A stretch of DNA of 64,000 bases from Macrostomum lignano (Eukaryota), in contig NIVC01000684.1 in assembly GCA_002269645.1 (NCBI GenBank), forward strand, positions 62,001-126,000. The letters are read 5' to 3'. A program made the translations under genes and the position numbers. Below, in pieces: positions 1-64,000 of the stretch. The notes beneath the pieces were generated by a model. That model searched no databases and was not told where the DNA came from. It saw nothing but the letters and a program-made list of their open reading frames with translations. Position 1 is the first letter of the stretch; the number at the start of each line of letters is the position of its first letter.

Positions 1-1137
1 AGATCTGCTTGACTTTATTTAAGTACAATTTTGCAAGCCTTCTAGATCCTGGCTATCTTTCTAGGACTTTACCTTCTTCTAGCCATCTAATGTCATAAAA
101 TGCCTAACAAATAATACCAATTAAATGGGCAATGTCCTATCAGTGAAATGCTTGCATTGAGCAAAGCTGACACTGCCTTCTGGCTTCCATTTTTCCAGTC
201 TAGTGTTATGTTTTTGCAGTACCCAGTATGATACAATGAGGCCCTAATAATTGTGTATCACTAGGCCTAGATGCATCAATTGTTCTGCTATTATAATTTT
301 ATTTATTTATTTAAGTCTTAATTAGGACAATCAGGGCATTTGACTATTGGCAAACTAGCAGATCTAGAAATTTTAAAGTAGGGGAGAAGGGTAGATTGGT
401 CCAAATTTTTGGGTTGAGCCGAAATAAGCCCAAAATCAGCCCAAAATTACTATACCATACCTTATATACAAGTCTAGCCATAGCAAAAGAGAGGAGCTAT
501 TGCCCCCCCCCTTTGGCTCTCTTTCCTTAAATCACTAACAGCTGACTAAGGACAATTGATGCTTGCTAATTGTAGTAGGCCCCTGGCTATAGTACATTAA
601 TTTTTGGAAAAATGGCCTATTAAAATGTCATCTTAGCAAGTAGTACTTAGCCTAATAATAGGTCTAGATATTGAATTCAAACATTTTATTAAGTTTAGTC
701 AATGAAGTTTTAATGGAAAGCTCTATTACTTAGTCTTATCAAGGCATTTTAGGGATAAAAATATACATACCTAGGTTCTAGGATATATTTGTATTGTAGT
801 TAGGCTTAGCCATTAAATAGGCCTTACTTTGGATTGAATAAGTCAACTGGTCAAGATCACGGATACTATAAACACTAGATAGGCCACTCTGGCTAATTTT
901 CACAACATAACAGTTTATTCTACTTTCTGCTTAGTAGTAGTAAAAACATTTTTATATTAAAAAATTAAAAACCAATGAATACAATGCAGCAATTGTATTA
1001 TGATTTTATTTGCAAAAATAAACTTATAGTTTTACTTTTTCAGATAAAAAGCAATAGTGTGAATGCTTTAGATTGCATTGATGGCTAATTATTGCAGTCA
1101 GCTATTACACTTAGCAAATTTGAGCTATCATATGCTC

Positions 1138-1432
1138 CATACATGTGCAACCTCCAAAATTCGGTCAGCCGTGCGACTTAGTTTTAACAAAAATGCGACG
1201 TAGTTTTTGGCCAAAAATGCGACTTACATATAAAAAACCCGAAAGCAAAATCAACGCAACTTTGGGTAAACGGCAGGAGTAACTATGACTGTTTTATTAA
1301 GCTAAAATGCCTCGTCAGCTACTTAGTACTACTCCAGGTTATTTTTTGGGTGGGCATTTTTGCGACTTCCTTGATTGGCCGCCAAATCGGTCGGCCGGAT
1401 CGGCCGACTCGGCCGACTGTTGCGCATGTATG
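1138..1432. mobile_element. Non-autonomous hAT-like MITE (295 bp)
   Basis: TIR CATACATG(T/C)GCAAC at both ends, flanked by an identical 8-bp direct repeat ATATGCTC (1130-1137 and 1433-1440). Confidence 0.8.
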
Positions 1433-1645
1433 ATATGCTCCATATTCATTTAGCTAAATAGAATGATTTCTCATCAATTAATCAGCTCATCACAGTTTTT
1501 TTGTGAAACTTTTGCAGTGTGCTGCTCCTGCTCGTCGTTGCTCGCAGGCTTCTCATCTTTCAGCGGCACCAATGATGCAGTTGCAGCCGTGCAAACATGC
1601 TGTATACCCCCTGACGCTGCACATGTGCAGCATGTGAGCTACACG

Positions 1646-2006
1646 CTGGGTTTTTTTAAGGTTGGAAACCCTGTTGCCAGCTGGCCCTTGGGGCTCAAAA
1701 TCCAGTTGCCAATGGCTATTTTTAGTTGCCCATTGGCAACTAGCCAAATTCTCAAGGATGGATATTTCCAAGGCTGCACTTGAAAAGCAGAAATTTGTTC
1801 TCTCAACTCTAAGGTTGCTATCTATGCTCCAAACAATAACAAGCTAACAATTCTATCATATCGATTCATATGGCACTTTTATTACACTTACAAAATCATT
1901 TTCTTTTAAATTGGCAACTGGCATGGGGAAAATAAAGTTGCTAGATTGGCTTCTGATGCCAAAAATCCAGTTGCCAATGAGATTTTCAAGGGCCCAAAAA
2001 ACCCAG
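1646..2006. mobile_element. MITE with 8-bp TSD (361 bp)
   Basis: Ends CTGGGTTTTT...AAAAACCCAG; 8-bp TSD GCTACACG at 1638-1645 and 2007-2014; internal TTGCCA/TGGCAA subterminal repeats. Confidence 0.75.
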
Positions 2007-2523
2007 GCTACACGCCGGCTCTACCCTAGCTATAAAATTGTTGCCATCATTAGCTGGGGCAATTGAGGGTGTGTATGGTGACACAGCCTTCAGATGCAGC
2101 TAAGCTATCGGTTGTACATCTGCCTAATGAATGCAGATGTAATCAATTAATATTATTAATATTATCAGAGCTAGCAATAGCAGGGGCTTGCTCATTGCTC
2201 CAATGAAAGTGAATACAAATTTAGAGACAAAGAGAGAACTGTGAAACTATTAAAGCAGCTCAAAGGATAAGGGTCACACAAACTGCAGTACTTTTGTGCT
2301 TCAATTTTTATATGGCTAAAAGGCTTAAATATTCTAGCTTAGGTCTCTGTTTTGGGTAATAGTTTCAGCTTTTAGTAGCAACCTAGGTTCTAGATCTAGA
2401 ATTTTTGCCAACATTTGTGTGCATTTGCCAATTAGGAAAGGTATAATAAGTTATTATTTTAACGAATAATGTATGTACAATACTTTGCAGTTTCGATTAC
2501 TCGCCAGAATATCAGTTGCCAGC

Positions 2524-4364
2524 ATGACAACAGCCTCCTCTTCCACTGGCCAAGAAGTTGGCACCAGCTGGACAAAGTCAGTCTCTGGCAAGGGCGAATA
2601 TGTCCGCAAAGCGTCCCAATTTCGCAGCTGGATTTCCAGCGATAAATCCTCCGAATTTGCGGCTGAATCCGGTCGCTACCATCTGTACGTGTGCTACGCC
2701 TGTCCTTGGGCACATCGGACCCTGATAGTTCGCGAGCTCAAAGGCCTAACAGATGCCATCACTGTCAACGTAGTTGATTGGTATTTGAAGCCTGGAGGTT
2801 GGCGGTTCAGTCCGGATAAGCCCGAGTGCACAGCCGATGATGTTAATGGGTTTAACACTCTTCGCGAGGTGTACACCTCAGTTGATCCAGATTACTCCGC
2901 CAATATCACTGTACCTGTGCTGTACGATAAGAAAAAGCGAACCATAGTTAGCAATGAATCTGCTGAGATTATTATTATGCTAAACTCGGCATTCAATGGC
3001 GTGTGCGGCCGGGCCGACTTGGATCTCTATCCCGAAGAGTTGCGCGCTGAAATTGATTCGGTGAACGAATTTGTCTACAATAATGTTAATAATGGATTGT
3101 ACAGAGCCGGCTTTGCTACCGCTCAGGTGCGATGTTTTTCTGTCTTAGAATTCTTGTCAGTCTAGTCTTTGTAGTTTCAAGTTTATTTACCAGAGAATTT
3201 GATGAAAAGTAACTAAAATGTATGTCATTACTGTTAGATAGAGAAAGTCAGGCTTGTAGTGGTAGAAGTGTATAATTGTGGTAGTTAGGACACCACGTTT
3301 ACATCCCTCATCAAGACATTAGTTAGAGTTAGAGGCAGGGTCTGTCTGTGTGCACCCTGGCGCACTTTAAGCGACATTGTCACACAACCGGCGAGAGGCA
3401 TTAGTGCCCATTCCGCCGACTCCCTTGAGCAGACACAAACAACCACAGGCACACACTCACACAGGAGTGCACAGCGGCCCCAACTTTATTTATCGCTAGG
3501 CATGTACACTTCACTGCGCCTTTAGGGGTTGTCCCTCAAAGCTGTTAATTGCACGAGCAGAGCCAAGCCGATTCCAATTTATCCCCAAATCAATGTGACT
3601 ACACTTGGAATCGAGCCTGGGCCGCTGGCTACAGAGCTACAGTTCCCTTGAGTCCCCTCCCATCAAGACATTTTTAGAAGTTTTTCCCATCATGTTTACA
3701 TAAGGTGCCAGTAGCTAAAAGTCTTAAATACAAAAATTAAGCAGATCGCCGTGGCATTTGAAGACCAGAAATTGAGTTACATTATTCCATTTTCAAGTTT
3801 ATTTTCGACGATCTTGTGAAATTCTAAAGTTTTAAGAAAGTCTATCTAAAGTTCCAGCCTATCAAACGCCTCCATAGGAGGTACAGAAGTACACAAGATA
3901 ATATTTTAGATAATCATAGGCTAGCCTAGCTTTTTAATAATGTGCAAAAAAACTACTTGTGAGTCTCTTTTGCACTGCAGGAGCCATATGATGAAGCGGT
4001 TACAAAGCTATTTAACGCTCTGGACGATCTAGAAAATCGCCTATCAACCAGACGCTACTTGGTTGGCTCGCCAAAATCTCGTTTAACACTAGCCGATGTA
4101 CGCTTATTCACCACTCTAATCCGATTCGATTGGGTCTATCATCAGCACTTCAAGTGCAATCTGCGACAGCTGGTCGACTATCCGAATCTATGGAAATTCA
4201 CTCGCGATATCTACCAACTGCCGGGCGTGTCTGGCACAGTTAATAAAGAGCACATTCGCAAGCACTATATGATGAGTCATGCTCAGATTAATCCGCACGG
4301 AATTGTGCCAATTGGGCCTCAGTTTGATTTGGATAAGCCGCACGATCGAGAGAAGCTGTCTTGA
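2524..4364 (+). CDS. Glutathionyl-hydroquinone reductase (Xi-class/ECM4-YqjG-like GST); join(2524..3126,3981..4364), 328 aa; may start further upstream (genomic ATG at 2473 or SL AUG at acceptor 2490)
   Basis: Motifs GEYVRKASQFR, GRYHLYV.YACPWAHRTLI (catalytic CPWA), TVPVLYD, VSNESAEII, NNGLYRAGFA, TLADVRLFTTLIRFD.VY..HFKCN, INPHGIVPIGP. Phase-0 GT-AG intron 3127-3980 joins FATAQ to EPYDEAV. Confidence 0.93.
3330..3655 (-). mobile_element. tRNA-type SINE-like dispersed repeat, in the GHR intron
   Basis: Minus strand has a B-box-like GGCTCGATTCC followed by a body shared with copies at about 7330-7600, 30040-30190, 31850-31985, 35170-35450 and 41950-42130. Confidence 0.65.
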
Positions 4365-5229
4365 ATGTTTTTAACTGTTGTTTCGATCTGTGTACTTTTG
4401 TAAGCGTTTGTACATTTTATAAGCCTAATTTGGATATGAGCTTATGATAATATAGAAAGGAGAAAGTTAACAACAGTGCTACTTGCCCCTGAACTTTGAG
4501 ACTATTGGTGAATTGCAATGTGAGAGCTACTATGTAATGAGGGGTCAGCTTCTCCTAGTTCATTTTCCATTAAAAAATCTTGGTCACTGGCAGTACTTGT
4601 GATTTTCAAACGATCGAACTATTATTTTTACCATAGACTATGGTACATCCATTTTTACTTGTGCATTGAACTCATTATAGCACATAAATAGCACATCAGT
4701 TTCTTACTCAGCAAAACAGAAGTGTTTTTTAAATTGGGGTAGTGGCACTGTAAATGTGCTTTCCAGTAGTTTCTATCGACAGTTTTTTTTCTTTTTTTTC
4801 AATACATTACTTTCCATGACTTAGTAGTAGAATGTGACAATTTTTCATATTTACAAATTCAACTGTTTAGTAGAACATTTTTTATCCACATTATCCAAAT
4901 GAACACACTAGTAGAAAAATCTCACGGCTCTCACGGCAAGTTTTATTGGCGTGTTTCTTCTTTACCGGTACAGCTGAAACTTTTTATTGCAACAATACAT
5001 TTATTTATTCTTATAGTAGCAATGCTGGCATTGGATTAGTAAAAGCCCAATCAACCTTTACTGTTTGACATTATTTTCCAACAATAAAGAAGCAAATAAA
5101 ATTTATTCCATTTCTTGTTTTTCAATAATTGACTTTTGACCTTTAGTTAAATTTATGATTCACTTTGCGGCTCCATTTGTTTTTGAAGAATTATCTTCAA
5201 CTGATTAATTATGTATTACGGAGCTTTTA

Positions 5230-5693
5230 GAAGGACTAGAAGGGTGGCATCTCTACCAGAAGGACAAGAAGGGAGGCATCTCTACCAGAAGGACAAGAAG
5301 GGAGGCATCTCTACCAGAAGGACAAGAAGGGTGGCATCTCTACCAGAAGGACTAGAAGGGTGGGGTCTCTACCAGAAGGACCAGAAGGGTTGGATCTCTA
5401 CCAGAAGGACAAGAAGGGTGGCATCTCTACCAAAAGGACAAGAAGGGAGGCATCTCTACCAGAAGGACTAGAAGGGTGGGGTCTCTACCAGAAGGACTAG
5501 AAGGGTGGGATCTCTACCAGAAGGACTAGAAGGGTGGCATCTCTACCAGAAGGACTAGAAGGGTGGCATCTCTACCAGAAGGACTAGAAGGGGCATCTCT
5601 ACCAGAAGGACTAGAAGGGTGGCATCTCTACCAGAAGGACTAAAAGGGTGGCATCTCTACCAGAAGGACTACAAGGGTTGGATCTCTACCAGA
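5230..5693. repeat. 29-bp minisatellite (GAAGGACTAGAAGGGTGGCATCTCTACCA)n, about 16 copies
   Basis: Direct inspection of tandem units; explains the artefactual ORF 5211..5471. Confidence 0.95.
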
Positions 5694-5790
5694 ACAGTCA
5701 GTCTTTTAAAACTTCAATTCAGAGAGACGTTCAATTGCCATTTTATGAATATAAAATTGCTAAATAATTGACACTTGTAAGTAAATAATC

Positions 5791-8637
5791 ATGAGAGCTA
5801 TGCTCAATAAATACCGGTGTGTGCCCCGTGGCCTGCTCACCCAATATTGTCGCATTTTGAGCACAGGAATTCAACCAAATGGCCAGATTGAGCTTCGTAC
5901 CGGACTGTTTGGCCGGTTAAACATTGCGTCTTCGAATCGCCCTGTAGAAATTGCTTCATTGGATCCCAATATGCATCATGATATTGACCGAGTGCTGGTG
6001 TCTCGAGCTGACAGTGATGAGGAAGCTAAAATTAAGGCTAATGGTGGAGAGTCTGTCGGTGCTGCATTTGCGGTTGCTAAGCAGACTGGAGAGCGCGAAT
6101 GGTTGATTGAGTCAGTTTCGGCTACTGATTGTGTGACTAATCATGAACAGAAGTCGATGAATTTAGCACCTCTGCGTGCAATGGTAAGATTTCACGGTTG
6201 CTGATCTTCCTTCTAGATCCTCGGTTGATTAACTGTAGAAATGCCATGCCATTTTTTCGACAACTTTCCATACCTTTCCATACGTACACCCGTAACTTTT
6301 CAATTGAGCCGCGGCTGTCTTTTTTTAAAATTTCGCACATTTTTTCATGCATCGTATTGCAAGCTAATTATTTTAGCTGATAGCATGTTAAAAATAATGG
6401 AGCGACTGAAGGAGAATGACTTATAGAAGCGCTATAAGTGCGCTAAATTTCGCGTCAGAATGGTTTTTATAACAATTCAAAGAATAATCGACTTTGACTA
6501 TGGTTACTGCATAGAACCTAAATTAATCAATATGATAAAAAAAACATTGCTAAATAATCAAGATTAGAACGATAAAAATGCGGACAATAATTTTTTCGAA
6601 GTTTTTATCAAGGTGTCTATAGCTACCTAGTGCCGTCCGCTGAAGTTCCAAAAGCTTTAGGAGGTTCAGGGCAGTAGCCAACCGTAATCTGAGATGATGC
6701 AGATACCTGGGTACGTATGGACGTACTGAACGCTTTGCAAGATCGCAATAAAATATTGAAAGCCTCAGTATTTTTCTGACTAAATCGTTGCATATCTTGA
6801 TGATCTGTAGGTGTGGCGACAATTGATTCTTGTTTGAAAATGTGTGCAACAAACTTTTTAACGCCGTGTTCTTGAATTTCGCGTGTCTGATTTGCTCTGT
6901 TTTGGTAGTGCTGTTATTAAATAGCCTCCCATATCCCATTTGCTTACAAGCCTGACTTCTAGACTTTAGATTTCTTATTGCGTTTTCGATGTTTGTTTAC
7001 TACGAGTATCCATATCCACACCCAGATCCCGATTCCAATGGACCTCGGCGTCACAGCTGGTTGCGTTGGCTGCTCAATTTCTGTAATTGAAAATCGTAAA
7101 ATCGACTTAGTCGCCAAGTCGTCTTCATTAACTATTGAGTTTAGCTTAAACCGAGTCAAAAGTGAAGAAGTCAACGTGTCAGCTGATGAAGGTTCAACTC
7201 TTCTCAAGTTTAATAAAACTGTGCTACATACTTTAAATGCAAGAGCTCGGGATAGTCTCTCTTTACAAAGTGCTGCTATGTACCAGGTAATTATATTAGC
7301 TTTCATTTGAATATTTAGTAAATCCACCTATAACGGTGCGCATCACCCAGAGGTGCAACATCTCTGTAACAACCAGCGCTGTTAGAACTCACTCTGTCCA
7401 TTTCGCTGACTCCTGAGTACATGCAAGCGTGCAGGCAGGACTGTACGCAGGCACGGCACTCGTACACACGCTCATACAGGGTGCACAAGCGGCCCCGACT
7501 TTCTAAATGTACACTCTAGCTGCAGGTGCCTCTCAGGGCTGGCCCTCATAATTGTGAATCGGACGACCACACACTGGTCGATATTCGTGCACACAAGCCC
7601 TGAATGAATCAAGGACAACTCCAGTAGAAGGACGGGAAATTACGTTTCTTAGAAAAAGTTAAGGAGCCTTTTTTGCGGAAAAATAGCTAGACTACGGAGA
7701 TTGGAACTTTCCAGGTTTTTCATACTAAAATTTTTATTGCTTTTGATAGGAGGCAGACCCAATGTTCATCTTTTGATATGTTTTGCCTTTCTTATAGCTC
7801 TATTGATATTCATAAATCTGAACGAAAAATTTAAAAGCTTTATGAATATTAATAGAGCTATAAGAAAGGCACAACATATCAAAAGATGAACATTGGGTCT
7901 GCCTCCTATCGAAAGCAATAACAATTTTAAAATGAAAGCGTAGTGTATTTTTTCGGCGAAAACCAGCCTACCGGTATTATTCAAAACCTTCAATTTTCAA
8001 GCACTTAAAGTAACGCAATGTTTATATTTATCCACAGGGCTCAGAACTGAATTTAGAGTGCAACAACGGCCTCGTTGCTATGCAAGCCAACGCACTTTAC
8101 TGTCGCAACTGCAACCTACAAGGCGGTCAAGTCAGTGTTCGCTGCGGCAGTGCACACGGCAATTTCCGGGTCAGTTCAGACGGTGCAGAGGCCAGCAGTT
8201 TAGACGTTGACAGTTTAGAAGGCAGCCTGGAAGCTAGACTGCTCTACGGAGATGTCCGACTGCACCTGACCCGGCCTAATCAGATTGAGCTCGATATTGG
8301 CGAAGGTTGCATCGATTTGAGTCTACAACCGCCAAATATTGAGGATAGTAGTAAGAATGTTAATACAAACCATCGGCACAGTCTGTTATTGGATGTCACT
8401 GCTCCGGAAATAGACTTGGAAGGCAGCGAGTTGGCTCACCTGAGCGATAGCCGATTTCCATTGGGTCCGCATGCTGTTAGACTTGTTGTTGAATTGCCCT
8501 GTTTAGCACCGCTGAATAGCAGTGGCGGAGATGCTGGCAGTTCGACTTGCAGTGTGAAACTGCGGTCAGGTCGAGTGAAAATTAGTCAGCATGCAGCCAG
8601 CGGTCTGTTTGCCTGGCTGAGTTCCGGTACGGTTTAG
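5791..8637 (+). CDS. FAM185A: FAM185A-like (DUF4097/adhesin-like beta-helix) protein; join(5791..6183,7026..7286,8038..8637), 417 aa
   Basis: Three exons joined by phase-0 GT-AG introns. Segments SLDPNMHHDIDRVLVS, YQGSELNLECNNG...ANALYC and GSAHGNFRVSSD...DVDSLEGSLEA align by eye with FAM185A (LDPLTYPDGDRVLV; LQGSSVTVSTEDG..AKYLY; GSVHGNITL..ITVDSSSGCLKA). The Arg-rich N-terminus resembles a mitochondrial presequence. Confidence 0.8.
7330..7600 (-). mobile_element. Diverged copy of the SINE-like family, in FAM185A intron 2
   Basis: Shares the core GGTGCACAAGCGGCCCCGACTTT...ATGTACACT with the 3330-3655 copy. Confidence 0.5.
7624..8005. mobile_element. Palindromic MITE (GTAG(AA)GGACG-ended family), in FAM185A intron 2
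   Basis: Long inverted repeat (about 7700-7810 vs 7838-7990, e.g. GATAGGAGGCAGACCCAATGTTCATCTTTTGATATG and its reverse complement); related copies at 12540-12884 and 26735-27341. Confidence 0.75.
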
Positions 8638-9099
8638 TAAACCGATCGGCTTTAGTACCTGTAACGTGCAGCTCAGATAAAATGATTTGATTAGTGTTGA
8701 TTGATCTTAGTAAAACCTGTTGTTTTATGACATTGCCTATTACGGCAAGCGTTTTCGATTATAATTTGACCCTTAGAGCCTCGTTCATACCGTCATGAGC
8801 AAAGTGACGTTTAACGACCAACATATGCACTATAATTGTTTCTATTGTTAAATGTCTTATAAGTGACTTAAGTTATAATATATTTTACATAATGAATTTT
8901 TTTGTTCAATGAAATAGAACAGCTTTGTAACACAGCTTTGTAAATATTTGTTAATCGTTTCGAGCTTCTTATTTCGATTTAAAATTGATAAAAATTGATG
9001 CATCAGTAACTAGATAGAGAAAACGTTTCTTTTTGTGTATAGGATAACGGCACCGCCTTGCTAGACCGACCAATTTATGGTTTTTGTTTTTTAGAGAAA

Positions 9100-11008
9100 A
9101 GTGACAGGAGAGAAGGGAGAGGGGAGGAGGGAAAGAGAGAATGGAGAGAAGGGAGAGAGAACGGAGAGAAGGGAGAGAGAACGGAGAGAAAGTAGAGGAG
9201 AGGACGGAGAGATGGGAGAGGGAAGGAGGGAGAGGAGAGAACGGAGAGATGGGAGAGGGAAGGAGGGAGAGAAGAGAACGGAGAGAAGGGAGAGGGGAGG
9301 AGGGAAAGAGAGAATGGAGAGAAGGGAGAGAGAACGGAGAGAAGGGAGAGAGAACGGAGAGAAAGTAGAGGAGAGGACGGAGAGATGGGAGAGGGAAGGA
9401 GGGAGAGGAGAGAACGGAGAGAAGGGAGAGGGAAGGAGGGAGAGAAGAGAACGGAGAGAAGGGAGAGGAGAGAACGGAGAGATGAGAGGGGGAAAGAGGG
9501 AGAGGAGAGGAGAGGACGGCGAGATGGGAGAGGGAAGCAGGGAGAGAGAGAACGGAGAGAAGGGAGAGGAGAGGACGGAGAGATGGTAGAGGGAAGGAGG
9601 GAGAGGAGAGAACGGAGAGATGGGAGTGGGAAGGAGGGAGAGGAGAGAACGGAGAGATGGGAGAGAGAACGGAGAGAAGGGAGAGGAGAGGACGGAGAGA
9701 TGGGAGAGAGAACGGAGAGAAGGGAGAGGAGAGGACGGAGAGATGGGAGAGGGAAGGAGGGAGAGGAGAGGAGAGAAGGGAGAGGAGAGGATGGAGAGAT
9801 GGGAAAGGGAAGGAGGGAGAGGAGAGAAGGGAGGGGAGAGGGAAGGAGGGAGAGAGAGAACGGAGAGGAGAGAACGGAGAGATGGGAGAGGGAAAGAGGG
9901 AGAGGAGAGGACGGAGAGAAGGGAGAGAGAACGGAAAGAAGGGAGAGGAGAGAACGGAGAGATGGGAGAGGGAAAGAAGGGAGAGGAGAGGACGGAGAGA
10001 TGGGAGAGGGAAAGAAGGGAGAGGAGAGAACGGAGAGAAGGGAGAGAGAACGGAAAGATGGGAGAGGAGAGAACGGAGAGATGGGAGAGGGAAAGAAGGG
10101 AGAGGAGAGGACGGAGAGATGGGAGAGGGAAAGAAGGGAGAGGAGAGGACGGAGAGATGGGAGAGGGAAAGAGGGAGAGGAGAGGACGGAGAGATGGGAG
10201 AGGGAAAGAAGGGAGAGGAGAGGACGGAGAGATGGGAGAGGGAAAGAGGGAGAGGAGAGGACGGAGAGATGGGAGAGGGAAAGAAGGGAGAGGAGAGGAC
10301 GGAGAGATGGGAGAGGGAAAGAGGGAGAGGAGAGGACGGAGAGATGGGAGAGGGAAAGAAGGGAGAGGAGAGGACGGAGAGATGGGAGAGGGAAAGAGGG
10401 AGAGGAGAGGACGGAGATAAGGGAGAGAGAACGGAAAGAAGGGAGAGGAGAGGACGGAGAGATGGGAGAGGGAAAGAAGGGAGAGGAGAGAACGGAGAGA
10501 AGAGAGAGAGAACGGAAAGAAGGGAGAGGAGAGAACGGAGAGATGGGAGAGGGAAAGAAGGGAGAGGAGAGGACGGAGAGATGGGAGAGGGAAAGAAGGG
10601 AGAGGAGAGAACGGAGAGAAGGGAGAGAGAACGGAAAGAAGGGAGAGGAGAGAACGGAGAGATGGGAGAGGGAAAGAAGGGAGAGGAGAGGACGGAGAGA
10701 TGGGAGAGGGAAAGAAGGGAGAGGAGAGGACGGAGAGATGGGAGAGGGAAAGAGGGAGAGGAGAGGACGGAGAGATGGGAGAGGGAAAGAAGGGAGAGGA
10801 GAGGACGGAGAGATGGGAGAGGGAAAGAGGGAGAGGAGAGGACGGAGAGATGGGAGAGGGAAAGAAGGGAGAGGAGAGGACGGAGAGATGGGAGAGGGAA
10901 AGAGGGAGAGGAGAGGACGGAGAGATGGGAGAGGGAAAGAAGGGACTCCAGGGAGAGGAGAGGACGGAGAGATGGGAGAGGGAAAGAGGGAGAGGAGAGG
11001 ACGGAGAT
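9100..11008. repeat. 1.9-kb polypurine/polypyrimidine complex minisatellite (GGAGAGGAGAGGACGGAGAGATGGGAGAGGGAAAGAAG-type units)
   Basis: The plus strand is almost only G and A. All ORFs between 9091 and 11032 are low-complexity artefacts. Confidence 0.95.
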
Positions 11009-11058
11009 AAGCCCATAATACTTAATTCGTAATTCTCTATTTGATTGTTTTTTACCAG

Positions 11059-11463
11059 AGAGAGAGAAGAGTTTTTATTCAACAAAAAATCTTGCTGGCA
11101 GCCCCAGCGAAAAAGCTCGTACAATACATCGTGGTCCGACGCGACCTGCAGGAGACTCTGGGCTGGCCATCGGGCGCCGTGATGGCCCAAGCGTGCCACG
11201 CTGCAACCGCTGCAATTCACCTGTTCTATTCGAATCCAGACACAGAGGCCTACCTGGCCGATCTAGATCGAATGCATAAAGTAGTGCTCGATGCTAGCAG
11301 CGAAGCTGAATTGACTAGCCTGTCGCAGACTCTGACTGCTAACGGTGTTGAGCACAAATTGTGGATTGAGCAGCCAGAGAATTACCCCACCGCTTTGGCT
11401 GTACGACCGTACAATAAAACTGATGTGCAGGCTTTGTTTAAACAGTTTAAAATGCTTAAGTAG
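11059..11463 (+). CDS. PTRHD1: Putative peptidyl-tRNA hydrolase PTRHD1 (Pth2 family); no in-frame ATG before the conserved domain, start probably supplied by splicing at acceptor 11058
   Basis: LVQYIVVRRDL..WPSGAVMAQACHAATAA..YLADLDRMHKVVL..HKLWIEQPENYPTALAVRPY..LFKQFKMLK matches human PTRHD1 along its length. A T-rich acceptor (ttgttttttaccag) ends at 11058 in phase 0. Confidence 0.88.
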   Translation, partial: RERRVFIQQKILLAAPAKKLVQYIVVRRDLQETLGWPSGAVMAQACHAATAAIHLFYSNPDTEAYLADLDRMHKVVLDASSEAELTSLSQTLTANGVEHKLWIEQPENYPTALAVRPYNKTDVQALFKQFKMLK

Positions 11464-12539
11464 ATTTTGACTCTCAGTAACTGTCTGACAAAGCATTTCG
11501 GAGCCATTTAGGCCAAATTTCTGGCTTGAACATGTAACCATCTTCTTGTCTTGTGTATCTTTATTGATTTTTCGAAGCCAATCAAGATGGTCTTGTGTCT
11601 TTACGCCGTTCCAATAATATTATAAGTGATCATGACTGCACCCTGTGACAACACCTTCGCAATCAGCGGTGAGGCCAACTCTGCCCATTCAACTGACTCT
11701 GAGCACATACAAGCACGCCAATACTGTACGCAGGCATTCGATCCCGGTCATTCCTTTGTACGAGCTATAGTGGACAAATCGACAAGTTATTTATGGGTTA
11801 TCGATTGCAGGCAGTTTGAACCGGAGCTGTATTTCCTCAGTGCAGCCTTGCTAAGCCTCCAAATTTCATCAGCACGTCGACCATGTGTCTGCATCAGCTC
11901 TGACTTTGTTGTTCACTGGATTTCACCCAGGCGGAGCTTCCTGGACCTTCAACAGGTGGCACCAGGTGACTATGGACACCCGAACCCGATGAGCTAGAAT
12001 TTCTCTAGTTTCGCTGAGCAAGCCTCGACAGTAGGCATATGCTTTTTCTGAGATGTCTACTGCAGAATTAACTACCATGACTTGTCATGCTGCACCTACT
12101 GGTTGACACTTTTGACACGTGATTTTCTAGCACACAATAGTGCCTAGTGTTACTCTCTAGCTATCCTTAATTTGCGCTCAAAATCTTCAGTTGTGAGGTT
12201 TCGACAGCTTTTGACAGCATTTAAATTCGTTCAAGACTCGTTAGAACACGTTTTTAAGAAACCAGAAGTGCAACAGGTCTACACAACCTAGTCTTCCCGT
12301 CTTGAAGTTTTACAAAATTGCTTGAATTGAATATATATTGGGTCTAATATCCGTTTCGTCTGATATATTGGTTTATATACAGTGTACTCGGCAACATTAC
12401 ACTGTACTCGGTCACCAGTCCGCTAGTAAGCAACTTTTCTTGGATCTCCTTTGCAAGTTGCACAACTCACACTTTACACCGCGGGGCATACGACTACATG
12501 TAGCTACATTACGTAATCGAGGTCTACTCAAGTTGGAGG

Positions 12540-12884
12540 GGAAACAAAATATAAGCTTATTGGAAAATATTAGCAGGCAGGTTTTGCTGAAAAATACATT
12601 TACGGAAATAGTTTTTAATTTTTGCAGCACAAATATTTGTTATTGCTATTTTGATATAACGGAGACCAAGTGTTCATCTTTTGATATGTATTGCCTTTCA
12701 ATTCTCATAGCACTATTGATAATTCATAGAGCTTTTTGTTTAAAAATAAGGATTCTATGTTAGATTTTGTTAAATGAAAAAATAATTGTAAAATAAAAAT
12801 TGAAAGCCCCATATCTAAGTAATGTTTTTTTTTCAGTAAAACCTGCCTCCTAAAATATTCTAAGAAACGTAGCTTACGTCCTAC
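12540..12884. mobile_element. Diverged copy of the palindromic MITE family
   Basis: Right end CGTCCTAC followed by TTAA (12885-12888); internal TGTTCATCTTTTGATATG core as at 7760 and 26868. Confidence 0.6.
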
Positions 12885-13409
12885 TTAAGCAGTTCTTGTA
12901 CGTACTCACCATGCTGAGCAATTGGTCTAATACAAAAATAAAGATGCTATCGTTTATTCCGTTTTGCAGTTTTGTAAACCTGACTAGCAACATTCGAAAT
13001 AAAATTTATTTGTTTATTTCACAAATTATTTCACAAAGTCCTTAGTTACGAGTGGGTCCGAGAGAGAAGTTACTGGCGCAATCAAAGGGTGTGATGACTT
13101 TTCAATTTTGCTGAGTACTCGTATGTGACATGTAAAAATATGTGACATATACACATGTTTCTACATGCATAGGTTAGTCGGAACATTAAATTCGGCAGTC
13201 TCTGATCTTGTGCTTGTGCGAGCTACTGTTTATGAGTAGATCACTGATTGTTTCTTAGTCTATGGAAAAGAGCTGCAGTCCGCCCCTGTAGAAGAAATCT
13301 ACTTATTAAGCACTATTCGCACAAGTCTGACTTGGCTAAGCTTCTAACCTCAGCGACTGCTGGGGGTTCTTTAGCATTTGCATGACTTAAAGAAAGCAAA
13401 TGGTTCATC

Positions 13410-16400
13410 ATGGAAGCGATGACAGATCTGATCAAAGCGGACCACGATTCTAAAGAGGAGACGAAGCGGAACATTCTGCTAGAAACTTTCGACAGCATTC
13501 GAGATGACTTACGCCGCGGCACTCACTTATTTGCTATCAAAGTTAGAGTCGTTAGCGGCAGACAGATCCAAGGCAGCAACATATCGCCCAAGGTTTGCAT
13601 CCTGTTCAAAAAGCAGAAGCGATGGACACAGCGTGATACCAACTCTACTAACGAGCCGTTCTGGGGCGAAAACTTCTATTTCAACTGCGTGACCGATGTC
13701 GAAGACTTGCTCCGTGAAAATGTCACCTTTCGCGTTGTTAACAGTAGAGTACTTCGTCGCAATCTGGTGATTGGTGAGTTCCAGCTCAGCTTGGTCCTGG
13801 TTGCGGGGGAGAAAAGTCGCTCGATGTTCAATCGCTGGCTCGCTTTAGTAGACCAGAATGACCCCAGCTCAGTTTGCAAAGGGTTTCTCAAGATTTGCGT
13901 GGCTCTAATCTTTCCTAACGAACAAGAAGTTCATTGGCCTGACCCTTTGGCCTTTGATTCTGTCAAAGAGGACACGGAAGTCTCGGTACTTACATGTTCT
14001 GGACATCAATTTCTCAAAATGACATTCATAATGGCCGTCTACCTTATGCAAGACATTCCTAGGTACGATTTCAAAGGTCGAAAAGTCACCGATGTAGCAA
14101 TCGCCCTATCATTTGCTGGCAATACAGTGACATCAGAGCCACTTTCTCTACCGGATGAGATTGTGTCCGAGCCATACCAGATTAAAAAAGAGCTCAGACT
14201 GACGATATCCTGGCCATCAATGTGCGATAAAATTATCCTGACTCTTCTGTCTGTCAGTGGGAAGGAGTACTGTCCATTGTGTAGTCACACCTTTTTTGTT
14301 CGCGACATTGCTGTGGAGAGCTACAGCTCCTTAAAGCATAATGTGCGCCCCGGAATGCCACAGGTGGAGAATGAGCTCCATTTAGAGACCAACAAGAATC
14401 CAAAAGGCACAAAAAATGCCCGCAAGCCTGTTTTCGTTCAGAAGAGGAAAGACAAAAAAGAGGGCTTTATGCCAATGATTGGACCTTGCTTTGTTAACAT
14501 GTACGGTGCTCCGCTAGACCTAATGGAGGACAAAGTTGAGCCCGGCTACATTGAGAGTCTCAACTCCGGTGTTATTGAAGGATGTGCCTATCGAGGTCGA
14601 ATGTTCGTGCGACTGCAAAGCGAATTCTGCGACTCAACCAACGAGGCTACAGATGTGAAAGATCTCTACATTGGAACCAAAGAACAAAGAGATTTGTTAT
14701 CATTTGCAAAGTCCAACACATTCCTTCTGTTCGGAATGATCAGCTCTGTCCCAATGATTAGCGATGCTAAAAGTGCAATGCAGTTCGAGGTTTCCATCGG
14801 GCACAACGGTCTCAACAGCTTGAGCCCGGTGACGCACGCGCATCCATTTCCGTCCACTTCATTTTGCGCAAATCCCAAAGAGATTTTAAAGACGCAGCGC
14901 ATTCTCAGCGGGCATTCGTACTCAACGCTTAGCTTAGACAACGGCAAGCCGGCCTTCCTCGTTGAGAGTACCTGGGAGGACATCCGCTATCGTATACACT
15001 TTTACAACTTCATTCTCTTTCTTGAGAATAAGTGGGAGAAGAAGAAAAACCCCATTTTGATGAGCTACAAGCTCGGTCTTTGCAGGAGGCGCACTCTTAA
15101 TTCCATTCGACACATTTGCCATGAGATGATTCAGCACGTCGATTCAGCGCATATCCCTACCAATTCATCGAATGAAGCTGGTTTGAACGACATGGACCGG
15201 AGTTGGCGAGGCATTCGTGAACAACAGATCAATAACATTAAAAAGAAGCTGAGTGCTTTGCACAATTGCGCATTGTCTTACTCGACAAGTAGTCTCAGTG
15301 AAATAGCCAAAGTTGCGCGAATCTTGTGCGAGAGACTGCCGGATGTTTCTTTACTGCTGGACAATATTAAAAAGGAACCACAGCTCAGCATTCCAGACGT
15401 TTTCATTTACCTGCTGGTAAATAATGAGCGTAGGGCGTACGCCCGTCTGCCAGTATCCAGCATCTACTACTGCCAGGCCGACGCTGTGCAAAGCAATCCA
15501 GTCGACTCGATGAATAATTCGAACGTTGACTATACATATTATCGTGGCTCTGCTGCGAATCGAATGATGACCGTATTCCTCAAGATGATACCCGGCCTGC
15601 GAGGCTTCAACGAGGACGAGTACTGGCCTCTTCCGGGCATGATACGAATGAAGCTACTGTTTGGCCTGGCCTCTACCATGCGCAATGGTGTTTTGCCACC
15701 AGTCGACTATTATGGAGTAATCTACGAGTACACAAAATTGAGTGGCTTTATGGATTCTCTATGCTCCGGCTCTCAGAAGAACGATTCAATAACCTTCAAA
15801 ACAGATTCGTCGGGTATCAATATTGTCGAATCGTCGTGCAGCCTTTTAAAGTCTAAGCCCACTCAGGACCGAGACAGTAGCAAGACAAGCTGGCGATGGA
15901 AAGGTAACTGGACAACATGGCTTGACACATCCGTAGTAGTAAGCTCAACCGCCGAGACTGCTTTCGATTTCGTCTATATGGTTCACATGCGAGATAAAGC
16001 GAAAGAAATGAAGGACAGCTTGCCAGAGTGGAAGTTCATTGGCTACTTTACAGAGGAAATGGATCGCATTGTCGCGGCTGGCAATCAGTTGGACAAAAAC
16101 TTCGCTATGGACACGAAAAAGTGGACTGTGATTCTAGAGAAGAATCCTATAACTGGTCAAGAACTAGGCTGGATAGAAGTGCATGGCTCCGAAGAATATT
16201 GCAAAGATATTCACTTCTGCGAGAAAGACATCAGCACGACTGTCCGGCTTGACAGCAATTTTGCTAGGAAGTTGCTCCAGAGAAAGCGTCGACGCAATGA
16301 CATTGTCTTCACCGAGTCTATCACCCTGACCTACAGTAAGCTGCGCAACGGTAATTGGAGTGTGTCACGAGTCTGCCGATTCGACGGTTGGAAGAACATA

Positions 16401-19400
16401 ATGGACTTGGACAAGGAGGCTATTCGATGCTGGAACCATATGCAGAACTTGGCGCCAATGTCGTTAGACTTGCCTGTGCACTTAGCAACGGACGATTTGC
16501 GAACTACTGGTGGTGACAGCGAGTACATACAGGACTCTCATAGTTTGAAGACGTTCACCTGGATTGACGACTGGCAACAGCTGATGTTGCCACGGATCAA
16601 AGACGATCGATTCGTAGACATCGTTTTTGAAAGGCGGAAGATTCTTTGCGATATTATCAACAAAGAAGTCGACTCTTTGAACGGCAATAATGAAGAATTT
16701 CAGCGCTGGTCGGAATTCAGCAGCTCCGTAACTGACGGGATATTTCATCTCAACCAACAGAAAGGCGATCGGGTCAAGCGGATTCGTAAGCGCCGTCTGA
16801 TTGAACCAACTGAAGTGAGCCTGAGCTTGCAGTCCACTAAGCGGGACAGCGTTGTCAAGCTGGCTCCTTATCCATCGTTTACTGTGCAGCGCCGAGTTGG
16901 CAAGAAGTCGCGCCTTTGCTGCCTGTTTGACAGTATCGAGCATATTCCAACGCCTATAACAGTGACGGCTGTTGTGAACACCCAATACATTAGCCGATGG
17001 GAGATGCGCTGCTACTTTCACGAAGCCAGGGATCTTGCTATTGCCGAGGACAAAAACCAGCTGTACCTGTACGCTATTCTGAGCATTTCTGGCTCAAGCG
17101 CCGCTACATCAATAATAAAAAATGATTTCCACACGCAGCTGTGGCGTTGGAATGAAACAATCATTTTTCGCAATCTGGTGTTTCACGAACACGAGGACCA
17201 GGTGTTCGCTTCCCCGCCAATGATGGTCATTGAATTCTTTCGCAAGTTGCCAATACACAACGATATGTTTCTCGGCAGGTGCATCATTGACTCCGACAAC
17301 TTTGTTGTGCAGTTGGAGAACGAGAGGCACACAGAGGACCAGCTTCCTGTGCTGCAGTGGTACAAGGTTCACCTGAGAGGAATTGAAGATGCTGGCTGCG
17401 TTCTAGCAGGATTTCACTTTCGCTGCCTCAACACTCTGAGACCTTCCAACAAAATATTCGAGAACTCGATCCTCACACCACCGGAGAAAAACATGGAAGA
17501 ATTATTTAAACAGGACAGAGTGGTCCTGGATAACCGCAAACGATTTGAGATCCCAGCTGAGATCTTGCCTGTTCTTGTGCCTCATGTGCTGAAGATAACA
17601 TCGTGGGGCTTAAGAGAGCTTCGCAAGTACATGCTTTCCCGAGTAAGCAATCCTACAATCGAATTTCGTGTTGGGCACAATGTTCTTCAAACAGAAACTC
17701 TAAAATACGATAAGAGTCCAACCTTTGTGAATAGGTCTCATTCTATGCTAATCTACCTGCCTCTAGAAGTTTCCTATCTGCCTGAGCTCTTCATGGTGGT
17801 TAGAGATTCTCGCGCTTTTGGTCGCGCTCCGCTCATCGGCATGACGCGCATTCCGCTTCACAAGTGTCGGTTTAAAGACTCTGCTCAATTAGATGAGCTT
17901 GAACCGGACGAGATTAACTTTTTCATCGACACCATGTGCGGTAACATCCGGTCAACTTCGAATACTGAAAGCACCTACGACTCCCTGCGCATGCCGATTA
18001 AAGTGGACTTTTCGCGCGAGTTCTTCTTTCTATTTGAGCCACCATCGCAGCTGGCTTTTCGGCGTAACTTCCGGACCGACGAATACGATCCAGTACTTAA
18101 AAAGTATGAGGAGAAGCCAACAATTTTTCGTCAGCTAAAAGGTGCTCTATTCAACTTGTTTCTATCCAGTGGTGATCAAAAAGTCATCGAAGACTCCCAG
18201 TCCGCTAACATTGACTATAAGATGGTTATAGGCGACGAGACCTTGTCCAAGACGAAGCCGGATTGGTGGTGCAAATACTATCTATCCAAGACAAATAGCC
18301 TGGCGAAGGCGATCAACTATCTAGAAGGTGACAAACTTGAGTTCTACTATACAAAACTGGAAAACGCTGTTGTTGAAATCGGAGAAACAAGCAGCTACTT
18401 TTATAATCAAAATAGGTACATGAAAGTTTGCCAAATGCTTACCAGCGAACTAACGGCCGAACCGCTAAACGAAGAGAATTGTTTCCTTAGTAGGGAAAAT
18501 CGGGAAGAGAGCCGAAGTCGATTATATCAAGTTCAGTACAACGGATTTGAGGACGTTTTTGAGTCGATAAATCTAATGCGCTGCAACCAGATGACATCCG
18601 ATGAGGAAAATCGAGTTTGCGGTATTTTCCTAGGGAAAGTCCGCCTCTACTACCTGGGCGCCCTAGTTGATCCTTATCAAGTAGAAGAAGCAATGGAGCA
18701 GCTGTACCGAACGAAGACGCAACAAAACGTGCTACCGTATACTCAACTACACGGCACAGTGCCGAAAGAAGCTAATCGACAGGACTGCCTTGTTCGTGTC
18801 TACGTTGTTCGAGCTCTGGAACTTCAAGCTGGCAACATGTCTAGTCTGCCAAATTCGTACATTGAAGTGTTCATGGCGGACAACAAGAAGGAGACGCAAC
18901 TTAGCAGCAGCAAGGCAAATTCTATTGAGATGGACAGCAACCCGGTGTACGGCCGCATGTTCGAACTTTACTGCATCGTGCCGTTTCAAACTCGGCTTCG
19001 AGTTCGGATAATGGACAAGTCTACGTTTTTATTCGACGAAGAGATTGGTTCTACAACCATCGACTTGGAGAAGCGCATGACAACCATCTACCGGAGCACT
19101 TGCGGTCTGCCGCAGTGCTATCGCCAGGCCGGTGTCAACGCGTGGCGCGACATGGACAAGCCCAGCGAGATTCTTAGTCAAGTTTGTCGCCGATTTCGTC
19201 TAGAGGAGCCTCATTTTTATACGGAGAACGATATAGACGAGGGTTCTGACAATGGCCAAGTAATGGACGAAACAAAGCTACTGCACCGATACCTCGTATT
19301 TCCACCAGGGTGTCCCAAAGAGCCTTACAAGAATCGAGGTAGATATAGTCGGTATAGTCAACTCTTGGATGACATTGACGGAATGACGGCAAATGTGCTA

Positions 19401-20867
19401 CCCATGCCAACTGGCGATTCATCAGATGGGGACGTTCCTCCAAATATGCCGCAACCACAAGATCTAGTAGCTAGCTCCGCTTTCAATGAAGTACTTAATC
19501 GACGAAAGGGCAACAACAATGATAATGCCGTTGTTGAAGACAGCTCTATAGGTAACGAAAACAATTTTGAGCAAGCTCCTCTTCTTGAAAGAATCAAAGA
19601 GCGGGTTGAGCATGAGAGGAATTCAATGCCGAAACCTGCTCCAAGTACATTTAGACTGGAGGACTTTGACACAATCAATGAGATCCGTGGAATTCATCTG
19701 GGTCCAAGCGACCTGGAGCCGGAGATTTGTCGCGAACGCCTCGCGCTTAACATTCTACGTCGGTTGCCATTAGTAAGAGAGCACGTGGAAACCCGTCCTC
19801 TATACAGTCCTCTGCAGCCTGATATTGAGCAAGGTCGTCTAGAGATGTGGGTCGACATCTTCAGCCTAAGCGGTTTGAAGAACGACGAAGAATTATCCGC
19901 TACAGACCAAGACAACAAGCAGCTAAAAGCGGAGGAGATGATTTCAAAGTTGCGAGAACTTCTACCCCCGCCTGTTGACATTTCACCCAGAGATCCGCAG
20001 CCGTACGAATTGCGCGTAGTTGTCTGGAGTGTACACGACGTTATCAGCGAGACTGACTACGGCGCTGCATGCACAGGTGATTTGTACGTTCGTGCTTGGA
20101 TGGAGGGCCTCGGCGATACACAAGAAACTGACGTGCACTACAACTCTCTGGATGGCGAGGGCGAGTTCAATTGGCGCTTCGTGTTCCAGCTGGACTATCT
20201 TCCGCACGAGCGAACCATCTGCGGCAAGCAGAAGGTCAGCTTGTTCAATAGAATCCTCACCAAGATACCGCCGATGCTGCACCTGCAACTGTGGGACAAT
20301 CGCCGATTCCGATTCGATGATTTCATTGGCAGCGTTGAGGTGGACTTGTCTAAGCTGGCCGCGCCAACCCGCACGAAGGACAGTTGCTTCATGCGCCAAC
20401 GCTGGGGCATGGACATCGGCATGATGGACCAACCGATGCCGGCTATTAACAAAACAGACGACACTGTCAACCTGTTCGAGGTGCAACGCGTCTACGGCTA
20501 CTGGCCATTGTGCACGTCAAAGTCTCACGAGCTTAGCGACAACAAATCCGGCGCGTGGATGGTTGGCAAGCTGCTGATGGAGCTGGAGATGCTATCTAAG
20601 GAGGAGGCCACGCTCAAGCCAGCAGGTCTGGGACGCGGCGAGCCTAATCAGAACCCTCATCTGCCCGATCCCAAGCGGCTGTCCATCGGCAACAGTTTTC
20701 TAGCCACTTCGCTGGCCGCATTTCGCAAGATATTCTGGCCGAACTACAAATGGTACTGCATTGGCGGTGTGCTAATGATAATATTCGTGGCCCTGCTCGT
20801 TGTCGTCATTGTTACTACGCCAATAACTACTTTGACTGGCAGTGATGCTGCCAAACCAATCGGTTGA
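13410..20867 (+). CDS. Ferlin family multi-C2 tail-anchored protein, single 7.46-kb ORF, 2485 aa; begins at C2B (no C2A), with degenerate DysF-like region
   Basis: C2B (KVRVVSGRQIQG..STNEPFWGENFYF..FNRWLALVD..KGFLKICVAL); EGFMPMIGPCFVNMYG; FerB EPQLSIPDVFIYLLVNNERRAYARLP; Trp-rich and Arg-cluster DysF-like segments; C2E LVRVYVVRA; C2F YELRVVVW..DLYVRAWM..QETDVHYNSLDGEGEFNWRFVF; GRGEPN; C-terminal transmembrane helix WYCIGGVLMIIFVALLVVVIV. In-frame TGA at 13383 closes the frame upstream. Confidence 0.95.
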   Translation: MEAMTDLIKADHDSKEETKRNILLETFDSIRDDLRRGTHLFAIKVRVVSGRQIQGSNISPKVCILFKKQKRWTQRDTNSTNEPFWGENFYFNCVTDVEDLLRENVTFRVVNSRVLRRNLVIGEFQLSLVLVAGEKSRSMFNRWLALVDQNDPSSVCKGFLKICVALIFPNEQEVHWPDPLAFDSVKEDTEVSVLTCSGHQFLKMTFIMAVYLMQDIPRYDFKGRKVTDVAIALSFAGNTVTSEPLSLPDEIVSEPYQIKKELRLTISWPSMCDKIILTLLSVSGKEYCPLCSHTFFVRDIAVESYSSLKHNVRPGMPQVENELHLETNKNPKGTKNARKPVFVQKRKDKKEGFMPMIGPCFVNMYGAPLDLMEDKVEPGYIESLNSGVIEGCAYRGRMFVRLQSEFCDSTNEATDVKDLYIGTKEQRDLLSFAKSNTFLLFGMISSVPMISDAKSAMQFEVSIGHNGLNSLSPVTHAHPFPSTSFCANPKEILKTQRILSGHSYSTLSLDNGKPAFLVESTWEDIRYRIHFYNFILFLENKWEKKKNPILMSYKLGLCRRRTLNSIRHICHEMIQHVDSAHIPTNSSNEAGLNDMDRSWRGIREQQINNIKKKLSALHNCALSYSTSSLSEIAKVARILCERLPDVSLLLDNIKKEPQLSIPDVFIYLLVNNERRAYARLPVSSIYYCQADAVQSNPVDSMNNSNVDYTYYRGSAANRMMTVFLKMIPGLRGFNEDEYWPLPGMIRMKLLFGLASTMRNGVLPPVDYYGVIYEYTKLSGFMDSLCSGSQKNDSITFKTDSSGINIVESSCSLLKSKPTQDRDSSKTSWRWKGNWTTWLDTSVVVSSTAETAFDFVYMVHMRDKAKEMKDSLPEWKFIGYFTEEMDRIVAAGNQLDKNFAMDTKKWTVILEKNPITGQELGWIEVHGSEEYCKDIHFCEKDISTTVRLDSNFARKLLQRKRRRNDIVFTESITLTYSKLRNGNWSVSRVCRFDGWKNIMDLDKEAIRCWNHMQNLAPMSLDLPVHLATDDLRTTGGDSEYIQDSHSLKTFTWIDDWQQLMLPRIKDDRFVDIVFERRKILCDIINKEVDSLNGNNEEFQRWSEFSSSVTDGIFHLNQQKGDRVKRIRKRRLIEPTEVSLSLQSTKRDSVVKLAPYPSFTVQRRVGKKSRLCCLFDSIEHIPTPITVTAVVNTQYISRWEMRCYFHEARDLAIAEDKNQLYLYAILSISGSSAATSIIKNDFHTQLWRWNETIIFRNLVFHEHEDQVFASPPMMVIEFFRKLPIHNDMFLGRCIIDSDNFVVQLENERHTEDQLPVLQWYKVHLRGIEDAGCVLAGFHFRCLNTLRPSNKIFENSILTPPEKNMEELFKQDRVVLDNRKRFEIPAEILPVLVPHVLKITSWGLRELRKYMLSRVSNPTIEFRVGHNVLQTETLKYDKSPTFVNRSHSMLIYLPLEVSYLPELFMVVRDSRAFGRAPLIGMTRIPLHKCRFKDSAQLDELEPDEINFFIDTMCGNIRSTSNTESTYDSLRMPIKVDFSREFFFLFEPPSQLAFRRNFRTDEYDPVLKKYEEKPTIFRQLKGALFNLFLSSGDQKVIEDSQSANIDYKMVIGDETLSKTKPDWWCKYYLSKTNSLAKAINYLEGDKLEFYYTKLENAVVEIGETSSYFYNQNRYMKVCQMLTSELTAEPLNEENCFLSRENREESRSRLYQVQYNGFEDVFESINLMRCNQMTSDEENRVCGIFLGKVRLYYLGALVDPYQVEEAMEQLYRTKTQQNVLPYTQLHGTVPKEANRQDCLVRVYVVRALELQAGNMSSLPNSYIEVFMADNKKETQLSSSKANSIEMDSNPVYGRMFELYCIVPFQTRLRVRIMDKSTFLFDEEIGSTTIDLEKRMTTIYRSTCGLPQCYRQAGVNAWRDMDKPSEILSQVCRRFRLEEPHFYTENDIDEGSDNGQVMDETKLLHRYLVFPPGCPKEPYKNRGRYSRYSQLLDDIDGMTANVLPMPTGDSSDGDVPPNMPQPQDLVASSAFNEVLNRRKGNNNDNAVVEDSSIGNENNFEQAPLLERIKERVEHERNSMPKPAPSTFRLEDFDTINEIRGIHLGPSDLEPEICRERLALNILRRLPLVREHVETRPLYSPLQPDIEQGRLEMWVDIFSLSGLKNDEELSATDQDNKQLKAEEMISKLRELLPPPVDISPRDPQPYELRVVVWSVHDVISETDYGAACTGDLYVRAWMEGLGDTQETDVHYNSLDGEGEFNWRFVFQLDYLPHERTICGKQKVSLFNRILTKIPPMLHLQLWDNRRFRFDDFIGSVEVDLSKLAAPTRTKDSCFMRQRWGMDIGMMDQPMPAINKTDDTVNLFEVQRVYGYWPLCTSKSHELSDNKSGAWMVGKLLMELEMLSKEEATLKPAGLGRGEPNQNPHLPDPKRLSIGNSFLATSLAAFRKIFWPNYKWYCIGGVLMIIFVALLVVVIVTTPITTLTGSDAAKPIG

Positions 20868-21346
20868 CTCTCAATGAGCAAGCGTCAAATATGCTGAATA
20901 CTAAATATGATTGACTAACTTTAAGCTATAATTACTCACCTCTAACTTGATAGAAGCGTATCCCTAATTACTTCCACGCTTGCGCTTCAGTTTGATTATT
21001 GTTATTAATTATAATTTCTTTCCAACTGTCACACAACACCAACTAGCTAGCTGCAACTAATTCATACTAGAAAGCAGTTTTAAATTGACAGAACAATAAA
21101 CAAGATGAATGCGATTGTATAACAACTGAAAAAGTACACGGATTCCGAGCTGTTTTTCAGATTTTATTTTTAATTACTTTGTTAATAATCATTATTTTAA
21201 TATCAAAGTTATACTTTAGGTTAGTAATGCGTCTATAGTTACGAATGCTGATTATTAATAAATTTTGCAAACAGGCAAGCCATTAAGATTTAATAGTAGT
21301 TCATGTTTACGAAAACAGAAGTATTCTGTTTGAACATGTTCCTTAT

Positions 21347-21913
21347 CTATTTCCTGGAAGCATTGATGTCGTCATCGTCCTCGTCTGCATCGAGAAGTTC
21401 TAGCAGCTCTGAAATGAAGGCATTGAATTGCGTGTGAGTTCAAGTCACAAGGTGTCAAAAATTTACAGTAAGCTGGATATATGGATATGCAATTGTAACT
21501 TAGCTTGAATCTTAAGCTTCTACCCTGTAAAATGGAATCTACTTGGGCATTGGGGACTTATCATCTGTTTTAGCTCGTAAAACTATGAAAACAAATATGT
21601 TAAACGATGCAATGCATCAAGTCTATAGAAAGAGTAAATTTTATTGTTTCTTTAAACTGTAAACAAGGTTAGGGATATCTAAACAAGGTACTCATTGGTG
21701 CGCCCTCTCCCAGGAATCAAATCTTGGTCATGCCTCCCTAGCTATATAGTTCCACACACCTTCTTGCATTGTTCAAGAAACGCGGTAACTAACTATACTG
21801 ACCAAGTGGAGGTCCGGCGCTATCGCACAGCAGGTCATCATTGACACTAGCATCCTCCACTGAGCCGCCCGATGCAGCTGAGGGCGGCTGCTGGGTTGTG
21901 GCTTCATCTCTAT
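21347..21913 (-). CDS. Last two coding exons of an unidentified minus-strand gene: join(21913..21803,21408..21347)
   Basis: Acceptors cctgcag and ttcatttcag, donor G|GTCAGT; both junctions are phase 1. Gives an open acidic peptide ...RDEATTQQPPSAASGGSVEDASVNDDLLCDSAGPPLELLELLDADEDDDDINASRK*. Upstream exons not found. Confidence 0.55.
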
Positions 21914-22440
21914 CTGCAGGTGTGGTGGTAGCAATAAAAAATAAGGCTTGTAATTAGGAAATCAAAATGGAACTTACGAGAACTCTAAGTACCTATAATT
22001 AAGTACCTATACTCGATACTACTATCATTTAGTGAATGTGTTAGGTTTAAACGTTTATACAATAACCTAAAAAACAGGGCGCAGCTTAAGGTACGATCGC
22101 TTTAATTGTTTCTTAAAAAATTGTGGAATGCTTATTTTACCGAGATTAGATGGAGAAATAGTATTTCGTTCCTTCTAAGTCTAGAGCATAGATAGTGACA
22201 TGAACAACTGTAACTTCAATTAGATATGAAGTAGCTAATTAATATTGTGAGAACCAATCGAGACTTCTCAAAATTCTACCATAGCAACTATACAGGCGTC
22301 CCGTCGTGTTAAATTTATTGGTTCTTTTGTAAAAAACAGATATATCCATCGTTGAAAACTAAAAAGTACTTGAGGAAGCTACGATTTAAGCTACTACTAT
22401 ACCTTTTTGCTTCCTATTTGGTTTTTACTGCGTCCAATTT

Positions 22441-25400
22441 GGTGCGTTGCAAATAGCCCAGCAGAAGTCATGTTCACCATACGCTCGTAGACTAAGAACT
22501 GAAGTCACCGAGAAATTTGGTTTTTTTCGCGACCAATTTGGTTTATTTCACGTCACGTATGCATTCACTATCCTCTCTCTGTCCACCAGACGGATTTTAG
22601 CGTATGGTCCTCTCTGCGCCGTTATTTGCTTTAGCTATGCCTTCCAGCTATGGCCCAAATTGCTCGCAGTTAACCCCGAGGATGCGGGTGGCCTGCTCTG
22701 CAGGCCATAGCTCATGGTCTATGGCTTGCGAATCATTTCGATGCTGTTTCGAAAAATAAGTCTACATAACCGTAGCTTGCGGCTTTGGCCTGCTGAGCAG
22801 ACCATGACTATTTTCTATACAGAAAACATTTTGTAGAACACAGTCAACGAGTTTTTCTATCTGATGTAGTCATTTTTAATAAGAAACATTAAAAATCAAG
22901 AACATAAATTGCTATAACGTATGAACAATGTTTACATGTAACAGCTAAACAGTAACAATAACATAACCTGTTTATAACTAGATGGCATATTATGCATAAA
23001 TTCGGTTTCCCGCTATAAATGTTTTGCTGGATTTTCAGGCATTAATACTGCCCAATATGCTTTTAAACCTGCGTTACTTTTTTCGGGCCTTTCCAGATTA
23101 GGAATTTTTAGACTATAAGTTTAAAAGAATCCGGAAAATAATTTAGAGCGAGAAACCGAAGTTATGCCGCATATTGTTTGTCAATTAAAAATGAGCTGCC
23201 TTTGGCTTTGAAAACTAAAAACAAACTTAAGTTACACCTGAACGGCATGCCAGTCGGCAAAGCAGGGGGCTGCGATCAGTCCAGGGTTGCCTTCACATGA
23301 GCCGCAGCAGAAGACGGTTTTCTTGGCCTGGCCGTTCTTGTAGCACTGCCTGCACCGCTTCGTTGGTCGGGCTTGCGCTTCGGTGGCTTCAATGCGCTTC
23401 AGCGAGTGCTGTTGGTGAGCCACTGCTGGCTGCTGCTGTGCCCGAGCAGCTCTTACGCGACCTGGTCCAGAGGAGTTGATAAAGTTCTTGATGATGGTCT
23501 CCAAAAACTTTAAAATCTCCAGTGTACCTCCGCACGATCGGTACACAACCCAGGCATTTCTGGCCAGTACAAGAAAAAGGTGCGCGCCGAGCTTTGTGGG
23601 CCACTTCTGAGTCCGCCGGCATGGGTTGTATGGCTGCAAGGCAGAGTCCAGCCTGTCGACACCACCCATAAATTTATTGTACGACACAACTGTCTGTTGC
23701 TTCTGCTGGATGATCAGTTCGTTTCGCACGATTCGGTGAACAGGGTGAAGTTGGGCTACGCCTTGCGTGTCAAGGAAGTAAACTTTCTTTAGGCCCGAGC
23801 TCTTCCTGTCAACTATTTTCAACGCTAGCACGTTTCCTTTGCGCATAAACATGTAGCTTGGAGCTTGGTTTCCCTGGATACCACGAAGGCCATCTGGGAC
23901 ACCGCGATCGGCGCGAACTGTGCATGTCAGCATGGTGCTCCGCTGCAGCAGATACATCGCAAGACGATAAGATCCGAACCAGCTATCACAGAAGATGTGA
24001 TAACCTAAACCCAATACGTACCTAACTGCCTCCACCAGGACTTTCTCACTCAGAGACAGCCCCCCACACCCGAGACCTTGACCGAATCGCTCATTCTCAG
24101 CTCTACTAGAGTGCACTAAGAAGTTGCTGACGTAACCGGATCTAGCTTCGCAGAGACAATACCGTTTGATGCCATATCGCGCTTTCTTGGATGGAATATA
24201 TTGACGAAACATGACGCGTCACCTGAACAGAACAAGCTCTTCGTCGACACTAGTTTCTTTTTCTGGCATGTACACACTGCGACATATCTCAGCTACACGC
24301 GTAATAAATGGTCTTGCCTTTGCTAGCGGGTCGTTTCCATCGAAGTTGTTACAGTCATAGAAGCGCAGCTGGCTACTGATCTATTGGTACCTGTCCCTTG
24401 TCAGGCAAGCGAGTTGTTGGAAGAAATGTGTTGCGTAGAAATCATCTTTGCTCCAATAGTTGGCAATCTCGGGCTTTTTAACTATTCCCATGTAAAGCGA
24501 CATGGCGACAAACTTCTTCATCTCGTCTACGGTCACGTCTTTCCACGCAGAGAACCTTTGAGGCAGGTTTGGCATCGATGCTTGTAGCTCGTCGAATTTG
24601 TGCCACGCTCGCGCATTGGTCCAAGCGCAGAGCTGTTGCAGCAGGTCAGCAGTCAGAAACAGCTTGAAAAATGCAGCTGGATCGTCATCGGCAGTCTCTG
24701 GCCTCGGTAAGTCAGGATCCATACCAGGCATTCCCAAGAACTCGGGCTCTGCATCTGGCCATTGATCCTGCCCAGCTTCCCGTGCCACCCAAGCATCATT
24801 TGGCAAGCCTCCGGCGTCTTCATTTGGCTGGAGATGCAGGTCCTCCTCTTCTTCATCTTCACCCTCGTCCGCTGTTAGCCAGCCTTCCTCCTCCTCTAGT
24901 TCGGAGTCGGTATCCGGATCAAATTGCACTTGAGCAGCCATGACAAACACTGTCCAACACTCGGAAAGTATTGCACTAAATAAAGCTTCTGATGATTTAA
25001 TTAATTAATTGGCCCTTGACTTTGATAATGTAGCTTCAAGCTTTCTTGATTTGATGAATCCCACAATTTTACTGTGTCATTTATACCCACCCACCCGTCT
25101 ATCCACCCCACTCCACTGAATGATTCCTGCACGGTCATGAGTGCGGGAATGACATCTGTACGAGTGCGCGCTAGCGCACGAGTGCACGATGTCCTTCACG
25201 CACGAGTGAACGTGAAGGAATCCCATTGTCGGATGATTCATCGTGCAGGAATGCTCAAAACCGTGCAGGAATGCATTTCTGCGCCTAACGCTTTTTCAGA
25301 GAGATTTTACCATAGACATCCATTCCTGCACACAAAAGAGTGCAAGAATGCCATTCTTGCATGGAAAATCAGCCGACAATTTGTTTTTTGCTTTCATGTT

Positions 25401-25596
25401 TATCCTTTACTGCTACGAGTATAAGCTAATCCGCCGGCTATCGCAGGCTACGGGGGTGTAAAAAATATGCTGAAATAGTCTATGGCCTGCTGTTGTCTGT
25501 TGTCTGGCTGGATTTCTGTTGTCTATGGCTTTCTATGGTTTGTCTATGCAGAATATCTACTACGCTGCCACGTTAGACTGCTGACGGCCACGCACC
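22441..25596 (-). mobile_element. piggyBac-family DNA transposon (boundaries uncertain)
   Basis: Contains the transposase pseudogene; CTATGG(C) repeats cluster at both ends; inverted GCAGGCCATAG (22700-22710) / CTATGGCCTGC (25480-25490). Candidate termini are discussed under findings. Confidence 0.7.
23232..24950 (-). pseudogene. piggyBac (PGBD4-like) transposase with two in-frame nonsense codons (TAG 24383-24381, TGA 24221-24219)
   Basis: One frame runs throughout: acidic N-terminus, WKDVTVDEMKKF, YWS, SVDEELVLFR*RVMFRQYIPSKKARYGIK, IFCDSWF, YNKFMGGVDRLD, and a C-terminal Cys-rich domain (CRQC..CGSC..PCFADWH). Confidence 0.92.
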
Positions 25597-26734
25597 AATT
25601 TGAATGATGAAGAAACCAAATAGGAAGCAAAAAGGTATAATATATGGCATCGATGACAAGCAATAGAGTACTTTTACATTACGGTTGAAGTTTGGCCGAC
25701 TTAAAAAAATAATTACGTGGGGTGGCAGAAATTTGGAAAATGAATTTTTAAAAACTTTGCTTCGTAGCTTATTGTACGCCGGTGCAAATAAGGACCCACT
25801 TGACATGGACGTTAGGACGTTGGGTACGTCAGTATATAACGTCGTCGTACGTTGGAATGTTTTGTACGGGCATTAAATGCCTGGTAAAATTATTGTTAAC
25901 AACAGGATTAAGATTTGCGTGTACATAGAATTCAAGCATTATACTCGCAGTTGTGTTTAAAAGCCAAACTTCTACTATAAAAGAGGTTCACTTACTAAAA
26001 ATACTCAACGATGCAACGCAGTTGAAAAAAATCACTGCACCAATAAGAATTACTGTTGTTCGTAGTATCATCGCCAAAATCACGTGATCCTCAGCTATAT
26101 AATGTTAGTTTATCTCAAATTGCTTCTGCTCTTCCTCTCTTCGATTCTCAAAGTTTGAGTTGTCGTTTTTCTTGGCTACTTATTCGTAGCTCGATCATTT
26201 TATCTCAAATTAATCTTGGCCACAGCTGCATTCTGACAGACTGAATAATCCTGCGGATTAAAGCTGAACAATTTTGGCGACAGCTTGCAGCTCGTTGAAT
26301 AGAAAGCTTGGACCAAACGTTGCTGCACATAGCTCACTGTATACAAGTTTAAAAGCTGAATCCCAGGGGTACGTTGTACACAGGAATTTTTAGCTGCACG
26401 TTTGGAGATCGCCGTTCCATTTTGTCACCATGCAGCGCCGTGATTCTCAACGTTGCAATTAAGCAAAGCCATGACTCTTACGCGTAGACCGATCAACGTA
26501 TATGTACACTTCCGATGGACGTCTCTTAAGATGCGTATAATCTTACATAGCGCCGATTTTTGCCTCTTGTGAAATGTAATTATTGTTCAAATAAAGGTTT
26601 TTCTCCGCTGTTTTTGACACTTACTAAACAAAGTGTAGAGGTTCATAGAATGCTACTGTAAGTAGAACAATGCACACATGCGCAGCAAAACTTAAACTAT
26701 GAATCATGCAAGGACTACTCAAGTAACATATATA

Positions 26735-27341
26735 GTAGGACGTACACTCGAAATCTATGGTAAATGTTTGGAAGGCAACTTTTCGCCGAAAAATACACTA
26801 CAGAGATAGGAGGTTTTAATTTTTTCAGCACAAAAATTGTTATTGCTTTTGATAGGAGGCAGATCCAGTGTTCATCTTTTGATATGGTTGTGCCTTTCTT
26901 ATTGCTCTATCGATATTCATAAAGCTTTTCGTTCAGAAATAGTTTTAAAGGCAGGTTCACCGGAAAAATACACTACTCAGATATGAAATTTCACGACTTT
27001 CAACACTAAAACAGTGATTGGGTCTCTTAACAGTGTCAGAGAAAGTCCTATCACACTATTTTGTGCCTCACATGCTGCTCTAACGACGCATTAATCGATT
27101 TTTCATGTTAAATTGGTCTGTCACTTTAAAAAAACGTTTAAAATAATGACAAGACCAATTTAACATGAAAAATCGATTAATGCGTCGTTAGAGCAGCATG
27201 TGAGGCACAAAATAGTGTGATTAAAGCAATAATTATTTTTGTGCTGAAAAAATTAAAAACTCCTATCTCTGTAGTGTATTTTTCGGCGAAAAGTTGCCTT
27301 CTAAACATTTACCATAGATTTCGAGTGTTGCGTCCTTCTAC
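26735..27341. mobile_element. Palindromic MITE with TIR arms of about 115 bp and a nested perfect hairpin
   Basis: 26735-26850 is the reverse complement of 27222-27341 with few mismatches; the right end is followed by TTAA; same family as 7624 and 12540. Confidence 0.8.
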
Positions 27342-28346
27342 TTAAATTGTCCTTGGAATCATGCTACTACGAGCGTATTTATAACGAAAAAATGACTCAC
27401 GTTACTATTTATAACGAGAGAATGAATCATGTTACTATTCATAAAGAAAAGATTAGTCATGTTACTATTTATAGCTCGCAAAAATTGTGTATAAAAAGAA
27501 GCGAAAAATCCGAACTGAAACCTCAGACTCGGAGCCGCCTCCAAAGATCTTGAGCTTGCTTTGAGCAGCTAAGCGAGGCTACATCTCTGATGGAAATAAA
27601 TACCGTTTGTGTTCGAGTTTTCGTTATTTAATCATTGAGAGCGTGTTATTGCCGGCCGTTACTGATTAGTTGAATTACTGAGTTTATTGAATTTGAGGCC
27701 TCCCTATTCCTAAGGGATTGGATGGGCTCTGCGGACCGATTCCGATACTCTTAGAGGATTATTGATTTGATTGATTTTGATACCCTAGAGTAACCGATAG
27801 GGCGTCGGATTTTATTTGAATTACTTGTTTAAATTTAACCGTACATGTAAAATACTACAAATGAAAACAAAATATAACGGATGGTAGAACAGAAACAGCC
27901 AATAAGCATCCTGAATATTTGTTAGGTTATTATAAACTTTAACTTTCTGTGGTTATAAATTTTTTGTTGATAATTTAACTGTCATTTAGAGCTTTATGTA
28001 ATAGTTCTTAGATGTTTATGGTTAGTATGGAAGTTTTATGCATGAAACTACTAAGGTAGCTAAATTAATAGTAAGAAAGTGTTGCACTCTCAAATCATGT
28101 CGCGAAATTCCAGAAATTTTAACTTATAAATTGTGTACTCGGTTAAAAAAAATAAATTTACAAACATTTGTTATACGACGATTTGAAAGTGCAAGAAGCT
28201 CTCAATCTTGGTTGCGACTGCGGGTGTATAAAGTTTGTTGCTGTGCAATAATTAGAGTGATCGTTCGCACCGCCGTTAAAACAAGCCAATAAGTCGTGCG
28301 AAGGATGTACAAGCCTCTGTAACTGTTCAGTCTACTAAAGAGCTGT

Positions 28347-29815
28347 TTACTGGAAGAACACAATCAAAACAATCAACGTTGGGACCGCCACCCGACTGAA
28401 ACTGGCGGATTTAGCCATTCCGTTGCCACTTTCGTAGCTATTGTAGCTGTCGATTGTGTGTCTGTATGGCGATGGACCGATGCAAAACTTGTCGGACAGC
28501 GGCATCATGCAAATGTACCTGTGCTTGGCTCGGCAACTCTCGCTTACAAACCTTCCCTCAGAGTAGATGACGCAGCGGCAGGACAGTAACTCGCGTTTGC
28601 AGTCACCTGTCGATTCTACGTTACTGAGGGCAAAGATAAATTTCACATACTGAGAATTTAGTCAGTCAGTCAGTCAATCAGTCAGTCAGTCAGTCAGTCA
28701 GTCAGTCAGTCCGCCAGTCAGTCAGTCAGTCAGTCAGTCAGTCAGTCAGTCAGTCAGTCAGTCAGTCAGTCAGTCAGTCAGTCAGTCAGTCAGTCAGTCA
28801 GTCAGTCAGTCAGTCAGTCAGTCAGTCAGTCAGTCAGTCAGTCAGTCAGTCAGTCAGTCAGTCAGTCAGTCAGCATCATGAAAAGCAAGGTCACTCACTA
28901 GGGAATCTCGTAGCCATTAACGTACTCGTACTTAAAAGTCGACTCCGAAATCAATGAATGATTAATTCCCACCCAGTGGGGATGTTTAATCGTCTCAACT
29001 GAGCCGAGCAAGGACAGGCAGCTCTTTAAAGACTCATGAATGTGGTCCTTCTGATAAATGCCATGGCTTAGCCAGCCGCGGCCGAGGCGACGGCAGGCTC
29101 TTTCGGCTTCGGCCCTTGTAGCGACTGTCTCCGGGTGAAACGGGACACCATAACAGCTGATTCCGGTGTCAAACCAGCCTGTGGGGCACCTGAACATGTA
29201 AGATTGAGCCGCAAACAGTTAGATATGCTACTGAAGAGCTCACCAAATCTATTGTTTTGTTTACCCTGTAAAAATTCATTCGCATTCCTCATCTCTACGA
29301 TAGTAAAAGTCATGGACAATTCACCTTTTAAATGGTTCCGCCTCTACAACTAGTCCAGTGGATAGTGCTTCTGGAAATGTTTTCGTTGTAAACTTCACGG
29401 CAAATTCGCTGCCGACCGTGACGAACTGGAAACTGTCGAGCAGTGGTGTATCCGAAGTCAACGACGGTTTGACAATGTCTGATGTAGATGTATAACCAGG
29501 CACGGAATTGTAGAACTGAGCAGTGGCTGAGTAGGCCTTCAAGCTCGCGTTGACAACTGAGACCAGCCAGCGATACTCCGAGGCGTCAGTGCCGCTGTAC
29601 TTGATGCCGATTTTGCATTCCTGATTCGGGTGCAGATATTTGTACAAATAGTGCTTCAGATGCAGGCGAATGGTCTCGGAAGTTTGATACACTTGTATTT
29701 TCGAACTCTTCTCGCAGTAGTAGGTTGTGGTAGCATGCATCTGCTGGCTGAGGGAACACGAAACAATAAAAAGGATGACAGTCTGAAGGGCAAACTTCTT
29801 CCAAGTAGGCGCCAT
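28347..29815 (-). CDS. Surface protein A: signal peptide + CUB-like domain + C-type lectin-like domain + hydrophobic (GPI-like) tail; join(29815..29325,29189..28899,28623..28347), 352 aa
   Basis: Both introns are GT-AG and phase 2. CPTGWFDTGISCY..ACRRLG..WVGIN..CVIY..C..KHRYIC is the CTLD pattern. The N-terminal domain has C..YLHPNQEC..FAVKFTT..STGL, which is CUB-like. C-terminus VAVPTLIVLIVFFQ. Confidence 0.85.
28661..28873. repeat. (GTCA)n tetranucleotide microsatellite in intron 2 of gene A
   Basis: About 50 near-perfect units. Confidence 0.98.
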
Positions 29816-32555
29816 CCTGTTGGGAAACTTAATTTTTATTATACCCTGCTGTTCTCGAGTGGTTTGAAGAGTTGAAAATGTTTGCTTTGTTTTGGTACAA
29901 AGTTTGGCTCAGAATTTGCTTCTGGGTGCTTGGACTCTTCTTTTTTATAGTGCTTTTTAATTTAAGAAATTACGTAGTATACGGTTAAAGTGCCAGGGTC
30001 ACAAGTACCCACAAATAATAATGCTCGCAGGAGGGTTGTAGGTAGGCGCAACGCTTTCAGCGACATCGTCTCACAACCGAGGCACGCACTTATACACACG
30101 CTCACTCAGGGTGTACAGCGACCCTGCGTTTCTAGTTGTCAAGCATGTACACTCGTGTGCCTTGCGGGTTGGCCCTCATGCGTGTAAGAGGTCGTGTAGC
30201 GCGTGAGTCAGAGACGCGCGTTTACCGCTGGACTGCTCTGTCTCAAGTATCCGTGTAAGCACTGGAAAAGCGCATACATCGGAGCAGAAAAAACAGCGAC
30301 CTCTATTCGCCTCGACCACAGTTATCGAAGCAGACCAGCTCCATTCAAGCCGACCTAAATGCCCAAAGAACAATAGCGAAGCTAAAATTTGTGGAGGGAG
30401 CCATTCCACGGATTGCCAAGGCGGCGAGACCAAGTTTGCACAGATTGACAGATGGGCGCAAGAAGAAGAGATACGAGCTACATATGGCAAACTAATAAAT
30501 GGAATAATAGAGGCCAACCGCGAAGAGTAACTAAGCGTGACCAGACTATAGCATCCAGCATCCATTCTAGGCGAGACATTTAGATAAGGCGATGCGGTTG
30601 ACAGTCGAGGAGAAGCAGGTCGAGCGCGCCAACCCCCCAGGTCAACCCCCCAGGAGCATAGCAACCGAAAGGGTGGACCTGGGGCCGACGCGTACTAAAG
30701 GACGGCAAAAAAGACATAAAGACTGACCTCCCCTAATCGCTTTAACTCACCCAAAACAAAACGGCTAACCTCAACAAATCTACCTCGCCCCGTCCGTAGA
30801 AACATTAGTTTAACGGTCTTGCCTGTGATAGGAATGAGTATGTGTTTTATGTGTTAGTTGCTTATGCTTAGTGTAAACTAAAAAGTGAAAAGACACACTT
30901 AAGTAAAGAAGATTCGAACACAGCCAATGACGATCTTGGTTTTAAGTGTGCCCGTCACTGCACTCCTACCCCTCCCAGCCGCGTGCTTGCGTCAACCCCC
31001 CCCCCCATTCTGTCTGCGTCAGACCCCCCCCAGCTGCACCCACCCCACTGTCTGTATGAGCCAGCCGGTTTGGCTGGCTGCGGCCCCCCAGTGCGCCCCT
31101 CGCTCGCCCTGCGATTGGCTGGCGGTCCAATGTGTACTCTCACTCCTCCAATCGCGACCCCGGCGTGCTTTGTAACTTTTAAGACTCGTAACTTTGGGTA
31201 GCGATACCCCAGGGCTTAACCAGATAGCGTAAATATAAATGCATGCAGGAGCGGCGGTAGGGGAGGCCATCCTTTCGTGTCGATCTATACGCAGCTACAA
31301 GCTCTGTTACAACCAAAACTTAACTTACTCAGAAGCCAGTGTTTGCTCAGAATTATCGACAGAAGTTGAGAGAAGCCACCCCTGCCGCCGCCATCACTGT
31401 TGCGTGGGGATAAGAGAGTGAGTCGCGTGTCTTTATCATTTGAGGTACTGGCTGGGTTTAATTTGTGCCGTAGGGACGGGCTGATCAAGTCTCCTGACGC
31501 GATCCCATGCTCAGAGTCCGAAGTCAATCCGGCCAGTCTTCGGGCTCGTCCACTGAGATAACTAGAGTTGCGGTCCAGCTTAGCACAAAATATGCAAGCT
31601 ATAAGTACGAACTGTGTCTGGAGGCCAGAGACTGCATGCATCTAGGTATCGACTAGATAAGCTAGCACTATACATACACTTTTGTGTTCCCAACGATATT
31701 AACATTTTGGCGCCACAGGCACTCATTTTGGCACCAAAGGCGCCAAAGCAAATTTATTTTGCCACACTGAAGCAATTTCTTTGATTTTTTCAACGGGTCA
31801 CAAGGTAGGGCATTTCCCCATAGCTTTTACTGGAAAAGGGGCATGACAGGCCTGAGCAGGCACACAAGCACAGGCACAAAGAAACAGGAGTGCACAGCGG
31901 CCCTAACTTTGTTTATCGTTAGCATGTAACCCCAACAAGTTGATGTGACTGCACTTGGAATCGAGCCAGGGCCAATGGATCATCAAGGCGCCGCAATAGA
32001 AACTTGGACTACGGCCCGGCGTTAAACCATACGCATAAACAAACACACGCTAATTATTTAGATAATGTAATGCTCCTTTTCGGTGAACAAAAATCAACAA
32101 TTACCTATTGCAAACTACTTATACACGTATATTACAAAAATGAATTGAAACATAATTTTTGTGACGGCAATAAAAAAAAGAAACGGACGAAAAAACAACA
32201 TTGACTCGCCGAGAACCTGAGACTCAGCATCCATTAATTTAAGCTTCTTAATTTCTGTACTTTGCATGCCTTTGGGTTGGCACTTACTATAAAGACTATT
32301 AAAAGGACAACTTGTTATTGAAAGTGAAAAAACCAGGTGACCCCAGGGGCATAAGAAGGATTTTTGGAGGCTTTATTAGCACTAAAGGCTTTAGCACCAG
32401 GAGCTTTAACACCAGGGGGGGGGGGGCTTTTTTCCAGGCGATTTATAAGTGGCTACCCAGGGTATCGAAAAGTTTCTAGACAAATTTGGCTAAAAAACTT
32501 TTACAAAATCTTCATATCGATATTGCGCTCAACAATCTAACCTAAAACTTTCAAC

Positions 32556-34562
32556 TCAAATCGGAGCGCTACTCTTGTACAGTTGACGAATTTTCGGCAG
32601 GCAGGGAACGGCGAGCATAACCAGGAGAATCAGCACGATAAGAGTCACTGCAGCCGAGCGCCACGCAACGCTGACACCTCCTGACTGCGGGCAGCTGTCC
32701 GGGTTACATTCATAGTCAGTCGAATCTCTACGATGCAACGCTGGCAGAGGCATTGTGCAGATGTAGCGATGCGTTGAGTTGCAATTCTCGGCTAGGAATC
32801 GAACCCCGGCGGATCGATAGATGACGCAGTTGCACGAGCTTGCTGTCGGGCTTGCTAGTCTCATTTGACAGTTTTCGATTAGTTCCACCTTGCTGAATGT
32901 TTGAATTGCAGTTGTGAAATTTTACCAAAAACTCATGAAGGCAAACCGTAACAGGTTCTAATAAACCTTGAAGTAGTATTGAAAAAAGTCTATACATCTC
33001 GGTAGAGACAACACAACAGAATCCAGCGTAACCATTCAATAAGAATTTGCCAATTCGTCTTTTAATGCACGCAAACTTACTGAGGCGTTTTGTAGCCGTT
33101 GGAGTAGCTGAAATTATGAGTCGAAGATTTGCTACCCGCCGTGATGGTTGATCCTTCACCGGCTCGCACGATGCCCACCCAGTAAGTCAGGTTTAGCTTC
33201 GATTCGTTTCCCTTTATAGACAGCAAATTCTCAATGGACTCGGCAATGTGGTCGCTTGTGTAGACGCCCTGGCTGAGACTGCCGCCGCCAAGGCGAGCGC
33301 AAGCGACGTCGCCTTGAGCCTTGTTAACTTGAGCCACGTCCGGCAGAAACGGCAGGCCGTAGCAACTGATGCCGGTGTCGAACCAGCCGTTAGGGCACCT
33401 GATTGTGCGCATGGGGCAGTGCAAGGGTAGTCTGTGAGATATCTGTGATAAAGCCTCGTGTAACATTCTGTACTGCAGAGCAAGTCCTAGCAAAGTTCTC
33501 TTCATGCTAACAGGTCTAAAATATGTCAAAAAGACGAATACAATCCTGAAAGTTCCTCCTACATGTACTTGGTCCAGTTACACGTAGAAATTTCAGAAGT
33601 GTGAAAATTATTTATCATGAATTGTGATTCGTCATGATCTGACCGTTTTTTATGCTTAATAAGGTTAACTTCTTGGACCTAAAACAATAACATGCATTTA
33701 TTTCGTTAAGTTTTAAGATTAACAGTCGAAACCAATAAAAATTATCAGGCTTCAATTCTTACGTATTTTTTTGCCGTTTCCGGTGTCAGGCTGATCAACT
33801 TTCGAGACCTCGGCAGGGTCTTTCTCGAAACTGCCGTAAGTTCTATGGTAATTTCAATCGATTTCTTCTTGGCGCCATTCACCCGACGCCATTCAAATGT
33901 ATGCGAGCCTCTTAAGCAAGCCATAAGTGCGGCTTCTTCATCTTAGGTCTGTTATAAGGTCCGATGTAATTAACTTTCTAGAAATTCCCCCCTTGCCTTT
34001 TAAACACTGATTCCCAGCAGCGTCTAACTAACAGACAAATATAACTCTATAAAAATTACCGGTCAAACGGTTCAGCCCTCAGCACAAGTCCAGTAGAATG
34101 CGCCTCTGGCAGTTTCATTGTAGCGAAGACCACGCTGAAGTTGTTCCCATCGGTGACGAACTGGTAGCTGTCCAGCTGCGGCGTGTGCAGCGTCAACGAT
34201 GGCTCCACGCTGGCCGACTGAGGCGGATTCGGGTCGATGGAGTTGAAGAACTTCGCCGATGCTGAGTAGGCTCTCATGCTGGCGTTGACGACAGAAACTA
34301 GCCAACGATGAGATCTGGCAGAGCCAACGGAACTGCTCCGGTACTGAACTCGCATCTCGCAGTTCTGGTTCGGGTGCAGGTAGGTATAAATTGGGTGCTT
34401 CAATTCTAGCTGGATTGTTCCACTGGCAACGATGGTCTGCGGGCCCGTCCGCTCCCGGCATCTGTAGCTCTGTACTTGAGCTTGAGCCGGCCTGTCGCAG
34501 AAAGTGCAAACAGTAACGGCAGATAGAATAAAGGAGACTTGAAATGCTTTCCAGTTTGCCAT
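32556..34562 (-). CDS. Surface protein B, tandem paralog of A; join(34562..34060,33398..33081,32892..32556), 385 aa
   Basis: Same exon structure and phases (2,2). Shared blocks YLHPNQ.C, RWLVSVVNAS..AYSA.A.F.NS, S.V.PSLT..TP.LDS.QFVT.G, GWFDTGISCYG.PF, CVIY, HRYIC.MPL. C-terminal hydrophobic stretch AVTLIVLILLVMLAVPCL followed by basic residues. Confidence 0.85.
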
Positions 34563-35169
34563 TAAACTGGCATAGTCATGTGATTTGACCAAGAGCATTT
34601 TGTTTGTCAAGCGTCAAAGATATTGCAAGGCACAGTTGGGGGTTTTATTTATATTACACTTGCGCAGATATCATGCCAGTTGGAAATGCAGCTTATTTCT
34701 TAGAAAATTCCTGCGAAAATTGGCACGCGAAGTCATACATGTACATAGCGCAGCACGACTGTAAGCGTGTGATCGAATGCATGCTATGCGTTGTGCAAAA
34801 TTATTGCAGCTCCCAGAAATAGGAGCATAATACGCGTAACATATAATAGAAAATAATCGATTTGGCATTTCAATTTATTAAAAATATTGGTTGGTCTTGC
34901 ACTTATCATCAATGTAAGGACATAAATCAACGTTATTTCTCAAAGGGTACTCTCACCCCCTACAGGCAAAATGAACAGACATCGATCAAAATTGATCACA
35001 TTATCGAAAATCTGAAAGCAAAAGACAGTAACCGAATTCTTTTTACCATAGACACTAAACTGAATTATGCACTCACTTATCGGGTCTGTATTTGTTCATT
35101 TAAGGCTATGTTTAAAGACGATGAGGGTTGTTTTTTTCTTAAAGACAGGGGCTGTGCGCATTATGGCAA

Positions 35170-35450
35170 ACTTCAACCGACCGGCGAGAGGCATTGCTGC
35201 CCATTCCGCCGACTCCCCTGATCAGGCATACAAGCGCGCGGATACGTACGCAGTCATACGCACAGGCACACACAGGAGTGTACAGCGGCCCTAACTTTAT
35301 TTATCCTTAGGCATGTACACTTCACTGTGCCTTGGGGGTTTGCGCGATCGAGGCCGTTAATTGCACGAGCAGAGCCAAGCCAAGATTCCAATTTAGCCTC
35401 AAATTAATGCGACTGCACTTGGAATCGAGCCTGGGCCGCTCGGTGGGGTC
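35170..35450 (-). mobile_element. SINE-like copy, closely similar to 3330-3655
   Basis: Near-identical stretches such as CCGGCGAGAGGCATT..GCCCATTCCGCCGACTCCC, CACACAGGAGTG.ACAGCGGCCC, and GGAATCGAGCCTGGGCCGCT. Confidence 0.7.
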
Positions 35451-36781
35451 ATAGAGCGTGTTTGTAGTTTCGCTAAAGAAATAGCTATAATGAATAAGAG
35501 GCTGCTTGAATTTTTCAGCTTTGACAAATATGTAAATGTATTTTGTAATTATTTTACCTTCTACTGAACATATACGAGTACATGTAAGCAACTCATTATT
35601 ATTCCTTTGTCCATTGTCGTGATTCTTTTGAGCAGTCTGAGAGCAGTGTGTTGAGACATGCTTGAGTAGCTCGTAAACTGTGTAATTTTGATGGTAAGCA
35701 GCACCTATAAATAAAATCGAGTTAAAAATGAAAACCGGTATTAAACACCTGGGTTTACCAAGCATGAAAGATTGGCGTTTTATAATTTTTGTATAATCTT
35801 TCAAAACTCTCACGTAGTTGAACAAACAGTAAACAAAATAGTTGCATAAACATTCTTAGGCCCCTGGATTTCAAACTTTTTTTCAGCTTTAACTACTGTA
35901 GCTGCCGTACCTAAAAATTGTTTAAATTATCGATCGAAAATTCGCAGTAAAGCTCTTGCATTATGTAGACATTCATGTTTTTGACTGATGCTCTGTCTGA
36001 TAATGGCCTGCTACAAGCCCTACAACCGTGCGCAATAAGTAGTAGAAGGACGCTCGACGCTAAGACTGGTCAATCGTGCAACGTCCTTTAAGAGGTCGGT
36101 TTTTGCTACAAAGCTAAATGAGAATTTTACCGGATAAAATTAATCATGCCCAGATAAAAAATCCAATTAAAAACTGTTAAAACACGATCAGTTCGGTATA
36201 GTCGCGTAAACAACTTTCTGCTGCAAGCGAATTAAAATGGGGTTGGTTACTGACTAGATTTTGAGTTGCATTAACGAGTCGCGAGCATATTTGCAACAGC
36301 AAAAAAAATAGCTACTGTCTAAAAAGACATTGTACACCAGTAAGTACACCTAATTGCTACGGTATATCACACAGAGATTGTGCCTTTTTTCCAACATCTC
36401 GCTTTCATGCCTTTAATTGGGCTGGAAAGCGCAATTCAAGCACAATTATTCAGCGCGTACGTATGACTGTACGCAGCCAGTAGTTGGGCTTGTGCTGTAA
36501 GGAACGCAATGTACAGTGCTGCCAGCTATAGTTCTCTCTCTATCCTTCTGTCTAATATACAACTCTGTGCTGTAGAGGGTACAGCACGGTAAATAGCTGT
36601 CTCTCTTACACTACCCGTTTCTGACTAACTCCTTGCACTCCAAATGTCAAGCTGTTGGCCATTTTTATCTATTAAAAATCGTCTGCTTAGTTTAATTTCC
36701 AACTTGAACAGTTTTCTAAGAAGTCTAGGAACTCGTGCTGCAACTGTTGAGTTGTCGAACTCTGCGCCTAGTAACAGGGCA

Positions 36782-39700
36782 ATGTCGTCACCAAAAATAG
36801 CGGTAGTCGGAGCCGGTATAATTGGTATTTCGTCGGCGCTACGAATTTTACAAGCTTTCCCCGGCGCAGAGGTGACTATCTTCGCCGAGTCTGTCAGTCC
36901 GGACACTACAAGTGATGTAGCGGCTGGATTCTGGGGACCGTCCTACATTAGCAATACTCCGCATGAGCTTGTAATGTAAATTATTAATTTGCTTGTTTTC
37001 ATAGATGTATATCAGTTGTATTTGTAGACTTTAGAATAGCTTATGCGATTGATGCTAAATATAGATGTACAGTATATCGCTTAGCTGGATAGCACTGTAG
37101 TAACCTACTTATTGATCATGTGTCTAGCCTAGAATTTGTCTCCGGCCACGTTCTCTGTAGGTGTCTGTGGGGTGTCCGTAGAGTGTCAACATGTGTCTCT
37201 GGGATGTCTGTTGGGAGAGTATGTGGGAGAATATGTGGGAGTGTCTGTGGGAGTGTCTGTGGGAGTGTCTGTTGGGAGAGTATGTGGGAGTGTTTGGGTG
37301 TGTCTCGTGGGGAGTGTTTGGGTGTGTCTCGTGGGGAGTGTCTGTGGGAGTGTCTGTGGGAGTGTCTGTTGGGAGAGTATGTGGGAGTGTCTGTTGGGAG
37401 TGTCTGTTGGGAGAGTATGTGGGAGTGTCTCGTGGGGAGTGTCTCGTGGGGAGTGTCTGTGGGAGTGTCTGTGGGAGTGTCTAGTGGGGAGTGTCTGTGG
37501 GAGTGTCTGTTGGGAGAGTATGTGGGAGTGTCTGTGGGAGTGTCTGTGGGAGTGTCTGTGGGAGTATCTGTGGGAGTGTTTGTGGGAGAGTATGTGGGAG
37601 TGTCTGTGAGAGTGTCTCGTGGGGAGTGTCTGTGGGAGTGTCTGTGGGAGTGTCTGTGGGAGTGTCTCGTGGGGAGTGTCTTTGGGAGAGTATGTGGGTG
37701 TCTGAGTGTGTCTCGTGGGGAGTGTCTGTGGGAGTGTCCGGAAGTGTCAGGAAGTGTCTATGGGACACTCCCAGCTGTCTTTGGGAGAGTCTGTATGAGT
37801 GTAGATGCCTATGTCTATGTTAGTGCCTAGAATATTAGCAGTATATTCTAAGTGGACCTCGAAAAAAACATTTTTAGCTCGTGGGGCAAGGAAACTTACG
37901 ATCATTTGGTTGACCTGGCAAAATCGGATCCTCAATCAGGAAAGTGCGGCGTGTTCTTAGCGCCCGGCTTTGAACTATTGAGCGTCGATGATCCAGGGGT
38001 GAGTTTGCGTGACTGTTATTCATCCAGGGATGACTCTGAAGAATATGAAATCCTCTTGAACGAACGCCATGCACCCTCGCCAAACAGACTCGCTACTGGT
38101 CGCACATTCCGTTGGAATTTCGCCGTGCCACACCATCGGAGCTGTCCGTGTTTCCTAGCCGGATTAAGAGCGGAATCTACTTTATATCCGCTGTGGCCGA
38201 AGGCTCCAAATTAATACCGCATTTGACAGACCAGTAAGTAATTCCAGATTTGTGCTCTGATGTTGAAACTAATAATATTAGAACCATTGACATCCTGGCA
38301 GATTCAAGGCACTCGGTGGGAAGCTGGTTGAGAACCACCGAGTGAATTCGTTCTCCGAGCTGCAACAGATGGGCTACAAGCACATCGTTAACTGCACTGG
38401 CCTGGGCGCCATGAAGCTATGCGGCGACAAGACAATGTTTCCTATTAGAGGCCAGGTGCACAGGGTTGCCGCTCCGTGGCTAAAATTCTGGTTCACCAGC
38501 GACGATGGAACCTACTGCTTGATGAAGTGAGCATGGATTGCTGAATAAGGCTAACTTTAGCCCTCACCTCAAGCCCAACACCCCTCCTCTGCAGCCACCT
38601 CAAGCCCAACACGCGCAGCCACCTCACGCCCAACACCCGCAGCCACCTCACGCCCAACACCCGCAGCCACCTCAAGCCCAACACGCGCAGCCACCTCACG
38701 CCCAACACCCGGCAGCCAACTCACACCCAACACCCCTCACTTGCAGCCACCTCACGCCCAACACCCGCAGCCACCTCACGCCCAACACCTCTCCCCTGCA
38801 GCCACCCCACGCCCTTCTCCTGCAGACAACTGACGCCCAACACCCCTCCGCCTCCATGCACCTCATTCCCGCCCACCTGCCTCCACAAAGACTGAAAATT
38901 AATTGCTCAACACTTCAGCACAAACTTCGCCGTTCTTGGTGGTGTAGCCCAAAAAGGCGACTGGAACATGTCGGTGTCGGAGACTGACAAAGCCGGCATT
39001 CTGTCGCGCAACTATGCCATCTGGCCGTCGCTGCGGGCCGCTCCAGTGCTGGCCGATCTGGTCGGACTTCGACCCGGACGGGACAAAGTTCGTCTTGAAC
39101 GCGAAAATATTGGAGATTGCACGGTGGGTCAGACCATTCTGAATCGACTGCGTCACTTAGTTGTCAAAATGTTGGTAATAAATAGGTATTAATAAAAAAT
39201 AAAAGCTATAACAAAAAGCAACAGGGCTAGGTATTTCTCATGCAGTTTTTTCAACGATTTTTTAAATCTAAAGTAGAGTATATAATACCTCTTGGACGTA
39301 GCATCCACCGACGTAAAAGACAGGGGTAAGGGGCACCCACCAAGAGACAGGAGCGCCAAACAAGAGACAGGAGCGCCAAACAAGAGACAGGGGCGCCCAC
39401 CAAGAGACAGGGGCGCCCACCAAGAGACAGGAGCGCCAAACAAGAGACAGGAGCGCCAAACAAGAGACAGGAGCGCCAAACAAGAGACAGGAGCGCCAAA
39501 CAAGAGACAGGAGCGCCAAACAAGAGACAGGAGCGCCAAACAAGAGACAGGGGCGCCCACCAAGAGACCAAGTATCCGGTACCAAAACTCTTTCTAAAAG
39601 AAATAAAAAATCATACAATTTCAATTCATACACAGGGGACAGTAAACCTGAGCAATTGCTTCATTACTGATAGAATCAAACTCAATTATTCCTACTAACA

Positions 39701-39869
39701 GTAGACCAATTCGCAAAGAATCTAAAACGTGAAATAAAATTACCCCCTCGCGCAGGTTTATCACAACTATGGCCACGGTGGCTCCGGCCTGACCCTGTTC
39801 TGGGGCTGCGCAGGCGACATTGTGAAACTGTTGAAGGCCGACCTGCAAACCGCGGCATGCAAGCTGTGA
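36782..39869 (+). CDS. D-amino-acid oxidase / D-aspartate oxidase family FAD enzyme; join(36782..36975,37878..37998,38088..38233,38302..38526,38919..39123,39756..39869), 334 aa, C-terminal CKL (PTS1)
   Basis: [15 protein letters not shown] (FAD-binding GxGxxG), [58 protein letters not shown]. Five GT-AG introns with matching phases (2,0,2,2,0); total length divisible by 3. Confidence 0.93.
37150..37790. repeat. 12-bp-based minisatellite (GGGAGTGTCTGT)n in oxidase intron 1
   Basis: Tandem units visible; source of ORFs 37120-37830. Confidence 0.95.
38565..38860. repeat. C-rich minisatellite (GCAGCCACCTCACGCCCAACACCC)n in oxidase intron 4
   Basis: Units of about 24 bp. Confidence 0.9.
39335..39570. 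repeat. 20-bp minisatellite (CAAGAGACAGGAGCGCCAAA)n in oxidase intron 5
   Basis: About 11 units with two alleles (GAGCGCCAAA / GGGCGCCCAC). Confidence 0.95.
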
Positions 39870-40126
39870 TTTAAGAAATATTAATTAATTTACATTATTA
39901 AATATGTACACAAGAGCAATCAATTACCGGACTGTTCAGTAAAAATTATTTATAGTAGATAATTTATCTATTACTCATTATTCAGCATTACTGTTGACCT
40001 GAGATGTTTAAATCTGAAACTTTCCATTCATAATTATGACTTTTTCTTTGCCAAGAGTTAAGCAAGATTTGCCGGGGTTAGTATGACAATATTCAATATA
40101 ATATTTTGTGGTCGCTTTTTAGGCTC

Positions 40127-41716
40127 GAAACATCACAAGAATAAAATATCACAAATATGAAACATCACAAGAATGAAACATCACAAGAATGAAACATCAC
40201 AAGAATGAAATATCACAAATATGAAACATCACAAGAATGAAACATCCCATGAATTAAACATCACAAGAATGAAATATCACAAGAATGAAATATCACAAGA
40301 ATGAAACATCACAAGAATGAAACATCACAAGGATGAAACATCACAAGAATGAAACATCACAAGAATGAAACATCACAAGAATGAAAAACATCACAAGAAT
40401 GAAACATCACAAGAATGAAACATCACAAGAATGAAACATCACAAGAATGAAACATCACAAGAATGAAATATCACATAAATAAAACATCACAAGAATGAAA
40501 CATCACATAAAGAAACATCACAAGAATGAAACATCACAAGAATGAAACATCACAAGAATGAAACATCACAAGAATGAAACATCACATGAATGAAACATCA
40601 CAAGAATGAAACATCACATAAATAAAACATCACAAGAATGAAACATCACATAAAGAAACATCACATAAATGAAACATCACAAGAATGAAAAACATCACAA
40701 GAATGAAACATCACAAGAATGAAACATCACAAGAATGAAACATCACAAGAATGAAACATCACAAGAATGAAATATCACATAAATAAAACATCACAAGAAT
40801 GAAACATCACATAAAGAAACATCACAAGAATGAAACATCACAAGAATGAAACATCACAAGAATGAAACATCACAAGAATGAAACATCACATGAATGAAAC
40901 ATCACAAGAATGAAACATCACATAAATAAAACATCACAAGAATGAAACATCACATAAAGAAACATCACATAAATGAAACATCACAAGAATGAAACATCAC
41001 AAGAATGAAACATCACATAAATAAAACATCACAAGAATGAAATATCACATAAAGAAACATCACAAGAATGAAACATCACATAAAGAAACATCACATAAAT
41101 GAAACATCACAAGAATGAAACATCACAAGAATGAAATATCACAAGAATGAAACATCACATAAATAAAACGTCAAAAGAATGAAACATCACATAAAGAAAC
41201 ATCACAAGAATGAAACATCACAAGAATGAAACATCACAAGAATGAAATATCACATAAATGAAACATCACAAGAATGAAATATCACATAAAGAAACATCAC
41301 AAGAATGAAACATCACATAAAGAAACATCACAAGAATGAAACATCACAAGAATGAAACATCACAAGAATGAAACATCACATAAATAAAACATCACAAGAA
41401 TGAAACATCACATAAAGAAACATCACAAGAATGAAACATCACAAGAATGAAACATCACAAGAATGAAATATCACATAAATGAAACATCACAAGAATGAAA
41501 CATTCCATGAATGAAACATCACAAGAATGAAATATCACATAAATGAAACATCACAAGAATGAAACATCCCATGAATGAAACATCACAAGAATTAAACATC
41601 ACAAGAATGAAACATTCCATGAATGAAACATCACAAGAATGAAACATCACAAGAATGAAACATCCCATGAATGAAACATCACAAGAATAAAACATCACGA
41701 CTGAAACGTCACAAAA
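40127..41716. repeat. 16-bp satellite (AAGAATGAAACATCAC)n, about 100 copies
   Basis: Tandem units with variant monomers. Confidence 0.97.
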
Positions 41717-41949
41717 TGAAAATAATTTTGAAGCTAGTTTCAACCTACAGTGAGCTACGACTTTTCGAGAGACATAAATATTTTTGGCGTCTATTCGAAA
41801 TTTCCATATTTATGCAGGGAAATTTTATCGCTGAAGGAATTCTATATCGATAAATAGTCAGGGCCGACAGAAGCCTCACGACTTTGCGCTTGGCTAAGCT
41901 GGGGGGGGGGGGTCGGAATCCTCATTAAACAGATCGCTCGGCTGTGACC

Positions 41950-42130
41950 CCTCCGGCAGGAGTGGCGTCTGCTCCGGAATGCATGGACGCCTAGTCTAAA
42001 GACGCTCTCCTTAGAATTCTGGATTGAAACTGACTGTGCGATTCACTCACGTGAGAGCCGGCCCTCAAGGCGCAGAGTGTGTACATGCCTGACGATTAGA
42101 AAGCCTGTGCCGCTGTACACCTTGTGTCAG
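41950..42130 (+). mobile_element. SINE-family core fragment in plus orientation
   Basis: GGCGCAG..GTGTACATGCCT..AAAG..GCCGCTGTACACC is the reverse complement of the core in the minus-strand copies. Confidence 0.5.
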
Positions 42131-42214
42131 CGTGTTAAATTAGAAAACTTCTCTGCATCCCAACTTTTAAAGGTTTGAATATCAAAACTGAAAATTTCTC
42201 TCGTTTAGAAAGTT

Positions 42215-42780
42215 CACTTGGAGTTCACTGAAAGAAGGTTCACTGAAAGTTCGCTGAAAAAAGTTCACTGTTTTGTTGAGAGATCATTGAGAGTTCACCG
42301 AGATTTCACTGAGAGTTCACTGAAAGTTGACAGAGAGTTCACTGAAAGGAGGTTCACTGAAAGTTCGCTAAGAGTTCACTGAAAGTTCACAGAGTTCACT
42401 GAAAGTTCACAGAGTTCACTGAAAGTTCACAGAGTTCACTGAAAGTTCACAGAGTTCACTGAAAGTTCACAGAGTTCACTGAAAGTTCACAGAGTTCACT
42501 GAAAGTTCACAGAGTTCACTGAAAGTTCACAGAGTTCACTGAAAGTTCACAGAGTTCACTGAAAGTTCACAGAGTTCACTAAAAGAAGGTTCACTGAAAT
42601 TTCAATGAAAAAAGTTCACTGATTTGTTAAGAGTTCGTCGAGCGTTCGTTGAGAGTTCAGTGACATTTCACTGAGAGTTCACTGAAAGTTCAGTGAGATT
42701 TCAGTGAAAGTTCACGGAGTTTTCAAGGAGAGTTCACTGAGAGTTTACTGAGAGTTTACTGAAATTTTACTGAAAGTTAA
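42215..42780. repeat. 20-bp minisatellite (GAGTTCACTGAAAGTTCACA)n with degenerate flanks
   Basis: Homogeneous core at about 42375-42580. Confidence 0.93.
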
Positions 42781-43259
42781 ATCGATTGCAGAGGATCTAT
42801 TGCAATATTCAGCTTTACAATAAAACAGAGATGAGCAAAATCGGTTGCAGTAAACTGGAAATTATACCGAATCGGTCCAGAAGCTCGGGGGTTGAAGCCT
42901 CAAGGTGCTAATAAATAACAGCGAAACGAACTGTCCCACGGGAGGGAGATGAGAAATCGACAGCTCCCTCGGGGTAGAGAAAGTGTCGGGAGGAGCGGGT
43001 TGTAAATCATGCGCAGTGGAGAGCAGTCAGGGCCCCGCAGATGGGGTTGCTATTGGCTATCGTTAGCTGTTCGACTAGAAACCCTTCACAGCTCCTTCTT
43101 ATCTCGCTCCAACCAGGATCGGCGCTCAAATAAAGTATATATGAGTCTTTGAAAGAAATGATATATTATTCCGAATCGAGAGTCTGCTGCTTCTTCTGCT
43201 CCGAGCGCAGTGCCCCAAGTCTACAATTCAGAAGATTTTCGCTGAAACTGCAGTAGGAC

Positions 43260-43979
43260 ATGGACAATACAGTTCGGACTAAAGACTCCAGTCAACCGCA
43301 GATTGTCAGCAGGGCTGACGATGGCAGCGCCGCTTCACCGAGCCAGCGAGAGCAGCTGAGCTCAGACAGGTAAAATGATTTTTGTTTTGGAATTTTTCTT
43401 TAATAAGTTGTATCTCTTTTGGCGCCTCTTCATCGCCTTTTGGTGCCTCTTCATCGCCTCCTGATCTTATTTAATGGCGCCTCCTCATCTCCTTTTGGCG
43501 CCTCCTTATCTCTTTTGGCGCCTCCTCATCTCCTACGGCGGCCCCTCAACTCCTCATCCCATCTCTCATCTCGTCTCTCACAAGATGTGCACCACACACC
43601 CCAAAAATGCAGACTCGCATCAGCTGCTAACCGAGGGTCACCAGCCTGCACCCCACTATTCAACGCGGCCGCTGCAAGCTCCGGCCAAACTGGACATCCA
43701 ATAGCGCCTACAGCACAGCAGCAGCCACGAAAGAAGACTTTCACCAACAGTCGAGAGCGTCAGCGACAGCTCAGCGTCAAGGCGGCCTTCGCCGATCTTC
43801 GTCGCCTGCTGCCGACTCATCCGCCGGACAAGAAGGTGAGTAAAAGTGAAATTCTGCGACTAGCGATCCGCTACATCAATCTGCTGGACGGGGTGCTGCT
43901 CTACCTCACTGATCAGCAGGTCGGCGACGCGTCGGCGAGAAGCGACGATTCCACAATGTCTATGGCCGAAACTGACTGA
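43260..43979 (+). CDS. TAL1: TAL/SCL/LYL-family bHLH transcription factor; join(43260..43369,43613..43979), 158 aa
   Basis: [52 protein letters not shown] matches the TAL1 signature [45 protein letters not shown] phase-2 GT-AG intron joins a plausible first exon. The symbol is family-level only. Confidence 0.88.
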
Positions 43980-44014
43980 CCAGAGTTTGGGATATATAAA
44001 TTAGAAAGATTCGC

Positions 44015-45492
44015 TAGATCAGTTCAGTCGAGGTTCTCTAGATCAGTTCAGTCGAGGTTCTCTAGATCAGTTCAGTAGAGATTCTCTAGATCAGTTCAGT
44101 AGATTCTCTAGATCAGTTCAGTAAAGATTCTCTAGATCAGTTCAGTCGAGGTTCTCTAGATCAGTTCAGTAGGTTCTCTAGATCAGTTCAGTCGAGGTTC
44201 TCTAGATCAGTTCAGTAGAGATTCTCTAGATCAGTTCAGTAGATTCTCTAGATCAGTTCAGTAGGTTCTCTAGATCAGTTCAGTCGAGGTTCTCTAGATC
44301 AGTTCAGTAGAGATTCTCTAGATCAGTTCAGTAGAGATTCTCTAGATCAGTTCAGTAGATTCTCTAGATCAGTTCAGTAGAGATTCTCTAGATCAGTTCA
44401 GTCGAGGTTCTCTAGATCAGTTCAGTAGAGATTCTCTAGATCAGTTCAGTCGAGGTTCTCTAGATCAGTTCAGTCGAGGTTCTCTAGATCAGTTCAGTAG
44501 AGATTCTCTAGATCAGTTCAGTAGATTCTCTAGATCAGTTCAGTAGAGATTCTCTAGATCAGTTCAGTCGAGGTTCTCTAGATCAGTTCAGTAGGTTCTC
44601 TAGATCCGTTCAGTCGAGGTTCTCTAGATTAGTTCAGTCGAGGTTCTCTAGATCAGTTCAGTAGAGATTCTCTAGATCAGTTCAGTAGATTCTCTAGATC
44701 AGTTCAGTAGAGATTCTCTAGATCAGTTCAGTAGAGATTCTCTAGATCAGTTCAGTCGAGGTTCTCTAGATCAGTTCAGTAGAGATTCTCTAGATCAGTT
44801 CAGTCGAGGTTCTCTAGATCAGTTCAGTAGAGATTCTCTAGATCAGTTCAGTAGATTCTCTAGATCAGTTCAGTCGAGGTTCTCTAGATCAGTTCAGTAG
44901 AGATTCTCTAGATCAGTTCAGTAGAGATTCTCTAGATCAGTTCAGTAGATTCTCTAGATCAGTTCAGTAGAGATTCTCTAGATCAGTTCAGTAGAGATTC
45001 TCTAGATCAGTTCAGTCGAGGTTCTCTAGATCAGTTCAGTAGAGATTCTCTAGATCAGTTCAGTAGATTCTCTAGATCAGTTCAGTCGAGGTTCTCTAGA
45101 TCAGTTCAGTCGAGGCTCTCTAGATCAGTTCAGTCGAGGTTCTCTAGATCAGTTCAGTAGATTCTCTAGATCATTTCAGCCGAGGTTCTCTAGATCAGTT
45201 CAGTAGATTCTCTAGATCAGTTCAGTAGAGATTCTCTAGATCAGTTCAGTAGATTCTCTAGATCAGTTCAGTAGAGATTCTCTAGATCAGTTCAGTAGAG
45301 ATTCTCTAGATCAGTTCAGTCGAGGTTCTCTAGATCAGTTCAGTAGAGATTCTCTAGATCAGTTCAGTAGATTCTCTAGATCAGTTCAGTCGAGGTTCTC
45401 TAGATCAGTTCAGTCGAGGTTCTCTAGATCAGTTCAGTCGAGGTTCTCTAGATCAGTTCAGTAGATTCTCTAGATCAGTTCAGTAGAGATTC
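44015..45492. repeat. 22-24-bp multi-allele minisatellite: constant TCTAGATCAGTTCAG plus one of TCGAGGTTC / TAGAGATTC / TAGATTC / TAGGTTC, about 63 units
   Basis: Direct inspection; begins about 35 bp after the bHLH stop codon. Confidence 0.96.
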
Positions 45493-46419
45493 CCTACATC
45501 AAATTAACTCAGACTGCAGGAAGTTGCTTTACTTATTTGTTATAGCGAAACAATGAATTTTAACAATTCTGTCTCAGTATAGATAAATAAATGATTATAT
45601 GTATATATTTGTTGACAACTAAACAAAAGTGAAAAAAAATATAAAAAAATATAATACAGTCATTATATATTGCTACACAGTTGATGACGCTAAAAATAGA
45701 TTTTGTTTAATTTTGAGATTTTTCGCACAGATTTAAAAAAAGCTGTTAAAAACTAACTAACAAAGTTGTTGAAAAATTTACTGAAATATTATATATGTTT
45801 AAAATACATAAATATTGTTAATGAGCAAATTATTAAACTGTAAGCTAGAAAAAAGTAGGCAAATTTAGGCCTTTTAATACAATTATTTCCAATAAATTCC
45901 ATTTACTATATTCGGCACAAGACAAAAAGGAACGACAATAAATGACCGTCTTAGGTACAAATTATAGAAAAAAGGAGTTGAAAAATACATTTATATAAAT
46001 TAATTGCTTCGCAATGTAATTAGCAAGCGATAAAAAATTATAAAAAGATATTGCGTTTTGATTTGAAGGAAGCCGAAAAGACAAGATAGACGAATTATAC
46101 ACAGATTTGGGCTTCAGAGCCAGCTACGGAATTTCCATGGATTTTCCGGCAAAAAAGCGACCCGGAATTTCATGGATTCCCCCAAAAAGATTAAGGGTTT
46201 ACGGAGTTCTTCTTTTACATGGAATTAGTTTGTAAAACAAAGTGTTTGAAGTGAATGCAAACAAAAATTTTATTAGTGAGGCAATTTTAATACTATCGAA
46301 TGTGAGACATTGGCTATTGATATTTTGTTTATTCGATATAAATTTTACACAGACAATCGCGCGATAGAGGGAAACCAACACTGCATTAACGAAACATGAG
46401 CACCCAAAATACTTTGGTG

Positions 46420-46945
46420 GGTCACTGAAACACCACAGATTGCTCAGTGGGTCACTGAAACACCACAGATAGCTCAGTGGGTCACTGAAACACCACAGAT
46501 AGCTTAGTGAGTCACTGAAAAACCACAGATAGCTCAGTGGGTCACTGAAACACCACAGATAGCTCAGTGAGTCACTGAAAAACCACAGATAGCTCAGTGG
46601 GTCACTGAAACACCACAGATTGCTCAGTGAGTCACTGAAAAACCACAGATAGCTCAGTGGGTCACTGAAACACCACAGATTGCTCAGTGAGTCACTGAAA
46701 AACCACAGATAGCTCAGTGGGTCACTGAAACACCACAGATTGCTCAGTGAGTCACTGAAACACCACAGATAGCTCAGTGGGTCACTGAAACACCACAGAT
46801 TGCTCAGTGAGTCACTGAAAAACCACAGATAGCTCAGTGGGTAACTGAAACACCACAGATTGCTCAGTGAGTCACTGAAACACCACAGATTGCTCAGTGA
46901 GTCACTGAAACACCACAGATTGCTCAGTGGGTCACTGAAACACAG
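46420..46945. repeat. 30-bp minisatellite (GCTCAGTG[G/A]GTCACTGAAA[C/A]ACCACAGAT[A/T])n, about 17 copies
   Basis: G and A variants alternate, giving a 60-bp dimer. Confidence 0.96.
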
Positions 46946-47091
46946 TCGATTTTTTTTTAAATTCCATCAACTTAAGGAAACGGAACAGAAAACTTTAATA
47001 ATAAAGAGGCAGCACATACTACTAATTGAGTTAGTAGTGAAAAATCAGCAACCGCGTAGTTGAAAGATGATTAACAAATATAGTTAATTAC

Positions 47092-50000
47092 CGTTAGCAC
47101 CGACAGCAGGAGTCTGAGCAGCAGTCTGATTTGAAAACCAACGACTCCGTCTAGCGAGTCGTTCCAGCTGCCGTTTGCGCATGACCTGACTGGCTCGACT
47201 GCCGCCGGAGCCGCGCTGAAACTGGTGCGCCTGCTCAACCAGGTCTGACCAGCCGCTAATGGTCTGGAGAAATGGGTTGGGGGCGCTTCAGTAGGGGTTT
47301 AATTTATGGGGATAATGTCAATCCGTAGGAGAGCAGGAGCGGGATCTGGGACAACGGAGGCTAATATTGAGGATCTGGGAGGTTGGCCCAGCAACTGGGG
47401 ATCTGGGAGGCTGGCCCAGCAACTGAGGATCTGGGAGGCTGGCCCAGCAACTGAGGATCTGGGAGACTGGCCTAGCAACTGAGGATCTGGGAGGTTGGCC
47501 CAGCAACTGGGGATCTGGGAGGCTGGCCCAGCAACTGAGGATCTGGGAGGCTGGCCCAGCAACTGGGGATCTGGGAGGCTGGCCCAGCAACTGACACTCT
47601 GGGAGGCTGGCCCAGCAACTGAGGATCTGGGAGACTGGCCTAGCAACTGAGGATCTGGGAGGTTGGCCCAGCAACTGGGGATCTGGGAGGCTGGCCCAGC
47701 AACTGAGGATCTGGGAGACTGGCCCAGCAACTGAGGATCTGGGAGGCTGGCCCAGCAACTGAGGATCTGGGAGGCTGGCCCAGCAACTGAGGGTCTGGGA
47801 GGCTGGCCCAGCAACTGACACTCTGGGAGGCTGGCCCAGCAACTGGGGATCTGGAAGGCTGGCCCAGCAACTGAGGATCTGGGAGGCTGGCCCAGCAACT
47901 GAGGGTCTGGGAGGCTGGCCCAGCAACTGGGGATCTGGGAGGCTGGCCCGGCAACTGACACTCTGAGAGGCTGGCCCAGCAACTGAGGGTCTGGGAGGCT
48001 GGCCCAGCAACTGAGGATCTGGGAGACTGGCCAGAAATTGGGGATCTGGGAGGCTGGCCCAGCAACTGAGGATTTAGGAGGCTGGCCCAGCAACTGAGGA
48101 TCTGGGAGGTTGGCCCAGAAACTGAGGATCTAGGAGAAAGCAAAGCAACAAAGCAAGCCCAGCAAAAAACTCACCATTCTGCTAGCTTTTTGATTTTGAG
48201 CTCCGCAGTCTGCTGCCTGCTGCTCCTGAGCCGATTGAGGCAATGCCGCTTCGTCGCAGTCAACTGCGCAGGCGAGAGCGGAGAGGAACTCGGATTGGGT
48301 GCTTCGAACCGAAAGCAGCGAAGCGGTAGATGATGCAGCCGCCGGCTCCAGCTGCGTCAGCGAACGGCGGCGAGCGAGTTGCGATGCCATTGGTGCGTCT
48401 GCGGGTGATGAGCGCGCACTGCGTACATTGGTGTACATCAGATGTACATTAGGGGTAGGGGAGAGATTGATCAGATGTACATTAGGGGTAGGGGGAGAGA
48501 GACTGATCAGATGTACATTGGGGGTAGGGGAGAGACTGATCAGATGTACATTAGGGGTAGGGGGAGAGAGAGACTGATAAGATGTACATTAGAGGTAGGG
48601 GAGAGAGACTGATCAGATGTACATTAGGGGTAGGGGGAGAGATTGATCAGATGTACATTAGGGGTAGGGAGAGAGAGAGACTGATAAGATGTACATTAGA
48701 GGTAGGGGAGAGAGACTGATCAGATGTACATTAGGGGTAGGGGGAGAGAGACTGATCAGATGTACATTAGGGGTAGGGGGAGAGAGAGACTGATAAGATG
48801 TACATTAGAGGTAGGGGAGAGAGACTGATCAGATGTACATTAGGGGTAGGGGGAGAGAGATTGATCAGATGTACATTAGGGGTAGGGAGAGAGAGAGACT
48901 GATAAGATGTACATTAGAGGTAGGGGAGAGAGACTGATCAGATGTACATTAGGGGTAGGGGAGAGAGACTGATCAGATGTACATTAGGGATAGGGGAGAG
49001 AGACTGATCAGATGTACATTAGGGGTAGGGGGGGGGCTAGTCAGCTGACATTGAGTGTGCATCAGATATACATTAATTAGGAATTAAGATTATTAAGTAT
49101 AATTTACCCAAAACTGCGGAATCTGAGCCAGTGGTCTCAAATTCCACCACAGTTGGCGCTGTAAATACAAAAAAATGATTAAAATGTTATGTCTACAGGA
49201 CTGAAATAGCTTATCGGATAGAGAATATCAATTTTCAACATCAGCTTACCGGATCCTCCAACATCTGCGTGCACATCTACTATTGAAGGGCCATCGACTT
49301 GATCTGTGAAGTACTGCCGCATCTCCTGGCTGAATAGCTGTTGAGAATCGTCAAATCCATCTATTAGCAGTGTCATAACGCGCGAGGCTTGTTCCACCTT
49401 AGAGGCCAGGTAAATTTACGGCTTTTATTGTTGTTTTGATGAAAATAATGAGTAGGACTTTACCAATTTCTTTCAATTTGTTTGCCGCACCACTAGGCAC
49501 TATTCACTGCCTCAATCTCCACCCTACCCGTAATGTACATCTGATCAGTCTCTCTCCCCTACCCCAATTTACATCTGATCAGTCTCTCTCCCCTACCCCA
49601 ATGTACATCTGATCAGTCTCTCTCCCCTACCCCAATGTACATCTGATCAGCCTCTCTCCCCTACCCCAATGTACATCTGATCAGCCTCTCTCCCCTACCC
49701 CTTGCCTTCCTACCCCTAATGTACATCTGATAAGTCTCTCTTTCCCACCCCAAATGTACATCTGATCAGTCTCCCTTCCTATCCTCAATGTACATCTGAT
49801 AAGTCACCTTTCCCACCCCAAATGTACATCTGATCAGTCCCACTTCCAACCCCTAATGTACATCTGATCAGTCTCCCTTCCTACCCTCAATGTACATCTG
49901 ATCAGTCTCCCTGCAACGTACATCTAAAGTACACCATATGCTAGCAGACCAGCTCTGTCCACCAATATATCAAGAGCCCAGCTAATGATTGACCTATTAT

Positions 50001-52799
50001 AATTACCGCTATTACAAACAAACTAACCTTTAGAGGATGGTGGGCGCAGGTGTGAAACACGCTACCAGCAACGCTTTTAGCTACGGCCTCGAGTGCTGCA
50101 GGCTGAGGCACCAGCGATTGGGTGGCCATGCGGTGCCACAGGCCGAAGCAGAGAGCGACCAGTTGCCATGACGCAAGAGGCAGCGCATCCAGCACTCTGG
50201 GAGGGGAGAAGCGAGAGATCAGACAGTGGACTTAAAGATTGACTTATAAAATCATTGCGAATTATTATCAGAATAGGGTTATGACCATTGGGAGAATATG
50301 ATCAGAATAGGGTTATGACCATTGGGAGAATATGATCAGAATAGGGTTATGACCATTGGGAGAGTATGATCAGAATAGGGTTATGACCAATGGGAGAATA
50401 TAATCAGAATAGGGTTATGACAATTGGGAGAATATGATCCGAATACGTTTATGAGCATTGGGAGAGTATGATCAGAATAGGGTTATGTTATGACCATTGG
50501 GAGAATATGATCAGAATACGTTTATGACAATTGGGAGAATATAATCATAAGGGTTATGACTGAAATTGAGACATGGAAAAAATAGGACTAGGTCTAGGAC
50601 GAAAATTTTGCAATAAATCATAAAACATTAGCGAGAAAAAAACAATAAATAATAATTGTTAATAAAGTCCATATGCGATTAGCCTGCAACCAATCAAATA
50701 AACACTTAATATAAATGAGCTGCGCCACAAACAGTCTAATGTTAAATTTAAAACATTAATCTGTACGTGTTCGGTATCGCACGCAGATCAGTATCCTGCC
50801 GGGGGTTTATAAGTTAGTAGAGGCTTAAAAACAACCCAATGCGCCCTCTATACTCTTGGCTAGCTAAGAGACCGACCGCCGACCGATAGAGTGGAGAGAA
50901 ATTCATCTAACAGGCGTGCAACGTTAAGCCCTGTTAGTGTAGACACGTAGAAGCGGTGTGGCTTAGAAATTAATAACATGGATGTAGCCATGCATTCGCT
51001 GACTTATGTTAGTTGGTTCGCAATCGTAATGTTTAAAATTTGTTTCTCGGAAACACGCAAAAAGCTAGCTATAACTTCTCTGCTTAACAAGCAAGCATGC
51101 GCAGAGAAGCTGCACTGTACAAGTGCTTTAAGCAGAATGAACTTCCTTCGGCTTTTGTGTTGCCATTGTTTCTAAATTAGCTGCGAACTGTACTGGATTT
51201 TGGGAGATGAGGATTGGGGCGATTCTGAATGACGATTGGGGCGATTGTTGATGAGGATTGGGGCGATTCTGAATCATGATAGGGGCGATTCTGGATGATG
51301 ATAGGGGCGATTGTTGATGAGGATTGACCCGATTCTGGATGAGGATTGGGGCGATTCTGAATGAGGATTGGGGCGATTCTGAATGAGGATTGGGGCGATT
51401 CTGGATGATAAGGATTGGCCCGATTCTGAATGATGAGGATTTGCCCGATTCTGGATGAGGATTGGGGCGATTCTGAATGAGGATTGGGGCGATTCTGAAT
51501 GAGGATTGGGGCGATTCTGAATGAGGATTGGGGCGATTCTGAATGAGGATTGGGGCGATTCTGGATGATGAGGATTGGGGCGATTCTGGATGATGAGGAT
51601 TGGGGCTATTCTGGATGATGAGGATTGGCCCGATTCTGGATGAGGATTGATGCGATTCTGAATGAGGATTGGGGCGATTCTGGATGATGAGGATTGGCCC
51701 GATTCTGGATGATGAGGATTGGCCCGATTCTGGATGAGGATTGATGCGATTCTGAATGAGGATTGGGGCGATTCTGGATGATGAGGATTGGCCCGATTCT
51801 GGATGATGAGGATTGGCCCGATTCTGGATGAGGATTGGGGCGATTCTGGATGATGAGGATTGGGGCGATTCTGAATGAGGATTGGGGCGATTCTGGATGA
51901 TGAGGATTGGGGCGATTCTGAATGAGGATTGGGGCGATTCTGGATGAGGATCGGGGCGATTTTGGATGATGAGGATTTAAGCGAACACGTAAGCGAGGGC
52001 GATTCTGGATGATGAGGATTGGGGCGATTTTGGATGATGAGGATAGGGGAGATTCTGGATGATGAGGATTGGCCCGATTCTGGATGATGAGGATTGGGGC
52101 GATTCTGGATGATGAGGATTGGGGCGATTCTGGATGATGAGAATCGGGGCGATTCTGGATGATGAGGATTCTCGATGGGGAGTGGGGCTTTTGGGGAGTT
52201 TCAATGATAGAACATCTACATGTGAATTATCCCGAGTTCACTTACTGTCGCACAGTTGTTATCTGATCCTCGGCATCTGTCAGGTCATCAACAGACAACA
52301 GGACAGCTTCTCCATCGCTGCCAAACAGACCGTCAGGCAGAGCTAATAGAAATTTCTTAGCAACGTTAGCCAAAGTGAAATGGCTGACACCGCAACAGTC
52401 GCCTTCTAGATCGACGCAGACACCCCGGGTCATGCAGTGTATGATGCGTTTTACATCACCAGGATTTCCTGGTCTGCGAAAAAGATCTGGCACGCTGGCA
52501 AAATCTCTGGCCAATCTGACCAATAATTGACGCAGGGGTTCTGGCAGACATCTAATATTATTTGGATCGCTAGAATGTAAATTGGCGCCAAAAATCACTG
52601 GCTCAACTTGAATAGCCTGTTGCTGGTTGCTAATGTTGTTGATGATTGTTGAATTATAACTTGCATGATTGACGCCACTGTCTGTTTGTTGATCATCGGT
52701 TCGATTTACGCAGTTAAACAAAGATCTAATTAGAGACATTGCACCTTTAGCCTCAGCATCTGACGCTGCAGCCTGTTGCTCCTGTTGTCCCATTTCCAT
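47092..52799 (-). CDS. RhoGAP-domain protein; join(52799..52246,50196..50028,49397..49250,48398..48175,47263..47092) plus a tentative terminal exon at 45513..45509 (V-stop)
   Basis: VIFGANL, PEPLRQLL, DLFRRPGN (arginine finger), TLANVAKKFLLALPDGLF, VLDALP...LVALCFGLWHRM. All junctions are GT-AG with consistent phases (2,0,1,0,1). The terminal exon and any upstream exon are uncertain. Confidence 0.85.
47370..48135. repeat. 28-bp minisatellite (GGGAGGCTGGCCCAGCAACTGAGGATCT)n in a RhoGAP intron
   Basis: About 27 units; source of ORFs 47299-48143. Confidence 0.96.
48428..49037. repeat. About 35-bp minisatellite (CTGATCAGATGTACATTAGGGGTAGGGGGAGAGAGA)n
   Basis: About 17 units; an inverted counterpart lies at 49521-49937. 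Confidence 0.95.
49521..49937. repeat. Inverted copy of the 48428-49037 minisatellite (AATGTACATCTGATCAGTCTCTCTCCCCTACCCC)n
   Basis: Reverse-complement units, more diverged toward 49900. Confidence 0.93.
50268..50560. repeat. About 34-bp minisatellite (ATGATCAGAATAGGGTTATGACCATTGGGAGAAT)n
   Basis: About 8 units. Confidence 0.9.
51205..52170. repeat. 22-25-bp minisatellite (GATGATGAGGATTGGGGCGATTCTG)n
   Basis: About 40 units, ending about 70 bp from the RhoGAP exon-1 donor. Confidence 0.95.
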
Positions 52800-53554
52800 T
52801 GTTTGGCTAATAAAGCACACAAAAATATTTCTAAATAAACGAGACAGAAATTATTAAAATTCAATCATTTCTAGAAGTCAAAGCACTTGGCTTTGCATGA
52901 TCAAATTTAATTTGCATAAAAGTGCAGAAAATGACATGTATGCTACAATTACATATTAGCATTTCAATGTAATTGTAATTAGATATATAGAAAATTTGTA
53001 TGCAACATATTATGGCTATTTGAGAAAATACTACCAAAATGGCAAAACAAGTGCCAATGAGTAGAAAATATGATAAATTAAGCTTTCTTTCCTACCATAT
53101 TAAATAGACAAAAAGGGAAAAACAAGAATTTATTTCTTAATTACTATGATCTTTTGGTTTTATCCCAGTATCAAGGCACTTACTTCTTTAGCATGATTGC
53201 TAGCAGTTTTATTACTAATGCTTTGCTGCTATTGTCAAAGTATAAGCTAGCTCTACCAAATTGCTATTAAAGTTAAAAACAAAAGTAATACAAAAAATCT
53301 AGTTATTTTTATTACTTTTCATAAGTCAATTTTATGTAATATACTAGCTAGCAATCTAGTGCGGCCCCCCTTCGGGGTGCCCAATAAGAAAGGAGCAAAA
53401 ATAGTTCATGGAAAAAAGCAATTAAAAAAGCACATTTTCTTAAGAACCAATTCCTTCTTCACTTTTAAAAATCACTTTTGTGTAAAATTGACACAGACAA
53501 AGATGTTTGCTATGAATCACTTTTAGTATAGGTCCCCTTAAATAGAAAATATTC

Positions 53555-54750
53555 CCAAGACAGCAAGCATCCCCAAGATAGCAAGCACCCCCTCCAAAAG
53601 CAAGCAACCGCAGATAGCAAGCATCCCCTAATCAGTGGTCGTGGCGGGTCTCCTTCTAAATTTTCGCGCCACCCAAATTTTTTCGCGCCATAGGTATCTA
53701 CATGTATATGCCAGCTAAGAATACCCAACTTTGATTATAAGAATTTATGCTAACTGCGGTACAGATAAGTTTGCAACACAAATATTGTTTTGATTGTAAA
53801 ATTAAACAGACAGTGTAACTGTGTAAGTCATAGTCAAAGTGCAATAATGAATTTTGTTTTGCTCCTACAATTTGAATTCAAACATATTGAACCAACTTCA
53901 CATTAGGGAAACATTTCGTGTATTTAATGACTGGTATGTAGTGATATTAAACAAAATGGTATTTGTACATAGGTATAAGTAGATATAAGTAGATATAAGT
54001 AGGTATAAGTAGATTATACATAGGTACAAAATATCTTGCAGCTATTTGTACATAGCTGCAAGACAAGAAAAGTGACGACTAAAGTCGTCATTAAGTAAAA
54101 GTAAGTAAGTAAAAGTAACATGCATATTAAGGACTACTATGGCGAATGGCGAAAAAGGGGATTTTTTCCCTAAATTTTCGCGCCATTAGCCATCCGAATT
54201 TTTCGCGCCAGCCTCGAAAAATTCGCGTATTCGCGCCATTTTCGCGTCGGCGCGAATTCGCGCCACCGCCACGACCACTGCCCCTAATGCTCATAGCAAG
54301 CATCACCCTAGATGGCAAGCATCTGCAAATAGCAAGCATCCCCCAGATAGCAAGCATCATCCCAGATAGCAAACATCTATAGACAGCAAGCATCCCCAGA
54401 TAGAAGCATCTATCCAGATTGCAAGCATCCTGCAGATAGAAGCATCCCCAGATAGAAGCATCATCACCCAGATAGCAAGCATTCTGCAGATAGCAAGCAT
54501 CCCCCAGATATTGTTGAAGCATCCATCCAGATAGCAAGCATCGCTGCATATTAGCAAGCACCCCCCAGATATTATAGAAGCATCTGCAGATAGCAAGCAC
54601 CTCCCAGATATTATAGAAGCATCCACCCAGATAGCAAGCATCCCTAGACAGAAAGAATCCCATACATGTAGCCAGTACCCCCCTCCCAAATAGCAAGTAC
54701 CCCCCCCCTTGAGAGCAAGCATCCTCCAGATAGCAAGCATCCACAAGAAA
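53555..54750. repeat. About 18-bp minisatellite (CAGATAGCAAGCATCCCC)n interrupted by a MITE; second block at about 56545-57000
   Basis: Units on both sides of 53633-54280 and again near 56.5 kb. Confidence 0.9.
53633..54280. mobile_element. hAT-like MITE (648 bp) inserted in a minisatellite
   Basis: 15-bp TIR CAGTGGTCGTGGCGG...CCGCCACGACCACTG; 8-bp TSD CCCCTAAT (53625-53632 and 54281-54288); subterminal TTCGCGCCA repeats. Confidence 0.88.
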
Positions 54751-54929
54751 GCAAGTAGCTAGTGCAAATGTTACTTCTGCTAATGCAATAATTGCTTTCT
54801 CAGGTTGTGCAACAATCCATGTCTTAGCGAGCGCAATAATCTCTTTTTTAGACAGTGCAATTATCAGCTTCTCAGCTAGTGCAATAATCTTTTACTCATC
54901 AAGACCAAAAATTGATGTCTCAGCTAGTG

Positions 54930-55880
54930 CAATAGCCTTTTCTAATCTAGTGCAGTAATCCTTGGTTTATCAAGTGCAATAATCCTTAGTTTATCAAATG
55001 CAGTAATCAGTGCAATAGTCATTAGTTTATCAAGTGCAATATTCCTTGGCTTATCAAGTGCAATAATCCTTGTTTATTAAGTGCAGTAATCCTTAGTTTA
55101 TCAAGCACAGTAATCCTTAGCTTATCAAGTGCAGTAATCCTTGGTTTATAAGTGCAGTAATCCTTAGTTTATCAAGCACAGTAATCCTTAGCTTATCAAG
55201 TGCAGTAATCCTTGGTTTATCAAGTGCAATAATCCTTGGTTTATGAAGTGCAATAATCCTTAGTTTATCAAACGCAGTAATCAAGTGCAATAGTCATTAG
55301 TTTATCAAGTGCAATATTCCTTGGCTTATCAAGTGCAATAATCCTTGGTTTATTAAGTGCGTAATCCTTAGTTTATCAAGCGCAGTAATCAAGTGCAATA
55401 GTCATTAGTTTATCAAGTGCAATATTCCTTGGCTTATCAAGTGCAATAATCCTTGGTTTATTAAGTGCAGTAATCCTTAGTTTATCAAGCACAGTAATCC
55501 TTAGCTTATCAAGTGCAGTAATCCTTGGTTTATCAAGTGCAATAATCCTTGGTTTATCAAGTGCAATAATCCTTAGTTTATCAACGCAGTAATCAAGTGC
55601 AATAGTCATTAGTTTATCAAGTGCAATAATCCTTGGTTTATTAAGTGCAGTAATCCTTAGTTTATCAAGCACAGTAATCCTTAGCTTATCAAGTGCAGTA
55701 ATCCTTGGTTTATTAAGTGCAGTAATCCTTAGTTTATCAAGCACAGTAATCCTTAGCTTATCAAGTGCAGTAATCCTTGTTTATCAAGTGCAATAATCAT
55801 TGGCTTATCAAGTGCAATAATCATTGGCTTATCAAGTGCAATAATCATTGGCTTATCAAGTGCAATAATCCTTGGTTTAG
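54930..55880. repeat. 24-bp minisatellite (TTATCAAGTGCAATAATCCTTGGT)n
   Basis: About 40 units with higher-order blocks. Confidence 0.94.
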
Positions 55881-55964
55881 CAAGCACCATAATCCAGGTC
55901 TTTTTAATTAGTCCTTTAATGAAAGCTTTCAATAAAAAAATCATGCTACTTTTATTTTTTAATA

Positions 55965-57800
55965 CACTACTAAGATTTGAAACCAGGTCACTACATTAGC
56001 AGTCCAATGTGTTCACATCTAGGCTAGCTCTCATTGAATTTATAAATGAATTTGTAGGACTTATAATTCAACACTCATACCAAGTCAATTGAGTAAAAGT
56101 CACACAAAGCAGTTATGATATAATCAATTTCTCAGGCAAGTCAGTTCCAGTCTCTATTAAAGTTAGCAATATAATCAAGTATTGTGCTGTGCTTCCACAC
56201 TGCATTTTCAATACTGTGACACAATTCAATTCAGTGTCAAAATTCAGCCAATATACACAGACAATAAATAAATCTATTTCAGAATCAGAATTCAACCAGT
56301 CAGTTTTTTCTCTAGCATTCTTACAATGCATTTCAAGTTGAAAGAGCTGCTTGACCTTAGCAAAAAAGCATGTTTTTTTAATCCCTTTAGCATCAAGCAA
56401 TTTCTTAGCCACAATGCATATACCATCACAGAAAAATTTCCTCTTGAACTGTGCAGGTTCAAACAAAATTGATTTAGCCAATTTATACTTTTACAAGTAA
56501 CAAATAGACAAAAAAATAGTAGACATTTCCTCTAAAAAGAAAACATCCCAAGATAGCAAGCATCCCCAGACAGCATGCAAGCATCTCCTAGATAGCAAGC
56601 ATCCCCCAGATAGCAAGCATCCCCCAGATAGCAAGCTCTTCCCAAATACAATAGCAAGCACCTCCAAATACAATAGCAAGAAGCATCTTCCAGATAGCAA
56701 GGATCACCCACATAGCAACCCCTCCCCCCAAGATAGCAAGTACCCCCCCCCTGAGAGCAAGCCTTTTGCCTCCCCAATATCAAGCATCCCCCAGATAGCA
56801 AGAATCCCCCCATATAGCAAGCATCCCTGTATACAAAGAATCCTTATAGATAGCTATAGCAATGCCCTCTCAGATAGAAAGCACCCTCCACTCCAAGAGC
56901 AAGCATCCTCCAATATTAAGTTACCCCAGATAGCAAGCATCCTTCCTATAGCAAGCATCCCCCTGATAGCAGTAATCTATCCTTAAATAGCAAGCATCCA
57001 CCAAGACAACAAGTAGCTATCAAAAGACCAATATCTTTTGCTTTGTAGTGGCTCCTTTATTTTTGGCATGAAGCTGCTTTTTACGAGTACATTTGAAATG
57101 GTGTCTCTTTTATGTTTGAAATGGTGACTATTTTATGTTTGACATGGTGGCTTTTATGTTTGACATGGTGGCTCTTTATTGTTTGACATGGCTCTTTAAT
57201 ATTCAACATTGTGGCTCTTTAATCTTCGACATGGTGGCTCTTTTATGTTTGGCACAGTGGCTCTTTAATGTTTAGCATTTTGTGTTTTAAGGTGTTTCAA
57301 TAAAAATATTATTTTGCACTATTAAGATTCAAACCCAGGTCACTACATTAGTAGTTCAGTCTGTTCGCATCTAGGCTATCTCTTTTCAATTGGGGAACTC
57401 GAATTGTGGCCCTTATAATTCAATACTTACAGCAAGTTGGTTAGAATAAAAAGTTAATATAACATAATCAATTTCTTAGTCAGCCAGTATCAGTCTCAAT
57501 TTAAGTTAGCAATATGGTTACATAATTTCAATCAAGTCTTGTGCACATTTCTTCAACACTGTTTTCAACTTGTTGTGATGTAATCTGTCAGAATCAAAAT
57601 TCAATTCAGTCAGTCAGTTTTTTCTAGCATTCTTACAATGCATTTCAAGTTGAAAATTTTGCTTGACCTTTGCAAAAAAGCAAGTTTTTTTGAATATTTA
57701 ATCCCTATAACATTAAGCAATTTCTTAGCCAAGATGCATATACCATCCTTGGAAAATTTCTGATTGAATGGTGCAAGTTTGAAGAAAATCAGTTGAGCCA
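55965..57800. repeat. Diverged direct duplication of about 500 bp (55965-56490 vs 57320-57800), with a tRNA-like A/B-box head on the minus strand
   Basis: Shared CCAGGTCACTACATTAG..CATCTAGGCTA and TTTTTCTAGCATTCTTACAATGCATTTCAAGTTGAAA; the minus strand reads TAGCCTAGATG...GGTTT[G/C]AA[T/A]C. Confidence 0.6.
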
Positions 57801-58860
57801 TTTTTTCTCTAATCAATTGCATACCCATATACATACATACAAACAACTCATTTTTAGGATATAAGAAAGGAAATAACTAACTTGATAACTCCTTTCAAAA
57901 GATTTTTAAAGGTCTAAGAATGTGAATGCAAGTTTGTAGGTAAAAACAAAATAACTGATTTATCTAGGAAGAAATTTGCTCATATATATAGGGTCCTGAA
58001 GGGGTGCATTTATAACAAAAAATAATTATCACCAATATTTTGTGTAGTAAAACAAAAATAAAATTGTTTCTAATTTTTGCACAAGCTTAACATGGCTAGG
58101 CCTACTATTTAACTATTTTTTAGTGTAAATTATAGCAAGAACTATATAAAACTACAATCAATATTATTAGGCAGACAGAAATAGGCAAATATAGACTAAA
58201 CAATATGAGTACAGGCTAGTACAATTATCAATTACAATTATCAACTATTATTAATAAAACTGAAAACAAAACTAGGCCTAGTATAGTGAATGGGTATAAA
58301 CCTATAAATGAAAAGCTATAAAAACAATGGTTGTAAGTGCAGATAAGAAACTAGCCATGGTTTTGATAGTATAGAAAAATGTTTAAGTTCTGTGACTATT
58401 TGAGTTATAAATCTATTGCATTTGCCCTATGCCTATCTATGTTAGCCTATGCCTATGCCCCTACTTATGAAATTATTTATTAATTATATAACATACTAAA
58501 CTATTAGGCATGTAGCCAGGATTCACATTAGGGGGCTTCCAGACAGTCTGGCAACAAGACGATCTAGTGACAGACAGTTCGCTGGATTGACTGTCACTGG
58601 ATTGTCTGTTACCAGATTGACTAGGCTATTGCTAGATCGTCTGTTGCCAGATTGTCTTGTTGCCAGATTGACTGGATACCACAACTGGATAGGCCTACCA
58701 CATTAGGGGGGAGGAGAGAAGACAATTTATCTCTAATAGAAGTGATGGAAGCAAAATATAAAGGCATTTAAAAAATTTCCCCTTCCAGCCAGGGGGGACA
58801 TATCCCCAGTGTCCCCCCCTTGGCTATACCCCTGCAAAGTACAAACTATAAATTCTATAA

Positions 58861-59528
58861 GGCAGTGCTTATCCCCACGGTACCGTAGGAATAATTTCTG
58901 TCTTATTCCAACGGTACCGTGCGAATAATTTTCTGCTTATCCGCACGGCACACTGACGAGATAGCTGCCCTATCTTCTACATATGCCGTGGGAATAATTT
59001 TCTGCTTATCCGCACGGCACACTGACGAGATAGCTGCCCTACATGTCCTCTGTTTTATTCCCTCTGCTTTACTAGCTGCCCTATCGGTTTTTATCTGCTA
59101 CATATATATGCTGTGCGTGAATAGTTTATAGCTTATTGAAAGGGAATTTGAACTGAGGATACTAAGAAGCTGTTGATCTTGATGTATAAACTCGAATCAG
59201 TTCTAGACTAGTATATGCATGTGTAAATGCGTGTTATTCTGCTTTACTGATACCCTTCTGTATACTTATTCAACAATAATTCAACAAAGTTGTTATACTG
59301 CACTCAAATCGTATGTACTAAACTTCCCACACGGCATATGTAGAAGATAGGGCAGCTATCTCGTCAGTGTGCCGTGCGGATAAGCAGAAAATTATTCGCA
59401 CGGCATATGTAGAAGATAGGGCAGCTATCTCGTCAGTGTGCCGTGCGGATAAGCAGAAAATTATTCGCACGGTACCGTTGGAATAAGACAAAAATTATTC
59501 CTACGGTACCATGGGGATAAGCACTGCC
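58861..59528. mobile_element. Non-autonomous Mutator/foldback-type element (668 bp)
   Basis: TIRs of about 180-200 bp starting GGCAGTGCTTATCCCC, built from internal tandem modules of about 70 bp; exact 9-bp TSD ATTCTATAA (58852-58860 and 59529-59537). Confidence 0.9.
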
Positions 59529-60869
59529 ATTCTATAATCATGGTATACTTTAGTTTAGAAGTTATATAGGCCATTACTATAATTTAACCCAAAAGCCATG
59601 CAAATAAATTGGTAGGCCTGTTAAAAAAGCATTGGGTGGATGTAAAGCCTTTTTTAAGTTTTTTAGGCCTAGGCCTATCAAAATTTTCCAATCAGTGCTA
59701 ATTAATTTTCTCATTATCAACTTAACTTAGGCCTAAGAACATACATTTCTAATGAAAACTGGTCTGGTCTAGTTTTTACAGTTCAGGTAACTTTGTCAAG
59801 TGATATATTGCCATATTAAATACTGCAGCAGCATAACTAGATTTGACTCGAAAAATGGTTTTTATCATTAAAAGGTGCATATTTGGTGTTCAGAATGCTG
59901 TCTGAACGTCCGAATAACTACAGTACAGCCGTCACAGTGTGATTATTGTAGGACCTGCTGACAAAGTCAAACAACAGCAGCACACCCGTACACTACACTG
60001 ACAAAAATCATGATAAACATTATAAAGACAAGACCTGGATTCCTTAATTTTCTTTAAAATTTTTGCTTGAAATGAACGTTGAAAAATATTAGACTCAACA
60101 CGTGATCGAACGCTCAAAGGTGCAAGAATTTGTAAAAATTATACTAAACAGCGTACATAAATCCTTATAAAAATCTACTTTAAACTTTGGATGCGGTATT
60201 TAAAAGTATATTTGTTATACTTTTTGAAGAAATAAATGTTTCCGTTCGGAACTAGAAAGATTTCGAATACTTTTGATTGATGAAATATTCGATTTTCGAA
60301 AAGTCACAAGTGATAAAGCTCTCCGTTACAAATTGGAATGTTTAATGCTTAAATAACTGCAAATATAAAGCATATTTCTATCATAAAAATAGTTCACTTT
60401 TTACGTTTTCTCACATCTTAGGTCGAGGCTGTTAGGTACATATTTTAGGATCGTATAATCATTTTTAATGACTGTGGTTTTTTAATGACTTAGCTGACTA
60501 TAGTTAGCGTGTTGCTGCTAGGATCGGCTTTTATTAATTGGGTTCCTGATCATTATCAGACGTACAATTTATTTTTTCACAGAAGGGTATCAGAAAGATT
60601 TTTTTAGCTCTTCAATAAGCTTTTATATTTGCCTGTACGACCTAAATGGTGTGTTTGGGCGCCATTATTTGGGCTGCATGCAGGGACTACTTAAACTAGT
60701 TTAAATAGTCGCTGGCTGCATGCGGAAACGACAAAAAGCAGGCCATCTCGATCGATCATGTACTGTACATGTATATGTACGCTTTATACAGGTATGCCAT
60801 ATTTTCGTGATTTTGCCGCGCTGTTTAAAACTGCCGCAACATCACGCTGCATGGCTCTGCAGTCCTTTT

Positions 60870-62170
60870 GATACTGATTAATCTACTGAAATATTCAATC
60901 GCATTCGCAATTCGGTCTAGCGTCCGCCAAAGCGGCGTCCTCGGCGCTACAACCGCGTGCTAGGGTCATCGACACCGACTATAGCTTTGCCGTCATTCCC
61001 GTACAGCAATCCGACGCCCCGACGCCCGACGCGCCCGACGCCCGACGCCCCGACGCCCGACGCCCCGACGCCCGACGCCCCGACGCCCGACGCCCGACCG
61101 AGACGGGATTGCACTCAGCATCAATAGCAGCAGTGTGCTGCAGTTCGATCCGACGTGAAACAGGCAGTCTCGCACTGAGATGCATGCGACCAGCTGTTCT
61201 ATCTGAATCGCCAGGGAGTTGCCTTTTGATGATTCCACTAGATCTAATTTCACTAGACCCGATGCCAGAAGGAGCATTGGCAATCTGGTCCATATGAAGG
61301 ACGAAATAGACTCATTCCTTTGCAACTAGCAGGCGACATTGAGGACGAACGCACTGGAAGGAGCTGCTGGAGTTCTTCGCCACCCATCATGAACGCGCCG
61401 CTATCCCCGCTGCCAGACAGCCTGACGCTGCCACCGGAGAAGTTGATGCCGGAGGAGGAGAGTTCCAGAGTGCAGCACGTGCCAGTTTGCCCAGCCGAAA
61501 TTGTGAAGCTCTCGCAACACATTTGCCAGAGTGATGAGCCGATCGAGTGGTCTAATTGTTAAAAAGGTACACGTGGAACACAGCACAGAGGTACGATCAG
61601 CGTTTAAGAATCTCTATTCTTAAAGCATCTGCCTTTGGTCCTGCGCTGGGAAACTGTTCAAACGGATGCTGTTATCTCTGTTGCCAGTTAATTGCAGCCG
61701 GTGCTATCTGTAGCTGCTATACCTGAGCAGTGTTGGAGTCTGTCTGATGGTCAATATATATACAGTTCGATACACGTGTACAGAAGACCTGCGTAGGGGA
61801 CGACATCGAGGCGGAAATTTTGTGCCGAGGCGCTGACGGACAGCTGCGACTACGGAACTTTCGTGATGTCAGCATGGTTGGCTACATAAGCGGTCTTGTT
61901 GACGACGTCCGCGAGGATCTGCGATGGCGCTGCGGTCTTGCCTATATGCTGCCTTTTTCTGAAAGTATGGTCCTGCAGTTTAAGGACTGAAAGGCGCCAT
62001 TGTTCCAGGCGGTCGTCGAGACCGTCCTGCCTTACAACGTCGAGATCTGGAAGATAACATACTCACTCGAACAGCAAGTTGACTCGTCGATCTGCTGCGA
62101 ACAGCCTCAAGATGGTCGAAGAGTATACCAATAAGACGTCACTGTACCATTGTCGGCGACTCGAGCTGCT
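60870..62170 (+). mobile_element. Decayed, internally deleted non-LTR (RTE-like LINE) ORF2 remnant
   Basis: Frame-shifted fragments MNAPLSPLPDSLTLPPE..PAEIVKLS, CRGADGQL..GLVDDVREDLRWRCGLA and LFQAVVETVLPYNVEIWK..SLEQQVD resemble the pre-RT linker and the RT C-terminus (LFRAAVESVLLYGSETWTLT-type). Contains a (CGACGCCC)n expansion at about 61015-61098. Confidence 0.75.
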
Positions 62171-62929
62171 TGACTGTGAAGGAGGCATGCAAGCACCATA
62201 CTGTAGTAACAGGACCAAAAACTCAAAGATCGTGTAATATTTTAGAGGCCTATTTCCTGGAAAAAATACACAGCGCCAGTGAAGATTACAATTCCTTTTA
62301 ATTTAGCAAGCATGAAAGCACAGCATACTATCATGTTACATTTTGTACTGCTGTGTAGTAAAAGTTTCGTTTTCATATTATTTTCTAGTTCTTAGTTTAT
62401 AAACCCAAAGTTGTAAATTACTCTCAACAGACATTACCCTTGTTTTTTCTTCTTAAATCAAGTAAGCAGCTCATATTTGAATTAAATGTGTCATATGCAG
62501 GTACACTTAAGCGATTATATTTTACGTATAATTCCATTTCAATGCATAGAAGTTCCTATACGAGCGTGCACATACACAGCAATTGTATTCATGGTGTGTT
62601 GCATTGCATACATGTAGGTGTCGGAAAGATTATCGGAAAATATTGAACATTTTCGGAAGGGCAGAGGTCAGTAATTGCAACCATTGTTGACCATTCAATG
62701 CTGTTTTGCAATTATGTTTATTTGCTATTCAAAGAGATTTTCAAAAAATTTCGACAGCTTATTCAGTTGCCTGATAAAGTCATATGAAACCCGATTGTCA
62801 AATGAGAATCACCAGTACTTATATATGGTTCTTGCGCCGTTGGTATATTTTTATTAGTTCAGAATAATTATAGCCTCAACACAGATAGTTTGCTCCAGTT
62901 CAAGTCGTCTGTCTATCAGTGCTGCTTGG

Positions 62930-63246
62930 TCACTTGTCGTTGGAGCAGCCGTACCAGTTGCAGAACGGTCGCTTGGCGATGACACGTTTCATCAGTTCCG
63001 TGGCCCGCTCCTCCGCGTCGAGGTCACCTTCCGGCATGTCGCCCGGCTCAATCTAAATCGCGAGATTAAAACACTTGAAACAAATAATTCATATCAATAC
63101 TAATTTATGCAACAAAGTGAGATGCTCACCCTCATTCGCATAGGAGCCGCTTTGAGTCGACTGGCCTGGACAGACTGGGTTAGCTGGGTGACGCACAGTG
63201 TGGCCAGCAGCACACAGAGCGCGACTTTGCCAGACAATTGAAGCAT
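62930..63246 (-). CDS. CCAP-like neuropeptide precursor; join(63246..63130,63052..62930), 79 aa; mature peptide PFCNWYGCSN(DK)
   Basis: Signal peptide MLQLSGKVALCVLLATLCVTQLTQSVQA; phase-0 GT-AG intron of 77 bp; acidic spacer; dibasic KR sites; then PFCNWYGCSNDK*. Compare arthropod CCAP PFCNAFTGC-amide and molluscan PFCNSYGCYNS. Confidence 0.85.
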
Positions 63247-64000
63247 GCTCTCTCTTGGTTGATGCCTTGAAATATCTCTTTTTAAAAAGCTGCAGTTGTT
63301 GCGCGTCAAATGACGAAGAGCTGGCGAAATCATCCGGGGAGTGGGGAGTTTTATTTGTCAGGTTTTGTTGCTGGGCAGAGCAGCGTCTCAGTGGCTGCTT
63401 CTCACACAGCCAATCGTTGCGGTAGGGGCCGGATAATTCAATACAGCGATGTCGATTATTAACACGACGTATATTTCTACCGGTAATTGATTTTTGTTTT
63501 ACTGAGCGAAATATTTTACGCAACGCATGCAGTAGATCAGCATCACCATAAAAAACCTTTATGAAGATGATTTACTCTTTCGTTTTGAGTGACTCGATCA
63601 GGTGATTGACAATATTTTATGAGATGGTAAGGTATAGAATACAAGCTATGACTGTTGCTGCAACAAACTTCTCATGAAACTTTTCTCATTTGGAAACTTT
63701 GCAGAATTACAAATTTCAGAGCTAGCCGAGATTCTGAAGTTTTTGATGAAAAAAATACATGTAAAAAAACGTTGAGCTTTCAATGGTTTATTCCCGCACA
63801 CAGACGAGTGCTCAGAGTATGGCGAGCCTAATTTCGAGTAACCGCATGAACTAGCCATCGCTGCTTGCTTAAGCAATCTAGAAAGAGAGGGTGACGAACT
63901 GGCAGCATCAGTCGCTGACTCCCAATGGACCAGAAGTTAGAGAATTTAATGTCAGTACATCTGGACTCCTTGTCTACACTGTGGAGGAGTTGGAAGAACT

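What the first reader, a model, noticed from the sequence alone, without database searches (positions are those of the whole stretch)
11041..11463. PTRHD1 has no genomic start codon: initiator Met probably donated by the spliced leader
Seen: the conserved domain starts at LVQYIVV (about 11116), yet the first in-frame ATG lies inside the domain (VMAQACH). The frame is closed by a stop before 11041. A strong T-rich acceptor ends at 11058 exactly in phase 0, and no convincing ATG-bearing exon with a good donor is visible upstream across the purine tract. Known: the flatworm SL ends in a conserved AUG that can act as the initiator. Inference: the mRNA is SL-AUG + RERRVFIQQKILLAAPAKKLVQY..., giving 135 aa, close to the human protein length. 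The gene would then depend absolutely on trans-splicing to be translated.
Basis: partly seen in the sequence, partly recalled or inferred. Interest (0 to 1): 0.7.

Follow-up and report, generated by a model that had tools for sequence, protein, structure and literature searches.

The report
Flatworm gene borrows its start codon
This flatworm (Macrostomum lignano) PTRHD1 gene very probably has no start codon of its own and gets its first AUG from the spliced leader, a known flatworm trick, but at a different splice site from the one first proposed, and that site is blurred by what look like polishing errors in the reference genome.

Summary
The window is Macrostomum lignano Mlig_3_7, contig NIVC01000684.1. 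The PTH2/PTRHD1 frame 11041-11463 has no in-frame ATG before 11182, which lies inside the domain. It is closed upstream by TAA 11023-11025.

The sister (homeologous) copy shows ATG where the window has CTG (11095-11097). That looks like a lost genomic start, but the ATG is probably not genomic. The homeolog's bases just 5' of GCAGCC (TGCATG) equal the spliced-leader (SL) 3' end. The window's TTGCTG is one base from the published trans-splice acceptor motif YTNCAG. The GenBank 5'-partial CDS starts exactly at 11098.

Two neighbouring genes show clean CAG/ATG swaps between the copies at YTNCAG sites just upstream of their coding starts. The assembly was polished with Pilon using RNA-seq reads. 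STAR end-to-end mapping is documented for the transcriptome step, and it would stamp SL bases onto the genome at trans-splice junctions.

Best reading (about 0.75): trans-splicing at 11097|11098 joins the SL AUG to GCA GCC, giving MAAPAKKLVQY..., 122 aa. The acceptor at 11058 and the 135-aa N-terminus are probably wrong. The mechanism is already known. No reads could be inspected.

The parts
11098..11463 (+). PTRHD1 (PTH2-domain) coding exon: 121 codons (AAPAKKLVQYIVV...KMLK) plus TAG. It is intronless. The GenBank model of this copy is a 5'-partial CDS starting exactly at 11098.
   Evidence: Pfam PF01981, E = 8e-25. Best hits are PTRHD1 orthologs at 55-66% identity. P0121 is 121 aa at L002 10001-10366, which equals window 11098-11463.
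11092..11097 (+). Inferred spliced-leader trans-splice acceptor. The assembly reads TTGCTG. The inferred true sequence is TTGCAG, a perfect match to the published M. lignano trans-splice acceptor motif [T/C]TNCAG. The junction is 11097|11098.
   Evidence: Motif from PMC8629364. The homeolog reads TGCATG at the same place, which is the SL 3' end. Analogous CAG/ATG swaps occur at two neighbouring genes.
11096..11096 (+). Suspect base T, the middle of the codon CTG at 11095-11097. It equals the SL base at position -2 and destroys the AG of the acceptor. It is probably a Pilon/RNA-seq polishing scar of a genomic A.
   Evidence: Pilon polishing used RNA-seq. STAR was run with --alignEndsType EndToEnd in the transcriptome-assembly step. 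Both copies carry T at -2.
11059..11094 (+). It is probably outron and is removed by trans-splicing.
   Evidence: There are 9 differences in 87 nt (11011-11097) between homeologs, against 5 in about 560 nt downstream. No ortholog has a matching extension. All three frames are free of stops in this stretch (read directly from the sequence), so its openness carries no information.
11041..11058 (+). It is a real sequence feature, in phase 0 and conserved in the homeolog. No evidence shows it is the junction used.
   Evidence: The annotated transcript starts 39 nt downstream.
11182..11184 (+). First genomic in-frame ATG. It lies inside the PTH2 domain. Starting here would remove the invariant R, D, L, W and G of the first strand region.
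   Evidence: columns 27, 29, 30, 36 and 39 are invariant or nearly so in 117-119 homologs.
9107..11007 (+). GA-rich minisatellite (38-nt unit, about 50 copies) between the upstream 417-aa gene (stop at 8637) and PTRHD1. It is part of the presumed outron or intercistronic region and is only about 0.2 kb long in the homeolog.
2485..2490 (+). Intact acceptor TTGCAG|TTTCGA at the 5' end of the neighbouring GST-like gene, whose models are 5'-partial in both copies. The homeolog reads TTGATG at the same place (SL bases at -3 and -2). This is a supporting example of the same signature.
5742..5747 (+). TTTATG in the window where the homeolog has the acceptor TTTCAG|AATATAAA, 43 nt upstream of the 417-aa gene's ATG (5791). 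Here the window copy carries the SL-like bases. This is the third example of the signature.

Best explanation
The window carries one of two assembled homeologous copies of the Macrostomum lignano PTRHD1 gene, an intronless 121-codon exon.

Proposed mechanism:
- The pre-mRNA is SL trans-spliced at an acceptor of the usual M. lignano type. The genome is inferred to read ...AAAAAATCTTGCAG|GCAGCC..., with the junction at 11097|11098.
- The 35-nt spliced leader ends in ...UUGCAUG. Its terminal AUG is therefore joined directly and in frame to GCA GCC CCA.
- That AUG sits in a good initiation context (G at -3, G at +4).
- It is the only AUG that can start a complete protein: MAAPAKKLVQYIVV..., 122 aa.
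- The gene therefore has no genomic start codon and depends on trans-splicing for translation.

Why the assembly looks different:
- The reference does not show the AG. It shows CTG here and ATG in the sister copy.
- Mlig_3_7 was polished with Pilon using RNA-seq reads. The same paper ran STAR end to end for transcriptome assembly.
- Reads that begin with the last few SL bases are then forced onto the outron bases just 5' of the junction, and they overwrite those bases.
- The effect is strongest at position -2 and fades with distance.

Status of each step:
- Shown: the lack of an ATG, the SL-identical bases in the sister copy, the near-consensus acceptor, the annotated start at 11098, the same CAG/ATG signature at two neighbouring genes, and the polishing procedure.
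- Inferred: trans-splicing at this site, the true base at 11096, use of end-to-end mapping in the polishing step, and translation from the SL AUG.
For: 1. No in-frame ATG lies before the domain. The frame is closed at 11023-11025.

2. The SL is CGGTCTCTTACTGCGAAGACTCAATTTATTGCATG and the trans-splice acceptor motif is [T/C]TNCAG. The window has TTGCTG|GCAGCC, one base from TTGCAG.

3. Homeolog L001 (NIVC01000544.1) has ACTGCATG|GCAGCC.
- Its positions -1 to -6 equal the SL 3' end.
- The copies differ at four sites within the eight bases 5' of the junction (-8, -5, -4, -3; window 11090, 11093, 11094, 11095). At all four the homeolog base is the SL base.
- Both copies have the SL base T at -2.
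- Position -7, further out, is not converted.

4. The GenBank 5'-partial CDS of this copy starts exactly at 11098. The annotation pipeline trimmed the SL from transcripts and reads, cut genes at trans-splice sites and called ORFs with TransDecoder.

5. The same signature appears at two neighbouring genes.
- GST-like gene: window TTGCAG|TTTCGA against homeolog TTGATG|TTTCGA. Both models are 5'-partial and start 3-6 nt after the junction.
- 417-aa gene: homeolog TTTCAG|AATATAAA against window TTTATG|, 43 nt 5' of the ATG.
- Of 95 YTNCAG sites in 19.7 kb of aligned homeologs, these are the only clean CAG-to-ATG swaps. Both are on the gene strand, just 5' of a CDS start.
- My rough estimate of the chance expectation for such events is about 0.02.

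6. Pilon polishing used RNA-seq mapped by STAR. STAR was run with --alignEndsType EndToEnd for transcriptome assembly.

7. M+AAPAKKLVQY gives 8 residues before the conserved VQY motif. Orthologs have mostly 3-16, and several start MAAP or MAAS. The flatworm orthologs retrieved are 117-122 aa.

8. Context fits an operon-type, trans-spliced gene.
- The neighbouring genes lie on the same strand.
- The distance to the upstream gene after subtracting the repeat is about 560 nt, and 762 nt in the homeolog.
- Both are under the 1-kb operon criterion of PMC8629364.

9. The SL AUG as initiator Met is established in flatworms (Cheng et al. 2006, cited). The SL's final ATG is flagged as a start codon in Macrostomum.
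Against: - No SL-containing read, cDNA or raw DNA read could be inspected.
- The assembly as deposited has no AG at 11096-11097 in either copy, so the acceptor is inferred.
- The polypyrimidine tract just 5' of 11097 is weak: TTTTTATTC, then an A-rich run.
- A stronger T-tract plus AG sits 39 nt upstream at 11058 and should compete.
- The homeolog's own GenBank model starts 23 nt downstream of the junction rather than at it.
- The GST-like models start 3-6 nt after their junction. Annotated 5' ends are therefore not exact markers.
- EndToEnd mapping is documented for the transcriptome step, not explicitly for the polishing step.
- Long SL fragments are not enriched in the window, so the scars, if real, are only 1-5 nt long.
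Confidence: 0.75

Rival explanations
1. Copy-specific loss of a genuine genomic start codon. Under this reading the ancestral gene has a normal ATG, really present in the homeolog as ACTGCATGGCA. This copy has mutated it to CTG. The copy would be a decaying or poorly translated duplicate in a neopolyploid genome, and the sister copy would supply the function.
For: - The homeolog assembly reads ATG GCA GCC..., giving MAAPAKKLVQY.
- M. lignano carries two to three subgenomes, with heavy duplication in the assembly.
- The region 5' of 11098 diverges at about 10%, so hits on the ATG are not surprising if constraint is relaxed.
Against: - It does not explain why the homeolog's bases at -4, -5 and -8 also equal the SL.
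- It does not explain why the window version is one base from a consensus acceptor.
- It does not explain why the annotated CDS starts at 11098.
- It does not explain why two neighbouring genes show CAG/ATG swaps at YTNCAG sites. One of these lies in a 5' leader, where an ATG has no coding role.
- The CDS shows no decay: 3 differences in 363 nt. The one amino-acid change (D/G) falls in a variable E/G/Q column.
Confidence: 0.1
2. Trans-splicing occurs at the T-rich acceptor ending at 11058. The SL AUG is joined to AGA GAG..., giving M-RERRVFIQQKILLAAPAKK-LVQY... (135 aa).
For: - AG 11058 is the first AG after the best pyrimidine tract, and it is in phase 0.
- The tract and the AG are conserved in the homeolog.
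- No stop lies between 11059 and the domain.
Against: - Neither annotated model reaches 11059. They start at 11098 and at the equivalent of 11121.
- The 36-nt stretch evolves like non-coding DNA: 4 of its 12 codons are changed, none synonymously, and no frame has stops, so openness carries no information (sequence).
- The resulting 21 residues before VQY are longer than in almost all orthologs.
- It does not explain the SL-like bases at 11098.
- TACCAG fits the motif YTNCAG less well than TTGCAG does.
Confidence: 0.06
3. Non-AUG initiation at CUG 11095-11097 (or UUG 11092-11094) on a transcript that is not trans-spliced at 11098. This would give the same MAAPAKK... protein at low efficiency.
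For: - CUG is the most efficient near-cognate start codon (general knowledge).
- G is present at +4.
Against: - U at -3 is a poor context.
- It requires the assembly base to be real.
- It explains none of the SL-like signatures.
Confidence: 0.03

Closest known systems
Flatworm mRNAs that use the spliced leader's 3'-terminal AUG as initiator methionine (Schistosoma mansoni; Cheng, Cohen, Ndegwa and Davis, J Biol Chem 2006)
   Same: - The SL ends in AUG.
- The recipient exon starts in frame at the first codon after Met.
- No genomic initiator exists, so translation depends on trans-splicing.
- The Macrostomum SL's final ATG is already noted as a start codon in the M. cliftonense/M. hystrix genome paper.
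   Different: - The species is a free-living macrostomorph.
- The gene (PTRHD1) is a new example. In the papers I could search, no list or frequency of SL-AUG-dependent genes is given for M. lignano.
- The case here is inferred from genomic and annotation evidence, not from cDNA or translation assays.
PTRHD1 / PTH2-type peptidyl-tRNA hydrolase family (Pfam PF01981; human PTRHD1, trematode 'peptidyl-tRNA hydrolase II')
   Same: - A full-length PTH2 domain.
- 55-66% identity to animal PTRHD1.
- The invariant family residues I checked in the alignment are retained.
- With the SL Met, both length and N-terminus (MAAP...) are typical.
   Different: - The gene models retrieved for other flatworms start with Met: MGTLVQY, MSSLVQY, MAIVQY. 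I did not check whether those Mets are encoded in the genome.
- Here the Met is not genomic.
- The gene is intronless.
Reference-assembly errors introduced by short-read polishing (Pilon) with RNA-seq reads
   Same: Base changes toward the read sequence appear where many reads end with non-templated bases. The changes are restricted to a few nucleotides.
   Different: Here the foreign bases are the 3' end of the spliced leader, so the scars mark trans-splice junctions. They can create false ATGs or destroy AG acceptors. I found no description of this for Mlig_3_7 in the papers searched.

Membership tests
PTRHD1 / PTH2 peptidyl-tRNA hydrolase (PF01981) | Significant full-length match to the PTH2 domain profile | tested here: met
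   E = 8.1e-25, 87.7 bits (cut-off 23), profile positions 2-115 of 115.
PTRHD1 / PTH2 peptidyl-tRNA hydrolase (PF01981) | Closest relatives are PTRHD1 orthologs, and the family-invariant residues are retained | tested here: met
   Top hits are named PTRHD1, with E down to 6e-45. The invariant or near-invariant columns I checked are conserved (R27, D29, W36, G39, Q44, H47, A51, Y65, L92, W102, E104, Q105, P106).
PTRHD1 / PTH2 peptidyl-tRNA hydrolase (PF01981) | Peptidyl-tRNA hydrolase activity | not testable with these tools
   Needs a biochemical assay.
SL-AUG-initiated flatworm mRNAs (Cheng et al. 2006 type) | The organism's spliced leader ends in AUG | tested here: met
   The M. lignano SL is ...TTTATTGCATG (PMC8629364). 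The final ATG is noted as a start codon.
SL-AUG-initiated flatworm mRNAs (Cheng et al. 2006 type) | The mRNA is SL trans-spliced at a defined acceptor | tested here: inconclusive
   Evidence is indirect only: SL-identical bases 5' of 11098 in the homeolog, a near-consensus acceptor, the annotated start at 11098, and the same signature at two neighbours. No SL-bearing read could be retrieved.
SL-AUG-initiated flatworm mRNAs (Cheng et al. 2006 type) | The SL AUG is in frame with the conserved ORF, with no intervening stop | tested here: met
   The junction 11097|11098 puts AUG directly before GCA GCC CCA... It would also hold for 11058|11059.
SL-AUG-initiated flatworm mRNAs (Cheng et al. 2006 type) | No genomic in-frame AUG is able to start a complete protein in the mature mRNA | tested here: met
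   The first in-frame ATG is 11182, inside the domain. The homeolog's ATG is probably SL-derived.
SL-AUG-initiated flatworm mRNAs (Cheng et al. 2006 type) | Translation actually starts at the SL AUG | not testable with these tools
   Needs N-terminal proteomics, ribosome profiling or a reporter assay.

The most novel reading that the evidence does not exclude
The SL-identical bases (ATG, GCATG) just 5' of trans-splice junctions are real genomic sequence rather than polishing scars. Pieces of the spliced leader, including its AUG, would then have been copied back into the genome at acceptor sites, for example by cDNA-mediated gene conversion. This would hard-wire an SL-derived start codon into one homeolog of PTRHD1 and of the GST-like gene, and free those copies from dependence on trans-splicing.
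Probability: 0.04. Interest if true: 0.8.

Novelty: new member of a known kind. Interest (0 to 1): 0.4.

Why it matters
Biology. It adds a conserved housekeeping-type gene to the class of flatworm genes that cannot be translated without trans-splicing. PTRHD1 is a putative peptidyl-tRNA hydrolase. The neighbouring GST-like gene probably belongs to the same class, since its SL AUG would also be in frame with nothing in between. Two of four genes in one same-strand cluster hints that the class may be common in M. lignano. Such genes would be hidden in GenBank as '5'-partial' proteins.

Practical. If the scar interpretation is right, the Mlig_3_7 reference carries SL-derived base errors at some of its roughly 28,000 annotated trans-splice sites. 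These errors fake start codons or erase AG acceptors. That affects gene models, promoter and 5'-end design for transgenesis, guide design and comparisons between homeologs. The scars themselves could be used as markers of trans-splice junctions.

Tried and rejected
- Cis-spliced upstream ATG exon. Only repeat-encoded ATG-to-GT segments with poor donors (GTAGAG) exist, and they are absent from the short repeat of the homeolog. Rejected.
- Retroposed SL upstream of the gene. The SL aligned to the 39-nt leader scores no better than shuffles (about 72-75% of shuffles score at least as high) or than random genomic 39-mers. Rejected.
- Decay of this copy. There are only 3 CDS differences, and the D/G change lies in a variable column. 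There is no support and little statistical power.
- Direct transcript evidence. Exact-protein look-ups of the 93-aa and 134-aa ORFs found nothing. No near-identical transcript-derived protein is in the database. The supplements of three M. lignano papers do not mention Mlig017504 or PTRHD1, a fourth paper has no supplements held, and a full-text search found nothing.
- Third subgenome copy. The clusters of PTRHD1 and of the adjacent ferlin each have only two members, on the two contigs.
- A protein search with the last exon of the 417-aa gene returned nothing at my overly strict threshold of 1e-20. That search was wasted.
- Enrichment of SL 3' k-mers in the window. TTGCATG occurs 12 times against 13.6 expected. 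The 13-mer with up to 3 mismatches occurs 42 times against 36. There is no enrichment, so any scars are short.
- A loose scan for any SL-register difference between homeologs was no better than random pseudo-SLs, 49 against a mean of 54. Only multi-base changes at acceptor motifs are informative.
- Rfam: no match anywhere in the window.
- Cheng 2006 and Wasik 2015 could not be read. They are cited through other papers or from memory.

Full report
**Identity of the window.** The window is 100% identical over 20,366 bases to contig NIVC01000684.1 of the Macrostomum lignano assembly Mlig_3_7, GCA_002269645.1. The organism is a free-living flatworm with abundant SL trans-splicing. Its genome holds two to three diverged subgenomes.

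- The frame ending at TAG 11461-11463 translates as ...*FVILYLIVFYQRERRVFIQQKILLAAPAKKLVQYIVVRRDL...MLK*.
- The last in-frame stop is TAA 11023-11025.
- The first in-frame ATG is 11182-11184.
- Pfam PTH2 (E = 8e-25) covers residues 21-133 of the translation from 11059. The ATG therefore lies about 21 positions inside the domain, downstream of invariant family residues.
- The best database relatives are PTRHD1 proteins of animals, at 55-66% identity.
- AG 11057-11058 follows the most pyrimidine-rich stretch of the region and is in phase 0.
- A 1.9-kb GA-rich minisatellite (9107-11007) lies upstream and offers no credible ATG exon with a donor.

**First impression from the sister copy.**
- A second copy of the whole locus lies on NIVC01000544.1 (L001/L004). 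It has the same gene order: GST-like, 417-aa protein, PTRHD1, ferlin, all on one strand.
- It reads ...AAAAAAACTGCATGGCAGCC..., that is ATG GCA GCC, giving MAAPAKKLVQY. The window has ...AAAAAATCTTGCTGGCAGCC....
- Orthologs have mostly 3-16 residues before the conserved VQY motif, and several start MAAP or MAAS.
- Taken at face value this is a copy-specific start-codon loss, ATG to CTG at 11095-11097, in a redundant homeolog.

**Why I no longer think that is the best reading.** Six things point to a trans-splice junction at 11097|11098 and to the ATG being spliced-leader sequence.

1. The SL ends ...ATTGCATG, and the published acceptor motif is [T/C]TNCAG. The homeolog's six bases 5' of GCAGCC are TGCATG, identical to the SL end. 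The window's are TTGCTG, one base from TTGCAG.

2. Downstream of 11098 the copies are about 99% identical.
- Within the eight bases 5' of the junction they differ at four sites: -8, -5, -4 and -3 relative to 11098. At all four the homeolog base is the SL base.
- Both copies carry the SL base T at -2.
- The more distant -7 is not converted.

3. The GenBank model of this copy is a 5'-partial CDS that begins exactly at 11098. The annotation pipeline trimmed the SL from transcripts and reads, cut genes at trans-splice sites and called ORFs with TransDecoder.

4. The same signature occurs at two neighbouring genes.
- At the GST-like gene the window has the intact acceptor ACTTTGCAG|TTTCGA, and the homeolog has ACTTTGATG|TTTCGA. 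Both models are 5'-partial and begin 3-6 nt after that point.
- Forty-three nt upstream of the ATG of the 417-aa gene the homeolog has CATTTTCAG|AATATAAA, and the window has CATTTTATG|.
- In 19.7 kb of aligned homeologous sequence there are 95 YTNCAG sites. These two are the only clean CAG-to-ATG swaps. Both are on the gene strand, immediately 5' of a coding start.
- Seventy runs of two or more adjacent substitutions occur in the alignment. From these I estimate, roughly, about 0.02 such events by chance.
- One of the two swaps lies in a 5' leader, where an ATG has no coding role. That argues against selection for real start codons.

5. A mechanism is documented. Mlig_3_7 was polished with Pilon using RNA-seq reads mapped by STAR. 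The same paper ran STAR with --alignEndsType EndToEnd for transcriptome assembly.
- Reads that start with the last one to five SL bases are then aligned with mismatches onto the outron bases next to the junction.
- They can outvote the DNA reads, most strongly at -2 and less with distance.
- That matches the monotonic pattern seen: window PTRHD1 at -2 only; homeolog PTRHD1 at -2 to -5; GST-like homeolog and window 5745-5746 at -2 and -3.

6. The product fits. SL AUG plus GCA GCC... gives MAAPAKKLVQY..., 122 aa, in the size range of the retrieved flatworm orthologs (117-122 aa). The AUG has G at -3 and G at +4.

**Mechanism proposed.**
- PTRHD1 is transcribed with, or close behind, the upstream gene.
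- The distance to that gene after subtracting the repeat is about 560 nt, and 762 nt in the homeolog. Both are under the 1-kb operon criterion of PMC8629364.
- The outron, including the GA minisatellite and the T-rich tract at 11041-11058, is removed.
- The SL is joined at 11098, and the SL's AUG starts translation.
- The SL AUG acting as initiator Met is established for flatworms (Cheng et al. 2006, cited). The final ATG of the Macrostomum SL is explicitly called a translation start codon.
- The mechanism is therefore known, and this gene is a new example.

**What argues against, and what is not shown.**
- I could not see a single read.
- The AG at 11096-11097 is inferred, not observed.
- The pyrimidine tract just before it is modest, while a better one with an AG lies 39 nt upstream.
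- The annotated 5' ends of the other models are offset by 3-23 nt from the inferred junctions.
- End-to-end mapping is documented for the transcriptome step, not explicitly for polishing.
- Long SL fragments are not enriched in the window.

**Rivals I keep.** The figures are rough and are not meant to sum to 1.
- A true start-codon loss in this copy: 0.10.
- CUG initiation: 0.03.
- SL bases that are real genomic sequence written back by cDNA-mediated conversion: 0.04.

The principle, an initiator Met donated by the SL, is probably right. The acceptor (11058), the 13-residue extension RERRVFIQQKILL and the 135-aa length are probably wrong. The 36-nt stretch diverges at the intergenic rate: 9 differences in 87 nt for 11011-11097, against 5 in about 560 nt downstream. 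It has no counterpart in orthologs.

**Dead ends.** These are listed under 'tried and rejected': upstream ATG exon, retroposed SL, decay of the copy, transcript look-ups, paper supplements, a third copy, k-mer enrichment and Rfam.

Noticed in passing
window 2485-2497 (homeolog L004 1640-1653): The neighbouring GST-like gene (GST_N_2/GST_C, 337-338 aa) is also annotated 5'-partial in both copies. The window has the acceptor TTGCAG|TTT CGA TTA... An SL AUG joined there would be in frame (MFRLLARIS...), so this gene probably also takes its initiator from the SL. An in-frame genomic ATG lies 18 nt (six codons) upstream of the junction, in the presumed outron.
   Followed up: partly
window 5742-5791: The window reads TTTATG|AATATAAA where the homeolog has the acceptor TTTCAG|. 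An SL AUG joined here would be followed by an in-frame TGA after 7 codons, and then by the gene's own ATG at 5791. This looks like a polishing scar in the window copy itself.
   Followed up: partly
window 13378-13384: TTGCATG, the last 7 bases of the SL, lies 26 nt upstream of the ferlin ATG (13410) in both copies. It is followed by ACT TAA, which would stop an SL-AUG reading frame at once. It may be another trans-splice junction with a longer scar, or it may be chance (roughly a 3% chance of finding one this close to any of the six gene starts).
   Followed up: partly
window 3977-3978 and 13275-13276: The same two-base difference between homeologs, CTGCAG in the window against CTCTAG in the sister copy, occurs twice. 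One is inside the GST-like gene and one is 130 nt upstream of ferlin. The recurrence of an identical double change is unexplained.
   Followed up: no
window 9107-11007 versus L001 about 9665-9885: The GA-rich minisatellite (38-nt unit, about 50 copies, 1.9 kb) is roughly eight times longer here than in the homeolog. It carries many ATGs and long repeat ORFs in several frames on both strands, which are mechanical artefacts of the repeat. A strong acceptor-like TTTTTGTTTTTTAG (9080-9093) sits just before it in both copies.
   Followed up: partly
window 13410-20867 and 11098-11463: The 2485-aa ferlin gene is a single uninterrupted ORF, and PTRHD1 is also intronless. The published average for the species is about 5 introns per gene.
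   Followed up: no
L001 9975-10343: As assembled, the homeolog contains a complete 122-aa ORF with ATG. Even so, its GenBank protein (PAA81177.1) is a 113-aa partial that starts at QYIVV. Its transcript model is therefore 5'-truncated.
   Followed up: partly
window 5229-5694, 28660-28873, 37193-37738, 39341-39568, 40127-41721, 42277-42778, 44007-45501, 46417-49909, 50263-52170, 54293-55895: The window is packed with minisatellites (units of 4-180 nt, arrays up to 1.6 kb). They account for the strong local GC- and AT-skew anomalies seen in the composition profile.
   Followed up: no

Follow-up and report, generated by a model that had tools for sequence, protein, structure and literature searches.

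A gene on the minus strand of the window, as we call the entire 64-kb stretch of Macrostomum lignano DNA analysed here, very probably encodes the precursor of the crustacean cardioactive peptide (CCAP)/conoCAP-type neuropeptide of this flatworm, a protein of 79 residues. The gene is transcribed and spliced, and its product belongs to the CCAP sequence family. A gene that had been modelled before receives its correct functional annotation, and a known family gains an ordinary member; judged from its translation, this member is a modest variant, with a single peptide copy in C-terminal position, not amidated and with a Trp in the ring.

Gene structure

The features of the gene, for which all coordinates were re-derived by script, are listed below in the direction of transcription.

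63349..63356, minus strand: TATA-like AAATAAAA, approximately 25–30 nt upstream of the annotated partial CDS 5′ end; a possible core promoter
63331..63333, minus strand: upstream in-frame ATG, the start of both 108-aa UniProt models (P0001, P0004)
63246, minus strand: start ATG, from the translation
63130..63246, minus strand: coding exon 1, 39 codons, MLQLSGKVALCVLLATLCVTQLTQSVQASRLKAAPMRMR, encoding the signal peptide plus 11 residues at the start of the propeptide
63163..63246, minus strand: predicted signal peptide MLQLSGKVALCVLLATLCVTQLTQSVQA (28 aa), cleavage site between V-Q-A and S by heuristic reading
End of exon 1, minus strand: donor site, AGG followed by GTGAGC, read from the letters
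63053..63129, minus strand: intron, 77 nt, GT...AG, phase 0, 3′ end TTTAG followed by ATT
62930..63052, minus strand: coding exon 2, IEPGDMPEGDLDAEERATELMKRVIAKRPFCNWYGCSNDK-TGA, with acidic spacer, two KR sites, peptide and stop
62930–63052, minus strand: layout of exon 2, IEPGDMPEGDLDAEERATELM-KR-VIA-KR-PFCNWYGCSNDK-TGA
62990..63052, minus strand: acidic propeptide segment IEPGDMPEGDLDAEERATELM, from the translation
62969..62989, minus strand: processing region KR-VIA-KR, two dibasic prohormone convertase sites with a tripeptide spacer between them
62933..62968, minus strand: predicted mature peptide PFCNWYGCSNDK, Cys codons at 62962–62960 and 62947–62945, predicted disulfide ring CNWYGC
62930..62932, minus strand: stop codon TGA, in alignment A1 one position past the Lys that matches the K of most relatives' G-K-R
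62850..62855, minus strand: AATAAA polyadenylation signal, 75 nt 3′ of the stop

The two-exon precursor with a signal peptide that had been drawn in a preliminary description of this DNA proved to be exact to the base, and spliced translation from the ATG at 63246 yields the 79 residues. The predicted signal peptide carries a Lys as its seventh residue, a hydrophobic core of about 12 residues (residues 9–19; mean Kyte–Doolittle value 2.86) and, by heuristic reading, small residues at −3/−1 within the V-Q-A that precedes the predicted cut. The propeptide that follows (residues 29–60) is acidic, with 8 D/E as against 5 K/R. When the intron is retained, the frame ends after nine codons (VSISLCCIN followed by a stop; ORF 63100–63333), and hence the peptide can be produced only by splicing. 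For the peptide with its disulfide closed, the calculated [M+H]+ is 1431.546 with the terminal Lys and 1303.451 without it.

Transcripts, existing models and a second locus

Homology search with the spliced 79-aa query returned a single cluster with 99% identity and full coverage, comprising four database proteins. These are the GenBank model PAA78499.1 (BOX15_Mlig005724g1) on contig NIVC01000684.1 (492,575 bp), named ‘hypothetical protein, partial’; PAA91293.1, the GenBank model of g2, a near-identical duplicate on NIVC01000090.1; and two UniProt entries, A0A1I8GIS8 and A0A1I8GL75, which derive from the models of an older assembly and are named ‘Gla domain-containing protein’. The junction PMRMR/IEPGD is found in all four, that is, the same splice with the intron removed. 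For this assembly, the GenBank annotation relies only on RNA-seq transcripts (StringTie/TACO and de novo assembly), on which ORFs were called with TransDecoder (Wudarski 2017); consequently, a spliced transcript with the 63130/63052 junction exists, and the RNA-seq check of this junction proposed in the preliminary description is in effect answered by the RNA-seq-derived GenBank models that carry the splice. The idea of a hidden gene that automated annotation had probably overlooked has to be dropped, because models with the exact splice already exist and lack only a correct functional name. The name given in UniProt appears to be spurious, as comparison with Pfam at E ≤ 10 yielded no Gla family.

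The RNA-derived GenBank CDS is 5′-partial and begins at 63324, downstream of the ATG at 63333. Accordingly, the first ATG of the mRNA is probably the one at 63246, which had also been chosen previously, and the ATG at 63333 is probably not the real start. Initiation at 63333 would put 29 charged residues ahead of the signal peptide, and initiation at 63246 brings the signal peptide to the N-terminus.

The two genomic copies are approximately 99%–100% identical across exons, intron and flanks, and each locus has an EF-hand gene and a NIPSNAP gene as its upstream neighbours. Since the near-identity includes the non-coding flanks, comparison of the copies is uninformative with regard to purifying selection. 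It agrees with the large redundancy at ≥95% identity that has been described for the assembly (Wudarski 2017).

Assignment to the CCAP family

The 40-aa product of exon 2 was compared using phmmer with all 1.84 billion (1.84e9) representative proteins, at a threshold of E ≤ 1e-3. Five proteins were retrieved, namely, the query itself and four CCAP/conoCAP-like precursors only: the conoCAP-like proteins of Lineus longissimus (P0005; XP_064631278.1; E = 6.8e-6) and Pomacea canaliculata (P0006; XP_025096117.1; E = 1.3e-5), an unnamed protein from a marine metatranscriptome (P0007; JGI 3300030709; E = 1.6e-5) and an uncharacterized protein of Haliotis asinina (P0008; XP_067656833.1; E = 3.6e-5), the H. 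rubra cluster-mate of which, XP_046555596.1, is conoCAP-like. All four non-self matches score 43–50 bits against the Pfam CCAP family, PF11105, the gathering cut-off of which is 27. The same family is the best Pfam match of the M. lignano precursor, at 14.2 bits (E = 0.044), below the 27-bit cut-off; a sub-threshold score is expected when one short unit is scored against an arthropod-based model, and the multi-copy relatives exceed the cut-off by adding up their units. In a BLASTP comparison with the Lineus precursor, the spacer upstream of the first unit also aligns. Because the similarity is significant library-wide, the CCAP call rests on statistics and goes beyond recognition by eye.

The 14 peptide units of alignment A1 have F, C, N, G and C in common without exception, and all of these residues are present in PFCNWYGC of M. 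lignano. Every row of A1 that has an N-terminal flank shows a KR ahead of the peptide (K-R in at least 90%), as does KR-PFCNWYGC here; thus, the core x-F-C-N-x(2–3)-G-C, the two cysteines capable of forming a ring and the preceding dibasic site are in place. The profile derived from A1, into which the published S. mansoni 9-mer had been taken up, retrieves arthropod CCAP precursors (PFCNAFTGC-G-basic); at E ≤ 10, the search returned arthropod CCAP fragments and others of unknown taxon, and no flatworm protein. Taken together, the phmmer matches and the alignment bear out the original call of a CCAP-type peptide of the lophotrochozoan type, present in one copy and with a six-residue ring.

A CCAP-like motif might arise by chance in a non-genic open reading frame. 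In six-frame translation, the motif [KR][KR]xFCNx(2–3)GC occurs once in the window; 1000 simulations with a second-order Markov model gave a mean of 0.003 occurrences per 64-kb window. At this rate, some copies are to be expected by chance in a genome that measures hundreds of Mb, so that the motif alone is no proof. The motif, however, ends a signal peptide-bearing, correctly spliced and RNA-supported gene with a poly(A) signal, and the similarity to CCAP precursors, significant library-wide, reaches into the spacer. It is the combination of the signal peptide, the in-phase canonical intron, the AATAAA, the RNA-seq-derived junction and the library-wide similarity that identifies a real gene, and the probability that we are dealing with a chance reading frame is negligible.

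The six-residue ring with its aromatic W-Y pair had also been likened to the rings of urotensin-II and somatostatin, and this is the sole feature that would place the peptide in the urotensin-II/somatostatin/allatostatin-C group of Cys-ring peptides, acting on a somatostatin-type receptor. None of these families was recovered among the Pfam matches at E ≤ 10 or among the significant phmmer matches across the 1.84e9 proteins, all of which are of the CCAP type. Furthermore, the ring C-N-W-Y-G-C has no Lys and hence lacks the Trp-Lys pair of the F-W-K-[TY] pharmacophore, whereas the CCAP-invariant F-C-N...G-C residues are all present. The resemblance thus finds no counterpart in the searches, and we consider membership of this group highly unlikely.

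A vasopressin/oxytocin-type peptide would have a ring of equal size (C-x4-C), and the VP/OT and NPS/CCAP systems are ancient paralogues (review PMC5818035). Nevertheless, the first Cys of the M. lignano peptide lies at position 3, after P-F, rather than at position 1 as in the VP/OT type, the C-terminal Gly-amide is absent, and the 79-residue precursor ends with the peptide, which leaves no room for a neurophysin domain; with the in-frame stop and the AATAAA in place, no additional neurophysin exon can follow downstream of 62930, barring alternative splicing. Neither phmmer (significant matches) nor Pfam (E ≤ 10) yielded a match of this type. An assignment to vasopressin/oxytocin therefore appears exceedingly improbable, and we retain the CCAP assignment.

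Ring subtype and the non-amidated C-terminus

In the units of the family, the cysteines are separated by either five or four residues. PFCNWYGC has the four-residue spacing, as do Pomacea PFCNPHGC, Haliotis PFCNYFGC, M/IFCNFYGC of P0007 and FFCNPMGCV of the Schistosoma peptide SmNPP41. Compared with the named lophotrochozoan relatives, M. lignano has one copy at the extreme C-terminal position, and its tail is S-N-D-K-stop, as opposed to x-N-G-K-R in most of the aligned relatives. The peptide has no Gly ahead of a basic residue or of the stop, and the translation of exon 2 thus confirms the missing amidation glycine recorded earlier; with D-K-stop and no Gly donor, amidation is not expected. 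C-terminal amidation, signalled by a Gly donor and basic residues, is typical but not universal in the family, and its absence from the M. lignano peptide is a variant feature rather than grounds for exclusion, because non-amidated CCAP-type units occur in apparently intact precursors (P0007, P0019–P0023) and SmNPP41 is written without an amide. Neither the lack of amidation nor the short ring is thus a novelty, the ring of SmNPP41 being of the same size. The free-acid units of eukaryotes in metagenome and read-archive assemblies, among them the forms PFCN[TV]YSGCG(G)EYKK after [IF]AKR and M/IFCNFYGCG[NS] (L005:3001–3168; L006:480–662; L004:165–842), suggest that free-acid CCAP variants are more widespread than the amidated textbook form.

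The C-terminus could alternatively mark a decaying or non-functional CCAP gene that is transcribed and gives an inactive or unprocessed product, the former G-K-R being now D-K-stop. CCAP peptides are usually amidated, most of the aligned relatives show G-K-R where M. lignano has D-K-stop, and each of the two codons concerned lies a single transition away, GAC (Asp) from GGC (Gly) and TGA from CGA (Arg), so that loss of the amidation and cleavage signal through two point changes is conceivable, if speculative. However, the signal peptide, the KR sites, the cysteines and the invariant core are intact in both copies and in the models of the older assembly, and the gene is transcribed and spliced. 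Non-amidated units in the apparently intact precursors mentioned above, and a S. mansoni peptide that was used as FFCNPMGCV and reported to be active (PMC13367911), likewise speak against decay, which we accordingly regard as improbable and prefer to view the locus as an intact CCAP-type gene.

Proposed processing and action

Processing of the CCAP-type precursor would begin with the joining of the two exons, a step for which the RNA-derived gene models show the splicing. The signal peptide is expected to direct the product to the secretory pathway and then to be removed, and prohormone convertases would cleave at K61-R62 and K66-R67, as the family-wide conservation of KR leads us to infer. 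This would release the VIA tripeptide and the C-terminal dodecapeptide PFCNWYGCSNDK, in which a predicted Cys70–Cys75 disulfide closes the six-residue ring. A carboxypeptidase probably trims Lys79 to leave PFCNWYGCSND, and, without a Gly donor, the peptide would keep a free-acid end. By analogy with the family, the product may be a neuronal or neuroendocrine signal, the receptor of which would be a rhodopsin-type GPCR from the CCAP/neuropeptide-S group. The receptors of CCAP and NPS are orthologous (review PMC5818035), in agreement with what the preliminary description had stated.

Other features of the window

The rest of the window contains a number of protein-coding sequences. An uninterrupted 2485-aa ferlin ORF (C2, FerB, dsrm_Ferlin and Ferlin_C) spans 13410–20867 on the plus strand and is annotated as one gene; its translation matches contig NIVC01000684.1 of GCA_002269645.1 (Mlig_3_7) at every residue, which places the window on this contig. 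An intronless ferlin of such size is unusual in metazoans and suggests a retrogene or lineage-specific intron loss. On the minus strand at 23232–24950, two adjacent ORFs of 326 aa and 189 aa match the C- and N-terminal parts, respectively, of a piggyBac-type transposase (DDE_Tnp_1_7 and zf-Tnp_2), with either a frame break or a short intron dividing the gene. Exons of a GST_N_2-type glutathione transferase (2473–3165, plus strand), of a bHLH transcription factor (43419–43979, plus strand; HLH, E = 3e-17) and of a RhoGAP domain protein (52242–52820, minus strand) were also recognized. Two paralogous minus-strand ORFs of 164 aa (29321–29815) and 184 aa (34056–34610) have signal peptide-like N-termini, share the motifs HLKHxLYxYLHPNQxC...RWLVSVVNASxxAYSA and have no Pfam match; they look like a tandemly duplicated, lineage-specific family of putative secreted proteins.

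Repeats are abundant. A purine-rich degenerate tandem repeat of about 1.9 kb (9107–11007), with GGAGAGAAG-like units and a GC skew of approximately +0.5, produces long but artificial ORFs in both orientations, of 709 aa and 541 aa, and is directly followed downstream by a PTH2 peptidyl-tRNA hydrolase gene (11041–11463). Minisatellite arrays with periods of 16–48 nt and 20–100 copies are located at 40127–41721, 44007–45501, 47368–48136, 51206–52170 and 54945–55895; together with smaller arrays, they account for a large share of the 37–56 kb region, an exceptional density, and several give rise to spurious ORFs of more than 120 aa. No RNA family was detected by Rfam in the 64-kb window.

Relevance of the gene

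CCAP-type peptides are known across protostomes (PMC5818035, PMC3890597), and those of parasitic flatworms have been known since Koziol et al. 2016, as cited in PMC13367911; the M. lignano gene may already be among the homologues of Koziol et al. 2016. Planarians have been reported to be without a recognizable CCAP (PMC3890597). The planarian prohormone cpp-1 was considered as a candidate and rejected, since it encodes a cerebral peptide/APGWamide-like product. The strings PFCNWYGC and FCNWYGC occur in no paper of the literature library that was searched. Although knowledge of the CCAP family itself is unchanged, a gene listed as ‘hypothetical’ or ‘Gla domain-containing’ receives its correct functional name, CCAP-type neuropeptide precursor, and the family is seen to persist in Macrostomorpha, free-living flatworms that branched off early and for which transgenesis tools are available. 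A simple, single-peptide and non-amidated variant also lends itself to studies of ligand–receptor co-evolution in the CCAP/NPS system and offers a comparison with SmNPP41, with its reproductive and motility phenotypes.

Comparison with known CCAP systems

Within the same phylum, SmNPP41 of Schistosoma mansoni (Smp_200800; FFCNPMGCV) has the same F-C-N-x-x-G-C core and is written without an amide (PMC13367911). Compared by the peptide alone, it is identical to the M. lignano sequence at five of the nine aligned positions and differs in its tail, V versus SNDK. It is described as a CCAP in PMC13367911, with citation of Koziol et al. 2016, shows neuronal expression patterns, and its RNAi affects motility, gonads and stem-cell proliferation (PMC13367911). 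At 1 uM, SmNPP41 reportedly activates SmGPCR9, an orphan receptor that was modelled on a neuropeptide FF receptor, not on a CCAP receptor (PMC13367911); a CCAP receptor homologue is present in the S. mansoni genome, according to the same paper citing Koziol 2016. By analogy, the SmNPP41–SmGPCR9 report hints at a possible non-canonical receptor. A flatworm CCAP lineage in which amidation was lost through two transitions, a longer precursor was truncated and a free-acid Trp peptide came to signal via a non-canonical rhodopsin GPCR might be envisaged on these grounds, but we consider so composite a history doubtful.

With arthropod CCAP, PFCNAFTGC-amide (PF11105), the M. lignano peptide has in common the P-F-C-N start, the G-C end, the disulfide ring and the single copy. 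By contrast, the arthropod peptide has five residues between the cysteines and is amidated (G-[KR]-[KR]-R), and its precursor carries long C-terminal precursor-associated peptides.

The conoCAP-like precursors of the lophotrochozoans Pomacea, Haliotis and Lineus are alike in the signal peptide, in the KR before the peptide and in the core x-F-C-N-x(2–3)-G-C, and most of their units keep the Asn two residues past the second Cys that is also found in M. lignano. They are 215–259 aa long and contain 3–4 copies, each followed by Gly and basic residues and thus amidated, whereas the M. lignano precursor, of 79 aa, has a single copy at its very C-terminal end, lacks the Gly and carries a Trp in the loop. 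The closest ring is that of the metatranscriptomic protein P0007, with its three units M/IFCNFYGCG[NS], in which an aromatic residue and Tyr likewise fill the loop (C-N-aromatic-Y-G-C) and no amidation Gly precedes the basic residues; it differs from M. lignano in carrying three copies in 225 aa.
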